Position numbers and translations under genes: made by a program
Shown: positions 1 through 64,000 of the stretch, in pieces
Layout: every line of letters starts with the position of its first letter
Position numbering within the stretch: position 1 is the first letter of the stretch
IMG/VR virus record: IMGVR_UViG_3300009177_000029
Location: 41,064 to 105,063 of that record
Source of the DNA: a virus
Lineage: Duplodnaviria > Heunggongvirae > Uroviricota > Caudoviricetes
Direction: 5' to 3' (one strand)
Length of the DNA stretch: 64,000 nt
The notes under the pieces: model-generated
What the model saw: the letters and a program-made list of their open reading frames with translations, nothing else
Told to the model about the DNA's origin: nothing
Database searches by the model: none

Positions 1-776
1 ATGCGGCGAACCGCCAAGCAGTCGTAGATACCCTCGACAAGAATCGCATGCTTGTCAAAAGGTTTGACGTAGGGCCAGAGAGTTCGGTGGACCTCGGACT
101 CGGGAGCCATGAGATACTTCATCTCGCCCTTGTCTTTGATCGAAATGTCACGACCCTGCCACGAGACAAGTTCGTGCTGTCCACCGTAGATGGGAACCAC
201 CACACGGTTGCCTAGGTCACCACGACGCTTGCCCTTGGAGTCATGTACTGCCAACGAAGGCTCGGGCGTGTAGTGAGCCTGGATCGCACGAATCTCGAAT
301 GGTGTCAGACCGCGACCGACCAAGTAGTCCCAGAAGCGAGCGTTCTCTTCTGTGCGCTCTTCCAAAGGCTTGAGTCCCTTCGGTATAGAACGAATGGTCT
401 TGATGTCCGCAATCTTGGCTTGTGCGCTCTCATGGTCATCCGCCAAGCCATCACGCAACTCGGCTTCAAGCTCTGCATCCTCAGGCGTAATCGCAGCATA
501 CTCACGAATCAGACGAGTCATTGCCTGATAGCGAGTGATGTTCTCGGTGATAGCCACGAAGTCAAAGACGTCGTAGTTACCCAGCTTGAAGTTGCACTTG
601 AAGCAGTTGAAGACTTTCTTCTTCGGGTTGATGTAACACTTGTACTTGTCTTCTCCGCAGAGCGGACAACAAATGCGCAGTTCGTCCGAAGGAGTCCACT
701 TGACTGTGTGGTGCTCCTGTACGTACGAGTCCCATTCGAACTCGCGCTTGACTCTGTTTAGAAGACTTGCTCTCAT
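1..776 (-). CDS. DNA primase (3'-truncated by window edge)
   Basis: Not in the ORF track. My translation from ATG at 776 gives MRASLLNRVKREFEW...ICCPLCGEDKYKCYINPKKKVFNCFKC (zinc-binding domain) and ends HAILVEGIYDCLAVRR (TOPRIM EGxxD). ATGA overlap with upstream gene. Confidence 0.85.
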   Translation of the reverse strand, partial: MRASLLNRVKREFEWDSYVQEHHTVKWTPSDELRICCPLCGEDKYKCYINPKKKVFNCFKCNFKLGNYDVFDFVAITENITRYQAMTRLIREYAAITPEDAELEAELRDGLADDHESAQAKIADIKTIRSIPKGLKPLEERTEENARFWDYLVGRGLTPFEIRAIQAHYTPEPSLAVHDSKGKRRGDLGNRVVVPIYGGQHELVSWQGRDISIKDKGEMKYLMAPESEVHRTLWPYVKPFDKHAILVEGIYDCLAVRR

Positions 777-1102
777 GCTGCGTCGTCCGGTACCGAAGGT
801 CCGTCGAGGATACTGCGAATCTGTGCGATGATCTCGCTCTGTGAGATTTGCAAAGGCTTGGACTTTTCGTCCTTACTCATCGTGAGCTTGGTAACTAGCT
901 TTCCGATGTCCTCAGCAACCTCTGTCGTCTTCTTTGCCTTCGCTACTTCATCGGTAGCGAACTTCAAGCAGACAGTACAAATACACACGCCGGATGCCCA
1001 TGCGAAGCATGCGTCATCTACTTGAGACATACAGAAGCTACAGACAATCGTCTTGTATCGCGAGCGAGCCCTACGAACCGCAATGTCTTCACTCATGTTC
1101 AT
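773..1102 (-). CDS. Small protein with ClpX-type C4 zinc finger
   Basis: CSFC-x17-CICTVC resembles the ClpX N-terminal CSFC...ICDEC domain. Confidence 0.55.
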   Translation of the reverse strand: MNMSEDIAVRRARSRYKTIVCSFCMSQVDDACFAWASGVCICTVCLKFATDEVAKAKKTTEVAEDIGKLVTKLTMSKDEKSKPLQISQSEIIAQIRSILDGPSVPDDAA

Positions 1103-1104
1103 CC

Positions 1105-2508
1105 TCAGTCTAGGATTACTGCACCATTGATGTCTTCCGGTACCTCGGCGAGTTCTACCTCATCCGGTGTTACCACGTCCGAGACGTTAGCATGTGCGGT
1201 TCCGTTCTGCAATGCCGTGTCGTTGACAGAGCCTGCGTAGAACGTCATGTGTTCGAAGTCTGTGGCAATCTTGATGGTGCGCTCAGACGGACCATTGCGG
1301 TTCTTCTTCATGAAGAGACGCATGATGTTGTCTTCACGCTCATCTTTGTTCTGGGCCATGATGATGAGTGCATCGGCTGTGTACATACGCGAGATAGAAC
1401 CAGCCAAACCAGATTCGTCCGGAGTCTCTTGCACCATGCCGCCACGGTTCAACTGTAGGGCGGACCAGACGCGAGTGTTGAACTCTTTCGTCATACCACG
1501 GCAAGCCTTCGCAATAGCAGCTTGCTCTTGGTTGATATCATGGTAGTGACGGTGCGGCTTCATGAGGTCCAAGTAGTCAATGATGACTAGACCTGGCTTC
1601 ACGCCGATAGATGCAAGCTGCTTGTAGTGGGCCTTGATGGTGTTGATGCTTGCTTCATCTTCTGGGTATTCCTTGATGATGAGCGAGTTGCCAAACTTCT
1701 CATGATAGGTGTGCAGTTCCTCGTACACCTTCGAGTTCAACGACTTCAACTCTTGCGGCTTGATATGGCAGAAGAGTGAGTCGAAACGGTCAGCGATGTC
1801 TTCTTGAGAAAGCTCAAGCGTGTAGTAGACAACCTGCTGCCCAAGCAACACGCCTACTCGTGCAAGCCATTCCAAGAAGATGGACTTACCGCGACCGGAA
1901 CCACCAACAACAAGACCCATCTGCTTGTTCTTGAGGCCGCCATACATCATGGCGTCTAGTTCGGGGATGCCAGTAGACAGTCTACGGATTTCATCACGCT
2001 GGTCGCGTTGCGCCAAACGTGCCTCGAACTCAGCAAAGAAGTTGTGTCCAACCGTGAGAATGTCCATTCCCTTGTTACGGGCGACTTCTACACGCTCGAC
2101 AACTTCATCCCAAGCTTCGTTCTTGATCAACTCCATCGAGTCAAGGATGGCCTGCTTCATCGCCTGACGACGAACGAACTTGCCAAACGTTGCCTGGATG
2201 TGCTCCTCCTCGAAAGGAAGGACTGGTTGCTTGATGAAGTTGTAGTAGCCTACTACTTTGTCAACTTCGTGTTCACGAATACTCTTCGTCTTAGCTGCCT
2301 TGAGCAACTCTTCACGAAGAGTAATCTGTGTGAGAGGAATCGGCGAACTAGAAATGGTCTGGTAGTACCACTGTAGTGCGCGGTTCGCGAAGTGTTCGAT
2401 CTCGATCGTCTCACGAGCAATAGAGGTGAACTGAGGATTCTGTAGCATGTAGCCAAGAACCTTCACCTGATATTCCTCGCTGTAAAACAGCGTGTCTTTC
2501 TCAGTCAT
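1105..2508 (-). CDS. Replicative DnaB-like (SF4) helicase
   Basis: Walker A GGSGRGKS, YYTLELS, VIIDYLDLM, SALQLNR, KNRNG. Start placed at MTEKDTLF (TAATG overlap at 2508). Confidence 0.93.
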   Translation of the reverse strand: MTEKDTLFYSEEYQVKVLGYMLQNPQFTSIARETIEIEHFANRALQWYYQTISSSPIPLTQITLREELLKAAKTKSIREHEVDKVVGYYNFIKQPVLPFEEEHIQATFGKFVRRQAMKQAILDSMELIKNEAWDEVVERVEVARNKGMDILTVGHNFFAEFEARLAQRDQRDEIRRLSTGIPELDAMMYGGLKNKQMGLVVGGSGRGKSIFLEWLARVGVLLGQQVVYYTLELSQEDIADRFDSLFCHIKPQELKSLNSKVYEELHTYHEKFGNSLIIKEYPEDEASINTIKAHYKQLASIGVKPGLVIIDYLDLMKPHRHYHDINQEQAAIAKACRGMTKEFNTRVWSALQLNRGGMVQETPDESGLAGSISRMYTADALIIMAQNKDEREDNIMRLFMKKNRNGPSERTIKIATDFEHMTFYAGSVNDTALQNGTAHANVSDVVTPDEVELAEVPEDINGAVILD

Positions 2509-3146
2509 TACTTTCCTGTCATTTTGCGCCAAACGGGATCAGCATTCAGGTAGATATCTGGGAATGCGATCAGGCGCGTGAGCACCAGCTTACGGTACAC
2601 GTCCTCACGCGTCAACCCTTGGGCGCGCATCACATCGTTCATCTGACGCTCGCAACGCTTGAACAACTCTACGGTTCCTACGTTGGCTGGAACGTTGTTC
2701 GTACTTACCTTCTCAGGCTTGACTACACTCGCACGCAATACAGCAGCGTCGGTAGTCAACACGTGAGGCTTTGGAGCCGTCTTGAACGTGTTGTGGTAGA
2801 AGGTGAACTGCGCCTTGATGAAGGTCTCAGAATCGACACCTGAGTCCTCCACAGCCTTGCGAACGCGCTTCCACAGAGCAAGCCCGTGTGGTGTGAATGG
2901 CTGACCATAGTAGCTGTACAGTGGCTTGCGTTCGTATGATTCCAACGTGCGCATGTACAAGTCGCGAAGTTGGTACTCAGCAAAGTGCTCACTGCCTGCG
3001 AACGGAGAGGTTCCGTTCACCACAGCAGTGGCACGCTCGGCCGTTGAAACTACACGCTTTTCCTGGGTCTCGGAAAAGGCAACGCTACGCTTGGCAGCAG
3101 TAAGCTTCTGCTGCCTGAGAACTGCAATCACATCAACCATGCTCAC
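2508..3146 (-). CDS. Hypothetical protein in replication module
   Basis: 212-aa ORF translationally coupled to both neighbours. Confidence 0.7.
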   Translation of the reverse strand: MSMVDVIAVLRQQKLTAAKRSVAFSETQEKRVVSTAERATAVVNGTSPFAGSEHFAEYQLRDLYMRTLESYERKPLYSYYGQPFTPHGLALWKRVRKAVEDSGVDSETFIKAQFTFYHNTFKTAPKPHVLTTDAAVLRASVVKPEKVSTNNVPANVGTVELFKRCERQMNDVMRAQGLTREDVYRKLVLTRLIAFPDIYLNADPVWRKMTGK

Positions 3147-3514
3147 ACCTTTGAAAGCTTTTCGTAGGCGCTCTTAACACGCTTGAACTGCTCCTCATCG
3201 CCGCCACGATCTGGATGCAACTCTTTAGCCAGCGCCTTCCACGCAGCGTCTATGATAACCCGAGGAGCGCCGGGACGCAAGTGTAGTATCGCCCACGGAT
3301 CGTCGCCGACTGTCGTAGTTCCGCTACTGTTCATCATCTGCCGAACCTGGTCTGCAAACTTGTCGTGGACATACCAACGATGCGACCCAGACTCTCCTGC
3401 AAAGGTGCGGAATGTCGATGGAATGCTTCGGCGTACGAACTCCAAGACACGAGCGTTTGGACGTACTACTTCCCACCAGTTAGCCCACTGGCCTGTACCC
3501 TTCTTTAGTTCCAT
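3143..3514 (-). CDS. DnaJ (J-domain) protein
   Basis: C-terminal AWKALAKELHPDRGGDEEQFKRVKSAYEKL with HPD motif. Confidence 0.88.
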   Translation of the reverse strand: MELKKGTGQWANWWEVVRPNARVLEFVRRSIPSTFRTFAGESGSHRWYVHDKFADQVRQMMNSSGTTTVGDDPWAILHLRPGAPRVIIDAAWKALAKELHPDRGGDEEQFKRVKSAYEKLSKV

Positions 3515-3918
3515 GTCAGGTCGACCTCCTCTTGCGTACGATACGCATAGAAGCCGGTGCCCATAGCTACCTGAGTAGGACGCAAAGGATTCTGTGGACG
3601 AGGAAAGTGTGCGTACTTGCTAACCAAGCGCACGCGCTTGAACGCCAAGTAATGAATGTCTGCACGAAGTGGCGGCTCTACGGCACGCTCCAACTTCGTC
3701 ATACGAGCACAGTCTACGGACAGGATGTGGTTGACTGTATCGTTCGCAATCACCATGCCCATGAAGTTCTGCAAGTCATCCTTGTCGAACCTGTCATGAC
3801 GAGACGGTACATCACGAAAGATTGTGCCATCTGCTCGGCGCTGCTTACGCAGTGCGTAGCCAATCTTCATCCATCCGAGAATCGAGTCTCCGGGTCTAAG
3901 CTCGCTTATCTTTCGCAT
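3505..3918 (-). CDS. Hypothetical protein
   Basis: 137-aa ORF overlapping both neighbours in operon. Confidence 0.65.
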   Translation of the reverse strand: MRKISELRPGDSILGWMKIGYALRKQRRADGTIFRDVPSRHDRFDKDDLQNFMGMVIANDTVNHILSVDCARMTKLERAVEPPLRADIHYLAFKRVRLVSKYAHFPRPQNPLRPTQVAMGTGFYAYRTQEEVDLTWN

Positions 3919-5353
3919 TCCACAGCCTGGCTATTAGTTTAGCATCTGGCTGGGATTGGTACAACGGAAAGCATTCCTCCTTCTTGTAGTCCTCGTACCT
4001 TTGTAGCGAGTGCCTAAGAAGGTGGTCATGCGTATAGTTCGCGAACTCTACGGCAATGAGCTTGTCGCCACGTAGACCTCGACCTAGACGTTGCATGGTC
4101 TTGATTCGGCTCTTACGAGAACCGGCCAAGATGAGCGCATCAATAGTTGGTACGTCCACACCTTCGTCCAGAATGGTCGAAGCAATGAGGACTGGAAGCC
4201 TACGCTCACCGAAGTCCTGTAATCCAGACTGTCGTACTTCCGTAGTTTCCTTGCCGTTGATGAACAAGTGTGGAATGAACGCACCGTCTACCGCAGTCCA
4301 GAGAGCAGCGTCGATGAGCTTTCCGTGCTCAATCTGTTCGCACAAGATGAGCGTAGATAGTCCGTTGTCCGTGAATGCTCTTGTCCAATCTACGATCAGA
4401 GAAAGAGCATTTGGGTTCTCTACTATACCCTGCTTGTACGCAGTAGCATACGTCGTCTTCTTAGGCAGCATTGGTGCTGTGACCTTGGAGAAGATGACAT
4501 GTGTACGCGCGGAGATACCACGGTCAACCAAAAACTTGTTGGGGATGTCTACGATGATCGGACCAATCGCCGCCAACAAACAAATATTGGCACCGTCAGT
4601 ACGGTCCATAGGAGTTCCAGAAAGACCAAAGCGATAGTTCGCAGGACAAGCAGTACAAACACTGTACCAAGTCTCGCTACCCGCATGATGGCACTCATCC
4701 ACGAAAAGAACCTGAGTATTCGCAAGTAGATCCTGGCACGCTTGTTGCTCGAAGCGGGATTCAAGCGTATCCACCGTCGCGATTGTAACCCAGGAACCTG
4801 GCTCCCAGATACCATCGCCAACCAAGCCGACCTCTGCATCTGTAACTCCTAGTCTCTTCTTGAAGCGGTCACGTGCCTGGTACAACAGCTCTCGTGTTGT
4901 CACCATGAACAGCGTTGGCTGTCGAAGATACTGAGTGATTGCACAAGCAATCTCTGTCTTGCCGCCGTTGGTGGCAATACGCAAGATACCCTGCTTTGCT
5001 TCTACCGCCTTTTCTGCTGCGGCAAGTTGGTAGTCAAACTTGCCCTCCATCTTGACACCGATGAGATCGTACGTGCTACCTTGAGGTGCCAGCGGTGTAC
5101 GATGGTCATTCACCTCGTACTGCACGCTTGCTACATCGAGCACATGCTTCACAATGTCAAGTAGGCCAGTAGGGAAAGCGCCTGTGTTCGTCTTGAACAA
5201 GTGCTTGCGACCGTCCCACACACCCTTGCGGTATGCCTTCGAAAACTCGGCGCCCTCTACTGCGTATGAAGTAGCTTCACGAACTGCATTGAGAGGATAC
5301 TTGCCGGTGAGCTTCGAGATTGGTCCGTAGATATCAATGATGGCTTGTTGCAT
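3896..5353 (-). CDS. SF2 DExH helicase (UvsW-like)
   Basis: ATNGGKT, VDECHH, GLSGT, ILDEGVD, QRLGRGLR motifs. Confidence 0.92.
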   Translation of the reverse strand: MQQAIIDIYGPISKLTGKYPLNAVREATSYAVEGAEFSKAYRKGVWDGRKHLFKTNTGAFPTGLLDIVKHVLDVASVQYEVNDHRTPLAPQGSTYDLIGVKMEGKFDYQLAAAEKAVEAKQGILRIATNGGKTEIACAITQYLRQPTLFMVTTRELLYQARDRFKKRLGVTDAEVGLVGDGIWEPGSWVTIATVDTLESRFEQQACQDLLANTQVLFVDECHHAGSETWYSVCTACPANYRFGLSGTPMDRTDGANICLLAAIGPIIVDIPNKFLVDRGISARTHVIFSKVTAPMLPKKTTYATAYKQGIVENPNALSLIVDWTRAFTDNGLSTLILCEQIEHGKLIDAALWTAVDGAFIPHLFINGKETTEVRQSGLQDFGERRLPVLIASTILDEGVDVPTIDALILAGSRKSRIKTMQRLGRGLRGDKLIAVEFANYTHDHLLRHSLQRYEDYKKEECFPLYQSQPDAKLIARLWNAKDKRA

Positions 5354-5789
5354 TCTTGATCAGGCTTTCTACAGGAATGAGCTTTGGAGTTGGTGCCATC
5401 AACAAGAACTCGTCTGTTGGAAACCAACTAAACGTCAAGCCCTCACGTTGAAACTTCTTGAAGGCTGACTGGTTGAGCGTCATCACGACAGGTTCGGACA
5501 TGTCGCGAGTAAACACCCCAGCTCTGATTGAGTTTGGGCGATCGCGGTATTTGAAGTATGCGATGATTTGCTTCGCGTCAGGAAGTACGTGGGTGAATAG
5601 GTAGTTGACACGCTTTGCGAGGATGTCCATGCAGCTCTTATTCGCTGGACAGTTGTCGTTGTTGAGGCAGAAGAGTGGCGATAGCTGCGGGTATGGCTCA
5701 ATCAGCGTCATGCACTCTGGATAGATATATCGGAGAGGCATGAAAACTGAGTGCTTCTGGAACGTGAAGAATACTACCGCTTCTTTCAT
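5334..5789 (-). CDS. Hypothetical protein
   Basis: 151-aa ORF in operon. Confidence 0.6.
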   Translation of the reverse strand: MKEAVVFFTFQKHSVFMPLRYIYPECMTLIEPYPQLSPLFCLNNDNCPANKSCMDILAKRVNYLFTHVLPDAKQIIAYFKYRDRPNSIRAGVFTRDMSEPVVMTLNQSAFKKFQREGLTFSWFPTDEFLLMAPTPKLIPVESLIKNATSHH

Positions 5790-5792
5790 CTG

Positions 5793-6140
5793 TCACCAAA
5801 TCAGTGCCATGGAGTCTGCCACATCCTTGAAACGCTTACGTGTTTCTTCACGGAAGGCATTGAACTCTTCACGCAGCGTATTGAACGCCTTGTAGTGTTC
5901 ACGTAGCTGCTTAGCCTCGGTCTCCAAATCCCTTACTTTGGATTCCAGGACCATAATCTGCTGCTTCTGTGCCGTAACCTTTTGCATGGTCAGGTTCACG
6001 TGCTGGTTCAAACCCTGGAAAGCTTCACGCAAACGATTCGCTTCGGCGATCGTGATAGGCTGCTGGGAAGCCTTGAACTCCGGGTTTGATACTGCGTGCA
6101 TGAACGCAGCGATTTCTTCGGGCGTGTGGATTTCGTTCAT
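5793..6140 (-). CDS. Coiled-coil hypothetical protein
   Basis: Start trimmed to MNEIHTPEE (ATGA overlap with upstream stop); heptad-rich. Confidence 0.65.
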   Translation of the reverse strand: MNEIHTPEEIAAFMHAVSNPEFKASQQPITIAEANRLREAFQGLNQHVNLTMQKVTAQKQQIMVLESKVRDLETEAKQLREHYKAFNTLREEFNAFREETRKRFKDVADSMALIW

Positions 6141-6607
6141 CGGTGCTCTAGTCCTAGGATGAGGCCCAGCACAATCGTAGTCACTGCAAAAGCTGCTGCC
6201 AAACTCCATGGAATCCAAGACCAATCTGGCTGATTCTGTGCTTGACGAAGTGCCGCATCTGCTTGCTCCCACTGTTGGGTGAGCCGTGTACGCTCTGCTG
6301 TCAGCGTCGTGATCTGGCTTGTTGCGGCGTCCAACGACAGGTGAAGCTCGTCGCTAGCATGCGACAAAGCTGCGATCTGTGCAAGGTCTGCCGTGTGTGC
6401 ATTGGTCAGAAAACGCAAGTCCTCGTCAATCTGTAGGAGCGCTTGATACTCTCCGAGATTGAAGCACTGATACGTCTGACCAGACGACTGGCAACGGATA
6501 CCAGCCGGAAGACGGAAACGTGTGATGGTGTCCTGTGCCATCGCCATGCCGGGTGCGCCAAAGAGCATCACCACGACTAGTAAAGCTGCAATGATCTTCT
6601 TCATCAC
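6137..6607 (-). CDS. Signal peptide + coiled coil + C-terminal TM protein (spanin-like, tentative)
   Basis: MKKIIAALLVVVMLFGAPGMAMA signal; C-terminal WSLAAAFAVTTIVLGLILGL. Confidence 0.45.
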   Translation of the reverse strand: MMKKIIAALLVVVMLFGAPGMAMAQDTITRFRLPAGIRCQSSGQTYQCFNLGEYQALLQIDEDLRFLTNAHTADLAQIAALSHASDELHLSLDAATSQITTLTAERTRLTQQWEQADAALRQAQNQPDWSWIPWSLAAAFAVTTIVLGLILGLEHR

Positions 6608-6993
6608 TTCACCTTGCTGTCTACATCAGACCAAGACGAAATACCTGCGATGATTTGCGTGTTACGCTCGTGCTGGTCCTGTAGTGCTTGAATCTGCTGC
6701 TGGATAGCCTCGGCCTGTTGCTGGGCGGCTGCTGCCGCCTCTGCATGCTGCTGCTGGGCCTGTGCGTCCTGTGCGAGCTGTTGGTTCGTCTGCGCCTGGC
6801 GTACGGCCTCCTGAGCGACGTCACGCTGTGCTTCGAGGCCAGCAATCTGAGAGCCTCGTGCGCTAGCTGTGATTGCCCAAATCGCGGCTGCTACTACGGT
6901 AGCAAGAACTACGAAGATACCAACGATCCACTTTCGCCATCCAGTGGGGTTGGACTTCTTGTAGTTGTCAATCCATTCGAGTAGTTGGTTCAT
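6604..6993 (-). CDS. N-terminal TM + coiled coil protein (i-spanin-like, tentative)
   Basis: WIVGIFVVLATVVAAAIWAI followed by Q/A-rich coiled coil. Confidence 0.5.
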   Translation of the reverse strand: MNQLLEWIDNYKKSNPTGWRKWIVGIFVVLATVVAAAIWAITASARGSQIAGLEAQRDVAQEAVRQAQTNQQLAQDAQAQQQHAEAAAAAQQQAEAIQQQIQALQDQHERNTQIIAGISSWSDVDSKVK

Positions 6994-7520
6994 GGGAACT
7001 CGTCATTTCTGGAACCACCAATCTGGTCGTCCTGTAGAGAGATAGCAGAAACCACGGCATGAAGCAAGGAGTCCAAACGCTTGTCAAAATGTGAAGGCAA
7101 GGACTTCAACATGAGCATAGTCTTGGTTACACGTGCTTGTGTTGGAGCAGTGAAACCATTCATTGCAGGTACACCATCGAGAGTGTCAAGTGAAGCAAAC
7201 GAAATGTTGTAGTAGGCACCATCTGTGAACGGTGTCGTTTCAAGGTACACATAGTCTGCAATCAGCACACCTTGTGCGGGCGGAATCACGCGTACAATAG
7301 CAACAGCATCTGCCGTTACAGGTGTGTCAGTACGGACCACGGCTGCATAGTTCGTAGCATCTGTATACGAAGCGTTTACAATGACCTGGGTGTTGAGCTG
7401 CAAGCGAATATAGGTCGGCGAGATAAAGCGTACAGTGTCAATCTGTACGTTACCGGAAACGGATGGTTGTCCGCCACCCCACGGTGTAGTGCCCCACGGA
7501 CCTGTACCCCACGTCATCAA
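6990..7520 (-). CDS. Probable virion/baseplate-associated protein
   Basis: WGTGPWGTTPWGGG N-terminus, beta-rich body, follows tailspike gene. Confidence 0.5.
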   Translation of the reverse strand: MMTWGTGPWGTTPWGGGQPSVSGNVQIDTVRFISPTYIRLQLNTQVIVNASYTDATNYAAVVRTDTPVTADAVAIVRVIPPAQGVLIADYVYLETTPFTDGAYYNISFASLDTLDGVPAMNGFTAPTQARVTKTMLMLKSLPSHFDKRLDSLLHAVVSAISLQDDQIGGSRNDEFP

Positions 7521-7855
7521 CGCACCTCGTGTGTATCGTCTCGCTCTACTTCTACCTTCGTAGTTTCAGCTACGCGCGTTTCTACTACAACAGGCGCTTG
7601 TCCACGTCCGCGAAGAAGTGGATGACCAAAGAAGCCAGCGATTGCGGCGATTGCTGCAAGCAACGCACTCAAGCCTGGTCCCAAGATCGTTAGCCACGGA
7701 AGGCCAACGAGGATACTGAGAACCTCAGCCTTGACCATCAACAAGAAGAGAGTAGGTGCTCCAAACGCACACACAACGAACACAGACAAGAGAACTGCCT
7801 GTGGCCAGTGGATGTTGTCGAAGTATGCCTTGATGTCTTTGAATGTCATGTTCAC
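7517..7855 (-). CDS. Holin-like membrane protein
   Basis: 112 aa, 2-3 hydrophobic segments, charged C-tail. Confidence 0.45.
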   Translation of the reverse strand: MNMTFKDIKAYFDNIHWPQAVLLSVFVVCAFGAPTLFLLMVKAEVLSILVGLPWLTILGPGLSALLAAIAAIAGFFGHPLLRGRGQAPVVVETRVAETTKVEVERDDTHEVR

Positions 7856-7856
7856 C

Positions 7857-10800
7857 TCACTGCAACTTGTTCAATCCGCCGTAAGCACCTGCGCCAGCAC
7901 CTGTGCCGTAGTCCCATGTAGTTGCACCGATAGAACCTACTGCCGGTACGATAGTACCTGCTGCGACTGCTGTTCCGACGTTGTTACCGATTACGTAACC
8001 GTAACGGTAGTTGGTTGTGTCGAAATCCAACTCACCACCAGAAAGGGTCGAACCGTCACCAGTAACCAAGTTACCCGTGATTACGTGCTGGTCCCAAGTA
8101 CCGCCAACCAAGTCATCCTTGTATACGATACCACGACCTTCGATAACTCCAACACTGTTCCAATCCACTAGGTTGTTCGAGCACACTGTAGATGCGATAG
8201 CACCGCGCACACGAATACCGATTCGGTTTGGGTTGTTGGCTAGAAGAGCACCAGTCTTCACACCAGAAAGCATGTTGTCACAGATAGACACACAACGTGC
8301 TACTGCCGTCTGACAGAACACCGAGATACCGATGTGTGTGATGTCGTTCGCACTGTAAGTTGTCTCTTGGATGACGTTGCCGTGAACCTTCGTGTTCAAC
8401 GAGCCGTTACCAAGTTCAAGAGACATTGCAACCGCGCTTGCCGTAGTGCTACGCCACACAATCACGTTCTCCGATACACTGCCATCGATTGCACCACCCA
8501 CGCCATTGAGCGCGATGGTCTGCCCGCCACCCGTGCTAGAGCGGCAGTGGTTGCGTTCGATGATGTATCCGTTCAAGCCAACCGAAGGTGCGGCCACCAC
8601 GATGCAGTGGAAAGCATTTGATTGGGTAGCTGCGATAGCCTGGTCAACGATGTTGTCGGTGATTACCAAGCCCTTCGAGTTGGTGGTAGCATTCTGGAAG
8701 CGAATACCAGCACCAGACTGTAGGATCGTTCCGAACGAGCACTCAACACCAGACACGATGTTCTGTGTGATTCTTGCTGGACCGCAGTTCTGCACCTCGA
8801 TACCGGATGCGATTCCTGTTGGTGCAGCGAAGACACCGAAAACATCGTTGTCCGAAATCGAAACGCTTGGCGCACGACTCGTGATGTTGTTCTGGTTCGC
8901 TACGAAGATGCCGTATGCCGCAGCCGTCGAACCTGTGTCGCCGATGGAATCAAGGCGGTTGCCCTTGATCTTCACGTTTGCTACGTTCGTTCCACCAGGG
9001 TTCATGTAGATACCGCTTGCTACAGTTGGCGAAGCAATACCCTCAGCGAAGTTGTCACTGATGATGAACTGGTCCTGGTTGTTGCTGCTTCCTGGAACAA
9101 AGCGAACGAAGCTACCTTCATCATCGCCTGCGTTGATAGCGAAGCAAGTGTTACCAGATACGTCGTACTTTCCACCAAAGAACGAACTGAAAGCGTTCGT
9201 AAGTTCGATAGCAACGCGGATACCGATACCAGAGCTGGCGCCCAAGTTCGTGAACATGTTGTCTCGGATGATCAGTCTGTTGATTCCTGGGTCATTCAAG
9301 AGACGGATACCATATACGTTGTCGTGTTCTGCACTTTCGGCAAACACGTTGCTCTTGATTTCCAAGTCACACGAGAGCATACCGCCGACTGGACCACCAA
9401 CACGCACCATCTCTTGCATACGAGTGCAGTAGTTACGAGACCAAGATGCCTTCGTAAGCGAATGCTGGTCAAGCTGTGCACCGACGATGAACGAGCCCAC
9501 GTTACAATCAATCGTGTTGTCATCTACCACGATGTCAGAAGCAGCCTGTGTGCTCTTGAGCCACAACAGCATGTTCGTGAAACCAGCCGCGGTTGTACCG
9601 CCCGTGTAGTTGAAGTAGTTCTCAGTGATGTGCACGCGGTTAGTACCGGCTGCCGTGTTCCAGAAGCCGAACACGTATGCGTTGCCTGTTACGGCTGGCA
9701 AAGTGAATCGGTTGTTCTGAGCTACTACACCACTTACGGCTCCGGTCACACCAGCGCCCACAGCAGTTACGCTTGTGATGCTCATCTGGTTGTTAGTGAT
9801 GACTAGACGAGTTACAGATCCGTCCGCAAGTGCGTATGGCGCCAAGCAGGCTCCGAAGCACTCGTCGATTACTACGTCATTCACACTGGATGCGATGAAG
9901 AATCCAGTAGTAGAAATCAAGCACTTGTTGAAGCGCGAGTTCGTCAACGTCGAGGTAATCGTTGAGCCGATGATGATAGACGCTCCCGACGAGCCTACGA
10001 ACGTAGAGCTGGACGCGGATACGCCTGCATTCACGTTCACAAGACGAACCTGTCCAGTGAATGCACAGTAGTCGAACTGCACGTTTGTTGCAGCAGACAC
10101 GTCTAGGATGTTCACGGCTGCACCACCAGCACGCTGGTAAGCGATGTTCGTGAAGCGTAGAGTTGCGGTCGTAGAGATTGCTGCGCCAGTCGTGTTCGTG
10201 CTTGAGAACACAGTCGTTGCGAAGTTCTCACCAATGAACGTCACCGACTTTGCGATAGCGACCGTCGTTGGAAAACTATACGTACCAGCCTTTACAAAGA
10301 TGGTTCCACCACTTGCTGGAAGTGCAGCAACTGCGGCAGTCAACATCGCCGAAGCATCTGAGAATGCCGTGACGTTGAAATCACCGAAAGACGTAGCGCC
10401 GTTACCAATCGAGACGCTGTTGGAACGCGCACCCTGTACACCACCCGCTTGGTCAAACCAACGAGGACGGGATGCGAATGCGATCGGAGGCGCTGCCGCT
10501 ACCACATCGGGACGCATAGAACCGAACTTCAACTCACGAATCTGAGCAGAGAGTGCGTCAATCTGGTCCTTCAACGAGCGGATGTTGAGGTCATCGCGAG
10601 CACCGAATACTTCCTTCGACATGGTGAGTGCGCTACCGCGAGTCTCATTCGCCTGCCAAAGACGTTGTGCTGGGTCTGGGTGACCTGGCGTTGCCAACAA
10701 AGAATCCTGAGCTGGGTCACTTGGATCTGTGCGTTCGCGCACAAGCATCGCAGTGCCGGACGTTACACGAACGATTGCGCCAGCCTTGTGAGGAGAACCC

Positions 10801-11567
10801 AAGTTTCCACTCAAGCCAAGCAATCCGTTCGCACGGTCAATCGAAGAAACCGTACGTGCTTCTGGGGCCGTGCCACCGAAGTCAACAGTGACGTTGAATG
10901 GCAAGGTCGCTGGGAATACGCGGTTGTCTACTACACGGATCGTACTTGCACCAACAGCCGAATCTACTTCCATGACAGAAGCTGCCGTTACTAGTGCCAA
11001 GCCTGGGTTAGAACCACCCGAGACGATACGGTTAGAACCGTCCGTACGGAACACGCCTACCGGAACTCGAATAGAGTTTGGGTTGGACGTCTGTTCAAAC
11101 GACGTCGTAGACACAGGGTTGACGATGCGCCAGTCCGGAGCTAGTCGCGTAGCAACGTTCAAACCAAACTCAGAACCATCAGGTTCTGGTGCAGTGTTAG
11201 GGATGGTTGGATCCCAGAAGAAACGAGAGTCAGTGTCCGAGTCGTTTTGGATGAACTCGATTTCGACGTAGAAGTTGAGGCCAGTGCCAAGCAACGTGAT
11301 GGAACGTGAATCGTTTGGTGTCTGCTCGTTGTTGGTGATCTGTCCAGAGCGGTCGGCTGCGTTACCGTTGTACACGGTAATCATACCTGGGTTAGCTGTC
11401 TGGTCCTCAATCTGTACACGGAAGCCGTCAAGAATACGAGAACGACGGTCTAGCCATTCACGCTCAAGCTCAAACTTCTGTGCCTCTTGCGTGTAGGTAT
11501 TCGCACCCTGTACGTAGTCTACAAGATCAATGCGTTCACCAGAATGTACCTTGAGACTCTCGGGCAT
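7857..11567 (-). CDS. Tail fibre/tailspike with right-handed beta-helix (depolymerase-like)
   Basis: 1236 aa; LTAAVAALPASGGTIFVKAGTY cap followed by repeated ISDN/ITGN/IxxN parallel beta-helix turns. Confidence 0.8.
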   Translation of the reverse strand: MPESLKVHSGERIDLVDYVQGANTYTQEAQKFELEREWLDRRSRILDGFRVQIEDQTANPGMITVYNGNAADRSGQITNNEQTPNDSRSITLLGTGLNFYVEIEFIQNDSDTDSRFFWDPTIPNTAPEPDGSEFGLNVATRLAPDWRIVNPVSTTSFEQTSNPNSIRVPVGVFRTDGSNRIVSGGSNPGLALVTAASVMEVDSAVGASTIRVVDNRVFPATLPFNVTVDFGGTAPEARTVSSIDRANGLLGLSGNLGSPHKAGAIVRVTSGTAMLVRERTDPSDPAQDSLLATPGHPDPAQRLWQANETRGSALTMSKEVFGARDDLNIRSLKDQIDALSAQIRELKFGSMRPDVVAAAPPIAFASRPRWFDQAGGVQGARSNSVSIGNGATSFGDFNVTAFSDASAMLTAAVAALPASGGTIFVKAGTYSFPTTVAIAKSVTFIGENFATTVFSSTNTTGAAISTTATLRFTNIAYQRAGGAAVNILDVSAATNVQFDYCAFTGQVRLVNVNAGVSASSSTFVGSSGASIIIGSTITSTLTNSRFNKCLISTTGFFIASSVNDVVIDECFGACLAPYALADGSVTRLVITNNQMSITSVTAVGAGVTGAVSGVVAQNNRFTLPAVTGNAYVFGFWNTAAGTNRVHITENYFNYTGGTTAAGFTNMLLWLKSTQAASDIVVDDNTIDCNVGSFIVGAQLDQHSLTKASWSRNYCTRMQEMVRVGGPVGGMLSCDLEIKSNVFAESAEHDNVYGIRLLNDPGINRLIIRDNMFTNLGASSGIGIRVAIELTNAFSSFFGGKYDVSGNTCFAINAGDDEGSFVRFVPGSSNNQDQFIISDNFAEGIASPTVASGIYMNPGGTNVANVKIKGNRLDSIGDTGSTAAAYGIFVANQNNITSRAPSVSISDNDVFGVFAAPTGIASGIEVQNCGPARITQNIVSGVECSFGTILQSGAGIRFQNATTNSKGLVITDNIVDQAIAATQSNAFHCIVVAAPSVGLNGYIIERNHCRSSTGGGQTIALNGVGGAIDGSVSENVIVWRSTTASAVAMSLELGNGSLNTKVHGNVIQETTYSANDITHIGISVFCQTAVARCVSICDNMLSGVKTGALLANNPNRIGIRVRGAIASTVCSNNLVDWNSVGVIEGRGIVYKDDLVGGTWDQHVITGNLVTGDGSTLSGGELDFDTTNYRYGYVIGNNVGTAVAAGTIVPAVGSIGATTWDYGTGAGAGAYGGLNKLQ

Positions 11568-11568
11568 A

Positions 11569-14472
11569 TTACCTCTTCGAAATAAACGTGACTTCTACGC
11601 CAGCAGCGCGCACCAAGTCAATGATATACTGCACTCGGTCCTGCACAGTCACAGGGAGTCTGAGTGGGAAGTCGAAGCCATCTCTTCGTGGGTATCCCGT
11701 ACCAACCGATGGTGACAAAGCTTCCATTTCATAGTGCGTGTGTTCGATTTGCAAGTACGGGATGAAATCAAGAACAGCACCAACCCTAGTAGTATAGCTG
11801 ATGTTTTCCTCTGGTCCAGGCGTAAACTCTACGCTTCGCTGGTTACTGTGGGAGAATACCGCACCATGTGAGAATGTCAACACATTTGTGCCCGTGTTGT
11901 TATTCGTAACGTGTAGTCTCTCTGCGAGCAATGGACCAGCACCAACATCCAACGTGATCACGTATGGATAGCCGCTGGTTGGGAAACGCGCTGTGCTTGC
12001 AAGAGTCGCAGTTGTATCCCCAGCCGACACTGCTGCCGCAAGCTGCCCACGTGCCTTCACAACGCCCGTTCCAAAGTTGAACGTGCCGTTAGCTGCCGTA
12101 GGTGACCAATCGGTTCCACCGAGGTTTAGAGTCGCCTGCGTGTACAACGGACGTACAGTGTCTGCACCACCAACCTGGATCTCGGGAGCATACAGACCGA
12201 ACCTGTCTAGGTATCTTACGTTGCCCATGTGGTCATCGCCGCCAGCAGGACTGACGCGAATGAGGTCCGCCAAAAGAACTACACGAGAACCAATCGCGTG
12301 GCTGTTCACCGCAGGCACAGACAAGTTCAATGTAGTACCAGCAGACGTGCTTACCACTTCCAACACTTCGGCAGTTCCAGTGAATGGTTCAATCACCACA
12401 CGATATGGACCACCATTTGGGAACTGGTTTGCTGGACCGGATGGACCCGCCAAGCTAGTCATGACCACAGCCATGTCACCTGGATTTACCAACGCAGTAG
12501 TAACCTCGTACGTGCGTGAACGCAACGAGAGCTGCTGCACTGCAAGGGTTTCTACGTTGCCAGAGTTCTCACCCATAAGCACATCGTAAGGAACCGTAGT
12601 TGGGAACGATGAAGCGTCGTCCACCTCAAACACAGTGGCGTTGATGAGTCGGTCCACCGCTAGGTTTGCTGGGCCAGACACAGTGATGGTTAGGCCGTTG
12701 CCTGGGGTAGTTTCCTTCTTATGTGTCTCTGCAAACAAGTCCCATACATATGGACCCGGCCACACGTCGTCTACGTTCCAGATATCACCAGAATCGTAGT
12801 TGCCGTAGTTCGCAACAGTGTCTGACACTGCGACCGGAGCAGTCAAACCCTTGGCAAGACGAATACGCTTTTCGTCGCGAACGATGTCCGTTACACGCAC
12901 AGCCGCAGCAAGAGGAGGCACTGTGAACTCTGCATCACCAGTCACGGTGTACAACATCGTTGTACCAAGGATGTTGATGGTGCCAGTTGGGAAGAACTGC
13001 GAGGTATCCAACACAGGCAAGACAGTACCACCGATTGGCACGTCTGCGGTCAAGCGTGTGGTTGGGTTGTAGTATGCGTAACGTACTGCACCCGCCACCT
13101 CAGTTACACCAATAAAGCTGAGGCTTTGCGTAGACGTTACGGAAATATCTGTGTCTCCGATGTTTCGGATAGCATCAGCAGTTGGTGGAGGCGGTAGAAG
13201 CCCGGTACCAAACGTCTCACGAATGTACGAAGCCGAGCGCAAGTCATTACGCAAGAACTCGATAGGCAACAAGATTTCAACATGATGCGGGTCTGTCTGG
13301 AACACATCCCATGCCACACCCTTGACTTGTACTTGCGCGATTGCTGCCGTCATCGTTGGTGTAAGCAACGAGAACTCAACATTCTTTGGAAAGCGCATCA
13401 AATCCGGCAGTTCTCTCTTGAGAAGCACAGAGTGGTCGGTCTCAGACGCGCGAATGTACTGGAAGTTGCCCAACACAGTGAATGTGTCGCCCGCTACCGG
13501 AGGTACTGCCAACGTATTGCCAAACGTGAACACCGTGGTCGTGTTGTCTTCAATATACGCAATGACGTTGGTGAGCGCCGTCGTCACATCACCATTGAAA
13601 CGAATCCAGAATCCACCGTAGCGGTCCGCACTGATTGGTCCAGCTACCGAAACAGAAGTGGTTGTGCCCGCAGTAGCGGTGAACACAGTAGACAAGTCAC
13701 CACTCTGAATCCAGCCGCCCTCGATGAGCATCTGGTCCACGTCTTGCATCGTCACGTAAAACGTATTGATCTGTGACGCCAAACCATCCTGCTTGACCTG
13801 AATGCCAGCAACTGCCGTCGCACCAGTACCGCCCTTGGAGGAAGCTGGGATGGTCAACTTACGTGCGTCCAAACCTACAGCGGTGATTGGACCCGCCGTT
13901 TCGTACGCCGTTCCACGACCCAAGTTGAGTGTGTACTGTGTGCCAGGATTTGGGAAGCCATTTGCGTCAAATACGTTCACATGGGTTGCACCAATCGTGA
14001 AGTCCGAAATGACGCCACTCTCCCACTCGGTACCAACCGCAGTGTGGTTCTGGGTGAGTGGGTCCTTGAAATACACTGTGTTTGTGTAGCGGTCGATGAA
14101 AATGTAGTCCGCGGTCTCTTCCGTTGGAAGACCTTCGTCAATAACCATCGTACCAACCTGAGGGAACTGTGCCGTGCCTACAAGCTGTGCGTGAACTGCA
14201 CCAGCGAGAACATCCGCAGAGAAGGCACCACACTGTGTCACCTTCGGTCCAAGGATGATCTCAAGAACCGCCTCGAACTTTGTCTTGATCTGCTTGTACT
14301 GTAGAGCAATCACACGAGCAATAGCACGCCACTGTGCATCCGAGAACCCGAACGGTGGACGCTGCAAACCAAGGTTCGCCGTTACCACGTTGAGGTACTT
14401 ACCGTCAGCGTAGTCCAAGCTCATTTGATCGCGTACTTCCGCGATATCGCTCTGTGTAGAAATGATTGACAT
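11569..14472 (-). CDS. Large baseplate wedge-associated protein
   Basis: 967 aa directly downstream of baseplate J; repeated DTSxFPxxG modules. Confidence 0.65.
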   Translation of the reverse strand: MSIISTQSDIAEVRDQMSLDYADGKYLNVVTANLGLQRPPFGFSDAQWRAIARVIALQYKQIKTKFEAVLEIILGPKVTQCGAFSADVLAGAVHAQLVGTAQFPQVGTMVIDEGLPTEETADYIFIDRYTNTVYFKDPLTQNHTAVGTEWESGVISDFTIGATHVNVFDANGFPNPGTQYTLNLGRGTAYETAGPITAVGLDARKLTIPASSKGGTGATAVAGIQVKQDGLASQINTFYVTMQDVDQMLIEGGWIQSGDLSTVFTATAGTTTSVSVAGPISADRYGGFWIRFNGDVTTALTNVIAYIEDNTTTVFTFGNTLAVPPVAGDTFTVLGNFQYIRASETDHSVLLKRELPDLMRFPKNVEFSLLTPTMTAAIAQVQVKGVAWDVFQTDPHHVEILLPIEFLRNDLRSASYIRETFGTGLLPPPPTADAIRNIGDTDISVTSTQSLSFIGVTEVAGAVRYAYYNPTTRLTADVPIGGTVLPVLDTSQFFPTGTINILGTTMLYTVTGDAEFTVPPLAAAVRVTDIVRDEKRIRLAKGLTAPVAVSDTVANYGNYDSGDIWNVDDVWPGPYVWDLFAETHKKETTPGNGLTITVSGPANLAVDRLINATVFEVDDASSFPTTVPYDVLMGENSGNVETLAVQQLSLRSRTYEVTTALVNPGDMAVVMTSLAGPSGPANQFPNGGPYRVVIEPFTGTAEVLEVVSTSAGTTLNLSVPAVNSHAIGSRVVLLADLIRVSPAGGDDHMGNVRYLDRFGLYAPEIQVGGADTVRPLYTQATLNLGGTDWSPTAANGTFNFGTGVVKARGQLAAAVSAGDTTATLASTARFPTSGYPYVITLDVGAGPLLAERLHVTNNNTGTNVLTFSHGAVFSHSNQRSVEFTPGPEENISYTTRVGAVLDFIPYLQIEHTHYEMEALSPSVGTGYPRRDGFDFPLRLPVTVQDRVQYIIDLVRAAGVEVTFISKR

Positions 14473-16331
14473 CAGATGACCTGGACGAGAGAGTTACCCG
14501 AAGCATCGAATGGGATTGGGAGTTCACTCTCAAGAACTACCACGTTCGATGTTGGGGTTACGATACGAATGTCAGCTACGCCGTTGATACGCAACGCCGC
14601 TTCGACAATCTTGGAAATGATTACATCCTGGCCGATACGCAACGACGAGATGTAAGACTCGATAGAAGACTGGACCAACGGTGCCAAGTCTGCTTCGGTA
14701 AACCCGTCTGCTGCCGTGAGGCTGGCGATGACTGTGATGCGCTTGATGATGGGCTGTTCCACAGAGAGGAAGATTCCGGCTGCCTTTACACCAGGGAAGT
14801 TGACTGGATCATTTACGTCACCTTCCATGACCTTCTGTACTTGAGCAATCAAGTTGGTGTAGTAAGTGTAGTGAGCTACTAGTTGAGTTCCTACAACTAC
14901 TCCACCTACGTCAACCAACTGGAACTCACCAGTGCCGCGGTTGATGATGTAGTCTACACCACGCGACAAAAGTGTCCAGGTCCCAGACGGCGACTTCACG
15001 AAAATGCGTTCGCTGTTACGAACAACAGGGAAGTTCGTCATCTTGAAGTGACGCTGAGTAGCCTCAGCAGATGCGGAGATTACATCCACGAAATCGATGA
15101 TAGAACCGTTCATGTGCGCGGTTGCAGTACCGGACACGAGCGCAAGTACCGTGCCAATCTTGGCATTGTACTGTACGAGTTCTGCTGGGTTAGTACCGTC
15201 TGTCTCAATCAAGACAAAGCCAGAGTTTGGCCAGTCAGAGATATCCACAGGGGTCAAGCTTGTGGCACCGGAAAGGACTGCTCCGATTGAGTCGGCCGGT
15301 AGAATCTTGGTTCGTGCGATTGCTCCGGTGCCGTCATCTACGTACAAGAACACTTCATCGTTCACAAAGTCTTCTACGATGTTCGAAGAGATAACACGAT
15401 TCTGTGTGGTTGGGTCGGTGACTCCGATTGCAGAAGACTTGAGCGCAAGAGGCGTGCCACGAGACAAACTCTGCAACTGCTCAAGTGCGCGGCTGCGGTA
15501 CTCCGAGTCTGTTTCACGATCAAGTCCACCGGAAGCTTTGCTGGTGTTGATGAAAGCTGCACCGATGAATGGAGGAGCCGATGGGAACTGATTGATTCTG
15601 CTTGCTCCGCAGTTGCCTGCCGTTCCAGAAGTCGTGCACTTGATGACTACTTCATTCGATTCGTAGTTACCAGAAAGGATGAAGGCCGGTTCGGTCGTCA
15701 CATAGATGCGTGCTGCTTCTGTGACAGTTGGTGGTGCTTGAACTTGCGTGCCAATGTTGATGGAGCGCGACAACGAAGTTGGCGTAGTTGGCGACGTGAG
15801 AGAGCCACCCGTTACGAAGGCAATACGGTCACCGACGAACACGTCGAAAAGCAATGGAGAAGACAGACCCAATGCCATGGTCGTAGTGTTGTTGGTAGCT
15901 ACCTGAATGTTCTGCAAACGCGGAGTTCCCTCTCCGATACGAATCGTGTACGGGAATCCAGACGTTGGGAAGCGAGAGGTGTCAAAGCCAGTGATAGTAC
16001 CGCCACCAGCCGCTACGTCTACTGCTGCCTTGGTACGAATGAGGTTGTTGTCGTAGAACTTGCCGACACCTGTCGCAGTCACTGCTGCACGACGAGTGAT
16101 ACCAAAGTCAGCAAGACGACGATCCAAGTCTTCGCCCGCAGCAATAGTGAACGAGAACAGATCCAGGATCTGCACCATCTGGAAATACTGTTCGTCATCT
16201 TCCAATGCCGCAGCTTCTAGGATCGAACGGATAACCGAGCCTACGTTGTAGTCGCTGATGGACGTACGTGACTGCATGTACGCAATCATGTCGTTCAAGA
16301 TCTGCTCAAATGTTCTCGGTGTAAAAGCCAT
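14472..16331 (-). CDS. Baseplate J-like wedge protein
   Basis: RTFEQILNDMI, AGEDLDRRLADFGITRRAA, GGLDRETDSEYRSR, C-terminal LRIGQDVIISKI. Confidence 0.9.
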   Translation of the reverse strand: MAFTPRTFEQILNDMIAYMQSRTSISDYNVGSVIRSILEAAALEDDEQYFQMVQILDLFSFTIAAGEDLDRRLADFGITRRAAVTATGVGKFYDNNLIRTKAAVDVAAGGGTITGFDTSRFPTSGFPYTIRIGEGTPRLQNIQVATNNTTTMALGLSSPLLFDVFVGDRIAFVTGGSLTSPTTPTSLSRSINIGTQVQAPPTVTEAARIYVTTEPAFILSGNYESNEVVIKCTTSGTAGNCGASRINQFPSAPPFIGAAFINTSKASGGLDRETDSEYRSRALEQLQSLSRGTPLALKSSAIGVTDPTTQNRVISSNIVEDFVNDEVFLYVDDGTGAIARTKILPADSIGAVLSGATSLTPVDISDWPNSGFVLIETDGTNPAELVQYNAKIGTVLALVSGTATAHMNGSIIDFVDVISASAEATQRHFKMTNFPVVRNSERIFVKSPSGTWTLLSRGVDYIINRGTGEFQLVDVGGVVVGTQLVAHYTYYTNLIAQVQKVMEGDVNDPVNFPGVKAAGIFLSVEQPIIKRITVIASLTAADGFTEADLAPLVQSSIESYISSLRIGQDVIISKIVEAALRINGVADIRIVTPTSNVVVLESELPIPFDASGNSLVQVI

Positions 16332-16332
16332 G

Positions 16333-18225
16333 TCAGAACCTACGAAGGGCGAGGCTGGTGGACAAGATATCGCTTGAGTTTGCGAGTTCGATATCTACCT
16401 TAGCCGCTAGTTTATCTCCAACCGCAATGAAACGCAAATCCTTTACGTCCTGCACGCGGTTGTCACTCGTGAGTGTGTTGATGGTGTTAATGCGCAGTTC
16501 GTTAAAGGAACTTGGTGTTGCCTTTCTACCGATTGCGAACTTCGCACCGAACTTTGGGTGAGCTGCTAGTTCACCACGTTCCGTCATGAACTTGAGCTTG
16601 ATTGCCTGCTCCACATTCGGAATACCCTGGATGCTAGCCAAGTCACCAATCTGATTGAGAGCAATGTCAGTCAGCTCAGTACCAGAGACCATTGTGGACT
16701 TGAGCATTAGGTCACGACCATATGCCTGCGTTACCGGGTCATCACCATTCTGACCAAGAGTCTCATTCGAAGTTGGGTTCTGAGAACCAACCGTACCACC
16801 AGGTGATCCCTGTCGTGGGAAAAGGATTGTATCACCAGGCATTAGAACGCCTGGACCACCCGTAGCGGAAATGAACGGAGAACGAAGACGGTTCAATGTG
16901 ACAAGGATGCGCCAACGACTTGGGTCACCCAAAAGACGCGTAGCAACATCACGAATGTTTTCTCCTGGACCTACAATCGCAGATCCGACGGTGGACGTAA
17001 GTCCTTCGTAGCCAATGTACGTTGGAGACGACGTAGGTGTACGACGTGCTGTAGTGCTGGTACCTGGCGTTTCGTAAGCTGCGGCATAGCGGCTGATGAG
17101 CAAGTTCGCATCTGTAGTTGTAGACTCAGACGCTGCTGGCTCAGAGAGGATACGTGCACACGTGATTTGTGTACGACGCATGTTGCGGATGATAGGGTCC
17201 TGCACTTCCAACGTGTTCGAAGAAACAAGCTGTGCAATAGCAGTGTCCAGGTTCTGCTGTAGAGACAACACCTGAGTTCTCAAACCACGAACCACACCGT
17301 AGGCGGATGTCTTCACAGCGTTCAAGCCGTTGATCACGTTGATGATGGGCGACAGAACCGTGTTGGAAATGAAGGAAATGTATCCCTGTAGACGATTGAT
17401 TTGTGTCGAAATCGTCTGGAACACGTTGAGGATGTTCTGTCCGTACTCTTGCAAACGGGCCAACATGCGCTGCCTGTTTCGAGCATCTGCCAACGGGTCG
17501 TCCGGGATGGCGTACGTGAAATCAAATCGCGCAAGAGTCTTGAGAGAGATACTGTAGTCGTAGGTGAGTGGAGAGCCTGACGACTGCGAGAGTCTGAAAT
17601 CCTCAGGCTCTACAATCCAGTAGTCGGCGTCCTTGATGTTGCGCCACAACATCACTACACGACCCGAAATCAAATCGTCAGACTTCACGTCTGAGTACAG
17701 ACGGAAGATGTTTCTCAAGAAGATGATGTCGTCGAAACCCGTCTTCTCATCGGCTGGAATACCACGAGTGTTAGTGTTGAGTCCGCTACCGACCAACTGT
17801 GACAACTGCGTTTCTGTCACATTGAGAAGCGGGATTGTTGGCGAGGATGACTTGTTCGGACGCAAGCCGGTCGTACCAGCCACTTTGATGGCCTTGATGA
17901 TAGAGCCATAGCTCTCTACATACTTACCACCGTCCTGAGTCGCCTGAATAGTCGTTGCGAAAGGCTCAGTGATTTCGTGAGTCTTTGGCGGTACGCGGAA
18001 GAAGTATTCAGCGTTTTCAGTGCGCGAGGCTGGGTCCAAACCTGGGTGAGCCAACGTGCTGTCCGCTTCCGTGTCATACAGAAGCAAAGAGTACAGCGAC
18101 TGCACCAGCTCCGTGAGCTGGGCACCCTGTACTGCTTGTGCTCTCTGTTCTGGTGTAACTCGTGTTACTGTGGTGCTGGTATCTACACCTAGAGAGTTAC
18201 GACCAGTGAGTTGACGGTTAGGCAT
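16333..18225 (-). CDS. Baseplate protein with LysM-like and gp25/GPW-like domains
   Basis: VGPGENIRDVATRLLGDPSRWRILVTLN (LysM-like); C-terminal GIPNVEQAIKLKFMTERGELAAHPKFG...DNRVQDV (gp25-like). Confidence 0.72.
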   Translation of the reverse strand: MPNRQLTGRNSLGVDTSTTVTRVTPEQRAQAVQGAQLTELVQSLYSLLLYDTEADSTLAHPGLDPASRTENAEYFFRVPPKTHEITEPFATTIQATQDGGKYVESYGSIIKAIKVAGTTGLRPNKSSSPTIPLLNVTETQLSQLVGSGLNTNTRGIPADEKTGFDDIIFLRNIFRLYSDVKSDDLISGRVVMLWRNIKDADYWIVEPEDFRLSQSSGSPLTYDYSISLKTLARFDFTYAIPDDPLADARNRQRMLARLQEYGQNILNVFQTISTQINRLQGYISFISNTVLSPIINVINGLNAVKTSAYGVVRGLRTQVLSLQQNLDTAIAQLVSSNTLEVQDPIIRNMRRTQITCARILSEPAASESTTTDANLLISRYAAAYETPGTSTTARRTPTSSPTYIGYEGLTSTVGSAIVGPGENIRDVATRLLGDPSRWRILVTLNRLRSPFISATGGPGVLMPGDTILFPRQGSPGGTVGSQNPTSNETLGQNGDDPVTQAYGRDLMLKSTMVSGTELTDIALNQIGDLASIQGIPNVEQAIKLKFMTERGELAAHPKFGAKFAIGRKATPSSFNELRINTINTLTSDNRVQDVKDLRFIAVGDKLAAKVDIELANSSDILSTSLALRRF

Positions 18226-19667
18226 TATCCGACCCTTGTTGTAGGAGACACGGCTGCGGGGATTGCAGCAGCCAATGCGTTCGCTGCGGTGGTAAGTGCT
18301 GCGGCGTATGCAGCTTCAACGGTTGCAAGCGATTGAGCTGCGGCAACTGCGGCAGCGAATGCGGCTACAGCCGCCTGTAGGGCTGTTCCACCGACTGCAC
18401 CACCAAGTGAACCAGTACCGATGTTAACACCGCCTGGTGTCGTGCTAATCGAGCCTGGGCCGCCAGAGACACCGCCAGAGCTGATGCTGAGTTGGGAACC
18501 AGACAGAGAAAGCACACCAGTTGAGCTAACAGTCAGATCCGCCATGCTGTTGATAGTAGCTTGGCCTGTGACCTGTACGTTCAACGTGGTTCGTGCTGTG
18601 ATGGAAGTCTGCCCTGTTACAGTAACATCGAGGTTCTGAGTAACATCCGCGGAGAGACCACCGTCTGTAGACACCGACATGTCACCAGATACGTCCAGCG
18701 TCAAATCCTGTCCAACAGTAAGTGTAGTCTCTTCGTCGCTAGTTAGCAAGATCCTCTTCTTGCTGTTGAGCTTGATTTCGTCAGAGACGGTAAGGAATGC
18801 GCGTTCTTTCGTCAACTTGACGTAGGTATTATCTTTGGTACCATTTGACGTGTTGCTACCACCTGGGTTCGTCTGTGGCAACTGGTCATCTTGGACGTCT
18901 TCGACACCGATACCGTCTTCCTGTTCATTGAAGTCCAACTCAAAGCTTTGTGATGGCTTGACCCAGATTTTGTAAGATCCTCCGTTATCTGCGTCAGTAG
19001 ATCGAGGAAACCTACCTTCTTGTGGGGACAAGTCTGATCCGAACGACAAGTTAGAGTTCGCCCTCGTCGTAGACAGGTAAACGTGACCCTGCTTCGTGAT
19101 TACCCATTCCACGCCATTGATGCGCTGGAAGAAGCGACCATCCTGCAAAAGTGTAGGACTCTGACCTGCGGCGTTTGGATTGCTGTGGCCGCTAGTAAGC
19201 GGATCCATTGGGTTATGTGGATGTGGCCACCAACGCACGATGTACGGCATGTCAATAGAACCACCAAGGAAACCCACGACACACCAGTCTCCATCCAAGT
19301 CATACGGATTGATATGGTTTAGCTGGTTGTTGTAGTTCTCTCCGGTCACCAAAGAACTGCATCCGCGTGGCAAGTTCTCCGCGTAGTTATCCAATCCTGT
19401 GTGACTGTCCGGCGTGATGATAACATTCTGTACGGGGAAATGCGTACCACGACCGTCCTGAATGATCAAAACAGTGCACGTATGCATGTACCCACGACGG
19501 TCTTCACGCTGATACGACGAACGGTTTCTCTCATCGTTTGCAGGCGTTACGTCCAAGACAACACCAAGCATAGTCCTCGTCAGGTTGAGCCCAACGTAGT
19601 CCTGCTGTCTTGCAGTCATGCTTTGCTGCACCGGCAAGCCCGTGCTGTCAATGATGCGGTCGTTCAT
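18225..19667 (-). CDS. Baseplate central spike (gp5/VgrG-like)
   Basis: N-terminal OB-like region (CVVGFLGG), 8-residue beta-helix repeats TLTVGQDL/TLDVSGDM/DVTVTGQT. Confidence 0.72.
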   Translation of the reverse strand: MNDRIIDSTGLPVQQSMTARQQDYVGLNLTRTMLGVVLDVTPANDERNRSSYQREDRRGYMHTCTVLIIQDGRGTHFPVQNVIITPDSHTGLDNYAENLPRGCSSLVTGENYNNQLNHINPYDLDGDWCVVGFLGGSIDMPYIVRWWPHPHNPMDPLTSGHSNPNAAGQSPTLLQDGRFFQRINGVEWVITKQGHVYLSTTRANSNLSFGSDLSPQEGRFPRSTDADNGGSYKIWVKPSQSFELDFNEQEDGIGVEDVQDDQLPQTNPGGSNTSNGTKDNTYVKLTKERAFLTVSDEIKLNSKKRILLTSDEETTLTVGQDLTLDVSGDMSVSTDGGLSADVTQNLDVTVTGQTSITARTTLNVQVTGQATINSMADLTVSSTGVLSLSGSQLSISSGGVSGGPGSISTTPGGVNIGTGSLGGAVGGTALQAAVAAFAAAVAAAQSLATVEAAYAAALTTAANALAAAIPAAVSPTTRVG

Positions 19668-22600
19668 GCTAGTCCTGTTGTTGGTGAACCAAAGGAATCA
19701 AATGCCTCGGAAAGTGCAGAGCTGTCGATACCACCCTGTGGATTGGTCTGTACTGCGGATGTTGTAGAACCTGCACCAGTCAGTGTTGGATCTCCAATCG
19801 AATCCACACCTTGTGCCAAGTCCAAAGAAGACTGCGAAACGGACGCTAGAATCTGTTCGTTGTACTTGTCCTTCAAAGTACCGTTCTGATCTGCTGTATC
19901 CACCGTGTTGAACACTTCACTTGTACGTTGAGCCAAGGTCAACGCTGCGCCACTCTGACGTTCTAGCTTCGTAGCTCTACGCACAGAGATAGGGTCTGGA
20001 ACGATGAAGTACGTAGCCAAACGTGAACCAGTCTGACGCTGTGTTCCGGTAGGATCGAAGCCATTGATGAACGGCAACACGTACGACGGATACGGGTTGC
20101 TTGGCTGTCCACGAGTAACATGCAACGTCGTAGTCATCGGCTTGAGAATCTGCCAGTTGTGAGAAACACCTTCTACATAGAACGAGAGGTTGCGATCTAC
20201 CAAATCTAGACGATACCCAACACGAATCTCTGGCGCTCCGCGCATGTCGATCGTACCTGAAATGTACTCAAGGTTGTGTTGGTACCAGTGGTCATTGAGC
20301 AAGGCCCAACGAGCAATCTGACGACGAGTAGATGGTGTATCTACGTGGCCGACGACAACTTGCGTTGTCTCAGTGTCTACAGCAGTGTCAGCCTGGACAG
20401 GCGTAGATACTGGCGGTGTTTCTGCGGTAGGCACAAGTTCGTCTGCATCACCGTCATACGCACCATCTGTTCCCAAACTAGTAGCAGGGTCAGTAGACGT
20501 CGCTACTGTGTCTGGGTCTGCGGTATCACGTGACGTGTGAGTTGTGAGACCCCAACCGGCAAGCACGTCTACCGGATTCTGGCTCACAGAACGGCTTGAG
20601 TCTGGAAGTCCTGGCTGTGATGCGGACACTTGTGTTGTACCACCCGCCGGCGTAGAAGCGGGCGCCCAACCACCGTTGGAAGCAAGCTGTGTGTTCGTCG
20701 TCAACACGTCTGGTGTAAGACGCTGGTTCATCGAAGGATAGACGCGAGGATTGCTAGGCTGCTTCTTCAACGTCTCGAAGTGCAAGTGAGGCGCCATGCT
20801 ACGGTCCACGAAACCAGTGCAACCAACTTCACCAATCTTGTCTCCAGCATGCACACGCTGACGGACGTAGGTTCCATCCGAGCGCAACTCTCGTGCCATA
20901 CGCGTACGCGCGTTCTCACTAGTACCCTGTACGAAGCGAGGTTCGATTGCACGCAAGTGAGCGTACAACGTGAACATAGCACCGTCTTGAATCGTACCCT
21001 CATCGGAAGCTGGGCTATCTCCATCATGGTAGATGATGACAGTTCCACCGTAACCGTTGAATCCAGGCGTTGGTGCTCCACGACCACTTGCCAAATCAAC
21101 GTTACGAGCTGGCGAAGCACATACTACCCAACCATCACGCACAGCGTACACAGGTGTGCCAACAGGTGCTGCAAAGTCCGCGCCATTGTGGAATCGCCAA
21201 ATGTTGTTTCCGCGAGGCACAATGTCCTGCTGATTGAATGGACGGAACGGCGTCAATACCGTGGGGTTTGCACGATCAAGAGCGTAAGGACGATTACGGT
21301 AACCGTAGTTACTGGAAATGAATCCTTGCGTGTAGTGACCATCTGGACCCACCACCTCATCGATTGGCAAACGTGTGGTGCCGGATACGGCTGGTGGAGC
21401 TGGTGCTTCGTCCTGAGTCGTGTCCGCAGGTTGTGGCTGCGGTTGTGTACGGTTCACGGTTTCTAGTGTGAATCGACCAAAGCGCGTCTGTAGAGAACGC
21501 ACGCGCAAACCGTGACGCACGATGTGAATAGGTGTGATGATCGGAAGCAAGTCCTGCATGAAGAAGCGTGCATCCTCACCAAGAACTGCGTCTGAGTAGA
21601 ACTCGAACAAGTTGTAGTGGTCTGCATCACTGCGTGTGAACTTACTGGATGAGATCTCATTGTCATGAACTACAGCAACATCCAAGTGCTTTGGACCTAC
21701 CTTCGTAGGCATTGCTCCGGACAAGTCTTCTACGTTCATGTTCGGAACGTAGACCACATGACGCCCTGGAATGTTTGGCTGGTCGCTGTAGATAGCACCG
21801 AAGTAAATGAGTCCGAGAGTTTCTTGAGCAGCTTCGGTGGCCCCTGAGGTGGCACGAACAGTCAACGAAATATCAGACGCGTCCAAGCGGTCGATGCTTG
21901 AGAATGGGTACTCACGCATGATGATCGCTGGTGCATACTGGATACCGTTGTTTGTATCGTCATCTGCGATGTTGCCTTCGATTTCATCGTGGTCACGACT
22001 GAAATCTGTGCCTGCTGTCAAACCACCATCACGAGAGATTGGACGCAAGTCAAAGAACAACTCGTTCACAACTTCATTAGACATGAAGTTCAAGAAGCTC
22101 ATGACGTTACCCTGACGCTCCCAAACCGGAGCACCCGCAGTGTACCCGTCAATGGCGGTACGTTCCACGAAAGTGAATACATCAAGAACGTCCAACAAAG
22201 ATGGTGGGTAACCAGTCAACGTCGTGTTGAGGATGTTGTACGCTTCCACGCCACGTTCACGGCCACCAACTGTGCTCTCCTCACCAATACCCGATCCTGT
22301 CGAACCAAGGATGCCAGTTGCGGCTTCACGCAGTCTGTCACGCTCTGACTGCTGCACAGCGTCTGCTGAGGTGTCATCTGGCGACGTGAGAGTCGTCACA
22401 TCCGTAGACAGTCCACGATCTTGGCGTAGCTGCTCAAGGAAGTTGGCATACCCGTTCGCTTGTAGAATCTGCTGACGAGCATCCGAGCTGAGACGATTGA
22501 GGATGAAGTCTGCACGTTGCTGCCTAATACGGTCAGCAAGGCGTGGGTTGTAGCTGGTAGGCAACAAGAACTGTGTGCCAAAGCCCATCAACAGTAGCAT

Positions 22601-23131
22601 GATGTTGATGACCAAATCAGCAGGATTGCCGTTCATTGCAACACCACGCGTCATCAATCCCAAACCACCGATGTTTGGAGTGCCAATGAACCCACCGTTG
22701 AAATCCGCACGAGACGCCACGTGTGGGTTGAAGTAAATCTGTGTCTTCTCTACGGCCTTCTGGAAATCCGAACAGGTAAGTGAGTAGACTGTTAGCGGCA
22801 CGCCATTGGCATCCACGCTGTAAGACTCTTCAATACTGTCCACGAAGCCGTAGAACAAGCGCGTCCAGCCTTGGCCGTCACCGCGATTGACATAGAAGTT
22901 GATGTGGTCGTTCGGGTAAATCAGGTTCAACCAGTTACGTTCGGCAGTCAATCCAAGCTGTAGTGAACCTACAGACTTGAGCATCTTGTTCGTGCCGAAG
23001 CGTACAATCGAGTTGGAGATATCGATTGGGTTGTTTGAGTTGTGAGAATGTACCACGACCTTGACAGTCGTACGATAGCGACGAATGCCGTCAGGCCCAA
23101 CTTCACGACTCAAAACTGTGACAGCACTCAA
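19664..23131 (-). CDS. Baseplate hub with inserted M23 metallopeptidase
   Basis: HNGADFAAPVGTPVYAVRDG, LYAHL, HLHFE (M23); C-terminal PEIRVGYRL...FYVEGVSHNW hub signature. Confidence 0.8.
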   Translation of the reverse strand: MSAVTVLSREVGPDGIRRYRTTVKVVVHSHNSNNPIDISNSIVRFGTNKMLKSVGSLQLGLTAERNWLNLIYPNDHINFYVNRGDGQGWTRLFYGFVDSIEESYSVDANGVPLTVYSLTCSDFQKAVEKTQIYFNPHVASRADFNGGFIGTPNIGGLGLMTRGVAMNGNPADLVINIMLLLMGFGTQFLLPTSYNPRLADRIRQQRADFILNRLSSDARQQILQANGYANFLEQLRQDRGLSTDVTTLTSPDDTSADAVQQSERDRLREAATGILGSTGSGIGEESTVGGRERGVEAYNILNTTLTGYPPSLLDVLDVFTFVERTAIDGYTAGAPVWERQGNVMSFLNFMSNEVVNELFFDLRPISRDGGLTAGTDFSRDHDEIEGNIADDDTNNGIQYAPAIIMREYPFSSIDRLDASDISLTVRATSGATEAAQETLGLIYFGAIYSDQPNIPGRHVVYVPNMNVEDLSGAMPTKVGPKHLDVAVVHDNEISSSKFTRSDADHYNLFEFYSDAVLGEDARFFMQDLLPIITPIHIVRHGLRVRSLQTRFGRFTLETVNRTQPQPQPADTTQDEAPAPPAVSGTTRLPIDEVVGPDGHYTQGFISSNYGYRNRPYALDRANPTVLTPFRPFNQQDIVPRGNNIWRFHNGADFAAPVGTPVYAVRDGWVVCASPARNVDLASGRGAPTPGFNGYGGTVIIYHDGDSPASDEGTIQDGAMFTLYAHLRAIEPRFVQGTSENARTRMARELRSDGTYVRQRVHAGDKIGEVGCTGFVDRSMAPHLHFETLKKQPSNPRVYPSMNQRLTPDVLTTNTQLASNGGWAPASTPAGGTTQVSASQPGLPDSSRSVSQNPVDVLAGWGLTTHTSRDTADPDTVATSTDPATSLGTDGAYDGDADELVPTAETPPVSTPVQADTAVDTETTQVVVGHVDTPSTRRQIARWALLNDHWYQHNLEYISGTIDMRGAPEIRVGYRLDLVDRNLSFYVEGVSHNWQILKPMTTTLHVTRGQPSNPYPSYVLPFINGFDPTGTQRQTGSRLATYFIVPDPISVRRATKLERQSGAALTLAQRTSEVFNTVDTADQNGTLKDKYNEQILASVSQSSLDLAQGVDSIGDPTLTGAGSTTSAVQTNPQGGIDSSALSEAFDSFGSPTTGLA

Positions 23132-25239
23132 GGAGAACCTCCGGTTGCATCCACACGACCACGAGCACCGGGTGGGATTGCAATACCCAAACCTGTCATT
23201 GCGGCAATCAACTCACGACGAGTGTGAATGTCCTCAGGGTTGATTTCAGAACCACGACCCATCTGGTCTGCCAAGCGGTCAAGAAGCGCGACGGCACGTG
23301 CCAAGTCTTGCTGAGACTGTGCCACAGCGCGGTCAGCATCGGACATAGCACTGACACCTGGGATGGTGTTGACAAGAGCAGTTGCGATTTCATTCGCGAT
23401 TGCGCTTGGACTATCAGCAGACTGCTGCTGTAGTTGTGATGCTTGTACGAGACCTACGATAGCCTCGCTGAGTTCATCATTCGTATACGAGCCACCTCTA
23501 GAAGCACGACTGTAGACGGTAGAACCCGCACCTTCCAGAGACCATGCTTCCTTACGCATGTCCATTGACTCACGCATTGACGTAGTCCCAGCAGTCGTGA
23601 ACCCAGCAGGATCTTCCAAGAAGTGAACCAAGTTCTCAATAGCCGGTTCCAGCATCTTCATGGTCGAATCCACACCCTCAAGTGTCTTCTGCACCAAGGG
23701 CATAGTCGTCATGAGGTAGCGGTGCATCATGTCTTGCATGTCTTCCACTGCTGCTGCATACGACTCACCACGTGTGATGTCCTTCACTTGAACATCCGCT
23801 GCGCGCTTGGATGCGCCCAAGAAACCCTTCATATTGTCATCGATGCTCTTGAGTACGTCAAGTTCGGTTGCAGTGCTGGACTGTAGTAGCTGGTCTACCT
23901 TCTCTTGATCACCCTTGTCAAAGGCATCACGAATCTTCTCCAAGTAGTCCAGAGAGATTCCGGTCACCTTATCCAAGTACAAGTTGGCTTCCTGCTTCGA
24001 ACCGTTGATGCGGTCTGCATTGTCGATCATCTGCTTGATGAGACTTGCACCACCTGTGCCCGAAAGACCTAGCTCTTGCTGCTTAGTAGCTTCGTAGTAG
24101 CTCGCACCGCCGCCAGCCTTACCAAAGCCTAGTGTGTTCAAGATGAACGCACGGCCTTCCTCACCGCCACCAGGTCCCTTGATAGCTGCGTCGAACTTGT
24201 TAGCGATGGCTGCACCGCGAGCACCCTGCAAACCTGCAATGCCACTCTGACCAAACAAGGACAAGATTTGTGCCATTGGCAAGCCGTTGACTGCTCCACC
24301 AGAAACACCACCCGCACCCTGCACGAAGGACTTAACACCCTCAAGGTATTCAGGCAATGTGGACGCATCTACGCCACCCTTCACAGCAGCTTGCAAGATC
24401 TTCTGGAAGTCCTTGAAGCCCTTCTCTCCGAAGCCACCGCCACCACGACGCAACTCACCGAACATGCCAGACACTTCGCCAGTGTCTAGTCCTAGGACAC
24501 GCGCTGCGGTCATGCCACGTTCTGCGTCTCCACCGTTTCCGGTTGATCGGCTAAACTGTCGTACAGCCTGTAGTGTCTCTTCTGGTGAGTAACCAAGCTG
24601 TGTCATCTTGTTACGTGCAAGGTCGTTCACACCCGGTTGAGTCAAGCCTGCACCAAATGGTGCTCCCTTGTTCAATCCCGAGAGACCGCCCATGGCACGC
24701 ATGTACGTGAAGTACGCCTGGTAGTCGCTTGAGACGGCCGCGAATGGCATCGTAGCGAGGGCAGCCAAACCACCACCCGCCATACCGATGCCTGCCCTCA
24801 GACCGCCTCCTAGAGCCGAGCCGGCACGTGCGCGCCAGTTTGGCTGATTGCGACCGCCATTGGAAAAGCCCATGGCACGATTGAAACCACCGCCGAAAGT
24901 ATAGCGACCCTTTGGGTCACCACCACGTCCACCGCCTCGCCCACCAGCAGCAAGCCGATTCTGTTCGCTCATGAGCTTGTTCTGACGTTCCAAGAGCTTG
25001 TTCTTGCGTTCAATCTCTCGGTTCTGCTTCTTTAGCTCATCCGTAACCTTCTTGGTGTTAGCAGGGCCGCCCACCTGATTCTGCTGCTTCTGGACCTTGA
25101 GGGCGTTTGTCATCGCCTTCTTGTTGTCCGCAGTGAGCTTGTGCGCATCACGGGCATACTTCTTCATGCCCGCTTCTGCGTCTTTACCCTGCCACTTACC
25201 AATGATATTTACGACGTGGTTAGTTTCTGACATGATCAA
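23128..25239 (-). CDS. Tape measure protein
   Basis: 703 aa G/A-rich helical protein between tail chaperones and baseplate hub. Confidence 0.75.
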   Translation of the reverse strand: MIMSETNHVVNIIGKWQGKDAEAGMKKYARDAHKLTADNKKAMTNALKVQKQQNQVGGPANTKKVTDELKKQNREIERKNKLLERQNKLMSEQNRLAAGGRGGGRGGDPKGRYTFGGGFNRAMGFSNGGRNQPNWRARAGSALGGGLRAGIGMAGGGLAALATMPFAAVSSDYQAYFTYMRAMGGLSGLNKGAPFGAGLTQPGVNDLARNKMTQLGYSPEETLQAVRQFSRSTGNGGDAERGMTAARVLGLDTGEVSGMFGELRRGGGGFGEKGFKDFQKILQAAVKGGVDASTLPEYLEGVKSFVQGAGGVSGGAVNGLPMAQILSLFGQSGIAGLQGARGAAIANKFDAAIKGPGGGEEGRAFILNTLGFGKAGGGASYYEATKQQELGLSGTGGASLIKQMIDNADRINGSKQEANLYLDKVTGISLDYLEKIRDAFDKGDQEKVDQLLQSSTATELDVLKSIDDNMKGFLGASKRAADVQVKDITRGESYAAAVEDMQDMMHRYLMTTMPLVQKTLEGVDSTMKMLEPAIENLVHFLEDPAGFTTAGTTSMRESMDMRKEAWSLEGAGSTVYSRASRGGSYTNDELSEAIVGLVQASQLQQQSADSPSAIANEIATALVNTIPGVSAMSDADRAVAQSQQDLARAVALLDRLADQMGRGSEINPEDIHTRRELIAAMTGLGIAIPPGARGRVDATGGSP

Positions 25240-25760
25240 TCGTCATCCAAATCGACACCAAACGTAGGCTTGTCGAACAGCTCTTCTAGCTGTCTTTGCT
25301 TCTCTGCTGAGAGGCCCTTGAAGCCTAGTGTCTTTGCGTCTTCGAGGTTACTGGTCTGTAGGATACGTGCCATCTTAGTGTTTGCATCCTTAATAGTCAT
25401 CCCCTGATATGGATCGCGGTCCTTCGCTCGCTGTCGCATCTTAGCCAAGCCTGCAAGAGACTCTTCCGTGAATGCTTCATTCAAGTCTGGGATTTCGCCA
25501 CGAGCAATCTGCTCTTCCCACTTGTCGACCATTTCGTCACCAGTTTCAGAGAACTGGATTTCGCCAGCTTCGTTACGGTGAGCTTCGATTGGACGCTTCT
25601 CATATGCGTCCACATAGAACTCGGTAACTAGATCAAACAGCGTTTGATCTAGGAAGAGTTCATGGTTCGAGGGAAGCTTGTACTTTTTCGACCACCACCG
25701 GGACAATGCTTCCAGCATGGTTGGTTTGCGGAACTGGCGACGTGCTTCCTCCTTCGCCAT
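25236..25760 (-). CDS. Tail assembly chaperone, downstream frame (GT-like)
   Basis: Precedes tape measure; overlaps upstream chaperone ORF by ~100 nt. Confidence 0.55.
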   Translation of the reverse strand: MAKEEARRQFRKPTMLEALSRWWSKKYKLPSNHELFLDQTLFDLVTEFYVDAYEKRPIEAHRNEAGEIQFSETGDEMVDKWEEQIARGEIPDLNEAFTEESLAGLAKMRQRAKDRDPYQGMTIKDANTKMARILQTSNLEDAKTLGFKGLSAEKQRQLEELFDKPTFGVDLDDD

Positions 25761-26142
25761 TGATTCCAGCGAGCGCTCTGTCAGATTGCCTACTGAGAAA
25801 CGTTTGCTCGAACTGCATCACCTCCTGGAACACGGTCACGATCAGACCTGTGTCCGTAACTACGTCGAGGTTCCACCATGCTGGTGCTTCCTTGATCGAT
25901 AGTTCTAGGTGAGCAATCATCGCGTTGTTCTCATCGGTGTCCTTGTCGATGCCACGACCCGGGTGAGCTGCATCGTAATGCATGCCTCCGTTGAGCTGTG
26001 CCTTGCGGACACCCATTGCTGCGATGTCACGAATCGAGAGCTTCTTGATCGTGAACTTGCCGAGGTATCGCGTCTCGTCCTGATCGGACTGATAGTCGAT
26101 ACTAAACACGTGAATATTCTTCTGCTTTGCTTTTGTCGTCAT
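25660..26142 (-). CDS. Tail assembly chaperone (G-like)
   Basis: Follows tail tube; start at MTTKAK with AAGGAG SD; IKEAPAWWNLD motif. Confidence 0.65.
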   Translation of the reverse strand: MTTKAKQKNIHVFSIDYQSDQDETRYLGKFTIKKLSIRDIAAMGVRKAQLNGGMHYDAAHPGRGIDKDTDENNAMIAHLELSIKEAPAWWNLDVVTDTGLIVTVFQEVMQFEQTFLSRQSDRALAGINGEGGSTSPVPQTNHAGSIVPVVVEKVQASLEP

Positions 26143-26161
26143 CCCGAACACTCCTTAAACA

Positions 26162-26190
26162 TATGTACCACTCCTGGCACAAACTGTCAA
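26162..26190 (-). promoter_or_regulatory. Sigma70-type promoter
   Basis: TTGACA-N17-TACATA with TG extension. Confidence 0.5.
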
Positions 26191-26285
26191 GAAAGTACGG
26201 ATGGGTGGATGTCACCCAACTGTCACTTGACAGGAACCAGGACACACGCCAGGATCCTCCTGACGCTGATATCATGAGTGATCAC

Positions 26286-26325
26286 AAGAAAAGAGAAGGG
26301 ATCCAGTAGAACCAGATCCCTTCTC
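26286..26325 (-). terminator. Intrinsic terminator after tail tube
   Basis: GAGAAGGGATC/GATCCCTTCTC 11-bp stem followed by TTTTCTT. Confidence 0.8.
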
Positions 26326-26339
26326 CAATCATTCCTGGA

Positions 26340-26765
26340 TCAAGCAGGATTCTCGAACTCGTCGAGAACTCTGATGGACACGAAGGTCACGTTCTCTTGA
26401 ACGATACCACGAGCCGTCACATCCCACGAGTGACCTGCACAACGTACGCCCTGGAATAGCGCGACTGTTTGACGAGTCACGATATCCTGGATTGCCGCTT
26501 CTAGGTCACCAGAAGTGATGATCTCTTCCTGACGTGGAAGAATGCCGAGCTTCTTGAGCGAGTCACCAACGACACGGAAAACCTGTGCGTTGAGAGACGT
26601 GCGGTAAGCTACTGGCACGAACTCACGAACCTCAAGGAGCGCGAGTACGTCCACAGGCTCGTAGTCAATCATCTCTTCACCAGATACGCCTCCTGCGAAA
26701 GCGACTGGCACAGAGTTGATGAGGAACACTGCGCGTGCTCCTGAAAATGTCTTTGATGCAGCCAT
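26340..26765 (-). CDS. Tail tube protein
   Basis: 141 aa downstream of sheath; SGARAVFLINSVPVAFA...VDVLALLEVREFVPV resembles SPO1/Twort-like tube proteins (from recall). Confidence 0.85.
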   Translation of the reverse strand: MAASKTFSGARAVFLINSVPVAFAGGVSGEEMIDYEPVDVLALLEVREFVPVAYRTSLNAQVFRVVGDSLKKLGILPRQEEIITSGDLEAAIQDIVTRQTVALFQGVRCAGHSWDVTARGIVQENVTFVSIRVLDEFENPA

Positions 26766-26782
26766 AGGTTACTCCTTAGAGG

Positions 26783-26836
26783 AAAAGGTGGTGGGAGGGT
26801 AATCCGGAGGGGACGACGAAGACCACCCTCCCACCA
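26783..26836 (-). terminator. Terminator-like hairpin upstream of tube gene
   Basis: 12-bp TGGTGGGAGGGT/ACCCTCCCACCA stem followed by CCTTTT. Confidence 0.5.
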
Positions 26837-26849
26837 TAGCCCAAGTATA

Positions 26850-28427
26850 TCAGGTAGGTAGCACGAACGCTACAACCGCCGCCTCTGCCTGAGCGATAGC
26901 CAAAGCAAGGAGCTTGTTGTTAGCAGGCTGACCGCCTGGGTGAACCCTGTCAAACACACCATCGCGAGCGCTGATGGTAATCGTCTGGCTGGAACCTGGT
27001 GCAGACAAACCGCCAGTAATAACCAACGAGGATTCGTCGTTACCACGGATGATTGCTGATACACCGTTGATGGTGAGCTTCATGTCCTTGAACTGGTCGA
27101 TACGAAGATCCGTACGGGTCGTCTTGATGCGAGTTGCCGTCGAGCCAGAACCAGTGGTCAAGGTTGCCATGGTTGGAACAGTGATGTCCGAACCAAAGCT
27201 TCCGCCCGAAAGTGTTGCTCCACCCCATGCTACGTGCGTGCTGGAAGCGGTCGTCGTGATAGCATTTCCAGCCGTACCGGACACCTTTGCGATGACCGAC
27301 ACGTTTGCGCTGGCAGCCACGGCACGAACGTCTGCGTTGAGAGTCGTAGCCGCTGCGTACGTGGTACCCGAACCTGCACCCAAGTTGATTGCAGCGATGA
27401 GGTTGTCACGAGAAGCTGCTGCGTCTGCGCCACGGAGAACGTGACCATCGACGTTCGTCAACGACGTCTGGAAGGTGTAAACCTTTCCGTTGATCGTCAC
27501 GGTGTCAGCATCTGCTGGCTGAGTGGTGATGGTGAGCAAACCAGTTGCTGATGCCAAACCATACTGCTGGCAGATCTTGATGAGAGCGTTCTGTACGATA
27601 CGCCAGTCACCAAGTAGGTTACCTGGAGGCGCATCTGCCAAACCCTTGCCCTGACGGAGAGCTACGATGTCGGAGCTGCACAACGTTGCTACGATTTCAT
27701 ACGTATCGCCGTTGACAACTGCGGCAGGAAGCGTCTGCACAGTCAAGGTGGAGTCGGTGTTCGCGAGAATCACTGCTGATACTCCGCGAAGAGCAGCCGT
27801 GGTCGTGTTCGACTTGAACTTGACCATGTTGCCTACCTGCTGGTTTGGTACGTAGGTACCTGCACCATCTACTACCAAGGTAGCAGACGAACCAGTCAAA
27901 GCCGTGAGCGTGCCAGGCTGGCTGAGCGCGTTCTGGAAGAGTTCAAGAACAGTGCTCATGTCCTGTGCGCGTAGGAAGTTGAGAGGCAACGTCTGGATGG
28001 TTGCTTCTCCGCTACCCTGTGCACCACCCGAGAGGGCAGTTGGACCACTTGCTACGCCGATCGAACCTGCGCCAGCGCCGTCTGGAACGAAGGCGCGGAC
28101 GAGTTTCGAAGCTGCCGAAGAAGCGTTCACCGCTGCGGCAATCAACGTTGCAGTGTTGTTGCCAGCGTTTGGGGTACCCGAGGTCTGGTCAAGCGCAATC
28201 GTGATTGCGTTACCAGATACGGAGACCGTGAGGCCAGCCGTCACCGAAGGAATCGTCACCTGTACGGTGATGTTGTTTCCTGGTGCGCCAGGGTCTTGCG
28301 CCTGGATGATGATCGATGACGTACCCGAGCCCAACGAGAGCTGAGCAGTACGGTAGTCAATACCAGTACGTAGAAGATCACGGATCTTCTTGATGTACAT
28401 TGCGTTTACTGTAGGAAGTGCAGGCAT
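26850..28427 (-). CDS. Structural protein between sheath and tube (beta-rich, decoration-like)
   Basis: 525 aa, AQDPGAPGNNITVQV sheath-insert-like segment, T/A/G-rich. Confidence 0.6.
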   Translation of the reverse strand: MPALPTVNAMYIKKIRDLLRTGIDYRTAQLSLGSGTSSIIIQAQDPGAPGNNITVQVTIPSVTAGLTVSVSGNAITIALDQTSGTPNAGNNTATLIAAAVNASSAASKLVRAFVPDGAGAGSIGVASGPTALSGGAQGSGEATIQTLPLNFLRAQDMSTVLELFQNALSQPGTLTALTGSSATLVVDGAGTYVPNQQVGNMVKFKSNTTTAALRGVSAVILANTDSTLTVQTLPAAVVNGDTYEIVATLCSSDIVALRQGKGLADAPPGNLLGDWRIVQNALIKICQQYGLASATGLLTITTQPADADTVTINGKVYTFQTSLTNVDGHVLRGADAAASRDNLIAAINLGAGSGTTYAAATTLNADVRAVAASANVSVIAKVSGTAGNAITTTASSTHVAWGGATLSGGSFGSDITVPTMATLTTGSGSTATRIKTTRTDLRIDQFKDMKLTINGVSAIIRGNDESSLVITGGLSAPGSSQTITISARDGVFDRVHPGGQPANNKLLALAIAQAEAAVVAFVLPT

Positions 28428-28446
28428 GATTACTTACTCCTTAGAT

Positions 28447-30786
28447 TCAAGCGGACTGAGACGCCAACGAGAGGAAGAGGTCAATCAACTCGAAGTTGAT
28501 TCCGGGTACAGGGAAGATACCAACGTTGATCTGGACAACATCGCCTTCCGAGAATACCTTCAAGTTGTGGTATGCGCGGATAGTTGCGCCCGTTGCCGGG
28601 TCTGTCGAGTCAACGATGATGTTAGCAGTACGGTACGTCTCCAAGAGGGACGACACGGCATCCTTGATGGATGCGATGGTTGCAGGCGTTGCCTTGCGAC
28701 CCGTGAAGCGGTTCTGTACCAATGTACGGAGACCATACACAACGAAGCGTACTACGTCGCGGATGGAACCTTCGGTGTAGGCGAGGTTATCGTCCTTCAC
28801 CCAAGTCGTGAGGTCACGTACCCAACGTGTACCCTGACCGACAACAGTCTCTGCGAACATTGCTCCGTTCTGGATCAAGTCGCCGGAATCCGTCACATCG
28901 GATGGGTTCCACGATGCGTCCTGCGTGATAGCCGACACACGTAGGTACTTGTTCGTCAAAGGCTCGCCGATTTCTGGCACGCCTAGACGCATGGATGCGC
29001 CCATTACTGCAAACTCACGAGGACCCTTCTGTACTAGGTCACCCGTAGAACCAACAATAGTTGGGGACTGTGATACGCAGGCTACGTCTGCGTCGTTGAT
29101 ACTGTTACATGCGGTGATGTAAGCAGCCTTGTTTCCGCGGAAACCAATCCAACCGCCACGCTCAAGTCCAGCGGCACCGCGAGCTGCGGTTACGTGGTCT
29201 ACAAGCTGTGCAGAAACTGCTGCCCAAGTTGCAGTAGACGAGTTACCCTCGTTTACCAAGTCCTGGTCAATGAGTGGAATGATTTCATCGCATACCTGTA
29301 GAAGCATCTTGTCGAAGCCAGCCTGGAAGCTGCTGTTCGAGGAAATGCCGCGGGTACCACCAGAGAGTAGAAATGCCCATGGAAGTGGGTCACCCGTCGT
29401 GTCTGGATAGTCTACTGTGTTGCCATCACCACCGTCAGCAGGGTCGGACGAAGAACGTGCAGCCGTAAGATACACAGCCGACGAGTTGATCCACGCTACT
29501 ACTTCCTTGATATCCTGACGGAATCCGGTCGTAGCAACCGTACCAGAGAAAGAAGTCTGGATTGGTGTTGCGGTGCTGGTACCGAAGTCAAACTGTGACG
29601 CAAGTTCTACATCACCGTTGATGGCTGATGGAACCGTTGCCAAGTAGTTTGGGTTCGCGTTCACAGCGTTCTTCAACTGGTTCACGGTCATCGTAGGCGA
29701 GATCGCGATGTTGAGGTTGTCACCCGTCACACCAGTGATGGTAGAGGTAAGTGCAGTTGCCTTACCACTTGCACCCGTGATGGTCGCAGTTGCAGCCGTT
29801 ACACCGTAAATCTCTACGATGTCACCAACTACTGGCACTGCGGAAAGTGCAGTTGCCAAAGTGATCGTGCTGACCGTGTTCGTGGTGATCTTGCTGATTG
29901 CCTTGAGGTTGCCAGAAGCATCCTTCAATACGAACGTCATGTTCGCGTTCGCAAGGCTTACTAGCGACGAGGTTGTCACATTGATCAAGCTAGTCGTAGA
30001 ACCTGCGGTTACCAATGTGCTGTCGTTGAGTGGGCCGCCACGGTAAACGATGTGCAAGTAGTTGCGAAGCTGACCACCCAAAGTTGGGCTGATCTGCTGC
30101 TGACCCTCGAAGTTGATGGTCATCTGGTACGACTGGTCCGTTGGGTTGTAGTCCAAGTTCGCATCAATCGTAGACGTGTGCGCACCGTAGTCACGGGACG
30201 TGAGATCAATCAAGTTCGAGTGAACTACTACAGTGTCTGCGGCTGCTGGGGCCTGTGGTAGAGCGGGCGCAAAAGTGATTTGCGACGTGGTGTTTGCTGT
30301 CACACGACGGAGGAAGGTTGGCGATCCTGGAAGAGCTGCGATACCAATCTTCACCCAACGACCAATCAAGGCGCTAGCTACCAACGTAGCCGCTACTGTG
30401 ACAGTTGTGGTTGTACCTGCGGATGCAGTCGTCGTCACAATGTCCGCTGCGGTGGATGGAAGGCTTACGCTCGATTGAGTCGATGCGTTCGTCTTGTACA
30501 CGAGTACCTGTGCGGCACCACCTGGAATGAGTGGGTCGCCAGAGGACTGGAATGCAAGCTTGATCGCGTCAACCAATGGACCACTGCGGAAGATATCCGT
30601 AGCGCGTGATGGGTCACGAAGCGAAATGAGCCCGGCAGAGCCCGGTGCACCACCGTCAGCTTCACCAATGAGACCGAGCACACCACCAGCGGTTACACCG
30701 ATCTGGTTGAGCGCCTCAGCGTTCACCCTGGAAATAGCACCAGGACGAAAACGTGTGATACCGTTAAATGTTACTGAGCGTGCCAT
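28447..30786 (-). CDS. Contractile tail sheath protein
   Basis: VLGLIGEADGG, IFRSGPLVDAIKLAF, LTNKYLRV, C-terminal VGIFPVPGINFELIDL. Confidence 0.93.
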   Translation of the reverse strand: MARSVTFNGITRFRPGAISRVNAEALNQIGVTAGGVLGLIGEADGGAPGSAGLISLRDPSRATDIFRSGPLVDAIKLAFQSSGDPLIPGGAAQVLVYKTNASTQSSVSLPSTAADIVTTTASAGTTTTVTVAATLVASALIGRWVKIGIAALPGSPTFLRRVTANTTSQITFAPALPQAPAAADTVVVHSNLIDLTSRDYGAHTSTIDANLDYNPTDQSYQMTINFEGQQQISPTLGGQLRNYLHIVYRGGPLNDSTLVTAGSTTSLINVTTSSLVSLANANMTFVLKDASGNLKAISKITTNTVSTITLATALSAVPVVGDIVEIYGVTAATATITGASGKATALTSTITGVTGDNLNIAISPTMTVNQLKNAVNANPNYLATVPSAINGDVELASQFDFGTSTATPIQTSFSGTVATTGFRQDIKEVVAWINSSAVYLTAARSSSDPADGGDGNTVDYPDTTGDPLPWAFLLSGGTRGISSNSSFQAGFDKMLLQVCDEIIPLIDQDLVNEGNSSTATWAAVSAQLVDHVTAARGAAGLERGGWIGFRGNKAAYITACNSINDADVACVSQSPTIVGSTGDLVQKGPREFAVMGASMRLGVPEIGEPLTNKYLRVSAITQDASWNPSDVTDSGDLIQNGAMFAETVVGQGTRWVRDLTTWVKDDNLAYTEGSIRDVVRFVVYGLRTLVQNRFTGRKATPATIASIKDAVSSLLETYRTANIIVDSTDPATGATIRAYHNLKVFSEGDVVQINVGIFPVPGINFELIDLFLSLASQSA

Positions 30787-30798
30787 GTGTGACTCCTA

Positions 30799-31035
30799 TC
30801 AGTATGCCTTCATCATTTCGTCCCACTTTTCGAGCGGATACTTATTGCCAACGAGTGCCCCAAGGAAAGCGCGCATTCCACCAAGGTGGCGCGGCTGCTT
30901 GTTCTTGAGCTGTGCCCACTGTTCAAAGGAGTACACCTTCGTTCTTGGGGCTCTTACGAAAATCTTGGTAGTAGCTACTGGAACTTCTACCTCGACAGAA
31001 ACTTCATCTTTGTTCTTAGCCATGTCTTCCCTCAC
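30799..31035 (-). CDS. Small hypothetical protein
   Basis: 78-aa ORF between neck genes and sheath. Confidence 0.6.
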   Translation of the reverse strand: MREDMAKNKDEVSVEVEVPVATTKIFVRAPRTKVYSFEQWAQLKNKQPRHLGGMRAFLGALVGNKYPLEKWDEMMKAY

Positions 31036-32066
31036 AAAGCGATACGAGACACAATGATTGTCTCACCAGGGACGGGTGTTCCCACGCCCTGTGGGTTCAC
31101 AGAGGTGAGCGTGATCTGGATTGCTTTTGCCACATCCTGCTCAACAATGAAGCTGAAAGGATAGTGGAACTGTACGGTCATGGATCTTGTGAAGACCTCG
31201 CTCGGTAGCAACTCGGACCTTGGGGCCAAGTCGGAACCGCTGATCTTCAAAGCCATGATACCCTGCGCTTCGAGGAACTTACGTTGCGCAAACAGTATCG
31301 CTTTCAGCACTGTGTAGAGGTATATTACCTCTTCTTGGTTACCAGCGATGACGTCTAGCTGATACTGTGAATCGTAGTTCGCTCCGACGCGTAGTTGACT
31401 CATGCTGTCAGTGTACGCGCGTACTGGATTTCCGTATGAAGCCTCAGGGGCATCCTCATAGCGGAGGTCCACTACACTTGATGAGTCTAAGTCTAGCTCA
31501 AATGTACCTACGATGTCAAGCTGTTCCGACGAGATTGAACTGATTCTGTACTTTTTACCAGCCCCAGCTCCGGCTACTACATACAAGAACATAGAAGGCC
31601 AGTTTGACACACCAGCAAAGATCTCGCTCATCACGTCATTCGATTCCTCGGTAAAGGTGATTGCTTGCTTCTGTGGAAGCATTGACGCAACGTGAAGCTG
31701 CCCAACTACCAAATCAGGAAGTCCCTGTGCTGTAGACACCGATGCGGCGTTTCCACCAAGCGTGTCCATATCCATGTCTGCATCTGGCATGTCGAAATGC
31801 GGAGGAGCACCCATGATATCGCCAAGGAACTCCTCAGCTTCGGTCTCACTCTTGAGCATGAGCACAATAGCTGGTGCCTTGATTTCTGTGCGTGGATAGT
31901 TGATCGAGAAGTCAATCACAGTCTCAGTGATAAACGACTTGATGGCTTCCTGCTGTGCAAGAGGAAGGTTCTTGAAGATCATGTTGAGGATCCTGGGTTC
32001 CTGACGGATGCCCTTGATGCCTTCGATGATCGCACGTTGTAGGATGATTTCTGGTAGGGTACTCAT
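31032..32066 (-). CDS. Tail terminator/neck protein
   Basis: Position before sheath; INYPRTEIKAPAIVLML. Confidence 0.6.
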   Translation of the reverse strand: MSTLPEIILQRAIIEGIKGIRQEPRILNMIFKNLPLAQQEAIKSFITETVIDFSINYPRTEIKAPAIVLMLKSETEAEEFLGDIMGAPPHFDMPDADMDMDTLGGNAASVSTAQGLPDLVVGQLHVASMLPQKQAITFTEESNDVMSEIFAGVSNWPSMFLYVVAGAGAGKKYRISSISSEQLDIVGTFELDLDSSSVVDLRYEDAPEASYGNPVRAYTDSMSQLRVGANYDSQYQLDVIAGNQEEVIYLYTVLKAILFAQRKFLEAQGIMALKISGSDLAPRSELLPSEVFTRSMTVQFHYPFSFIVEQDVAKAIQITLTSVNPQGVGTPVPGETIIVSRIAL

Positions 32067-32593
32067 GAGGTCTGCATGTCCTTGAACAACTTTTCCACAT
32101 TCTTCGGAATGATGGTTCGGTCGAGTTCATTGCTCACTTCATCAGAGAGCTTCTTTCCTTTGAAGCCTGGGTGCATCCAAGAATCTGGCTTGGAGTTCAC
32201 ACTCACTGTTGCGAATGCCGTGGGCTTTGTCATATTGATGTAGCGACGTGGATTCAACGGAATCACTCGATACTTGTTGCCCTTCAACAATCCAGGTTTC
32301 ATGTCATAGGCTGATCCACCCTGGTCTACTACGTAAGGCAAGAATCCTTCAAGCTTGAGATAGAACGACGCATCGTCTACAAGCTGCAAGTCGATCGCCT
32401 TGACGTAAACGTTTCGGCTTGACTTGAGTTTCTGCCCTGCCAGGGTCTTCCAGAAGGTCTTTCCTTCCATGGCGATGCGACGCATCATGCCAGGAATCTT
32501 CTTCTTTAGACGTCGATCCATATCGAGTAGAGCCTCCGGAAACTCGATATTGAGGACTACTTGATTTGCACGCGGGTCAGCAAAGACAGTCAA
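32063..32593 (-). CDS. Neck/tail completion protein
   Basis: Start trimmed to TTG overlapping upstream TGA; RKLKSSR-type basic region, WMHPGF motif. Confidence 0.6.
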   Translation of the reverse strand: MTVFADPRANQVVLNIEFPEALLDMDRRLKKKIPGMMRRIAMEGKTFWKTLAGQKLKSSRNVYVKAIDLQLVDDASFYLKLEGFLPYVVDQGGSAYDMKPGLLKGNKYRVIPLNPRRYINMTKPTAFATVSVNSKPDSWMHPGFKGKKLSDEVSNELDRTIIPKNVEKLFKDMQTS

Positions 32594-33396
32594 ATCTTCG
32601 TCCTCCCTGTGAGCGCGATCTGTTCCTTCTGTCTCATTGCCGGAGTTGCGACAGAGGTTGCCTGTGTGTATGCAACGTGTTTCTTGCGAAGAACTACACG
32701 CTGCTGTAGGTTGCGTCCGCGGTCCACACGCTGTAGTGGTGAAGCGTAAACAATCCACTCTGGATAGTAGTGGTACTTGAGGACATAGAACACGCCATCT
32801 GCTGGCTTGTTACCAATCCACTTCACCTTGTTGTCATTGATCTGAAAGTCGGAGTCAACATCGTAGACCACGTTGTGCTCGTCTTCACACCAAACAGCAC
32901 AACCACTACCTGCATACCAGAGACGGTCCTCGGAGGGATCCAAGTCGGTAGGAATAGTGCGAGCGTTGCTTAGGTGTGCTGCGTTGCGGCAAATCGTTTG
33001 ACCTTCGGTCAAAACGTCTGTGATGCACAACGTCACCTTATCCATGTCCTGCATCTCTTGCTCGTACAAGGATGGTGAGAATACAGCGTCACCAGGCAAT
33101 GCCAAACCCAAGTCAATGAGCTGGCGGTTGCCTGCGTTGACGGCTGTAAGCAAGCCAAGAACCTTTGTTGCATTTCGATACATGAACCCGAAGCCGTGGC
33201 ACGTAGGACAGTTCGGCCTACGGATACGAATGGCTTCGTTAGGGTTCTTCTCGTTGAATGAGGCAACCGTGTCTTCACGACGACATGCAGGGCAGGCTAC
33301 GCCCGTCTCCCAAATCACGTAGTCGCCGCGATCTTGGATAAGAGCTTCAAGTAGGCCGAAATCCCAATCGGCACCTAGTCCTGGCATGATTGTCAT
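32590..33396 (-). CDS. Head closure (neck 2) protein
   Basis: DRGDYVIWETGVACPAC...CPTCHGFG, like SPO1/Twort-like neck proteins (recall). Confidence 0.72.
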   Translation of the reverse strand: MTIMPGLGADWDFGLLEALIQDRGDYVIWETGVACPACRREDTVASFNEKNPNEAIRIRRPNCPTCHGFGFMYRNATKVLGLLTAVNAGNRQLIDLGLALPGDAVFSPSLYEQEMQDMDKVTLCITDVLTEGQTICRNAAHLSNARTIPTDLDPSEDRLWYAGSGCAVWCEDEHNVVYDVDSDFQINDNKVKWIGNKPADGVFYVLKYHYYPEWIVYASPLQRVDRGRNLQQRVVLRKKHVAYTQATSVATPAMRQKEQIALTGRTKI

Positions 33397-35219
33397 ACTA
33401 CCAACAACGTTGCTCCTCTGTACTTGCCCTTGTACTTGACAAGCTGTTCATCAATCCAATCCTTGAACATTTGGATTGCACCCGTGTACGGACCGTACTT
33501 CAACTGCGTCGTGTAAGACACAGACTGAGAAACGCCGTCACGGCCAAGAGACGTGGAGCCGACACCCGGTCGAAGAGAAGCACCCAACATAGTCAAGGCA
33601 TCCATGGCTGCCTTCTTTGCAATGAGTTCCTGCAAGTCGCAAGGACACTCACGCAAGCCGACAATAAAGTTGAAGTGCCAGAAGTTCGGAATCGCGGCCG
33701 CTCCACGAAGAGCATTCACCCAGATCAAGCCCAAGAAATCGAAGGCGATTGTCTGGTTGAAAGGTACCAACTGAATGAGTCCACCCTGTGGGTAGAACTG
33801 AATCCAGTCGAGGTCAATGTCGATGATGCGGGTGTTGGCAATAGAACCGAATAGGTTGTCAACACGAAGCATCTGAGGATATGGAGTCTGAATGTCTACC
33901 CACTCATCGCCCATTCTTGGAGGATAGTAGGTTAGTGGACCCACGATGTAATCGTAGTCCGGGTCAGTGAAGAGCGGAGTTGGCGCGTTGATGCCTGCGG
34001 CGAACTGAATCATCGTAGGATCACGGTCGGTCACAACCTTCGTAGGTTCGACGTAAATAGCCAACGCCACATGCTCAAGCCACTCTTCTGCCTGGCATAG
34101 ATACTTAGCGAGTGTCTGATTGTCGAGACGTAGTTGTTCAACCAGAATGTCATCTGACTGGTTCGAAGTAGGTAGGAATGTAGGTCCGGACACACGGACC
34201 ACAATGTAGTCGTTGCCCATGATGCTGGAAAGCAAACCCATCTTGCCACCACAACCAGCACCGCCACCAGAGCCGCCGTTACCACGACGGAGAATGTACT
34301 CGCCAGGGTTGTTCACCGACACAATAGGTCCGCCATTCCACGAAAGCTGACGCACTTCTGGCGGACCAGCTTCATAGATATAGTTCAAGTTGAATACACC
34401 TAGTGGATGATTCGACGAAACCTCGATGATGGTTACACCCGTGATGTTTGTGGGCTGATTGCGCACAAAGCGAGCCTGACCAGCTTGTAGCGGAATACCG
34501 AACAAGAAGTCCTTCTTCAAACGTTCCACTGTGACGATGCGGATATCGAAGTCCGGAGACTCGCCAGAAACCTCATCGCGGCCACCTGTGAACGCTGTAG
34601 GGCCTTCTACGGCACTCAACGACAATCCGGACGTTCCAGTGAACGAAGCGCTTGCGAAGTTCGCTAGGGTCGAGTTGATCAACGCAGTGATTCGTTCACG
34701 CGTGTTCTTGCTTGGATCAAGTACACCACCTGTGTATCCCAACGTGATGGTCAAAGCCGTGCCAGCTACCACCGCACTCAGTTCAGATGTGCCACCGCCA
34801 TGAGCGACTTCAACCGTCAAAGAGTTTGCGTCAGTACCAGTCTCCACAGAATGAAGAGTGATTGGCGTGGAAGTGCCACTGCCGATGACTACCGAAGCGT
34901 TCGTAGCGAGAGAACGGGCACGCACGAAATACTTGCCGTGGCGAGCCAAGTTGATCATATCCTGGTCAACAAGGTTCGGAAGATTGAAGGTCGTAGACTG
35001 TACTTGCGGAGAAGTCGAACCTGTGAAAGACAACGACATTGTTCCGACTACAGAATCGCGCGAACGTCGTGCCTTGACTAGCTCGACTAGAACAGACTCA
35101 CTGGAATACGGTGTACCACCACTGCACTGCACAGTGACGTTTACAACATCACGGCCAGATTCGTAGCGAGAATACTCAGTGTTGTCTGTCAAGACAACGA
35201 TACCAGTAGGCTGTCCCAT
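33393..35219 (-). CDS. Head-tail adaptor (neck 1) with long N-terminal extension
   Basis: C-terminal CDLQELIAKKAA...GVGSTSLGRDGVSQSVSYT...YGPY resembles phage K-type neck 1. Confidence 0.72.
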   Translation of the reverse strand: MGQPTGIVVLTDNTEYSRYESGRDVVNVTVQCSGGTPYSSESVLVELVKARRSRDSVVGTMSLSFTGSTSPQVQSTTFNLPNLVDQDMINLARHGKYFVRARSLATNASVVIGSGTSTPITLHSVETGTDANSLTVEVAHGGGTSELSAVVAGTALTITLGYTGGVLDPSKNTRERITALINSTLANFASASFTGTSGLSLSAVEGPTAFTGGRDEVSGESPDFDIRIVTVERLKKDFLFGIPLQAGQARFVRNQPTNITGVTIIEVSSNHPLGVFNLNYIYEAGPPEVRQLSWNGGPIVSVNNPGEYILRRGNGGSGGGAGCGGKMGLLSSIMGNDYIVVRVSGPTFLPTSNQSDDILVEQLRLDNQTLAKYLCQAEEWLEHVALAIYVEPTKVVTDRDPTMIQFAAGINAPTPLFTDPDYDYIVGPLTYYPPRMGDEWVDIQTPYPQMLRVDNLFGSIANTRIIDIDLDWIQFYPQGGLIQLVPFNQTIAFDFLGLIWVNALRGAAAIPNFWHFNFIVGLRECPCDLQELIAKKAAMDALTMLGASLRPGVGSTSLGRDGVSQSVSYTTQLKYGPYTGAIQMFKDWIDEQLVKYKGKYRGATLLVV

Positions 35220-35228
35220 GTTACCTCG

Positions 35229-35849
35229 TCATGGAATGTCGAACAAGTTCGCAGTTGAACCTGGGACGGTGATAGTCCTGCGGTAGTTTGCATCAGCAAT
35301 GATGAACTCTGCCGAAGTACCTGTAATCAACGACAATGTGAAGAACCCGGTGTCATCTGTGGTTGTCGTGAGGAAATCTGCTCCGATGAGGATGCCGTCA
35401 GTAGTTGGGTGCACAATCGTAGGCTGAGAGACGATGCGTGCTACTACCGATGTGCCACTCAAAGGCTGTCCTGCGGAATCGTAGATATATCCGTAGATTG
35501 CCGTGATAGGTGGTGTGAATCCTGGGGTTGGGATTGGCGGTGCCGTAGCCGCAACTGCCACGAATGCTGCAAGCAACGTAGGCTTCGTCGTGGCACTAGT
35601 AAAGCTCAAGTACAATGAGCCAAGTGTGTTCGTATCACCGCTAACGAGGCTGATTCCGTAGAACCCGTTGCCCAAGTCAGCGAAGTTACCCGACGTGAGA
35701 GTGAACGTTGAAAACGAACTAGCTCCGGCTTTCTTGATACCTGCCGTTACAGCAGTGTAAGCCAAGCCAGTTGCCGGAGAGCCATCAGCAAGCTCCAAGT
35801 AGATTACTACAGTCGTAGCTGCGTTTTGAATGAGAAGAGGCGTGTTCAT
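35229..35849 (-). CDS. Beta-rich virion protein (Ig/transthyretin-like)
   Basis: Start MNTPLL with GGAG SD; IYGYIYDSAGQPLSGTSV, TTDDTGFFTL. Confidence 0.6.
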   Translation of the reverse strand: MNTPLLIQNAATTVVIYLELADGSPATGLAYTAVTAGIKKAGASSFSTFTLTSGNFADLGNGFYGISLVSGDTNTLGSLYLSFTSATTKPTLLAAFVAVAATAPPIPTPGFTPPITAIYGYIYDSAGQPLSGTSVVARIVSQPTIVHPTTDGILIGADFLTTTTDDTGFFTLSLITGTSAEFIIADANYRRTITVPGSTANLFDIP

Positions 35850-35859
35850 GTGGCGCTCC

Positions 35860-35906
35860 AAAGACAAAAGGAGTATAGCACGCCGTTTCCGGCAAAGCTA
35901 TACTCC
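35860..35906 (-). terminator. Intrinsic terminator
   Basis: GGAGTATAGC/GCTATACTCC stem followed by TTTTGTCTTT. Confidence 0.75.
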
Positions 35907-35932
35907 CTTGTGGTGCTACGCGGTGAGTGCAA

Positions 35933-36244
35933 TCAGAACTTGTCTGCTGCCGTCATCGTCTCAAGCTTCACAACTTCCTCTGCACGGTGAAGTGGCTGAG
36001 TTGGGGTTGGGCGTACGCCGTAAACCAAACGACCAGTTCCTACGTGTGGGGCGCTCGACGAATCGATACCCGTGGAAAGTGCTGCGCTCAAAGCTGCTGC
36101 GGCTTGCGTTGCAGTCGTGGTTGCTGCTGCCTGCTCTGCCGCAATGTTCTGTAGAACAATGAGGAAGGAGTTGTAGCTACGACGTAGAGCTTCTAGCTCT
36201 GCGCTGTTCTGATCACTCACAACCAATCTTACCTTTGCTGCCAT
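35933..36244 (-). CDS. Small hypothetical (possible capsid-associated) protein
   Basis: 103-aa ORF downstream of capsid. Confidence 0.6.
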   Translation of the reverse strand: MAAKVRLVVSDQNSAELEALRRSYNSFLIVLQNIAAEQAAATTTATQAAAALSAALSTGIDSSSAPHVGTGRLVYGVRPTPTQPLHRAEEVVKLETMTAADKF

Positions 36245-36254
36245 GATTCAATCC

Positions 36255-36827
36255 TCACTTCTTCTTTGAAGCCTTCACTAGCTTCATAGGTTCTACATCT
36301 GATACCAAGAAGCTCTGGTCAATCTCCTGAGGAACTACGTCCTTGGGGTCTTCTACCACTGCTTCTGCCACCATAGGTGCGAACACTTCTGGTGCGGGTT
36401 CTTCTACAGGTTCTACTGACGACTCCACCACGATCGAGAAGCGACCAGGCTTCATAGCCATCTCACGCTCGAAAAGCTCACGTAGGTGACCTGGCACCCT
36501 GCCGTGACCATCGGAACCGAATACAACGGGGAAACGGCCATCCAACAGGATCGTGCGGTTTCGTACGTTGCTCTTTACCTTCAAGTCCTTCATCTTTACC
36601 TCAGTTCTCAGGATAGGCTTGATTACTAGCTTAGCCATGTCCATTCGTACTTCGGAAAATGACTTACCTGTAGCTCCACCCTGTGCCTTGTTCAACGGGC
36701 AAGACCCACATACTACCGGCCCATTTTCATAGACCGTCACACCATTAACGCGTTTCTTGACACGTCGTGGAGTTGGGTGCCCGTAGATTGGCTTGTTGCA
36801 GATTGAACACGTTTCCATCAGAAACAC
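36255..36827 (-). CDS. Hypothetical protein with N-terminal CxxC pairs
   Basis: CSIC...CGSC. Confidence 0.55.
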   Translation of the reverse strand: MFLMETCSICNKPIYGHPTPRRVKKRVNGVTVYENGPVVCGSCPLNKAQGGATGKSFSEVRMDMAKLVIKPILRTEVKMKDLKVKSNVRNRTILLDGRFPVVFGSDGHGRVPGHLRELFEREMAMKPGRFSIVVESSVEPVEEPAPEVFAPMVAEAVVEDPKDVVPQEIDQSFLVSDVEPMKLVKASKKK

Positions 36828-36869
36828 CTATAAGGTGGGCGGTTTTTAGGCCGCCCACCTCAGGTTAAC

Positions 36870-38321
36870 TCAACGAAGGTTGAGCTGTCCGATGTTCAAG
36901 AAGCGCATCCACTTCTTTGGTGCGAAGAGGATTGGCGTACCGTATAGGAGGATCATCCAACGGTATGCAGGGCTGAGCACTGCAAGATCCATCTTCATGA
37001 GAGGCATGAGCTGGCGGAAGGTCAACACGGATGGCGTCAACTCTCCAAGGTATGCCGACGACGTGAATGGAAGGATCAAGTTCACATCGTTGTACACAGT
37101 CGTACCGGAAGCAGTCTGGCTGCTTGCAGGAACCTGTGCGATGAGCGCGTAGCTAGACAACGAAGCAGGAACTGCGTTGACCGAGCTAGCTTCCGAACGA
37201 TAGATCTTGAAGTATTCCGCAGGGAATGCTCCAATCGTCGAAGGGTTGGTGATGGTGAGAGGCAAGTAGTTGCCTGCGTCCTTGTTGGACTGCGTGAGTG
37301 CTACTGCTGCGCCGAGCACTGCCGTTGGAGCAGACTCACCGAAGCGGTTTGCAGCCGTCACTACGTACGAGACGTACGACGTACCTGGGGGCGCACCCTT
37401 GTTGTGATCGCCGGTCGTACCCGTTGGACCGCCTGCTGCGATAGAAGCTGGCGTTGCTGGTGCGGACGCCGACGTCTGGCCTGCTGGTGGGGTTGCCGTC
37501 TTGCGGATGAAGACGTCAGGGTTGAACTCAATCACGCCTGCCTGCGTTGCCATCGTCTGGACCGTGTTACCGATCTGTCCGTTCATTGGCGCTGGCATCT
37601 GGATACGCTCACGTGGATAGAACGTCTTCACGAGATCGCTCATCGTACGCGTACCGAGGAACATGTCGGTTGGGAAACCGAAGTTCTCGATGATGAGGTT
37701 TGCTGCCTCTTCGATGTCTGCTTCCTGCAACGTACCACCTTCGAGGTCGATGACCATCGAAGAGTCGATCATTGCATCGAGACCGTCCCACTGCTCCGAC
37801 TCACCGTCGAATGCGAGCGAGGAGTCACCCGAGAACAAGTGGCGCTCTACCTGCTGTAGCAACCAAAGAATACCGTTCTGGTTTTCCAAGGCGATGAGGT
37901 CACCGTGTGCTGGGTGCACAAGCGTTGCCTGGTGCGTCACTTCACGAGTGGTACCGAGGAACTTGACGAACTGCGAACGACGAACGTACGAGCTGTCAGT
38001 AGCCTGTGGTAGTTCACCTTCCTGGGTGAAGGGCGATGCATCTCCACCGTAGTCAGTGAGCTGGTTGTACTCTTCGATCGTGGAGTACGCTGGGCTCTTT
38101 GGGAGCTTCTTCCAGAACTTCACGTGGGAAGAGGAGTAGGTGAGAACCTTGAGGCTTGCCTCAAGCGACTCGACACGTAGCGCAGAGCCACCCGTCTTGC
38201 CAGCGCCTTGCTGATAGCCAGCTTCAAGTGCCTTCGAAAGCTCCTGAATGTCTGCTTCGCTACCGTTACCAAAGCCCGATCCAACGGAACCGCTCTGGAA
38301 TGCTCTTAGTCCAATAGTCAT
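36870..38321 (-). CDS. Major capsid protein (SPO1/Twort-like)
   Basis: ALRVESL, GDSSL...WDGL, NFGFPTDMFL, YLGELTPSV...PLMKMDLA...LYGTPILFAPKKW parallel phage K/A511 capsid motifs (recall); LSKA near N-terminus. Confidence 0.93.
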   Translation of the reverse strand: MTIGLRAFQSGSVGSGFGNGSEADIQELSKALEAGYQQGAGKTGGSALRVESLEASLKVLTYSSSHVKFWKKLPKSPAYSTIEEYNQLTDYGGDASPFTQEGELPQATDSSYVRRSQFVKFLGTTREVTHQATLVHPAHGDLIALENQNGILWLLQQVERHLFSGDSSLAFDGESEQWDGLDAMIDSSMVIDLEGGTLQEADIEEAANLIIENFGFPTDMFLGTRTMSDLVKTFYPRERIQMPAPMNGQIGNTVQTMATQAGVIEFNPDVFIRKTATPPAGQTSASAPATPASIAAGGPTGTTGDHNKGAPPGTSYVSYVVTAANRFGESAPTAVLGAAVALTQSNKDAGNYLPLTITNPSTIGAFPAEYFKIYRSEASSVNAVPASLSSYALIAQVPASSQTASGTTVYNDVNLILPFTSSAYLGELTPSVLTFRQLMPLMKMDLAVLSPAYRWMILLYGTPILFAPKKWMRFLNIGQLNLR

Positions 38322-38347
38322 TGTCTTTCTCCTTCTTTCCTACCGAT

Positions 38348-39310
38348 TCAGCGGCTAGCTACCTTGCGCAATAGCGCGTCGGAGAGCTTACCCGTTGCGT
38401 CATACCTGAGAACGTCCTGTGGCGTAGCCTCGGACTTCTTGACAAGCTCAAGAAGACGCTCGGATACGATTGCCTTGCTCAAGCCCTCGCCTTCGCCTGC
38501 GTTGCCGTCAAGCGGAGCGTTGGACTTGTTGATCGTCTGCTGCGACTTTGCACCACGTGCTGGGGCAGCTTCGATCTGCTCGATGCGCTGTGCGTGGAGC
38601 GTGAGAACTTCACCAAGAGTTGCGAGGCTCTTTGCGAGGTTGTTCTGGCTCTCAGCGTCATCTGCTGCGGACTTCGACACTGCCGTTACTACACGGTCAG
38701 TGATACGAGATTCCATCGCCTGTAGCGACTTGTGCATTACCTGGACGAAACCAGATAGGAACTCAGACACTTCGAAGCCTGGCTTCGTTGCGGAGTTTTC
38801 CTGCACGTTGTCAAGAAGGGACTTGTTGACATCGCTCTTCTCAAGGGCCGATGGCTTTACCATGTCCTTGATCTGCTTCTTGTCTTCCGCTGCGTCAGCG
38901 TGGGACTTGTCCATGTCCTTCTTGTCGTCCTTGTCGCCGTCCTTCTCCTTGAGGAAGTTCAATCCGCCCTTGGAGACGAAATCAACTTCACGGGCCGAAA
39001 GAGGCTCGGACTTCGAAAGCTTCGACATGATGCTGGAAGCAATAGCCTTCGCCATTGCCTTTGCAGACGTCAAGTCAGTGCCATTCGAAGAAATGCTGTC
39101 TTCCCAGCCTTCACCGCGCCACGAGGAACCTGCCCAACCACCTGGATCGGAGTTCGCTGCCGTGTGGAATAGCTGAGTTGGTCCGCCCACACCAGTCATC
39201 GCTGGAACTGCCGTAGTAGCAGTACCCGTCGAGCCGTGGCCCTTTGCGAGATCCTGGAGGGCAGCCATTGCCTTCTGGAGATCAGTAGAATCAATCTTCT
39301 TGTCGCTCAT
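38348..39310 (-). CDS. Scaffold-like protein
   Basis: Helical, many xxK(S/A) sites, between protease and capsid. Confidence 0.7.
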   Translation of the reverse strand: MSDKKIDSTDLQKAMAALQDLAKGHGSTGTATTAVPAMTGVGGPTQLFHTAANSDPGGWAGSSWRGEGWEDSISSNGTDLTSAKAMAKAIASSIMSKLSKSEPLSAREVDFVSKGGLNFLKEKDGDKDDKKDMDKSHADAAEDKKQIKDMVKPSALEKSDVNKSLLDNVQENSATKPGFEVSEFLSGFVQVMHKSLQAMESRITDRVVTAVSKSAADDAESQNNLAKSLATLGEVLTLHAQRIEQIEAAPARGAKSQQTINKSNAPLDGNAGEGEGLSKAIVSERLLELVKKSEATPQDVLRYDATGKLSDALLRKVASR

Positions 39311-39313
39311 TGT

Positions 39314-40072
39314 TCACTCCTGTCCAAACATGCCAAACGCCACGGAGACGATTGACTTTACTGCGGCCTCGTCAGTAAGGCCGGTTTGACTCTTCACAAC
39401 CGCACATGCTTCGTCGTACGTTAGTGACTTCGCAACAGTCACATTCTTTTCGTTACCCTCAAGGCTAACTGGTACTAGAGGTGAACTTGCTGCGCTAATA
39501 GCCTTTTCAGCAGGTTCCTTGTTCTCAGATTCCTTTTCCTTCGCCAAATCCCACTTCTGAGCATTTAGCGACTTTGCGATTTCTGCCCACGTAGCAGTAT
39601 TCACTGGCTGCGTGGTGATTGCGATGTCTTGAATCCAGCACTTTTCAATGGTGTTTCCGTTACGACGGACAACCTTGCCCTGGATTGAAAATCCGACCTT
39701 ACGGTCCGACTGAGACGCTTCGAGCGAGTTCATCAACTCCCAATACTCATCAGCTCTCTGCTTGTCCTTGAACAAGAACCCCTTTACCCAGAGCCCATTC
39801 TTGGTGAGCTTAGCCTCAGTTGGCTGTCCGATCTTTGCGTCCGGACCTGGCTTGTGGTCATCGTTGAAGTATCCATCCTTCAAGAAGTGAGAGAAGTCAA
39901 TGCCCGCTTGGGAAATGATCTCACCTTGTAGATCGCGGCCGTCAGTCGAAGCAATGCCCTGAATCCAGCGCTTGCCTGACTTATCAGCACCCTTCTCGCC
40001 GCCCTTTACGACGACCATCTTAGCGGGTACAAAGCAGTGGAACGTATCGTTGTCGGTCCAACCAGTCTTCAT
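39314..40072 (-). CDS. Prohead protease (HK97/herpes fold)
   Basis: IQGIAST..RDLQGE, GYFNDDH, GLWVKG, VGFSIQG, IAITTQPVNTAT. Confidence 0.92.
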   Translation of the reverse strand: MKTGWTDNDTFHCFVPAKMVVVKGGEKGADKSGKRWIQGIASTDGRDLQGEIISQAGIDFSHFLKDGYFNDDHKPGPDAKIGQPTEAKLTKNGLWVKGFLFKDKQRADEYWELMNSLEASQSDRKVGFSIQGKVVRRNGNTIEKCWIQDIAITTQPVNTATWAEIAKSLNAQKWDLAKEKESENKEPAEKAISAASSPLVPVSLEGNEKNVTVAKSLTYDEACAVVKSQTGLTDEAAVKSIVSVAFGMFGQE

Positions 40073-40154
40073 GCGAGTCCTTGAAAAGCAGTAAAGGGAG
40101 GACAAGCCTGGCCGGCTCATCACTCCCTTTATGGAGAATCTCAGTTGTGGTATT

Positions 40155-40183
40155 AGCTTAGCTGCGCTCTGCTAATGTGTCAA
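40155..40183 (-). promoter_or_regulatory. Sigma70-type promoter for protease-capsid operon
   Basis: TTGACA-N17-TAAGCT; a 9-bp hairpin (40092-40131) lies in the leader. Confidence 0.7.
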
Positions 40184-40416
40184 GCCTTTTTCATCTCTCT
40201 GATGTACAAAGGCATGTTTCGCTTCGGCGAAGACATAGACTTTAGCATGTCTTCATCTACACGCAAGGGAATCTTGACTTCTGAGTTGCAACTCTTGCAA
40301 ACAGCATAGGCGCCATCATCGCGAAACACTACGACCTTAACGCCGCGCACTTTCGTGTCGGCATCCAACGACTTGAGGATGACTTCTCCACATCGACACG
40401 AAATCAGATGATTCAT
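40180..40416 (-). CDS. Small zinc-ribbon protein
   Basis: CRCG...CKSC. Confidence 0.65.
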   Translation of the reverse strand: MNHLISCRCGEVILKSLDADTKVRGVKVVVFRDDGAYAVCKSCNSEVKIPLRVDEDMLKSMSSPKRNMPLYIREMKKA

Positions 40417-41555
40417 CTAGTTACCACCACGCGGATTGCGTCACCATCAAATGTGATGCTCTTGTTTAGCCCCTCCGCATAGTCTGCTGGAACGTCCTCA
40501 AAGCCCGGTGTTGGGTCACCTTCAATCGCGATGTCGCTCTTTGTCAACTTCTCTGGGACAGCAGCGACTTCGGACAACAAAGATGCATTGACACCGAACG
40601 TCTTGACCACGAAACCAAGCAACGCTGCGGGAGGTACGTTACCTTGTGGTGTCAGGTCGAAGCTCTTGTAAACACGGTCGAAAACCTTCACTTCCGTAGA
40701 TTGACCGTTGCGACCATAGAAGTCAATAGTCGTTGGAGTAATAACTCCATAGACCGTCTCTGCTTGGGTCGATTCTAGAGGAACCACGGACCCGGGAGCT
40801 GGGCAGCGCGACTTGACCAAGTAGAACACGTTCTCGTCAAACGAGTCACCACGATACTTGCGCGCTTCAAGACGAATCGAGTCCGGCACGGTTGGTCGGA
40901 ATCTAACCACGTTTTGACTCTTCTGGATAGACGCGGCATCCATAGCCTCCGTAGCTTCTGGGTTGAATGCAGAGAAGAACGAGTCCTTCACCAAGTCCCA
41001 ACGGTATACGTGCTGATTGTGGTCACCGTACACCAAGCCTTCGCTTGGCACACACGTGTATGATCCTGTTGGCGACTTTGCCTTGACAGATTCTGCTGCC
41101 TTGGACTTATCCTTGGCCGCCTTGTCCTTCGCCTTCTTCGATGTCGCATGAGCTTCACCGGCTGCCACATCGCCTTCATCACCCACATCCGCTACACCAG
41201 AACGTGCCCACAATGCTGGGTTCGCTGGATTACCAATGCGAGCAAACGTTTCTGCGGCTTCCTCAGGTGTTGTGTTTGGATCGATGACTTGGAAGTGGTA
41301 TGGCGCCACGTGGAAGCCAGGGTTGCCATAACCCAACATGAAGTGCAAGTTACCTTCTACCGAGCCAAGCAAATGCTTGATTGGTTCACCACCGTGCGAA
41401 GGGTGGCAACACGTGAACGAAATAGCGCTTACGCCCTTGCCAGCAAGCTGCTCTGCAATAGGCTGCAACTTAGCCCACTGGTCGAGACCCTTGGCCTTGC
41501 GTGCCTTCAATAGAGGTTCCCAAGCATCAAAGATGCTAAATACATCAGAGTTCAT
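40413..41555 (-). CDS. Putative internal head protein
   Basis: 380 aa, multiple LxK(S/A) sites. Confidence 0.6.
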   Translation of the reverse strand: MNSDVFSIFDAWEPLLKARKAKGLDQWAKLQPIAEQLAGKGVSAISFTCCHPSHGGEPIKHLLGSVEGNLHFMLGYGNPGFHVAPYHFQVIDPNTTPEEAAETFARIGNPANPALWARSGVADVGDEGDVAAGEAHATSKKAKDKAAKDKSKAAESVKAKSPTGSYTCVPSEGLVYGDHNQHVYRWDLVKDSFFSAFNPEATEAMDAASIQKSQNVVRFRPTVPDSIRLEARKYRGDSFDENVFYLVKSRCPAPGSVVPLESTQAETVYGVITPTTIDFYGRNGQSTEVKVFDRVYKSFDLTPQGNVPPAALLGFVVKTFGVNASLLSEVAAVPEKLTKSDIAIEGDPTPGFEDVPADYAEGLNKSITFDGDAIRVVVTR

Positions 41556-42844
41556 TCTGGTACCTCATCGTCAGGCGCAGCCTTTGGTTGGTCAGCCTTG
41601 TCATCTGGGTGGCCGGGCTGTTGTCCTGGTTGACCAGGCATCTGCTGCTCTTCCTCTGGGCGTTCCTGCACTTGCTGCTGTTCTGCGGCCTGCGCACCAA
41701 CTACGTCTGCAATCTGCTGTTCCTCTGCTGGTGAAGTGTCGTGCATAGGCTCAAAGTGCAACCACTCGGAGAACTCTTTCTCGTCTTCACGCAAGCTGGT
41801 CAAGTCAGAGCGAATGATAGCCACACCAAAGTCATCTGACACGAGGTGCTGCAACCCCTTCATAACACCGACTTCGTAGTTACGCATCAAGGCTACACGA
41901 ACCTTGTAGTCCACCAAGTAGTGAACGTCATCTCTCGTTCCGAGAGTACGTGCAAGCTCGTCGAATGCCGTAGCTTCTACGTCTTCCATAGGAATCTGCT
42001 GGAAAGACAAGCGATTCATGATACGGGAAAACAAGTGAGAAGCATTCCAACTGAGCAAGAACTTCGGGCTGCAACGCACAGAAGCGAACACAGAGTACAA
42101 GTAGTTCAAGCCTACTGGCTGCTTACCGTGAACTGTGTCCATCTGGAACAGTGGCTCCACTGGCGCGCGCTGAGCTACCAAACTGGTCATGAAGTCGTAG
42201 AAGGCTAGATCACACACAAACTTGCGACCCAAGATCATCACGACCTGATCGATGAACTGTACATCGCCAACGGTTGCGTTGACCAGCTCCTCTACTTCAA
42301 AGAAGCCTTGCTCAACAAGCATGATGATCGCGCCGGTAACCTTGTCCTTGACATGTTGCCCCGCAAACAGCTCTGTTGCGTACTTGCGAAGCTTCGCAAG
42401 GTTCGAATCCACAACACGAAGTTGAAACTGGACATAGAGGTCCAAGTTTTCCTTCACGTCGGCGTCTAGGTAAATATACGCCGGACGCTCGCCACCAGAC
42501 ACCACTTCGAACCAAAGGTTTCGTGGGTCATTCTGGTTGTAGGCTGGGTTGCGCATAGGCGTAGTGCCCTGAGGTACAGCCATCGAGAGTTTGTATCCTT
42601 CGGGTGAGAAGAACTCGGTATTCTTCTCAGGCACTGGCTGCTCTGGGTCCATCAACGGCAGCCCCACAAGCGGGTCATAGTCCGGATTGTCCACAGGCGC
42701 ATTTGTGTAGCGATAGTAGTTGCCAAGGCTATCACGGTACCAGTATTGATACATAGAGCCATACTCACCAGACTTGAAAATGTACTGGTGTGCTGCGTCA
42801 GTTGAGGGCATTCCGAATGCCTTCTTTATCTCAGCAAAGCTCAT
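41552..42844 (-). CDS. Topoisomerase IB-like protein, catalytic residues apparently lost
   Basis: VPQG...DP...RPAYIY, KDKVTGAIIMLVEQG, SPKFLLSWNAS, ELARTLGT..HY follow TopIB motif order, but the catalytic Arg residues are absent. Confidence 0.55.
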   Translation of the reverse strand: MSFAEIKKAFGMPSTDAAHQYIFKSGEYGSMYQYWYRDSLGNYYRYTNAPVDNPDYDPLVGLPLMDPEQPVPEKNTEFFSPEGYKLSMAVPQGTTPMRNPAYNQNDPRNLWFEVVSGGERPAYIYLDADVKENLDLYVQFQLRVVDSNLAKLRKYATELFAGQHVKDKVTGAIIMLVEQGFFEVEELVNATVGDVQFIDQVVMILGRKFVCDLAFYDFMTSLVAQRAPVEPLFQMDTVHGKQPVGLNYLYSVFASVRCSPKFLLSWNASHLFSRIMNRLSFQQIPMEDVEATAFDELARTLGTRDDVHYLVDYKVRVALMRNYEVGVMKGLQHLVSDDFGVAIIRSDLTSLREDEKEFSEWLHFEPMHDTSPAEEQQIADVVGAQAAEQQQVQERPEEEQQMPGQPGQQPGHPDDKADQPKAAPDDEVPE

Positions 42845-43118
42845 CGTTCACCTTGTATACGTCTATCCCGAAGTGGTCGGGATTCTTAACCAAAACGCCA
42901 ACGTCAGTCAGTTTCCTCAATGTATCAGGTCTGACCAGCTTGAGCAACTGTAGCTTCGTTACCGGCCCCAGGTTGCGAAGGTACTGCACCAGCATCAGGT
43001 CCACCGGAAGGAGGACTGGTGGCGGGCTGTCCGGTCTGTGGCTCTTCGCCAGCAACTTCTCGATCTTCTCCTTGTCCTTGATCGGATCCAAGTTGTTGAG
43101 CTGCATCTTGCGTGTCAT
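42831..43118 (-). CDS. Small winged-helix-like protein
   Basis: LMLVQYLRNLGPVTKLQLLKLVRPDTLRKLTDVGVL; GGAG SD. Confidence 0.55.
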   Translation of the reverse strand: MTRKMQLNNLDPIKDKEKIEKLLAKSHRPDSPPPVLLPVDLMLVQYLRNLGPVTKLQLLKLVRPDTLRKLTDVGVLVKNPDHFGIDVYKVNDELC

Positions 43119-43413
43119 ATGACTCCAAGTAGTCCTTCAAGTAGCCCTTGATTTCCAAGCGATGACGACGCGCATCAATATCCGTTGGATAGCCTGGCCA
43201 GATTTCGCCCATGATGTCCTTGAGAATCTCAGGGTCCATAATAGGCAACAACGCCATGAGCTTTTCAATGCCCTCTGGCGTCTCAAGGTCAAAGTCATAC
43301 ATGGACTTGCGAACCAACTCGCGCGTGGTCGTAATACGACCAACCGAGAGATTGAGCATCTTCTCGGCTGCGTCATTGTCAAACGAGTCTTCCAAGCCTT
43401 CCAGTACGATCAT
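42925..43413 (-). CDS. Hypothetical protein
   Basis: 162 aa; C-terminal third overlaps next ORF. Confidence 0.6.
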   Translation of the reverse strand: MIVLEGLEDSFDNDAAEKMLNLSVGRITTTRELVRKSMYDFDLETPEGIEKLMALLPIMDPEILKDIMGEIWPGYPTDIDARRHRLEIKGYLKDYLESYDTQDAAQQLGSDQGQGEDREVAGEEPQTGQPATSPPSGGPDAGAVPSQPGAGNEATVAQAGQT

Positions 43414-43661
43414 ACTTCTTGACCCTTTTCATCCACGACTACCTTGCGGCAGAACATGTATCCGTTGGAGAAACGGTATGGTAGCACGTTTAGGAAGTCT
43501 TCTCCATCAGAGAAGCGCATACCATTGATTTCTTCCTTGCGTAGACGGGACAAGAAAGACTCTTTGTTTGAGCGAATGTGCTTGCCGTCCCACCACACCA
43601 GCGCGAGCGTGGATTCATCCTGGCCAGACACGATCTTGATTGCGTCGAAGTGCTTGTCCAT
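43410..43661 (-). CDS. Small hypothetical protein
   Basis: 83-aa ORF with SD GAGGT. Confidence 0.65.
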   Translation of the reverse strand: MDKHFDAIKIVSGQDESTLALVWWDGKHIRSNKESFLSRLRKEEINGMRFSDGEDFLNVLPYRFSNGYMFCRKVVVDEKGQEV

Positions 43662-43676
43662 AAATCCAGTATTACC

Positions 43677-46406
43677 TCACTTGTCGAGCTTGTCAATCGG
43701 AAACTTGGCAGCCGGATCAATCCAGAGACTCTTCGTTACGGCCTTCTTCGCAGGCTTGACCGTCTTCACATCCTCTACTGGCGCAGAAGGTGCAAGTTCC
43801 GTCTTGCTAGTACCGATTGATGGCATACTTGGTGCAGTACGTAGTGGCTTTGGGGCTTCTGGCTGCTTCTTGTTGTAGCGACTCTCGAAGCTCTCGCACT
43901 TCACACCCTTGTACGCAGGAATACTATCCCAATGGCTCTGGTGATCCTCAGACCCGTGGTAGTCCTTGTCATGGATGCGACCAGGCTCGTGAAGTGGCAT
44001 TTCCTTTGCCATACGTTCAAAGTCTGCGTGTTCGGGCGAATCCTTCTTTGCCAGGCCCTTGTTGATGTAGTCCTTTGCAAATGAAGAGAACAACTGGTCA
44101 GGTAGTTGACCTTCGTCCTTCGTCTTGTTGTAGTTGTCCAAGCGGTCCATGATGCTATCTGCACCTGGTTCACCAAAGCTTGCACCAGGACGAGGCATTG
44201 GGTTCTTGCCTGCGCCTTGAAGAATGTAGCGTGTAGTCTCTGGTGGGATGTATCCGTGGGTTTCCTGCAAGTGCGATACGTACTTCTGTCGAAGATGCGT
44301 CTGCATAACCTGCCAAGGCTGCAATCCAGATCCTTCCATTGCACGCTCTGTTGCACCCAAGCTGTTGGACTTGAATCGCGTCATGAGGTGGTCTGGCACT
44401 GTCAGCGGCTTACCAGCAGCTTCCATACCGTAATGGATGCCGTTCTTGTGTCCCTGCATACCAGATGCGAAGGACAAGCCGTGGTCGATACCAACAACAT
44501 CAGAGTGGTCTTTGTTGACCACTAAGTTACCCATGTGGCGGTCGTTGTTGTTCATCACCATGTCCATGACCGCAAGCTCACTCATCTTGTTGTCAAACTT
44601 TTCCTTGTCTGGTGCAGCCGTGCGAAGTGCTTCATACGCATTGTTCGTTTTGTTGTTCGAACGTGAACCAGACATATTGGCGTCAGGCGTAGCTACCGTC
44701 TCCTCAGTGCCGAAGGACGCAGGAAGATAGCCATCCTTCCACTGCTGCAAGCTCGTCTCGCCCTTGTGTGTGCCGTGTTCACCAGTGCCAAGGCGTGCAA
44801 CTGTAGGTGGTACGTGTTCAGTCAAACCAAGGCTGTGTGCAAGATTCGATGCACCAACCTCCGACTTGTGACCAGAATCACGAGGCATGTTCGCTGCACC
44901 GTCTGCCCATCCGCCACCCTTGTAGATAGCCTCAGGAAATACAGGCGCAGGTTTCATAACTCCGGAACCGTTGCCTACAATCGTCACCTTGTGACTTACG
45001 TGCTGTCCTGCCAAACCTTCGGATGACAAGTTCTTCGCAGACCCGATGTCGCCCTCGGACAAGTGCGTGAGGGTCACGTCACGTGCGTGTGGTGTGCCGT
45101 TGTACGCAAGAGCCGTTGCGTCCATTGCCTTGTGCTGTGCTTCGATAGCATCTGGTGTTGTTGGCTTGGCACCACGCATCATAGCTTCCTGGTGCTTTTT
45201 CATGATCGCACCACCAGGCTTGTGCATCGTTGCCCCATTGCCGCCATGCTTCATACAGTCCGCGCCACCACCGAACGGACACGAGACATACATCGGACCG
45301 CCACCAGAGCCACCAGGCGTGCCTGAGCCTGGCTTTGGCAAACCGCCCGACGGACGACCTGGACCTGCGTGATTGCCCGGTGCAGCGGCACCTGGAAGCG
45401 ACGGCGTACCTGTGCCTTCCTTCTGATTCGAAGGAGCACCCTTTGGTTCTACTGTTGGTGAGATTCCACCCGAGACGCCAGAGCGTGCCTTTGCCAAGTG
45501 CTCTGCAAAGAGCGACTTGTTGAGCATCGAGAGCTTACCATCAACCCAACCATGTCCTGGTGGGACGTACACAATCGAACACCCACAACTTGGATGTAGT
45601 GGTGGCAAGGTGGTCTTCCAGTGCGTATGTCTACCGTTCTGCTTTGTGTGCGTGACGTCACCATCAGCATTCGAGCCAGCGCCCAAAAGTGTGGAGAGAC
45701 GAAATACACGTGGTTGACCATCAGCACCTGTGTAGTGGGATGTACAGTCCTCACAACAAAGTTGCCCTGGGATGACGCTTACCATCGACTCTGGACCGTC
45801 TGATAGCGCGTAGATACCGACCTTGTTTACGATAGCTTGTGCAGAGCCAGCTACCTTCGCTGCTTGCATAGCCGTTTCAGCCACAATCTTCCAGTTGCGG
45901 CGTTGGCCTGTCTGCAAACGCGATGCCAGGTTAGACGCAAGATCTTGTGCAGTCTTCCTGTAAATGATGGCAAGCGCGGTCTCGTCCGCTACTGTTTGGG
46001 AAACTACCGCCTCAGAGACTGCCTTGCCTAGCACTTGCGATAGCGAAGTATATACACCGTCTGCGATGTCCTGTGCAACACCCTTCATTTGCTGTCCCGC
46101 ACGAAGGCGAGCCTGTTCGACTACCAGCTCTTCGAGCGGTGACAACTTGTGTTGCGATTGAACTTCTTCGTAGTTGAGGTAGCTGTATTCACCGCGCTTG
46201 TAGAGCGCGCGAAACTTGCCCAAAAGATATGACTTGTCCGTCAAGTTCAGCGCTTGACCCATAGGAAGCTTTCCGTACTTCTTGAGTTCGGTTACTTCTG
46301 TTGGACTTAGCGCTGACTCTCCCAAGGTCGCGTATACAAGCCAGTTGGCATGGAGCCTAACAACGCGCTTTAGCTCCTGCATCTTCTGGGAGAACGATTG
46401 GGTCAT
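43677..46406 (-). CDS. MuF (SPP1 gp7-like head morphogenesis) protein fused to PI3/PI4-kinase-like domain
   Basis: CCEDC...LPPLHPSCGC (MuF); GVMKP, SEVGASNLAHSLG, SLQQW, DMVMNNNDRHMGN, GIDHGLSF (kinase). Confidence 0.82.
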   Translation of the reverse strand: MTQSFSQKMQELKRVVRLHANWLVYATLGESALSPTEVTELKKYGKLPMGQALNLTDKSYLLGKFRALYKRGEYSYLNYEEVQSQHKLSPLEELVVEQARLRAGQQMKGVAQDIADGVYTSLSQVLGKAVSEAVVSQTVADETALAIIYRKTAQDLASNLASRLQTGQRRNWKIVAETAMQAAKVAGSAQAIVNKVGIYALSDGPESMVSVIPGQLCCEDCTSHYTGADGQPRVFRLSTLLGAGSNADGDVTHTKQNGRHTHWKTTLPPLHPSCGCSIVYVPPGHGWVDGKLSMLNKSLFAEHLAKARSGVSGGISPTVEPKGAPSNQKEGTGTPSLPGAAAPGNHAGPGRPSGGLPKPGSGTPGGSGGGPMYVSCPFGGGADCMKHGGNGATMHKPGGAIMKKHQEAMMRGAKPTTPDAIEAQHKAMDATALAYNGTPHARDVTLTHLSEGDIGSAKNLSSEGLAGQHVSHKVTIVGNGSGVMKPAPVFPEAIYKGGGWADGAANMPRDSGHKSEVGASNLAHSLGLTEHVPPTVARLGTGEHGTHKGETSLQQWKDGYLPASFGTEETVATPDANMSGSRSNNKTNNAYEALRTAAPDKEKFDNKMSELAVMDMVMNNNDRHMGNLVVNKDHSDVVGIDHGLSFASGMQGHKNGIHYGMEAAGKPLTVPDHLMTRFKSNSLGATERAMEGSGLQPWQVMQTHLRQKYVSHLQETHGYIPPETTRYILQGAGKNPMPRPGASFGEPGADSIMDRLDNYNKTKDEGQLPDQLFSSFAKDYINKGLAKKDSPEHADFERMAKEMPLHEPGRIHDKDYHGSEDHQSHWDSIPAYKGVKCESFESRYNKKQPEAPKPLRTAPSMPSIGTSKTELAPSAPVEDVKTVKPAKKAVTKSLWIDPAAKFPIDKLDK

Positions 46407-46411
46407 GCAAC

Positions 46412-46420
46412 ACTATATCA
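46412..46420 (-). promoter_or_regulatory. Extended -10 promoter, candidate leaderless start for MuF gene
   Basis: TG-A-TATAGT, 5 nt upstream of ATG; no SD. Confidence 0.4.
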
Positions 46421-46819
46421 GGAACCCGACTTTGCGCCAGCCTTTGCCGCGAAACGTGCGATTGCTGCATTCATTGCTGCTACCGACTTCGCCATTTCCT
46501 GATCTGGCTTAGCTTCTGCTTCCTTGCTCTTGAACGCAATGTACGACTTGACGGTCGTCATTGGATCCTCTGGCTGCTGCTTTGGCAACTGAGGGCGTTC
46601 TGCATACTTCTCAACAAGAGAACCCTTGGTGATGTACAACGCAGGGTCTGCTGGACGAAGTGCGGAAGGACGCATTGGGGTGAGTTGCGTACCATCTTCG
46701 GCACGCTGACGTTCGATAGGCGTCAAGCTCTTCACTACAGTTGGGGCTTCAACCATAGGAAATAGTTCGTTCTGGAACTCGGGACGCAAAGGCTTTGGGC
46801 TCCACCAGGTCATGTTCAA
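46418..46819 (-). CDS. Putative internal head protein
   Basis: VVKS, MAKS sites. Confidence 0.6.
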   Translation of the reverse strand: MNMTWWSPKPLRPEFQNELFPMVEAPTVVKSLTPIERQRAEDGTQLTPMRPSALRPADPALYITKGSLVEKYAERPQLPKQQPEDPMTTVKSYIAFKSKEAEAKPDQEMAKSVAAMNAAIARFAAKAGAKSGS

Positions 46820-47022
46820 TCTTCCTTGTCTAGCAGGATTCTGCTCACTTCTTCTTGCAGGTTGTTGATGGCGAGGTCAAACACAGACTCTGCTCTACGA
46901 ATCAACTCACGTTCTGCGGGATTCTCCAACTCAATCTCGGTCTGCTGGCTCTTTGAGAGCTTGATGAGACCATGACCTACTTTGTTCAACTCCGCGGGAG
47001 TTAGGTTCGTCTTCACCTTCAT
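46816..47022 (-). CDS. Small putative head protein
   Basis: 68 aa, coupled ATGA overlaps, LSKS. Confidence 0.6.
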   Translation of the reverse strand: MKVKTNLTPAELNKVGHGLIKLSKSQQTEIELENPAERELIRRAESVFDLAINNLQEEVSRILLDKED

Positions 47023-47633
47023 GAACGAACTGCCAACCTTCCAGGGTCGCCACCGCCACCCAAGCCAGCGTTGTAGCTCATCTCAGCCTTCAAGTGGGCT
47101 GCCACTAGAAAACGTACGGCATCAATCTCGTGTGGTGCCAAGCGCATGTGAACTGACGCCATAGAATCTACCAATCCAGCGTCTACGAACATGTAAACAC
47201 CTGGGAAGAAGACAGACAACACCATCTTGTCTAGGTCGTTCAATGCATCCGTAGAATCACATGCACGATGCACAGCGTCCACTACGACATGCTTTGCAGC
47301 TTGCATATCTAGAGAGGAGTCTATGTTGCGACGGAACAACACGTTGCCTAGGTTACGATCACGTGGTGCACGGAACTGAGGGTGCATGTCCTCTACAGGC
47401 GCAGATTCGGTCTGGTTGTAGTCAGTGCCCGCGCCTGCGTGACCACCGGAAAGAGCTTCACTCTTGGCCAACTGGTCAAGGTCAAAGCTGCCTTCGTTTG
47501 GCTGCACAGTGGCAACACTCTTGACGATCAAGGCAAGAGGACGAACAGCGACTTCCTCAGTCTGAGACTTGAGAAGTGCTTCGTTGGACTCTAGGAAACG
47601 TACTGGTACACGTGGAAAGTGTGACATGTTCAA
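47019..47633 (-). CDS. Putative internal head protein
   Basis: LLKS, IVKS, LAKS sites. Confidence 0.6.
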   Translation of the reverse strand: MNMSHFPRVPVRFLESNEALLKSQTEEVAVRPLALIVKSVATVQPNEGSFDLDQLAKSEALSGGHAGAGTDYNQTESAPVEDMHPQFRAPRDRNLGNVLFRRNIDSSLDMQAAKHVVVDAVHRACDSTDALNDLDKMVLSVFFPGVYMFVDAGLVDSMASVHMRLAPHEIDAVRFLVAAHLKAEMSYNAGLGGGGDPGRLAVRS

Positions 47634-47971
47634 CCTCTCACAAATAGGCGTAGAGACTTCTCAGTCTTTTGGGAATCCTTGGGACTGAGTAGGTTCGAGT
47701 GGTGCTGCTTCTTCGTGCTTTCCTCGTGTTCCTTCTCAACCTTCTCTTCTAGCTTCTTACCGGAGCTAGACTCCTTCTTCTTGCTGCCCAAGAAGCTGTC
47801 GTACTCTTCTTGTGTCTTGAAGTAACGGTAGCGTGGGCTGCCATCGGCTTCTGTGCCAACCTGAGCACGAGCAACGTATGCACCTCCGCGCTGTTCACCA
47901 GACTTGCTTGGTGCAGCGGGCTTGTCTGAGTTCTCAGACTTTGCAAGGTCTTCGCGGAGATACAGTCTCAT
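47630..47971 (-). CDS. Putative internal head protein
   Basis: Start trimmed to MRLYLREDLAKS; GSPRYRYF motif. Confidence 0.6.
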   Translation of the reverse strand: MRLYLREDLAKSENSDKPAAPSKSGEQRGGAYVARAQVGTEADGSPRYRYFKTQEEYDSFLGSKKKESSSGKKLEEKVEKEHEESTKKQHHSNLLSPKDSQKTEKSLRLFVRG

Positions 47972-47973
47972 GA

Positions 47974-49080
47974 TCAACGCCTCCAAGCTGGCGTAGCTAC
48001 ACGTGCGTCTAGTGCTGCTACCTGAGCGCAGCGTGGGCACGAAGAAAGACTCTTGTGCATGTAACCACAACCGCCGCATGACGTCATAAAGTCAGGGGCA
48101 AGAGGAGTTGCCGCAGACTGCACGACTGGAATCTCTACCGAAGCCACAACAGGTGCTTCGAATGGACGTGGCACGAAAGAAGCCTGAGCTACCTGTGGAC
48201 CGAAGAGCGTAGTCTCTCCGGATGTCGCGATAGGGTCAGGCTTTGGTGCAAGCTTTTCCTTCGAACGTGTCACCATAGAGAGAAGACGAGAGTTCAATCC
48301 CTTGAGAATGTCCGTTGCGCTGTGCGTACCGTTGCACTTCTCGCAAGTTTCACCATCGGTATTGTGCTCACAAGACTTGTCAATCTTCTGGCCTTCCTTC
48401 AATGGCTTTCCTTCCTCAGCGGCATGGTGCATCTTCTTGTCTCCGTACTTCTTGTTGCCAACAGCAGCAGCGATCTTGGCTGCACTCTCGGCAGAGTGGC
48501 CTTGTCCTTCAATCTTGCTCTGTAGCTTGTCAAAGCCGATGTGTGCCTTTTCCATGCCTGCGTTCTCCAAGTCTTCGTATGTGGCAATAGCCTTCTCAAG
48601 CTTAGCAGATGGATCCGCTAGGAACAAGTGCTTGATTAGTTTGCCTTTGTGGGATGTGAGCTTTTGCTTGAAATCGTCCATGTGGAACTCCTTCATTGAA
48701 CCGAAGAACTTCGGGTCGTTGTAGTGGTCCAAATAAGCCTGCTTAGCCTCAGTTGCTGAATGAAATCCGAGCATTACCTTCTGCTCGTCTACTTCTTTGA
48801 AGCCCGGCTTCTTCATCTGGGTAACTACGAAGACCTTGGTTGAGTCCTTCTTCGGACCCACAAATACGTCTACTTCATCACCGTCTGTACCCAACGTGCC
48901 ACGAATGTAGCCATATGGATACTTCATCTTTGTTGAACCCTTCTCACCTGAGTTTGGGTCATACCAATGGCGTGAAGACCCAGCTCGATTCTCTACGGAT
49001 ATAGGAAGACCTTGAAACTCCACCTTTCCATGGAGTTTGTAAGCCTTCTCCATGTTCTCCGCAGAGAGATAGAGATTCAT
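47974..49080 (-). CDS. Inorganic pyrophosphatase-like domain protein (polyvalent-protein InPase type)
   Basis: FQGLPISVEN, YPYGYIRGTLGTDGDEVDVFVG, DEQKVMLGF...AKQAYLDHY; start trimmed to MNLYLSAENMEKA. Confidence 0.8.
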   Translation of the reverse strand: MNLYLSAENMEKAYKLHGKVEFQGLPISVENRAGSSRHWYDPNSGEKGSTKMKYPYGYIRGTLGTDGDEVDVFVGPKKDSTKVFVVTQMKKPGFKEVDEQKVMLGFHSATEAKQAYLDHYNDPKFFGSMKEFHMDDFKQKLTSHKGKLIKHLFLADPSAKLEKAIATYEDLENAGMEKAHIGFDKLQSKIEGQGHSAESAAKIAAAVGNKKYGDKKMHHAAEEGKPLKEGQKIDKSCEHNTDGETCEKCNGTHSATDILKGLNSRLLSMVTRSKEKLAPKPDPIATSGETTLFGPQVAQASFVPRPFEAPVVASVEIPVVQSAATPLAPDFMTSCGGCGYMHKSLSSCPRCAQVAALDARVATPAWRR

Positions 49081-50852
49081 CCGCCACCTCGGTAAGCGTC
49101 CATCCATTCATCTTCCAACGAGATTTCCAAGACCTTTGTCTTGTCACCCAGACTGATGGACTTAGTAAACCCATCAGAGTATTGAGGTCCGCTGCCCTTG
49201 TCAGGCTGCTGGCTTCCCTGGTCGCCACCCTGGCCTTGCGCCTGTGCTCCGGGAGCTGCCCCAGCCGTTGCGCCGGTTGCTGCTTCCATCTGCTTCTGCT
49301 GAATCTCGCGCTGTCCAAGCTGCTGGATGTACGCGGTGTACACAGGGTTCATTACTACGTCACCGTGTGGCACGTCAGCCAAGTCCTCGGCACGACGAAT
49401 CTCGTTCATCGTCTTGTACGTCGCAAGTTGTTCCTTGCGAAGTTCATGCTTTTCCTGCTCAGTAAGCTCATCCAAGCCCACGAAATCAAACGTGAAGTTG
49501 TCATCTAGCTTGTGAACAATCTGGTCATTGATCTGCTTTGCGATGAAGCGAAGCATTGGCTTGAGACCACGGTCTCGGGATGCCTTGAGCTTCCATTCCT
49601 GAGACGACTCGAAAAGTGGTGTCTGCTGGACACCGCCATGCATGTCGAAGTTCAACTCAGCGGGGTCGATGAGGAACACAGCGCATGTGATCTTGATGAG
49701 GTACTCGATCCACATCGAGTATTCCATCTCTTGGTTCGATGGATGCAAGTCAACCCAATCGACGCCCTGCTCTGCCTGCATGATAGGCGTACGCCACGAG
49801 TTCTCAACACCTTCAAGGTTTGCACGCCACTGACGCTTGAATGCCTCAAGCTGGTCTGGCGTCAAGTTGTCACCCTTGAAGTTCAAGATACCCTTAGGAG
49901 CCGAGCCCTGCATGAAGAAGCGGCGGTTGTACTCCTCAGCGAATAGGTGGGCGGTGATGATGGTGATGAGCTGCTCAAGTTCTGAGTAACCGTATCCCTG
50001 CACGTAAATGTCCGAACGTGGGTTGCGGACGCCGAACGCAAGTTCGTTGCGTGTGTACGTGCTGCGCACAACACCGTTCACAATCTGGATGTAGCTCGGA
50101 ACGTCTTCAATCTCAGGATTGCGTACATGCATGGTCTTGTACGGCATCTGTAGATTGGTCATCATAGCGTTTGGCACAATCGATTGTGGCCACTGACCCA
50201 GGTTCTGTGTCACTGCGTGCCTCTGTGCCGTAGCGTAGTCGAGGTCGATGTTGTTCGCTGCCAATCGAATCGTAGATGCATCTACAGCCATGAACTCGTA
50301 GGGCATGCCACGACGGTCCGGCACTACTTCAAAGCAAGACTGGTCGTACATGAGTGAGTCACGTACGATCTTCTTGAGGAAGGTCTCAAAGTCATCGCGA
50401 GCTACCGGGCTGTGAGGATTTGGATCCTTCGCGCCACACTTGTAGATGAAGTTCTCCATCGACTGGATGAACTCACGTTCACCCTTTGTCGTTGAACGAG
50501 CTGGATTGCGGTGCTTGATTTCGAAGCCCAAAGACTTGGACATACGGTATGGGCTAGCAAAGGAGGCAACCTGCATACAGCGAGTCTGGATGATTGCAGC
50601 AATCAAGGAGAGTTGCTGAGGAATGCGCTTGAGCACATCATACGTGAGCGAGTAACGACGGTCCTTGTAACCCATAGCAAACTGAATGCTAAGTGGGTCG
50701 AACATCAAAGACTTCGGACCGTTCTTTGCCTTACCTGGTTCGAGTCTGGACTTCGTGATTTCGTCATGTACCAATAGAGGCACAGCACTAGTAGCATCAC
50801 GCCACGTGCTTACCTTGTCTACCCAAACGCCGAAATCGTTACCTGTGGTCAT
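49077..50852 (-). CDS. Portal protein
   Basis: IVRDSLMYDQ..FEV, VDASTIR, YGYSELEQL, FFMQGSAPKGIL, TMNEIRRAEDL. Confidence 0.93.
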   Translation of the reverse strand: MTTGNDFGVWVDKVSTWRDATSAVPLLVHDEITKSRLEPGKAKNGPKSLMFDPLSIQFAMGYKDRRYSLTYDVLKRIPQQLSLIAAIIQTRCMQVASFASPYRMSKSLGFEIKHRNPARSTTKGEREFIQSMENFIYKCGAKDPNPHSPVARDDFETFLKKIVRDSLMYDQSCFEVVPDRRGMPYEFMAVDASTIRLAANNIDLDYATAQRHAVTQNLGQWPQSIVPNAMMTNLQMPYKTMHVRNPEIEDVPSYIQIVNGVVRSTYTRNELAFGVRNPRSDIYVQGYGYSELEQLITIITAHLFAEEYNRRFFMQGSAPKGILNFKGDNLTPDQLEAFKRQWRANLEGVENSWRTPIMQAEQGVDWVDLHPSNQEMEYSMWIEYLIKITCAVFLIDPAELNFDMHGGVQQTPLFESSQEWKLKASRDRGLKPMLRFIAKQINDQIVHKLDDNFTFDFVGLDELTEQEKHELRKEQLATYKTMNEIRRAEDLADVPHGDVVMNPVYTAYIQQLGQREIQQKQMEAATGATAGAAPGAQAQGQGGDQGSQQPDKGSGPQYSDGFTKSISLGDKTKVLEISLEDEWMDAYRGGG

Positions 50853-51349
50853 CGTGCCAGCTTTCTGATGGACTTACGCAACTCGTCCTGTAGCCAGGTA
50901 TTGAAACGGTTGCGCTCGGAACCTGTTATTGTAGCATACCCCTTCATGACGTCATCACGAGTATAACCACAAACATCGACCAAATATTCGATTTCACGAG
51001 CATTTGGTGTAACCACGTCTAGTTGGTCCTGCAAGCTAGCAGTAAATGACTTGAGCAAGTCAAAGCCATCCACATTGAACGCCTTCTTGACGTCTGGCTT
51101 ACCTACAATCCCGCGCTCTTGGGCAATCTGAGTGTCCAACTTGCGGTCATTCTCAAGCTCATCGTCGAGAGAGCCAGTATTATCACCGGCATCATCCGAG
51201 TGTACCTTGTCATCTGGCTCAGAAAGCGCGTCAGTCTTACTGGTCGTGAACGACTCGTTGTATTCACGAATGCTCTGACGTTCTGGCTTTGCGTCGTTCG
51301 CAGTGTTTGGAATCTGCACTGCTTTGCTTAGATCAAGATAGAGATTCAT
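50849..51349 (-). CDS. Putative internal head protein
   Basis: MNLYLDLSKA start, LLKS. Confidence 0.65.
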   Translation of the reverse strand: MNLYLDLSKAVQIPNTANDAKPERQSIREYNESFTTSKTDALSEPDDKVHSDDAGDNTGSLDDELENDRKLDTQIAQERGIVGKPDVKKAFNVDGFDLLKSFTASLQDQLDVVTPNAREIEYLVDVCGYTRDDVMKGYATITGSERNRFNTWLQDELRKSIRKLAR

Positions 51350-53511
51350 GCCTGACCTCTTGGTGTGTTCTTGGGAGCCTTGGTATCGTCCTTGGTGACC
51401 GGAGGCTTGCTCTTTTCGCGGTCCATCTGGTGCGCGTCATGTAGAAGTCGGTGACCCGCATGTGTTGCACCAGAAATACCATAGTTTACTACCTGAGAAC
51501 CTGCCTGGCCAGCCGCGCCGTATGGAGACGTTGCCGAAGCTGCCAAACCATGGCCAAGCGCACGACCCTGATGAATCATGTTCATAGCATAGTTTCCGCC
51601 AGTATCCACAGATCCTGCTTCATCACCCTGTTCTGTCTCTGGCTTTGGTGGCTTACCATGTTCACCCGATAGCTTTTCAAGCTCTTGCAGTTCGGCCGTG
51701 TGTGCCTTTCCGGGCACCATGTCCATCTGTTCGTGCTTCTGTAGCTCCGCAATGATGTGCTGGGCCTTCTGCTGGTCCTCTGGCGACATGTTCGGATTCT
51801 GCTGCATGTGCTGCTCTAGTGACTCACGCAACTTCTTTGCCTTGGACTGGTGTGCCTGCACACGTGCATGATCCAAATCAGTCTGAGGAGGCTGAGGCTG
51901 GTCAGCGGCGGCCTGTGCATCTGCGGCAGCTTGCTTTGCTGACGTCTTCTCATCTAGCTTCTGCTGCTTAGTCTGTTGCTTCTCAGAAGCTGCACGGTCC
52001 TTTTCAGCCTTCTTTGAAGCTTCTGCCGTGTTCTTCTTGTCTGCCTCTGCCTGCATTTCCTGGTGAGTCTGTTTGATGCCCATTCCAGACACCGCATTCT
52101 CTACGTCGCCTAGTTCCTTCTTGTGTGCTGCGGTTGGTGTGTAACCGATGTTGGAGTGGTACACAGCCATCTGGTGAGCACGCTCAAGGCGCTTACGGTC
52201 ACCAGGGCTCAAGTCCTTGTTGTTCTGTAGGTGAGACTCGGCCAAGTCTGCTACACGCTTTGCACGCGAAGTGTGCGTGTCGTGCTGCAAACGCTCGTGG
52301 TTGTTGGATGGTTCTGAAAGCTCTGGCTTCTCTGGAACCTTCTCTTCCTTCTCAAGCTTTGGCTTCTTGGGAGCAGCACTCTTGCCGCCCATTTCCTTAC
52401 TCATGGAGTGAACAGCCTTCTTCTCTTCGTAGTCCTTCAAAGCCTGCTTGTTCTTTTCCTTGAGAGCCTCAGCCTTCTCTTGAAGCTTCTTGTGCTTTTC
52501 CTTCGACGAAGCCAAGTCCTTCTCGGCCTTCGAACGCTGTTCGTGATGAACATCGCGCATGCCTTCTTGGTGCTTCTGCGAGTCAGCTTCTGCCTTCTCA
52601 GGCTCAACTTCCTTCTGACCTTCGGTTGCACGCTGGTGGATACCCTCGTGGTACTTAGCCTGGTCGTGCATGCCTTCTGCATGCAACTGGTTCGCAAGAT
52701 CCTTGTGATCTTCGGAGCCCATGCCCTCAGTGCGCTTACGTGCCATGTCCTGGTGGAACTTCGCTAGCTCTGCGTCACCGGACTGTCCAGCTACCTGTGA
52801 AAGCCTGTAGTGGTCCATTGGCTTGCTGTCTGGTGGAACAGAAGCTTCATTTGCCACCATAGGGTTCGGTACTGCGGCCGTACCCATGCCAGGACGGTCC
52901 ATGTTCTGACCGGCGACCTGACCTGTGAGCTGACTTGGTGCCTGTGGTTGTGGCTTCATAGGAGCCACAGATGGTTCATCCGGAGTTGCACCCTGCAACA
53001 TCGAACGAGTCTTGGCACCGTGTGGGTCTTGCTTGAATGCCTGTGCAGAGAAGTCTGGGTGTCCCTTTGGCTCTTCTTTTGCAGGGTCAACGGTCTCCGT
53101 GTGGAACTCGCTGGTGTTAACCGGAGTGAATCCCGCTTCGCCCTCACCTACATGTAGTGGGGGTGGAATACGCTTCACCTGGTCAGATCCTACACCACCA
53201 ATGTTGGTAGCGCCTGGTGGCACACCTGGATTGCCTGTGTCCTTACCCGTTGACTCGTCGCCAGGGGTTTGGCCAGTCTGCATCTTCGCCTGTGCCTCTT
53301 CTGTGTGTTCCTGTAGCTTTGAGGAACCCAACTGATGGTGACCACCATCAGGACATGCTGGACCTAGAGGACAGTCCACAGTCTGCGGTCCAGAGCCGCC
53401 AGTGGCAGCGCCAGGCGTCTTAGGAGGTGCAGAAGCGCCATTAGCGCCTCCTCCGGTTGGAGGGGCGCCCATAGCTTTCGATAGGTTCTCTAGGTCCAGG
53501 TACAGTCTCAT
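51346..53511 (-). CDS. Low-complexity H/K/Q-rich putative internal head protein
   Basis: MRLYLDLENLSKA start; duplicated helical unit (HTSRAKRVADLAESHL / HQSKAKKLRESLEQHM). Confidence 0.65.
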   Translation of the reverse strand: MRLYLDLENLSKAMGAPPTGGGANGASAPPKTPGAATGGSGPQTVDCPLGPACPDGGHHQLGSSKLQEHTEEAQAKMQTGQTPGDESTGKDTGNPGVPPGATNIGGVGSDQVKRIPPPLHVGEGEAGFTPVNTSEFHTETVDPAKEEPKGHPDFSAQAFKQDPHGAKTRSMLQGATPDEPSVAPMKPQPQAPSQLTGQVAGQNMDRPGMGTAAVPNPMVANEASVPPDSKPMDHYRLSQVAGQSGDAELAKFHQDMARKRTEGMGSEDHKDLANQLHAEGMHDQAKYHEGIHQRATEGQKEVEPEKAEADSQKHQEGMRDVHHEQRSKAEKDLASSKEKHKKLQEKAEALKEKNKQALKDYEEKKAVHSMSKEMGGKSAAPKKPKLEKEEKVPEKPELSEPSNNHERLQHDTHTSRAKRVADLAESHLQNNKDLSPGDRKRLERAHQMAVYHSNIGYTPTAAHKKELGDVENAVSGMGIKQTHQEMQAEADKKNTAEASKKAEKDRAASEKQQTKQQKLDEKTSAKQAAADAQAAADQPQPPQTDLDHARVQAHQSKAKKLRESLEQHMQQNPNMSPEDQQKAQHIIAELQKHEQMDMVPGKAHTAELQELEKLSGEHGKPPKPETEQGDEAGSVDTGGNYAMNMIHQGRALGHGLAASATSPYGAAGQAGSQVVNYGISGATHAGHRLLHDAHQMDREKSKPPVTKDDTKAPKNTPRGQA

Positions 53512-54218
53512 CCAGCTCCCTCAGCATCGAAGTTCATGACGGGCTTCACGTTGATGCCTGCTCCACCAGCATCAGTGCGGAAGAACTCATGTGATGACTG
53601 TCCCCTTTGCGAACGCGGAACCGTTGGTGCCGCTGGTCTATTTGCACGCTCTTCTGCAATCTGTTGTGCAACACGATTACGGCGCATAGACCTGTCTACT
53701 CCGAACGTTACCTTGTTCTGCTTATCCGCCTCCGTGAGTGGAGTCAACTCGGCGGCAGATACTTGTGCTACTACTTCTGCGGGCATGACCTCTTGTAGAG
53801 AGGATTCATACTTCGAGTCCTGAGTCACGTAGAGTTCAAGCTTACCTGGACCCGCTGTGATACGGTGCGTTGTGTCGCTAGAAACCACAACTTCGTCACC
53901 ATGTGTAAGGTGACGCTCATTCATCTTGCCAACAACAGTCTGACCTTCTTCTGGCTTGTCGAACGTCTGGTAGATACCGACGCCTGAAACAACACGATAG
54001 ACTCGTGTCTTCTTCTCGTGCTTCCACGTGGGCGTCATGCACTGAGGCATGACAGTCAAGAACTTCGTCTCAAAGCTCTTGGTCTTCGAACCTTCTACGA
54101 AATAGCCATAGTCGGTTTGTTCACGAGGTCCAACTACCATCGGTGGTGCTTGCAACTTCTCCATGATGCGAGAATGCTTGCGTAGCGTCTTTGGATCAAT
54201 CTGCTGTGGTCGTCTCAT
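53508..54218 (-). CDS. Cupin-fold protein
   Basis: LTVMPQCMTPTWKH..YRVVSGVG..LTHGDEVVVSSDTTHRI..LELYV. Confidence 0.65.
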   Translation of the reverse strand: MRRPQQIDPKTLRKHSRIMEKLQAPPMVVGPREQTDYGYFVEGSKTKSFETKFLTVMPQCMTPTWKHEKKTRVYRVVSGVGIYQTFDKPEEGQTVVGKMNERHLTHGDEVVVSSDTTHRITAGPGKLELYVTQDSKYESSLQEVMPAEVVAQVSAAELTPLTEADKQNKVTFGVDRSMRRNRVAQQIAEERANRPAAPTVPRSQRGQSSHEFFRTDAGGAGINVKPVMNFDAEGAG

Positions 54219-54540
54219 GTCCCTGCTCCTTCAATGCGTTGTATACGCGTCTCTGTTCAATCACCCACACTCTATAGCGCTTCTCCGTGCAGGAACATGC
54301 TGGTACTACTTTTTCACCGGAAGGTGTAGTCAGAGTTCCTAGGATACCACGTCCGTGGCACTTGGTGCAACTTCGCTTTGCCCAATACCGCGAATCTTTT
54401 GACGGAATGACGGTTTGAAGCCATGCAATGAACTTTTGCCGGTCTTCCTCATACTTCTGCTGTACTTTGTCTGCCACTGCGGGTGGAAGGTGGCGGAACA
54501 TATTTACTACGGCAGTATCTACCTTCTCAGTGCTGTTCAT
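54196..54540 (-). CDS. Zinc-finger hypothetical protein
   Basis: CTKCHGRG...CSC. Confidence 0.6.
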   Translation of the reverse strand: MNSTEKVDTAVVNMFRHLPPAVADKVQQKYEEDRQKFIAWLQTVIPSKDSRYWAKRSCTKCHGRGILGTLTTPSGEKVVPACSCTEKRYRVWVIEQRRVYNALKEQGHETTTAD

Positions 54541-54542
54541 GG

Positions 54543-54785
54543 TTACCTTCTACGTTTCGGCGATGTCGTACGTCCAACAGTCAGAAGATTGCTCGCACGG
54601 ATCCGTCCATTTCGAAGCGCATTCTTACGCGCTTCGACCTCTGCCCTATGTTGAGCTTCCCAAGCCTGTCTCGATTCTGGACAGTCACATACAGGCATCA
54701 TGCCAACAGGCATGTCTCCGGTGAAGTCGATCGTAGGCTTGATGTCCTTCTCACAATAGGGACACTTGAATACGGGTGAAATCAT
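54543..54785 (-). CDS. Small zinc-binding hypothetical protein
   Basis: CPYC...CDC. Confidence 0.6.
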   Translation of the reverse strand: MISPVFKCPYCEKDIKPTIDFTGDMPVGMMPVCDCPESRQAWEAQHRAEVEARKNALRNGRIRASNLLTVGRTTSPKRRR

Positions 54786-55075
54786 TTGCGGTACGCAGTA
54801 TCCGGCTGATTCAAACGAGGCTTGTAATAGGTTGGCGTGACCAGTCTGATAGCCGTGCCTTGAATGACGCCGTTGGGAAACCTTAGCTCCAAGCGGTAGT
54901 CCTTACCTATCTCCATCCGGTCGCTAATCGATCTGATCGGCTCATTGTTGAGGAACACAAAACCAGCGCGAACATAGTTTCTACTCTCCCTCGGAGAGTT
55001 TGTCAAACCTGAGAGGTCGAGAACACGCCAAACCTCGGCATGGGTTGCTATACGACTAGGCCAGACCACATTCAT
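54782..55075 (-). CDS. Stand-alone S4 RNA-binding domain protein
   Basis: VWRVLDLSGLTNSPRESRNYVRAGFVFLNNEPI matches the S4 (TyrRS C-terminal-like) pattern. Confidence 0.7.
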   Translation of the reverse strand: MNVVWPSRIATHAEVWRVLDLSGLTNSPRESRNYVRAGFVFLNNEPIRSISDRMEIGKDYRLELRFPNGVIQGTAIRLVTPTYYKPRLNQPDTAYRK

Positions 55076-55082
55076 GGCGTAT

Positions 55083-55091
55083 AGTGTAGCA
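55083..55091 (-). promoter_or_regulatory. Extended -10 promoter, candidate leaderless start
   Basis: TG-C-TACACT, 7 nt upstream of ATG at 55075. Confidence 0.45.
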
Positions 55092-55092
55092 C

Positions 55093-55130
55093 AAAAGCAA
55101 AAGGCCCGTAGCCATTGGAGCTACGAGCCT
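55093..55130 (-). terminator. Intrinsic terminator ending tRNA operon
   Basis: GGCTCGTAGC/GCTACGGGCC stem followed by TTTTGCTTTT. Confidence 0.75.
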
Positions 55131-55142
55131 TCGTGTTGGTAG

Positions 55143-55215
55143 ATTCGGGCGCGAGGAATCGAACCTCGATTGGTGGGGTCAAAGTCCACTGTCCTGCCTT
55201 TAGACGAAACCCGAA
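55143..55215 (-). tRNA. tRNA-Gln(TTG)
   Basis: Cloverleaf; loop CT-TTG-AC. Confidence 0.88.
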
Positions 55216-55288
55216 GCTGGTAGGGAGAATCGAACTCCCTCTATTCCTCGTTACGAATGAGGTGCCGCACCATTTCGGCATTACCAGC
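55216..55288 (-). tRNA. tRNA-Thr(CGT)
   Basis: Cloverleaf; loop TT-CGT-AA. Confidence 0.85.
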
Positions 55289-55337
55289 ATGTGGGTTGGT
55301 GTTACCCAACCCGAGCGATTATGTTAGCACACTGCGG

Positions 55338-56918
55338 TCAGAGTGCAACCTGATTGATCTTGTCCGTCCAGAAAGTTGCCGATCCGGTGTTGGACGAGAA
55401 CTCGTTGATTACTTCGAACACGTTGTCCGAGAAACCACCAACATTCAACGTATCCTTGCGGGTCGTTGCCTGCGTCGTGTTCTCGACCTGAATGTCGATG
55501 CAAACCAACTTTGCCTTCGGGTTTCGTGTCTTGAACACATCCCACTCAGACTGTAGGTTTCCGCCGTAGCGTGCTCCCCAGGTGTAGTTGTGTGCCCAGG
55601 ACTCGTTATCCGAGACCATGATGATGAGATCACCTGCCGCCTTCTCACGGTTCAACAATGCAACCGGAGCTGCACAGTTCGTTCCGCCACCAGGCGCCTT
55701 CATGATCTTCTGCGCGTTGGTCATGATGGAGTCGAACGGATTCAACTTCTCACGCCATGCGTCCGTGTGGAACAAGATGACCTCTGCGTCAGGGTTCTTG
55801 CGAAGAACCGATGCTGCCACGAGGGCTGCAACATCCTTGCAAGTCGTCTTCGACGTTGCACCCGCACGGTGACCCGTAACAGGTGAACCCATCGAACCCG
55901 ACACGTCAATCATCACGTAGACCTTGCCTTCGTACTTTGGAACGTTCGCCGTAGCGTGCTCCATTGCCTCTTGCAAAGCGTTCGTGATCTTCGCAGGCAC
56001 CGCAGGGTCTGCGTTCAAGTACGCGGTAAGAAGCTGATAAGGGAAAGCGCGAGCCTTCAAGACCTCATCCTTCGAACCGAGACGATGTGCGATGGTGTTG
56101 ACCATCTTCTGGTTCTTGAGAACGCCGTGACGCTCAAACGTGTTGAGGTTCATGCGCGTCATCATCCAGCCCGCCTTCTCTGCGATGGACGACCACTGCT
56201 TCTCAGTGAGAGGCAAGGACGTCAACATGCGGAAATCAACGTCTGGAACTTCCAGAGAAGTGTTCTTCTTGAAGTTCTCGTACTGCTGGATCACACCAGG
56301 AAGAGCTGCGGACTGTGCATCCGTCAACTTCTTGCCGATGAGGTACGCGTACATAGCCTCACGAGACGCACCTTCTGGCGATGGGTGGACCATCTTGATC
56401 ACGTCACCCAACGAAGGCTTGTCGCCTACGGAGTCACGGAACAAAGAACCGTCCTTACGACCGTTCAACCATGCCTGAATCGCCTTCTTCGGCGCAGAGC
56501 CAAGTGACTTACGTCCAACTGCACCGGAGCGCATGATCTGGACGAAGTTACGAAGCATCTTGCCATTGTCGATGACGCGAGGGAACGTCTTCTTGAAGAG
56601 GTCAGCATCACGCGTCGAAAGAACTGCAAGAAGGAATGCAGGCATGTCCTTCATGAAACCCTTGTCACGAGCGTAGATTGCCGTCTTCGCCAAGAACTCA
56701 GGGGAAACCTTCTGCGCGAGCGCAAGAGTTTCCTTCATCTGACGTTCTGCCGTCGAATAGAACGTGTCGTTGAACGTACCAGTGCATGCATACTGAGCTA
56801 GCGCAGCCTCATCAGCCATTGCGTAAGCCGTACCGCCTGCCTTGTTTACCGCGTCTGGCTTACGAGAAGCCTTGCGAACTGCGGATACACCACCACGAAA
56901 TAGATTTGCGTTTGCCAT
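55338..56918 (-). CDS. rsr: Ro60/Rsr TROVE-domain RNA-binding protein
   Basis: AGGTAY..EAALAQYACTGTFNDTFY, MKDMPAFLLA, WMMTRMNLNTFERHG, ARAFPYQL, vWA MIDVSGSM and SDNESW. Confidence 0.95.
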   Translation of the reverse strand: MANANLFRGGVSAVRKASRKPDAVNKAGGTAYAMADEAALAQYACTGTFNDTFYSTAERQMKETLALAQKVSPEFLAKTAIYARDKGFMKDMPAFLLAVLSTRDADLFKKTFPRVIDNGKMLRNFVQIMRSGAVGRKSLGSAPKKAIQAWLNGRKDGSLFRDSVGDKPSLGDVIKMVHPSPEGASREAMYAYLIGKKLTDAQSAALPGVIQQYENFKKNTSLEVPDVDFRMLTSLPLTEKQWSSIAEKAGWMMTRMNLNTFERHGVLKNQKMVNTIAHRLGSKDEVLKARAFPYQLLTAYLNADPAVPAKITNALQEAMEHATANVPKYEGKVYVMIDVSGSMGSPVTGHRAGATSKTTCKDVAALVAASVLRKNPDAEVILFHTDAWREKLNPFDSIMTNAQKIMKAPGGGTNCAAPVALLNREKAAGDLIIMVSDNESWAHNYTWGARYGGNLQSEWDVFKTRNPKAKLVCIDIQVENTTQATTRKDTLNVGGFSDNVFEVINEFSSNTGSATFWTDKINQVAL

Positions 56919-56986
56919 AGAAACATTCTCCTTTCATCCCGTTGGAGACAACCCAGCACTATGCTGGTATAGCTATTCAGTTTTAA

Positions 56987-57057
56987 GCTGCGTTCCGGAA
57001 TCGAACCGGATTCTCCGCGTTACAAGGGCGGCGCGTCACCATTTACGCTTATGCAGC
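56987..57057 (-). tRNA. tRNA-Thr(TGT)
   Basis: Cloverleaf; loop CT-TGT-AA. Confidence 0.85.
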
Positions 57058-57059
57058 AT

Positions 57060-57128
57060 GTTTCCAACTTTCCCGCCGACTTAGTACGACAGCAAGCATC
57101 TCTGACTGCGCGGGTGGAGTTGGCAAAC
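57060..57128 (-). ncRNA. Unclassified bulged long-stem RNA
   Basis: GTTT(G)CCAACT-CCA-CCCGC pairs with GCGGG-AA-AGTTGG-AAAC. Confidence 0.45.
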
Positions 57129-57157
57129 GTCCACAATCAGATAACCTGCTGTGTGAA

Positions 57158-57228
57158 GGTGCAAGTGGGAATCGGACCCACCTGTAACAGTTTTGCAGAC
57201 TGCATCGATCCCAGATCGATATTGCACC
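57158..57228 (-). tRNA. tRNA-Cys(GCA)
   Basis: Cloverleaf; loop CT-GCA-AA. Confidence 0.85.
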
Positions 57229-57230
57229 AG

Positions 57231-57316
57231 ATCCCGAGGGTGGACTTAAACCACCGACCTTTAGGCCAAATGTGTGCACAACAGCCTAACGCTCTATTTC
57301 TCTGAGCTACTCGGAA
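57231..57316 (-). tRNA. tRNA-Asn-like with 19-nt anticodon loop
   Basis: Acceptor, D and T arms intact; TTAGG/CCTAA stem encloses CTGTTGTGCACACATTTGG. Confidence 0.6.
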
Positions 57317-57317
57317 A

Positions 57318-57387
57318 GCGGCTAGCGGGAGTCGAACCCGCGCGTCAAGGTTGGAAGCCTCGCATGCTACCGTAACATCTCAACCGC
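57318..57387 (-). tRNA. tRNA-Gly(TCC)
   Basis: Cloverleaf; loop CT-TCC-AA. Confidence 0.88.
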
Positions 57388-57392
57388 GTAGT

Positions 57393-57462
57393 GCGGGTAC
57401 AGGGAATCGAACCCTGTCCGAATGGCTGGCAACCACTCATACTACCATTATACTTTACCCGC
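57393..57462 (-). tRNA. tRNA-Gly(GCC)
   Basis: Cloverleaf; loop TT-GCC-AG. Confidence 0.88.
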
Positions 57463-57504
57463 ATTGATTTCCCGGTGGGTTTCCTCAGGAATGAGGACCG
57501 GGAA

Positions 57505-57576
57505 TGATCCATCGGAGAATCGAACTCCGGTTCGCAGATTGAAAGCCTGCCGTCCTAACCACTAGACGAATGGACC
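57505..57576 (-). tRNA. tRNA-Glu(TTC)
   Basis: Cloverleaf; loop CT-TTC-AA. Confidence 0.9.
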
Positions 57577-57582
57577 GTTTGA

Positions 57583-57654
57583 TGACCCTACGGGGATTTG
57601 AACCCCGATTCTCAACGTGAGAGGCTGGCGTCCTAGCCATTAGACGATAGGGCC
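57583..57654 (-). tRNA. tRNA-Glu(CTC)
   Basis: Cloverleaf; loop CT-CTC-AC. Confidence 0.85.
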
Positions 57655-57668
57655 GTCTTGATTTCACC

Positions 57669-57697
57669 AGTATGACCTCAGGTGCGGAGGTTGTCAA
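57669..57697 (-). promoter_or_regulatory. Sigma70-type promoter
   Basis: TTGACA-N17-CATACT, 15 nt upstream of tRNA-Glu. Confidence 0.65.
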
Positions 57698-57701
57698 GGA
57701 A

Positions 57702-57927
57702 CTTCTCTATAGCCGCGGTTTTGTCCAAAATCGACTGACAGGGCCGATTTCTGTTTGTACATTCCTCTAGTGGCATCAACCCGGGCGTCAACATCCTGCT
57801 TTCCGACTCTGCCCTGTTTGACTTGCTCCCTCCATGGTACGGACGGCTTTTGGCCTCCCATGTCTAGCAGTGGAGCCGCGAACTTCCTCACATCCCAACA
57901 AGTGGGTTAGTGCGTACAACCGAGAAG
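57702..57927 (-). ncRNA. rnpB: Minimal RNase P RNA (catalytic domain, vestigial S domain, no P18)
   Basis: GAGGAAGTTCGCGG pairs with ACAAAACCGCGGC (P4 with bulged U); P1, P2, P3, P5, P6 pseudoknot, P7, P15-17 with L15 GGU, P19; GAGCAAG and CTAGAGGAATG conserved runs. Confidence 0.85.
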
Positions 57928-57933
57928 AAACCA

Positions 57934-58021
57934 CGGAGAGCAGAGGAATCGCACCCCATACGCTTTTACACGTACCCTCTGTTTAGCAAACAGTGCCGAC
58001 TACTAAGTCGAGTTACTCTCC
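57934..58021 (-). tRNA. tRNA-Ser(GCT)
   Basis: Long variable arm; loop TT-GCT-AA. Confidence 0.82.
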
Positions 58022-58028
58022 AAGAACT

Positions 58029-58616
58029 TCACACTGTAGCAGACTTGGAAGCCTGTGCAAGTTCGATCTTGCGAAGTTCCTTTTGCAGCTTTCCTTGGAT
58101 TTGCTTGGCAAATCGCTTCGTCGTACGGGACACCTTGTCCAAGCGCTTGAGAGCAAGACGCTTCTGTAGGTTACCCATGCGATCGATGAAAAGCTTTCCT
58201 TGAAGATGGTCCAACTCGTGTTGGAATGCCACAGACGTGATTCCAGAGAGCCAACGCTCGGTCACCAGGCCGCCTTCGTCTTGGTAGGTGACACGGACCG
58301 ACTCAGCGCGCTTGAGGCGTTCCAGGACGCCAGGGAAGCTGAGACAGCCCTCATTGGAGTCCACCTGGTCCGTGTGGACTGCCAGAATCTGCGGATTGAT
58401 GCACGTGATGTATTCCTGAGATTTGAAGTCACGAATCACAAACATCGAGTACAATGCACCAATCTGGTTGGCAGCGAGACCCTCAGCGCGAAATGCCTTC
58501 GCCGTATCTCTCAAGTCTGCTGACAACTGCGCGATACCCTCGTCAAAGATTTCAACCGGGTCAGTCTGCTGCTTGAGAATAGGATTCGGATAGTGAAGGA
58601 TTTCTTTGATTGCCAT
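58029..58616 (-). CDS. def: Peptide deformylase
   Basis: GLAANQIG, EGCLS, HELDHL motifs. Confidence 0.95.
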   Translation of the reverse strand: MAIKEILHYPNPILKQQTDPVEIFDEGIAQLSADLRDTAKAFRAEGLAANQIGALYSMFVIRDFKSQEYITCINPQILAVHTDQVDSNEGCLSFPGVLERLKRAESVRVTYQDEGGLVTERWLSGITSVAFQHELDHLQGKLFIDRMGNLQKRLALKRLDKVSRTTKRFAKQIQGKLQKELRKIELAQASKSATV

Positions 58617-58628
58617 GTTGTCTCCTCA

Positions 58629-58712
58629 CGGAAAGCAGTGGAATCGAACCACCACGGGCGAACCGTGCACCTGTTTTCGAGGCAGGGCTGCTCCCAGAGC
58701 AGGTTACTTTCC
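58629..58712 (-). tRNA. tRNA-Ser(CGA)
   Basis: Long variable arm; loop CT-CGA-AA. Confidence 0.85.
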
Positions 58713-58716
58713 AATA

Positions 58717-58801
58717 CGGAGAGCAGTGTACTCGAAACACCTACCCTTGCGGGTATCCGACGCTTTCCAGGCGTGGGTGGCACCTAGCCACTCTACTCTC
58801 C
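58717..58801 (-). tRNA. tRNA-Ser(GGA)
   Basis: Long variable arm; loop CT-GGA-AA. Confidence 0.85.
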
Positions 58802-58900
58802 AAATGGTGACTCACCTTCCGGTGGCCTAGCGCGTCACCAACGCTTGAACTGGACTTTGCAGGATTTGATCACGCCGGCATGTGGCTTTGCCTATCCATT

Positions 58901-58982
58901 CGGAAGAAATAGGAGTCGAACCCGACCTGTTACGGCACCCTGTTTTCAAGACAGGTATGGCACCACTGCCATCTTTTCTTCC
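58901..58982 (-). tRNA. tRNA-Ser(TGA)
   Basis: Long variable arm; loop CT-TGA-AA. Confidence 0.85.
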
Positions 58983-58990
58983 AGGATGTA

Positions 58991-59224
58991 TTATGTAGCA
59001 GACTTCCTTTCGGCACGCAATCGCTTTGTTAGCTTGTAGCGGACAATAGTGCGTGCCAAATGGTCAATCTCAGCCTCAGTCAACTCATGGGAAACATGAG
59101 CGTATTCGCCAAGCATGATCATCTTGATCATGTTCCAGAAAGAGAACCGAGTATACACCTCGATAGATGGAGACTCAGGTTCCTTCCTGTCAATGTAGTG
59201 GTGGTGAAAGCTACTCGTTGTCAT
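58991..59224 (-). CDS. Small hypothetical protein
   Basis: Start trimmed to MTTSSFHHHY, overlapping HNH stop. Confidence 0.5.
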   Translation of the reverse strand: MTTSSFHHHYIDRKEPESPSIEVYTRFSFWNMIKMIMLGEYAHVSHELTEAEIDHLARTIVRYKLTKRLRAERKSAT

Positions 59225-59762
59225 TTTCCAACTCCTGGTTCCAGTAGAGGTAGTCCCTCCAACAGTCAGGAGTGTTTGGAAGGGCAATGATGAGCTTCTG
59301 ACGTGGAGTCCAGTCAGGCTTTACCGGCTTCGAACGCAACACCATCCTTGCCTCAGCCGGAGTTCTGTCTGCCTTCTTACCGTTACACCTGATACAGCAT
59401 GTAGCGATGTTGTCCCAGACAGTCTTTCCGCCCTTGGAACGAGGAATCACGTGGTCATAGGTGAGGTTCTGTGTACCTGGCTTGTCACCACAGTATTGAC
59501 ACGTGTACTTGTCACGTGCAAATACGTTGATGCGTGAGAACTTCACACGATGCTTCTTGCCGTTGACGTACTCAAACAAGCGCACGACAGCGGGACACTT
59601 CATGGTGAGTGACATTGAAGTTAGCTCGAAGTCTTCATATTCCTTCAAGACCTCAACCTTGTCTTCGAACCAGAGGATGACTGCACGCTGCCACGAGATC
59701 ACGCGAAGTGGCTCGTAAGTAGAGTTCAACAGCAAAGTTCTGCGCTCTATGATGCTAGTCAT
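59211..59762 (-). CDS. HNH endonuclease
   Basis: TLLLNSTYEPL, PAVVRL, FSRINVFARDKYTCQYCG, TYDHVIPRSKGG, CCIRCNGKK; start MTSIIERR. Confidence 0.92.
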   Translation of the reverse strand: MTSIIERRTLLLNSTYEPLRVISWQRAVILWFEDKVEVLKEYEDFELTSMSLTMKCPAVVRLFEYVNGKKHRVKFSRINVFARDKYTCQYCGDKPGTQNLTYDHVIPRSKGGKTVWDNIATCCIRCNGKKADRTPAEARMVLRSKPVKPDWTPRQKLIIALPNTPDCWRDYLYWNQELENDNE

Positions 59763-59776
59763 TGGTTCCTCCTCAA

Positions 59777-59860
59777 TGGACCTGGTGGGAGTTGAACCCA
59801 CACGGTATCGCTACCACAACGTTTTAAGTGTCGTCTGTCTGCCTATTCCATCACAAGTCC
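59777..59860 (-). tRNA. tRNA-Leu(TAA)
   Basis: Long variable arm; loop CT-TAA-AA. Confidence 0.85.
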
Positions 59861-59863
59861 TCA

Positions 59864-59952
59864 TGGTGCGTACAGGAATCGAACCCATCTTCCGGTGTTT
59901 ATCAGACGTATCGGTTATAAACCGACCTGTGGCAACCAGCCACCTACGCACC
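59864..59952 (-). tRNA. tRNA-Ile(TAT) with long variable region
   Basis: GTCGG-TT-TAT-AA-CCGAT followed by ~21-nt variable region. Confidence 0.72.
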
Positions 59953-60144
59953 TCAATGTCTATTCAGACCACGCCACACCCAATATGCGATGTGATCCAA
60001 CACTTTTGGGTCAAGTTCGTAATCTTTGCAGTAGTTTAGCACTTCTTCGTCTTCTATCCACTCAAGCATAGACTTCCCGCCGTAGTGTGCCATGTACGCC
60101 CACTCAACTAACTTAGCCCTAGCCCTTGCTTGAGAAGTTTCCAC
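59953..60144 (-). CDS. Small hypothetical protein
   Basis: 63-aa ORF overlapping Pth2-like stop. Confidence 0.45.
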   Translation of the reverse strand: METSQARARAKLVEWAYMAHYGGKSMLEWIEDEEVLNYCKDYELDPKVLDHIAYWVWRGLNRH

Positions 60145-60554
60145 ACTGCCCCTACTCGGTGCTGCCCCGAGCTTCGCGGGTTTAGAAGCCGCTGGCCCTG
60201 CTGATGGCCCATAGAGGCTCGAAGTTCTTTCATCGCTAGCGGCAGATGACGTACCGCTTCCATTGCTTGATCTGTAGCCTCTATTGCGAGGGCTGTCAAG
60301 CTCATACCCATATCCGGCTCGCGGAACAGGGAATGTGCAATGCCGAGAGAGAACAGCTTTCCACTCAGTTCGTTGAGTTCTTTCTCGTCTGCAACAGACA
60401 GGAAACCCAACGTGTTGGATTCAGCATGCCACTCTCGGGCTTGATCTGGATTTTCGAACTTGAACTCAACCAAAGCATGCATGCCTTGCACTGCCTGCGC
60501 ACCCGGAGACAAATCTCGACGAGTTACGACATACAGCTTTTGATTAGTCCGCAT
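60108..60554 (-). CDS. Peptidyl-tRNA hydrolase 2-like protein
   Basis: KLYVVTRRDLSPGAQAVQGMHA...FREPDMG..LTALA. Confidence 0.75.
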   Translation of the reverse strand: MRTNQKLYVVTRRDLSPGAQAVQGMHALVEFKFENPDQAREWHAESNTLGFLSVADEKELNELSGKLFSLGIAHSLFREPDMGMSLTALAIEATDQAMEAVRHLPLAMKELRASMGHQQGQRLLNPRSSGQHRVGAVWKLLKQGLGLS

Positions 60555-60596
60555 GGTAGAAACCTACGCGCCACCAGTTTTTGTCTTTTCCATACA

Positions 60597-60679
60597 TGCC
60601 CACGGCGAGAGTCGAACTCGCACGCCTGTCAAGGCAACGGTTTTTGAGACCGTCATGTCTGCCATTCCATCACACGGGC
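60597..60679 (-). tRNA. tRNA-Leu(CAA)
   Basis: Loop CT-CAA-AA; long variable arm. Confidence 0.9.
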
Positions 60680-60722
60680 GTCACCTGGTAACCAGGTTAT
60701 CTTAGTCGCTTCGAACTAGGAG

Positions 60723-60794
60723 TGCCAATAGGAGGACTCGAACCTCACGAGCAGAGCCTTATGAGAGCCCGCTAAGCAACCTGCTTGTATTGAC
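60723..60794 (-). tRNA. tRNA-Met/Ile2(CAT), atypical D arm
   Basis: Loop CT-CAT-AA; normal T arm. Confidence 0.65.
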
Positions 60795-60796
60795 AT

Positions 60797-60870
60797 TGGG
60801 AGCGGCCCCGGAAGTCGCGTCCGGTTGTGAGAGCTTATGAGACTCCCCTGTCATCTCCAACTGCACCGCT
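60797..60870 (-). tRNA. tRNA-Met(CAT), atypical T loop
   Basis: Loop CT-CAT-AA; T loop CGCGACT; encoded CCA. Confidence 0.65.
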
Positions 60871-60871
60871 A

Positions 60872-60951
60872 TGGGCACGGGGAGAGTCGAACTCCCACGC
60901 TATTCGCGCCAGATTCTTAGTCTGGTGTGTCTGCCATTCCACCACGCGCCC
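60872..60951 (-). tRNA. tRNA-Leu(AAG)
   Basis: CCAGA-CT-AAG-AA-TCTGG; Leu-type D loop and variable arm. Confidence 0.85.
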
Positions 60952-60955
60952 GTTA

Positions 60956-61037
60956 TGCCGAAGAAAGGAGTCGAACCTTCATGTACGAAGTACGGCGGCT
61001 TCTAAGACCGCTGTGTCTGCCATTCCACCACTCCGGC
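60956..61037 (-). tRNA. tRNA-Leu(TAG)
   Basis: Loop CT-TAG-AA; long variable arm. Confidence 0.9.
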
Positions 61038-61043
61038 ATTGTA

Positions 61044-61117
61044 TGCACCACCAGGGTATCGCGCCCTGCATTTGACGGTGTGTAAAACCGTTCTCGTCGC
61101 TTGCTGAGTCGTAGTGC
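61044..61117 (-). tRNA. tRNA-Val(TAC), atypical T loop
   Basis: ACGGT-TT-TAC-AC-ACCGT; T loop CGCGATA. Confidence 0.75.
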
Positions 61118-61141
61118 GTTGAGAATAGGATCTTTGATTAG

Positions 61142-61214
61142 CCTCTTCGGTGAGATTTGAACTCACACCACCCGCCTTAGGAGTGCGGTACACTATCCGT
61201 TATGCTACGAAGAG
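61142..61214 (-). tRNA. tRNA-Arg(CCT)
   Basis: Loop CT-CCT-AA. Confidence 0.88.
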
Positions 61215-61218
61215 ATTA

Positions 61219-61291
61219 CGCTCCTACTAGGATTCGAACCCAGATCGCAGCGCTTAGAAGGCGCGCACACTATCCATTGTGCTATAGAAGC
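61219..61291 (-). tRNA. tRNA-Arg(TCT)
   Basis: Loop CT-TCT-AA. Confidence 0.88.
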
Positions 61292-61296
61292 AGTCA

Positions 61297-61368
61297 CGTA
61301 CCCGGCAGGAATCGAACCCGCATTCGGACGTTCGTAGCGTCAGAGTCTATCCGTTGACGTACAGGTAC
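61297..61368 (-). tRNA. tRNA-Arg(ACG)
   Basis: Loop CT-ACG-AA. Confidence 0.88.
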
Positions 61369-61374
61369 ATTGGT

Positions 61375-61436
61375 GGTGACGAAAGTGATCGTGAAGGTTT
61401 GATCTTGAAATGATGTATTCACGGTCGGCATTCACC
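61375..61436 (-). ncRNA. Handle-family RNA copy A (candidate Y-like RNA)
   Basis: GGTGA-ATGCC-GACCGTGAA-TACATC...TTCACGATC-ACTTTCG-TCACC, followed by ACCA. Confidence 0.7.
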
Positions 61437-61438
61437 GA

Positions 61439-61510
61439 AGCTGGTACAGGAACTTGCATCCTGATCACATCCATACCAAGGAAGTGTGTCTCTATTTACA
61501 CCTTACCAGC
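61439..61510 (-). tRNA. tRNA-Thr(GGT)
   Basis: Loop TT-GGT-AT; T loop TGCAAGT. Confidence 0.82.
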
Positions 61511-61513
61511 GAT

Positions 61514-61596
61514 TGGTCAGTCGGACGGGATTTCCACCCGTAAACTCTATGTTCTAGGCATAGTGTCTTTGCCATTGCCAGTCTCGCGACCGACTA
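61514..61596 (-). tRNA. Atypical tRNA-like gene (TAG loop, C33, enlarged D region)
   Basis: Acceptor TAGTCGG/CCGACTG + A + CCA; CTATG-CCTAGAA-CATAG; T loop TGGAAAT. Confidence 0.5.
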
Positions 61597-61614
61597 ACTT
61601 AGACTACCGGCTGA

Positions 61615-61685
61615 TGGACCGCTAGGGAGTCGAACCCTATCTTTCACGGTGCAAGCGTAACGTATTCCCGTCCTACTCGCGGCCC
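61615..61685 (-). tRNA. tRNA-Ala(TGC)
   Basis: Loop CT-TGC-AC; G3-U70. Confidence 0.88.
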
Positions 61686-61691
61686 ATTGTT

Positions 61692-61719
61692 ATGGTAACA
61701 CACCGTAGTGCGTTGTCAA
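61692..61719 (-). promoter_or_regulatory. Sigma70-type promoter
   Basis: TTGACA-N16(TGn)-TACCAT. Confidence 0.6.
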
Positions 61720-61720
61720 G

Positions 61721-61792
61721 CACGCTAGGAAGGATTCGAACCCTCTTGACGCCGGTTTTGGAGGCCAGCCGCTCTCCCAGGAGCACTAACGT
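61721..61792 (-). tRNA. tRNA-Trp(CCA)
   Basis: Loop CT-CCA-AA. Confidence 0.85.
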
Positions 61793-61793
61793 A

Positions 61794-61894
61794 TGGTCTT
61801 GAGTTTCTACTCCCTCAGAGCCTCCCACCCTCCCTCCTCCGTGTTTTCACACGGGATCAAGTCGGGCAGTCCGAGTATCCCATAGAACCTCAAG
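61794..61894 (-). ncRNA. Unclassified 101-nt RNA with terminal stem, 3' ACCA and G-tracts
   Basis: CTTGAG-G-TTCTA pairs with TAGAA-A-CTCAAG, then ACCA; CCGTGT-GAAA-ACACGG hairpin; GGGAGGGTGGG-N9-GGG. Confidence 0.5.
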
Positions 61895-61957
61895 TTTGAA
61901 GATGATCATGAGCATCTTCGACTCGCATCTGCACGGGTTGGTTACCGTGTACAAGAT

Positions 61958-62061
61958 TGGTGGAGCGTGCCGGATTCTAACCAGCTCTCTACCTTGCCCA
62001 TTGAAGGGCCAGGTTGGGACTTCGCCATACTTAGTATGTGCTTACATTACACCAACGCCCC
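61958..62061 (-). tRNA. tRNA-Ala-like RNA with ~23-nt insertion and expanded anticodon arm
   Basis: GGGGCGT/ACGCTCC-A-CCA (G3-U70); D arm GTGT/GCAC; T arm GCTGG-TTAGAAT-CCGGC. Confidence 0.6.
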
Positions 62062-62073
62062 GAAAACATGTGA

Positions 62074-62148
62074 GGGTGACTAGGGGGAATCGAACCCACC
62101 ACCGCCGGATTCACAGACCGGCATGCGGACCTCTACACTATAGTCACC
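62074..62148 (-). tRNA. tRNA-His(GTG)
   Basis: Loop CT-GTG-AA; 8-bp acceptor. Confidence 0.88.
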
Positions 62149-62154
62149 ATGAAG

Positions 62155-62227
62155 CGCGCCCAAGGAGGATCGAACTCCCCTGGCCTTGATTGACAATCAA
62201 GTGTACTCACCAGAATACTATGAGCGC
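62155..62227 (-). tRNA. tRNA-Asp(GTC)
   Basis: CTTGA-TT-GTC-AA-TCAAG. Confidence 0.88.
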
Positions 62228-62271
62228 ATTGTCCAGAGGCTCTCCGCAGGTTTCCCTGCGTGAGTCTGGTA

Positions 62272-62343
62272 TGGAGCTAGAAAGAGTCGAACTTTCGTAA
62301 CATCGTTATCAGCGATGTGTACTAACCGTTATACGATAGCTCC
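62272..62343 (-). tRNA. tRNA-Ile(GAT)
   Basis: CATCG-CT-GAT-AA-CGATG. Confidence 0.9.
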
Positions 62344-62356
62344 GTTAGAAATCTGA

Positions 62357-62429
62357 TGCCGCCGACTGGACTCGAACCAGCATTTGTGTCCGGTTAAAAG
62401 CCGGGTGCCAACCTTTAGGCGACGACGAC
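62357..62429 (-). tRNA. tRNA-Lys(TTT)
   Basis: Loop CT-TTT-AA. Confidence 0.85.
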
Positions 62430-62434
62430 AGAAA

Positions 62435-62506
62435 TCGGAGTAGGGTGAATCGAACACCCGACATCACCGCCCCAAACGGTGCGACATACCACTTGCCTAT
62501 ACTCCG
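62435..62506 (-). tRNA. tRNA-Pro(TGG)
   Basis: CACCG-TT-TGG-GG-CGGTG. Confidence 0.9.
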
Positions 62507-62507
62507 A

Positions 62508-62582
62508 TGGCAGATTCCCGTGGTCATACTCCACGATCTTTCCCCGTTGTCAGGGATGCTCTGAAACTTGAGCTAGGAACCT
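62508..62582 (-). tRNA. Degenerate tRNA-Val(GAC)-like gene
   Basis: Acceptor, D and T stems pair; anticodon arm misregistered; T loop AGTATGA; encoded CCA. Confidence 0.5.
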
Positions 62583-62588
62583 ATTAGT

Positions 62589-62719
62589 TAGTGACGAGAG
62601 TGACCGAGTTGTTTAGCCTAGCACTGGCAGCCCCGTTTGTTTAGAACTGATGGAGCTTACGGGAGTTGCACCCGCGTCGGATCATATTCAGTGATGTAAA
62701 CCCAATCGAGCATTCACTA
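62589..62719 (-). ncRNA. Handle-family RNA copy B with circularly permuted alanyl-tRNA/tmRNA-like domain (YrlA-like architecture)
   Basis: TAGTGA-ATGCTC-GATTGGGTT-TACATC...GAC-GCGGG-TGCAACT-CCCGT-AAGCTCC-[17-nt loop]-GGGGCTG-D-like hairpin...AACTCGGTC-ACTCTCG-TCACTA. Confidence 0.75.
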
Positions 62720-62802
62720 TGGTTGAGGAAGGAATCGAACCTACTGTTCCCGAAGGAGGCGGTTTTACAGACCGCTGCGCCGACCATTGACGCGTCTCAA
62801 CC
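62720..62802 (-). tRNA. tRNA-Tyr(GTA)
   Basis: GCGGT-CT-GTA-AA-ACCGC; long variable arm. Confidence 0.9.
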
Positions 62803-62807
62803 AGATA

Positions 62808-62895
62808 TCAGGGCGACAGGACTCGAACCTGCACGGCGATCTTGTGTTACTCGTCTCCAAAACGAGAGGGCTACCATCTACCCACCTACACCCTG
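62808..62895 (-). tRNA. tRNA-Pro(TGG) with expanded variable region
   Basis: CTCGT-TT-TGG-AG-ACGAG followed by ~17-nt variable region. Confidence 0.68.
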
Positions 62896-62898
62896 GTA

Positions 62899-62974
62899 TG
62901 CAGCTTCTTGGAGTCGAACCAAGTTCTACGGCTTTTCAGACCGTCGCGTATGTAACCCTACTCGCTCAAGCTGC
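62899..62974 (-). tRNA. tRNA-Phe(GAA)
   Basis: Loop CT-GAA-AA. Confidence 0.85.
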
Positions 62975-62981
62975 GTTTGTA

Positions 62982-63054
62982 CGATGGATGTAGGACTTGC
63001 ACCTACCTCGGGTAAGTTAACAGCTTACTGCTCAACTTCCTGAGCTAATCCACC
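62982..63054 (-). tRNA. tRNA-Asn(GTT)
   Basis: GTAAG-CT-GTT-AA-CTTAC. Confidence 0.85.
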
Positions 63055-63062
63055 ATAGATAG

Positions 63063-63137
63063 CTGGGGCAGAGGGAATCGAACCCCCGCACATACGGTTA
63101 ACAGCCGTACTGTCTTTCCAACGCGACATACACCCCA
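63063..63137 (-). tRNA. tRNA-Asn(GTT)
   Basis: TACGG-CT-GTT-AA-CCGTA. Confidence 0.85.
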
Positions 63138-63202
63138 ATGAGGTACGCCGAAGCGTACCGAAATCAATGACCCTATTCAGTTTTCAAATGGTCTTTCGAC
63201 CT

Positions 63203-63275
63203 ACTCCGACGCAAGGAATCGAACCTCGATTAACGGTTTCAGAGACCGCTGTCCTGCCTTTAGACGAAATCGGAA
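63203..63275 (-). tRNA. tRNA-Gln(CTG)
   Basis: Loop CT-CTG-AA. Confidence 0.88.
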
Positions 63276-63278
63276 TGT

Positions 63279-63360
63279 ATGTGACGAAAAATGTAGAGAG
63301 GTAGTGCGGGCTTGCGGCCCGCGTATCTAAACGCGATGTACTCCCCACGAGCATTCACAT
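63279..63360 (-). ncRNA. Handle-family RNA copy C (candidate Y-like RNA)
   Basis: ATGTGA-ATGCTC-GTGGGGAG-TACATC-[two hairpins]-CTCTCTAC-ATTTTTCG-TCACAT. Confidence 0.7.
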
Positions 63361-63406
63361 TGGTATCTCATTGTTTAGCGTTGTCGTGAGAATCGCGACA
63401 CTTTTA

Positions 63407-63479
63407 TGGAAGCGGAGGGAGTCGAACCCATCTATGTTTCGGTTAAGAGCCGAGTGCCTGGCCGGTTAGCTTCGCTTCC
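63407..63479 (-). tRNA. tRNA-Lys(CTT)
   Basis: Loop CT-CTT-AA. Confidence 0.88.
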
Positions 63480-63490
63480 GTTGAGTCTCT

Positions 63491-63519
63491 ATCGTGCTGT
63501 GCGTTCTGTCTGTTGTCAA
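63491..63519 (-). promoter_or_regulatory. Sigma70-type promoter
   Basis: TTGACA-N17-CACGAT, just upstream of tRNA-Lys. Confidence 0.45.
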
Positions 63520-63520
63520 G

Positions 63521-63684
63521 TCACTTTCTGCGTTGGGTCTCTCGAACGATTAAGGGCACCGAAGTTTCCTTGGTGCCCTTGTGAATCGATAGAGAATGCG
63601 TCTAGTTATCGATTACACGTCGGCACCTACCCAAATCTGGGCATAGTCGAACTTCGGGTGAATGCGATTAACTAGAGTGAGCAT
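63521..63684 (-). ncRNA. Unclassified ~165-nt twin-hairpin RNA
   Basis: CTAGTT/AACTAG-closed long stem and AAGGGCACC/GGTGCCCTT GAAA hairpin, between two promoters, no ORF. Confidence 0.45.
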
Positions 63685-63690
63685 CTCTTT

Positions 63691-63718
63691 ATCCTAGCAG
63701 GGCTTCGAACGATGTCAA
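63691..63718 (-). promoter_or_regulatory. Sigma70-type promoter
   Basis: TTGACA-N16(TGn)-TAGGAT. Confidence 0.65.
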
Positions 63719-63782
63719 CCGGAAAGTGAAGGTGCTAGCAGTTTTGCGGCTACTAGCACCCGGTATGAGCATCACAGCGCAC

Positions 63783-63810
63783 ATCCTATCACTTCCGAGC
63801 GGGCTGTCAA
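63783..63810 (-). promoter_or_regulatory. Sigma70-type promoter
   Basis: TTGACA-N16(TGn)-TAGGAT. Confidence 0.65.
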
Positions 63811-64000
63811 GTGAGATCGGAGGTCAGAGGAACAACTTGCTGCATCTTCACACGCGTGTTCTCGATCCTCTTCGCCACACGATCGAAACCCTTGGCGATA
63901 ACCACAGGCACATCCGATTCCTTCTCCATACGCTTCGACACGACACGCATCATGTCTGGTACACGAGCAAAGACCGGCTCACAGAGGAAGAGCACAGCAG
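63807..64000 (-). CDS. 3' end of a hypothetical protein (5'-truncated)
   Basis: Open frame from window edge to TGA at 63807. Confidence 0.55.
   Translation of the reverse strand, partial: AVLFLCEPVFARVPDMMRVVSKRMEKESDVPVVIAKGFDRVAKRIENTRVKMQQVVPLTSDLT

What the first reader, a model, noticed from the sequence alone, without database searches (positions are those of the whole stretch)
62589..62719. Circularly permuted alanyl-tRNA/tmRNA-like domain inside handle RNA B, a predicted substrate for the phage RNase P
Seen: order is GAC, T arm (GCGGG-TGCAACT-CCCGT), 3' acceptor strand AAGCTCC-A, 17-nt closing loop, 5' acceptor strand GGGGCTG (62634-62628, G3-U70), then a D-like hairpin GCC-AGTGCTA-GGC. 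The handle stem takes the anticodon position. Established: YrlA RNAs have this permuted layout with a closed acceptor; GAC, GGGGCUG and G3-U70 are tmRNA tRNA-like-domain hallmarks. Inference: RNase P cleavage at G1 plus 3' trimming and CCA addition would give a two-piece Ala-chargeable RNA with no tag ORF, possibly an SmpB/EF-Tu decoy or ribosome-rescue modulator tethered to Ro60.
Basis: partly seen in the sequence, partly recalled or inferred. Interest (0 to 1): 0.82.

Follow-up and report, generated by a model that had tools for sequence, protein, structure and literature searches.

The report
Phage Y RNA with alanine-tRNA-like arm
This is a small RNA partner (a YrlA-type Y RNA) of the phage's Ro60 protein, carrying a rearranged tRNA look-alike whose tip bears the marks of alanine tRNA and tmRNA. 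The kind is already known, and whether the tip is ever cut open and loaded with alanine is untested.

Summary
The described sequence is there, at the stated coordinates on the minus strand. From 5' to 3': a terminal handle, a 9-bp stem, a V hairpin, a T arm, the acceptor 3' strand plus A73, a 16-nt loop, the acceptor 5' strand GGGGCUG (G3-U70) and a small D-like hairpin.

A covariance model built only from RNAs found beside Ro60 genes in 65 other bacterial and phage loci finds it at 40.5 bits (E 2e-9). The same model finds the two other "handle RNAs" of the window. It is therefore a Y RNA of the YrlA lineage for the phage Ro60 (55338-56918).

- **Alanine marks are not unique to this RNA.** G1-C72, G2-C71, G3-U70, A73 and C75-A76 recur in 8 distinct acceptor stems of bacterial YrlA-like RNAs in 18 loci. 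These RNAs are also its nearest relatives.
- **The tmRNA likeness is real but partial.** 3 of 35 core bases differ from E. coli tmRNA, but the likeness is limited to the T-arm/acceptor minihelix. There is no tag frame, no pseudoknots and no model hit above threshold.
- **Departures from YrlA.** The D arm is reduced, and Rfam's YrlA model misses the RNA.
- **Processing is only plausible.** RNase P opening, CCA addition and alanylation have a precedent in M. smegmatis YrlA but are untested here.

This scan had already noted alanine marks on YrlA RNAs in other genomes.

The parts
62589..62719 (-). Y RNA 'B' as a whole: YrlA-lineage RNA of 131 nt. It starts directly after A73 of tRNA-Tyr (62720).
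   Evidence: Model R1 hit at 62584-62724, 40.5 bits, E 2.4e-9; MFE fold; sequence.
62708..62719 (-). 5' handle: terminal-stem strand UAGUGA plus internal loop AUGCUC. This is the counterpart of the published Ro60-contact motif GNCGAAN0-1G, read here as GUGAAUG.
   Evidence: The family consensus has CGAAUGC nearly invariant. In the R1 alignment, a C-G pair of the model is a U-A pair here.
62589..62601 (-). 3' handle: ACUCUCG plus UCACUA. It matches the family's 3' consensus UGUCGUCAC with one change.
62699..62707 (-). 5' strand of the 9-bp stem that stands in the anticodon-stem position. It pairs with 62602-62610.
   Evidence: MFE fold. The corresponding family helix has compensatory changes at all 8 pairs.
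62602..62610 (-). 3' strand of the 9-bp stem.
62676..62698 (-). Variable region. It begins with UUAC AUC (the family's YUAC AU signature), holds a small hairpin AUCA/UGAU and ends in CCGAC.
   Evidence: YUAY is described in PMC4201824
62659..62675 (-). T arm GCGGG-UGCAACU-CCCGU.
   Evidence: An identical T arm (with the stem ending in C) occurs in Acidobacteriota YrlA-like RNAs L084, L103 and L125.
62651..62658 (-). Acceptor 3' strand AAGCUCC (positions 66-72) and discriminator A73 (62651). UCA follows.
62635..62650 (-). 16-nt loop closing the acceptor. It begins UCAG, as do the 7-nt loops of bacterial alanine-type relatives.
62628..62634 (-). Acceptor 5' strand GGGGCUG: G1-C72, G2-C71, G3-U70, G4-C69, C5-G68, U6-A67, and G7 opposite A66 (no pair).
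62616..62628 (-). Reduced D-like hairpin GCC-AGUGCUA-GGC. It abuts the acceptor with no linker, and its loop lacks GG.
   Evidence: MFE fold. R1 left it unaligned. T loops with G at the second place go with D loops lacking GG in the family (13 of 17, against 10 of 96).
63274..63365 (-). Y RNA 'A': the same handle, no tRNA-like module (YrlB-like). tRNA-Gln follows.
   Evidence: R1 37.7 bits, E 1.3e-8
61369..61442 (-). Y RNA 'C': the same handle, no tRNA-like module. It lies between two tRNA genes.
   Evidence: R1 31.2 bits, E 5.8e-7; tRNAs
55338..56918 (-). Phage Ro60 (TROVE plus Ro60 vWA domain), the presumed protein partner. It lies 5.7 kb downstream on the same strand.
   Evidence: Pfam PF25045 E 7.9e-18 and PF05731 E 9.3e-8
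62511..62583 (-). Cloverleaf-shaped tRNA-like RNA directly 3' of B, with a 4-nt 'anticodon' loop and an encoded GCCA end. It may serve as the processing signal that sets B's 3' end.
   Evidence: MFE fold z -3.16, 0 of 200 shuffles as stable. Not called by ARAGORN or by Rfam tRNA.

Best explanation
The element is a Y RNA of the YrlA lineage, one of three in this phage's tRNA island. It most likely works with the phage-encoded Ro60.

**Shown**
- Its handle, its 9-bp stem, the YUAC start of the V region, its T arm and its closed acceptor are homologous, in the same order, to RNAs encoded beside Ro60 genes in many bacteria and phages.
- Its T-arm/acceptor minihelix carries the complete acceptor-helix identity set of tRNA-Ala, followed by U74-C75-A76. 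This set is shared with a subclass of bacterial YrlA-like RNAs, which are its nearest relatives.

**Inferred**
- It is transcribed within the tRNA precursor.
- Its 5' end is made by the 3' processing of tRNA-Tyr, which abuts it.
- Its 3' end is made by RNase P acting on the tRNA-like cloverleaf that follows it.
- The handle docks on the Ro60 ring.
- The minihelix presents a tRNA-Ala-like top half to a tRNA-handling factor.

The D arm has shrunk while the minihelix is intact. The minihelix is the part read by RNase P, the CCA-adding enzyme, AlaRS and EF-Tu, so I think the minihelix, not the whole L shape, is what matters here.

Whether the 16-nt loop is opened is undecided. I put opening at about 35%.
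For: **Membership in the Ro60-linked family**
- Model R1 was built from 65 Ro60-linked RNAs with the window left out. In 10 kb of the window it gives three full-length hits: B at 40.5 bits, A at 37.7 and C at 31.2. Everything else is tRNA-level noise.
- The family structure is backed by covariation: 97.7% of cells are paired, against 39-49% when partners are slid, and 28 of 31 pairs show compensatory changes. The T and acceptor helices were pre-selected by my scanner; the two handle helices were not.
- Ro60 is in the same island on the same strand.
- Phage relatives with Ro60 at 46-51% identity carry canonical YrlA with the same handle words (L003, L004). These score 44 bits with Rfam YrlA.

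**Alanine-type subclass**
- The six best whole-length matches of B among 113 modules are all alanine-type.
- The full alanine set occurs in 8 distinct acceptor stems in 18 loci of four phyla. Positions 4-7 covary while positions 1-3 and 73 stay fixed.
- C75-A76 follows in 18 of 22 alanine-type modules, against 13 of 92 others.

**Processing capacity**
- The phage encodes a CCA-adding-type nucleotidyltransferase (PF01743, E 2.6e-41), and its tRNAs lack encoded CCA.
- tRNA-Tyr ends at 62720 and B begins at 62719.
- Precedent: M. smegmatis YrlA is bound by Rsr, cut by RNase P and CCA-tailed (PMC4201824).
Against: - Rfam's own YrlA model (RF02553) gives no hit on B even at E<=10.
- The D arm, nearly invariant in YrlA, is replaced by a 3-bp hairpin with no U8/N9 linker, so a tRNA-like L shape is doubtful.
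- The published Ro60-contact motif is not matched exactly.
- B lies 5.7 kb from Ro60, beyond the 4 kb typical in PMC4201824.
- No orthologue of B was found in viral, metagenome or genome collections, so nothing shows that B's own minihelix is under selection.
- In the cultured relative Mx1, the corresponding RNA has only a 5-bp hairpin without alanine marks.
- At family level, G-U is as common at 4:69 as at 3:70 (13 against 11 of 75 stems), and close relatives have A3-U70.
- Folding energy is not better than shuffles.
Confidence: 0.72

Rival explanations
1. RNase P (phage or host) cuts 5' of G62634, the 5' piece is trimmed to A62651 and gets CCA, and AlaRS charges it. The result is a two-piece alanyl-RNA held on Ro60 that engages EF-Tu, SmpB or the ribosome.
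For: - All acceptor-helix determinants of tRNA-Ala are present.
- The loop is the longest among the alanine-type relatives, tied with L105. Most phage relatives close the acceptor with 2-8 nt loops.
- A pyrimidine precedes G1.
- A73-N-C-A is enriched in the alanine-type subclass.
- The minihelix is kept while the D arm has decayed.
- The phage has its own CCA-adding-type enzyme.
- M. smegmatis YrlA is cleaved and CCA-tailed, and its authors raise possible aminoacylation.
Against: - Only 6 acceptor pairs plus a G/A mismatch. S. Typhimurium YrlA, with 6 pairs, is not cleaved.
- No processing, charging or binding data exist.
- The phage RNase P RNA is not confirmed by Rfam at E<=1.
- The SmpB-side features of tmRNA (the D-loop words) are absent.
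- The alanine set is not universal among relatives.
Confidence: 0.18
2. A decaying YrlA. The tRNA-like module is a relic on its way to loss, B works only through its handle as A and C do, and the alanine and tmRNA likeness is inherited history without present function.
For: - The D arm is truncated, there is no linker, and G7/A66 is a mismatch.
- A and C, and the nearest Ro60 relatives (54% identity), have only short handle RNAs.
- The counterpart in Mx1 is further reduced.
- R1 scores B barely above the handle-only RNAs.
Against: - The T arm and six acceptor pairs are intact with no disruptive change.
- The full alanine set plus C75-A76 is retained.
- Decay would be expected to strike the G-U pair early.
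Confidence: 0.2
3. A miniature two-piece (permuted) tmRNA, or a chimera whose minihelix was copied from a tmRNA gene.
For: - The core GAC + T arm + acceptor differs at 3 of 35 bases from E. coli tmRNA and at 2 of 28 from metagenomic tmRNA 3' ends. That is closer than the nearest YrlA-like RNA (5 of 35) or tRNA-Ala (10 of 35).
- There is a weak match to Rfam tmRNA_permuted: 18 bits, E 0.058 on 231 nt.
- The same 23-nt word retrieves mostly tmRNA ends.
Against: - The score is far under the 47-bit cut-off, and the standard tmRNA model gives 7.8 bits.
- ARAGORN calls no tmRNA, and none exists anywhere in the phage.
- There is no room for pseudoknots.
- The only frame after the acceptor (9 codons from GCU) lies in the conserved handle 3' strand and lacks a tag-like end.
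- The flanks are homologous to Y RNA handles.
- The tmRNAs of Myxococcota, Verrucomicrobiota and Acidobacteriota genomes that I checked have other acceptors.
Confidence: 0.04
4. Chance, or a remnant of two adjacent tRNA genes (T arm of one, 5' half of the next).
For: - Dimeric tRNAs do mimic this layout. One such false positive turned up in L022, and Rfam YrlA's best hit in this phage is a tRNA pair.
Against: - The upstream and downstream parts match the Y RNA handle and not tRNA halves.
- The scanner expects 0.13 chance sites per window.
- Neither ARAGORN nor Rfam calls a tRNA here.
Confidence: 0.03

Closest known systems
Mycobacterium smegmatis YrlA (Chen et al. 2014, PMC4201824)
   Same: A Ro60-bound Y RNA with a circularly permuted tRNA-like module. 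Its acceptor can be opened by RNase P and CCA-tailed, giving two pieces, and it is processed from a longer precursor together with a shorter YrlB.
   Different: B has 6 acceptor pairs plus a mismatch (7 in M. smegmatis) and a reduced D arm. It sits inside a phage tRNA array 5.7 kb from Ro60. I could not retrieve the M. smegmatis sequence to compare acceptors.
Salmonella Typhimurium YrlA (Rfam RF02553; structure 6CU1, bioRxiv 10.1101/312249)
   Same: The same order of modules: handle, anticodon-like stem, V, T arm, closed acceptor, D arm. The acceptor has 6 bp.
   Different: B is not detected by RF02553. It lacks the canonical D arm and the two-base linker, its T loop reads UGCAACU, and it carries the alanine identity set.
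Alanine-type YrlA-like RNAs beside Ro60 in Acidobacteriota, Verrucomicrobiota, Planctomycetota and Myxococcota
   Same: They are the nearest relatives of B, at about 78-81% identity over aligned columns. They share G1-C72, G2-C71, G3-U70, A73 and C75-A76. L084, L103 and L125 share B's T arm, and L105 has the same GGGGCUG strand and a 17-nt loop.
   Different: They keep the canonical D arm UAGCUCA...GAGC, which is nearly identical to their host's tRNA-Ala D arm. Most have 7- or 11-nt loops and a fully paired 7-bp acceptor.
tmRNA tRNA-like domain, including two-piece (permuted) tmRNA (Rfam RF00023, RF04321)
   Same: Near-identical T arm, acceptor and preceding GAC. The gene order of two-piece tmRNA is permuted in the same way, and the alanine identity is shared.
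   Different: No tag frame, no pseudoknots, no tmRNA D-loop words and no encoded CCA. Scores are far below the cut-offs.
Mycobacteriophage YrlA (phage ET08, Fig. 1D of PMC4201824)
   Same: A phage-encoded Y RNA next to a phage Ro60, with T stem GCGGG/CCCGU.
   Different: ET08 has acceptor CACCUG/CAGGUG, which is not alanine-type, and a canonical D arm. It lies directly upstream of Ro60. Its Ro60 is only about 22% identical to this one.

Membership tests
YrlA-type Y RNA (Chen et al. 2014; Rfam RF02553) | Encoded near a Ro60/Rsr gene on the same strand (typically within 4 kb) | tested here: met
   Same strand and same tRNA/Ro60 island, but 5.7 kb upstream of Ro60. Relative L003 has its YrlA 6 kb upstream as well.
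YrlA-type Y RNA (Chen et al. 2014; Rfam RF02553) | GNCGAAN0-1G motif near the 5' end (likely Ro60 contact) | tested here: inconclusive
   B reads AGUGAAUG. The C is a U, with a compensating A on the 3' strand in the R1 alignment. The adjoining GAAUGC is invariant in the family.
YrlA-type Y RNA (Chen et al. 2014; Rfam RF02553) | Conserved T stem-loop | tested here: met
   GCGGG-UGCAACU-CCCGU. The loop variant with G at the second place is seen in 17 of 113 family modules.
YrlA-type Y RNA (Chen et al. 2014; Rfam RF02553) | [quoted passage not shown] | tested here: met
   6 pairs plus G/A, closed by 16 nt plus A73.
YrlA-type Y RNA (Chen et al. 2014; Rfam RF02553) | Nearly invariant D stem-loop (UAGCUCA..GAGC) after a two-base linker | tested here: not met
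   Only a 3-bp hairpin GCC/GGC with a 7-nt loop and no linker. R1 skips it.
YrlA-type Y RNA (Chen et al. 2014; Rfam RF02553) | V region beginning with YUAY | tested here: met
   UUAC AUC, against family CUAC AUC or UUAC AUC.
YrlA-type Y RNA (Chen et al. 2014; Rfam RF02553) | Score at or above the Rfam gathering cut-off (69 bits) | tested here: not met
   No hit on B at E<=10. The published phage member ET08 (37.4 bits) and the canonical relatives (about 44 bits) also fall below the cut-off.
YrlA-type Y RNA (Chen et al. 2014; Rfam RF02553) | Match to a model of Ro60-linked homologues built without this window | tested here: met
   R1: 40.5 bits, E 2.4e-9, full model length.
YrlA-type Y RNA (Chen et al. 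2014; Rfam RF02553) | Bound by Ro60/Rsr | not testable with these tools
   Needs co-immunoprecipitation or a gel-shift assay.
tmRNA, one- or two-piece (RF00023, RF04321) | tRNA-Ala-like acceptor with G3-U70 and a T arm | tested here: met
   3 of 35 core bases differ from E. coli tmRNA.
tmRNA, one- or two-piece (RF00023, RF04321) | Tag reading frame with resume codon and proteolysis-tag end | tested here: not met
   The only frame is 9 codons inside the conserved handle strand, with no tag-like C-terminus. ARAGORN finds none.
tmRNA, one- or two-piece (RF00023, RF04321) | Pseudoknots and P2 helix; model score at or above 47 bits | tested here: not met
   18 bits (RF04321) and 7.8 bits (RF00023). 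The RNA is 131 nt long, and its flanks are a Y RNA handle.
tRNA-Ala | Acceptor identity set G3-U70, A73, G2-C71 | tested here: met
   The same GGGGCUG strand occurs in a bacterial tRNA-Ala(UGC).
tRNA-Ala | Anticodon arm, normal 5'-to-3' order, free ends | tested here: not met
   The order is permuted and the anticodon arm is replaced by the handle. There is no tRNA call.
RNase P substrate | 7-bp acceptor stacked on a 5-bp T stem, 5' leader, 3' RCCA | tested here: inconclusive
   6 pairs plus G/A, then a 5-bp T stem. The 3' side reads A-U-C-A, and C stands at -1. Cleavage itself is not testable here.

The most novel reading that the evidence does not exclude
In this phage the Y RNA's acceptor loop is opened by RNase P and rebuilt by the phage's own CCA-adding enzyme, and the minihelix is alanylated. 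Ro60 would then carry a charged, tmRNA-like alanyl minihelix with no message. Such an RNA could draw EF-Tu, AlaRS or stalled ribosomes to the Ro60 RNA-decay machine, or compete with tmRNA. The same would hold for the alanine-type YrlA subclass of soil bacteria.
Probability: 0.15. Interest if true: 0.8.

Novelty: new variant of a known kind. Interest (0 to 1): 0.42.

Why it matters
Y RNAs tether Ro60 to other factors, but the role of the tRNA-like module of bacterial YrlA RNAs is still unknown. One RNA keeps only the top half of tRNA-Ala (the part read by RNase P, the CCA-adding enzyme, AlaRS and EF-Tu). Together with a bacterial subclass that conserves the alanine identity set and an NCA tail, it makes one question directly testable: are some Y RNAs opened and aminoacylated? 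I found no paper that reports the alanine-type subclass. The 2014 authors only raise aminoacylation as a possibility. If the module is merely a relic, the finding is an ordinary phage Ro60/Y RNA set.

Tried and rejected
- **Exact and degenerate word searches for orthologues of B.** The 23-nt word found nothing in viral contigs. The degenerate word found 35 viral and 109 metagenome stretches. Nearly all of these were tmRNA 3' ends, tmRNA-end fragments or tRNA-Lys genes, and none was a B-like RNA.
- **blastn of the core against E. coli genomes.** No match, because no 11-base word is shared. The E. coli gene was fetched by coordinates instead.
- **Retrieving M. smegmatis YrlA from primer sequences in the paper.** Either no match or only chance matches. 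No supplementary files are held for the paper.
- **Thermodynamic support.** z-scores of -1.27 and -0.54 are uninformative.
- **A B-like loop in L022.** It turned out to be two adjacent tRNA genes.
- **Copy of a host tmRNA.** The tmRNAs of four Myxococcota genomes and four other Ro60-bearing genomes have different acceptors and T loops.
- **Copy of the phage's own tRNA-Ala.** Its acceptor is GGGCCGC.
- **Phage tmRNA elsewhere in the genome.** None was found.
- **RNase P RNA at 57702-57927.** No Rfam match at E<=1.
Full report
**Context.** The window is part of a complete 169-kb uncultivated soil phage. All genes near the finding run on the minus strand. The region holds more than 30 tRNA genes, peptide deformylase, a Pth2-like protein and an HNH nuclease. 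It also holds a 526-aa Ro60 protein at 55338-56918 (Ro60 vWA domain E 7.9e-18, TROVE E 9.3e-8). The closest cultured relative by Ro60 is Myxococcus phage Mx1 (47.7% identity, 169.6 kb), which has a similar tRNA/Ro60 island.

**The observation.** Read on the minus strand from 62719, the 131-nt stretch is laid out as follows:
- terminal-stem strand UAGUGA;
- loop AUGCUC;
- a 9-bp stem strand;
- UUACAUC and a small V hairpin;
- CCGAC;
- T arm GCGGG-UGCAACU-CCCGU;
- acceptor 3' strand AAGCUCC;
- A73;
- 16 loop bases;
- GGGGCUG;
- hairpin GCC-AGUGCUA-GGC;
- the return strands of both stems.

The minimum-free-energy fold reproduces this layout. Two details need correcting:
- The last G of GGGGCUG is also the first base of the D-like hairpin. 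The acceptor therefore has six pairs plus a G/A mismatch, and no U8/N9 linker exists.
- The folding energy is no better than that of shuffled sequence (z -0.54).

A purpose-written scan for a T arm followed by a closed acceptor finds 0.13 sites per shuffled window.

**What it is.** Rfam gives only a weak match to permuted tmRNA (18 bits; cut-off 47) and nothing for YrlA. I therefore collected Ro60 loci: 35 viral and 80 bacterial.
- My scanner found 113 distinct permuted tRNA-like modules beside these Ro60 genes, outside ARAGORN-called tRNAs.
- An alignment of 65 of them shows a common architecture. A stem holds the published GNCGAAUG word and is followed by an invariant GAAUGC. Then come an 8-bp stem, CUACAU, a V hairpin, GAGGUC, the T arm, a closed 7-8 bp acceptor, UA, a canonical D arm and the return strands ending UGUCGUCAC.
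- Of the 31 pairs, 28 show compensatory changes. Pairing is 97.7%, against 39-49% when partners are slid. The T and acceptor helices were pre-selected by the scanner; the handle helices were not.
- A covariance model from this alignment, with the window excluded, gives three full-length hits in 54000-64000. These are B at 62584-62724 (40.5 bits, E 2.4e-9), A at 63274-63365 (37.7 bits) and C at 61369-61442 (31.2 bits).
- A and C have the handle only, like YrlB. B keeps the T arm and acceptor, and its D region is left unaligned.
- In all three window RNAs, the C-G pair inside the Ro60-contact word is a U-A pair.

Rfam's YrlA model is narrow: the published phage member ET08 scores 37.4 bits and the canonical relatives L003 and L004 score about 44 bits, all under the 69-bit cut-off.

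**The alanine marks.**
- B has G1-C72, G2-C71, G3-U70, G4-C69 and A73, followed by U-C-A.
- The same set (positions 1-3 and 73) occurs in 8 distinct acceptor stems in 18 loci of Verrucomicrobiota, Acidobacteriota, Planctomycetota and Myxococcota. Positions 4-7 covary.
- A73 goes with G3-U70: 9 of 13 distinct combinations, against 16 of 68 others (Fisher p 0.002, not corrected for relatedness).
- C75-A76 follows in 18 of 22 alanine-type modules, against 13 of 92 others.
- The six best whole-length matches of B are all alanine-type.
- L084, L103 and L125 have B's T arm, and L105 has GGGGCUG with a 17-nt loop.
- In one Verrucomicrobial genome, the YrlA acceptor 3' strand, A73 and D arm are almost identical to that genome's tRNA-Ala(CGC). 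Another genome's tRNA-Ala(UGC) has the acceptor GGGGCUG/CAGCUCC-A.

These modules are therefore permuted tRNA-Ala mimics, and B inherited the trait. Three cautions apply:
- G-U is as frequent at 4:69 as at 3:70.
- Six related stems have A3-U70.
- I found no orthologue of B itself.

**The tmRNA likeness.** With tool-derived sequences, B's 35-base core (GAC, T arm, acceptor 3' strand, A73, acceptor 5' strand) compares as follows:
- 3 bases differ from E. coli tmRNA;
- 2 of 28 bases differ from metagenomic tmRNA 3' ends that share the UGCAACU loop;
- 5 bases differ from the nearest YrlA-like RNA;
- 10 bases differ from tRNA-Ala.

The resemblance is real. Everything else speaks against tmRNA:
- The flanks are a Y RNA handle.
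- No pseudoknots fit into the length.
- The only frame lies in the conserved handle strand.
- ARAGORN and both Rfam tmRNA models fail.
- The phage has no tmRNA.
- The tmRNAs of eight Ro60-bearing genomes have other acceptors.

A recombinational origin of the minihelix from a tmRNA gene cannot be excluded, but it is not needed.

**The elbow.** In the family, T loops starting UG go with D loops lacking GG (13 of 17). Those starting UU go with GG (86 of 96; Fisher p 5e-8). B fits the first type, with T loop UGCAACU and D-like loop AGUGCUA. However, its D stem has 3 pairs and abuts the acceptor, so an L shape is doubtful.

**How it likely works.** Established knowledge from PMC4201824 and bioRxiv 10.1101/312249:
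- Y RNAs bind Ro60 through the stem formed by their ends.
- YrlA modules mimic tRNA.
- M. smegmatis YrlA is cleaved by RNase P and CCA-tailed in vivo, whereas S. Typhimurium YrlA, with a 6-bp acceptor, is not.

Inference for B:
- B is released from the tRNA precursor. tRNA-Tyr's A73 is at 62720 and B starts at 62719.
- Downstream, at 62511-62583, lies a very stable cloverleaf (z -3.16) that could direct RNase P to set B's 3' end.
- A and C are likewise hemmed in by tRNA genes.
- The phage encodes a CCA-adding-type enzyme, and its tRNAs lack encoded CCA.
- The minihelix is what RNase P, the CCA-adding enzyme, AlaRS and EF-Tu read. It is intact while the D arm is reduced, and its loop is long where most phage relatives have tight loops, some of them GAAA tetraloops.
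I put opening at about 35% and a charged two-piece RNA at about 15-18%.
- The rival view, that the module is a relic, is about as likely as the charging model.

**Comparison and novelty.**
- The kind (Ro60 with YrlA/YrlB, also in phages) is known. Possible aminoacylation was raised in 2014.
- I found no paper that describes an alanine-type subclass.
- Earlier notes of this scan had already seen alanine marks on YrlA RNAs in other genomes. I reached the same result independently on my own loci before reading them.
- B is a new variant of that kind. It is phage-borne, embedded in a tRNA array, has a reduced D arm and a long acceptor loop, and has a minihelix as close to tmRNA as to any YrlA.

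**Limits.** I found no orthologue of B and could not retrieve the M. smegmatis sequence. I also could not confirm the phage RNase P RNA (CR-I-like and CR-IV-like words are visible).

Noticed in passing
window 62511-62583 (-): A very stable cloverleaf (z -3.16; 0 of 200 shuffles as stable) lies between Y RNA B and tRNA-Pro. It has a 7-8 bp acceptor with G3-U70, U8-A9, a GCUC/GAGC D arm, a 6-bp 'anticodon' stem with only a 4-nt loop, T loop AGUAUGA and an encoded GCCA end. Neither ARAGORN nor Rfam calls it a tRNA. It may be an anticodon-less tRNA-like RNA or a processing signal.
   Followed up: partly
window 63274-63365 (-) and 61369-61442 (-): Two short Y RNAs (handle only, YrlB-like) are each hemmed in by tRNA genes. 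Together with B, this suggests that tRNA processing punctuates Y RNA maturation in this phage.
   Followed up: partly
window 57934-58022 (-): A tRNA-Sec model match at 46.8 bits (cut-off 47). It has a long extra arm and an anticodon loop reading UUGCUAA. ARAGORN does not call it. It is probably an unusual tRNA-Ser(GCU)-like gene.
   Followed up: no
window 61439-61510 (-): A tRNA seen by Rfam at 42.7 bits in the permissive search but not listed by ARAGORN.
   Followed up: no
By eye it has CR-I-like (GAGGAAGUUCGCGGC) and CR-IV-like (ACAGAAAUCGGCC) words.
   Followed up: partly
G000:C1:3873-4238 (outside the window): The phage encodes a CCA-adding/poly(A) polymerase family nucleotidyltransferase (PF01743, E 2.6e-41, 416-aa frame). 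This fits its CCA-less tRNA genes.
   Followed up: no
Loci L051, L052, L065, L077, L081, L082, L086, L111, L123, L084, L103, L106, L114, L122, L125, L128, L105, L127: Bacterial YrlA-like RNAs beside Ro60 carry the full tRNA-Ala acceptor set plus an A-N-C-A loop start. Often two or three paralogues with different acceptors stand in tandem. In one genome the acceptor 3' strand and the D arm nearly equal the host's tRNA-Ala(CGC).
   Followed up: partly
Alignment A2 and the scanner set (113 modules): T loops reading UGCRA co-occur with D loops lacking GG (AGYAGUA), and UUCRA loops co-occur with GG (Fisher p 5e-8). The same variant elbow occurs in real phage tRNAs (L022 tRNA-Phe) and in some tmRNAs.
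   Followed up: partly
L326 (Myxococcus phage Mx1) 2251-2384 and 2603-2714: The cultured phage Mx1 has unannotated Y RNAs in its tRNA array. One is a YrlA-like RNA (R1 61 bits; Rfam YrlA 32 bits). The other is reduced, with a T arm and a 5-bp hairpin. Mx1 would be an experimental stand-in for this uncultivated phage.
   Followed up: partly
L022 10635-11049: A related phage contig with Ro60 also encodes a tmRNA with an unusually long predicted tag (30 residues).
   Followed up: no
window 63810-63783, 63718-63691, 61719-61692 (-): Three promoter-like sites TTGACA-16 nt-TAGGAT/TACCAT, each with an upstream TG, lie on the strand of the tRNA/Y RNA array. In total 5 sites were found, against 1.9 expected.
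   Followed up: no
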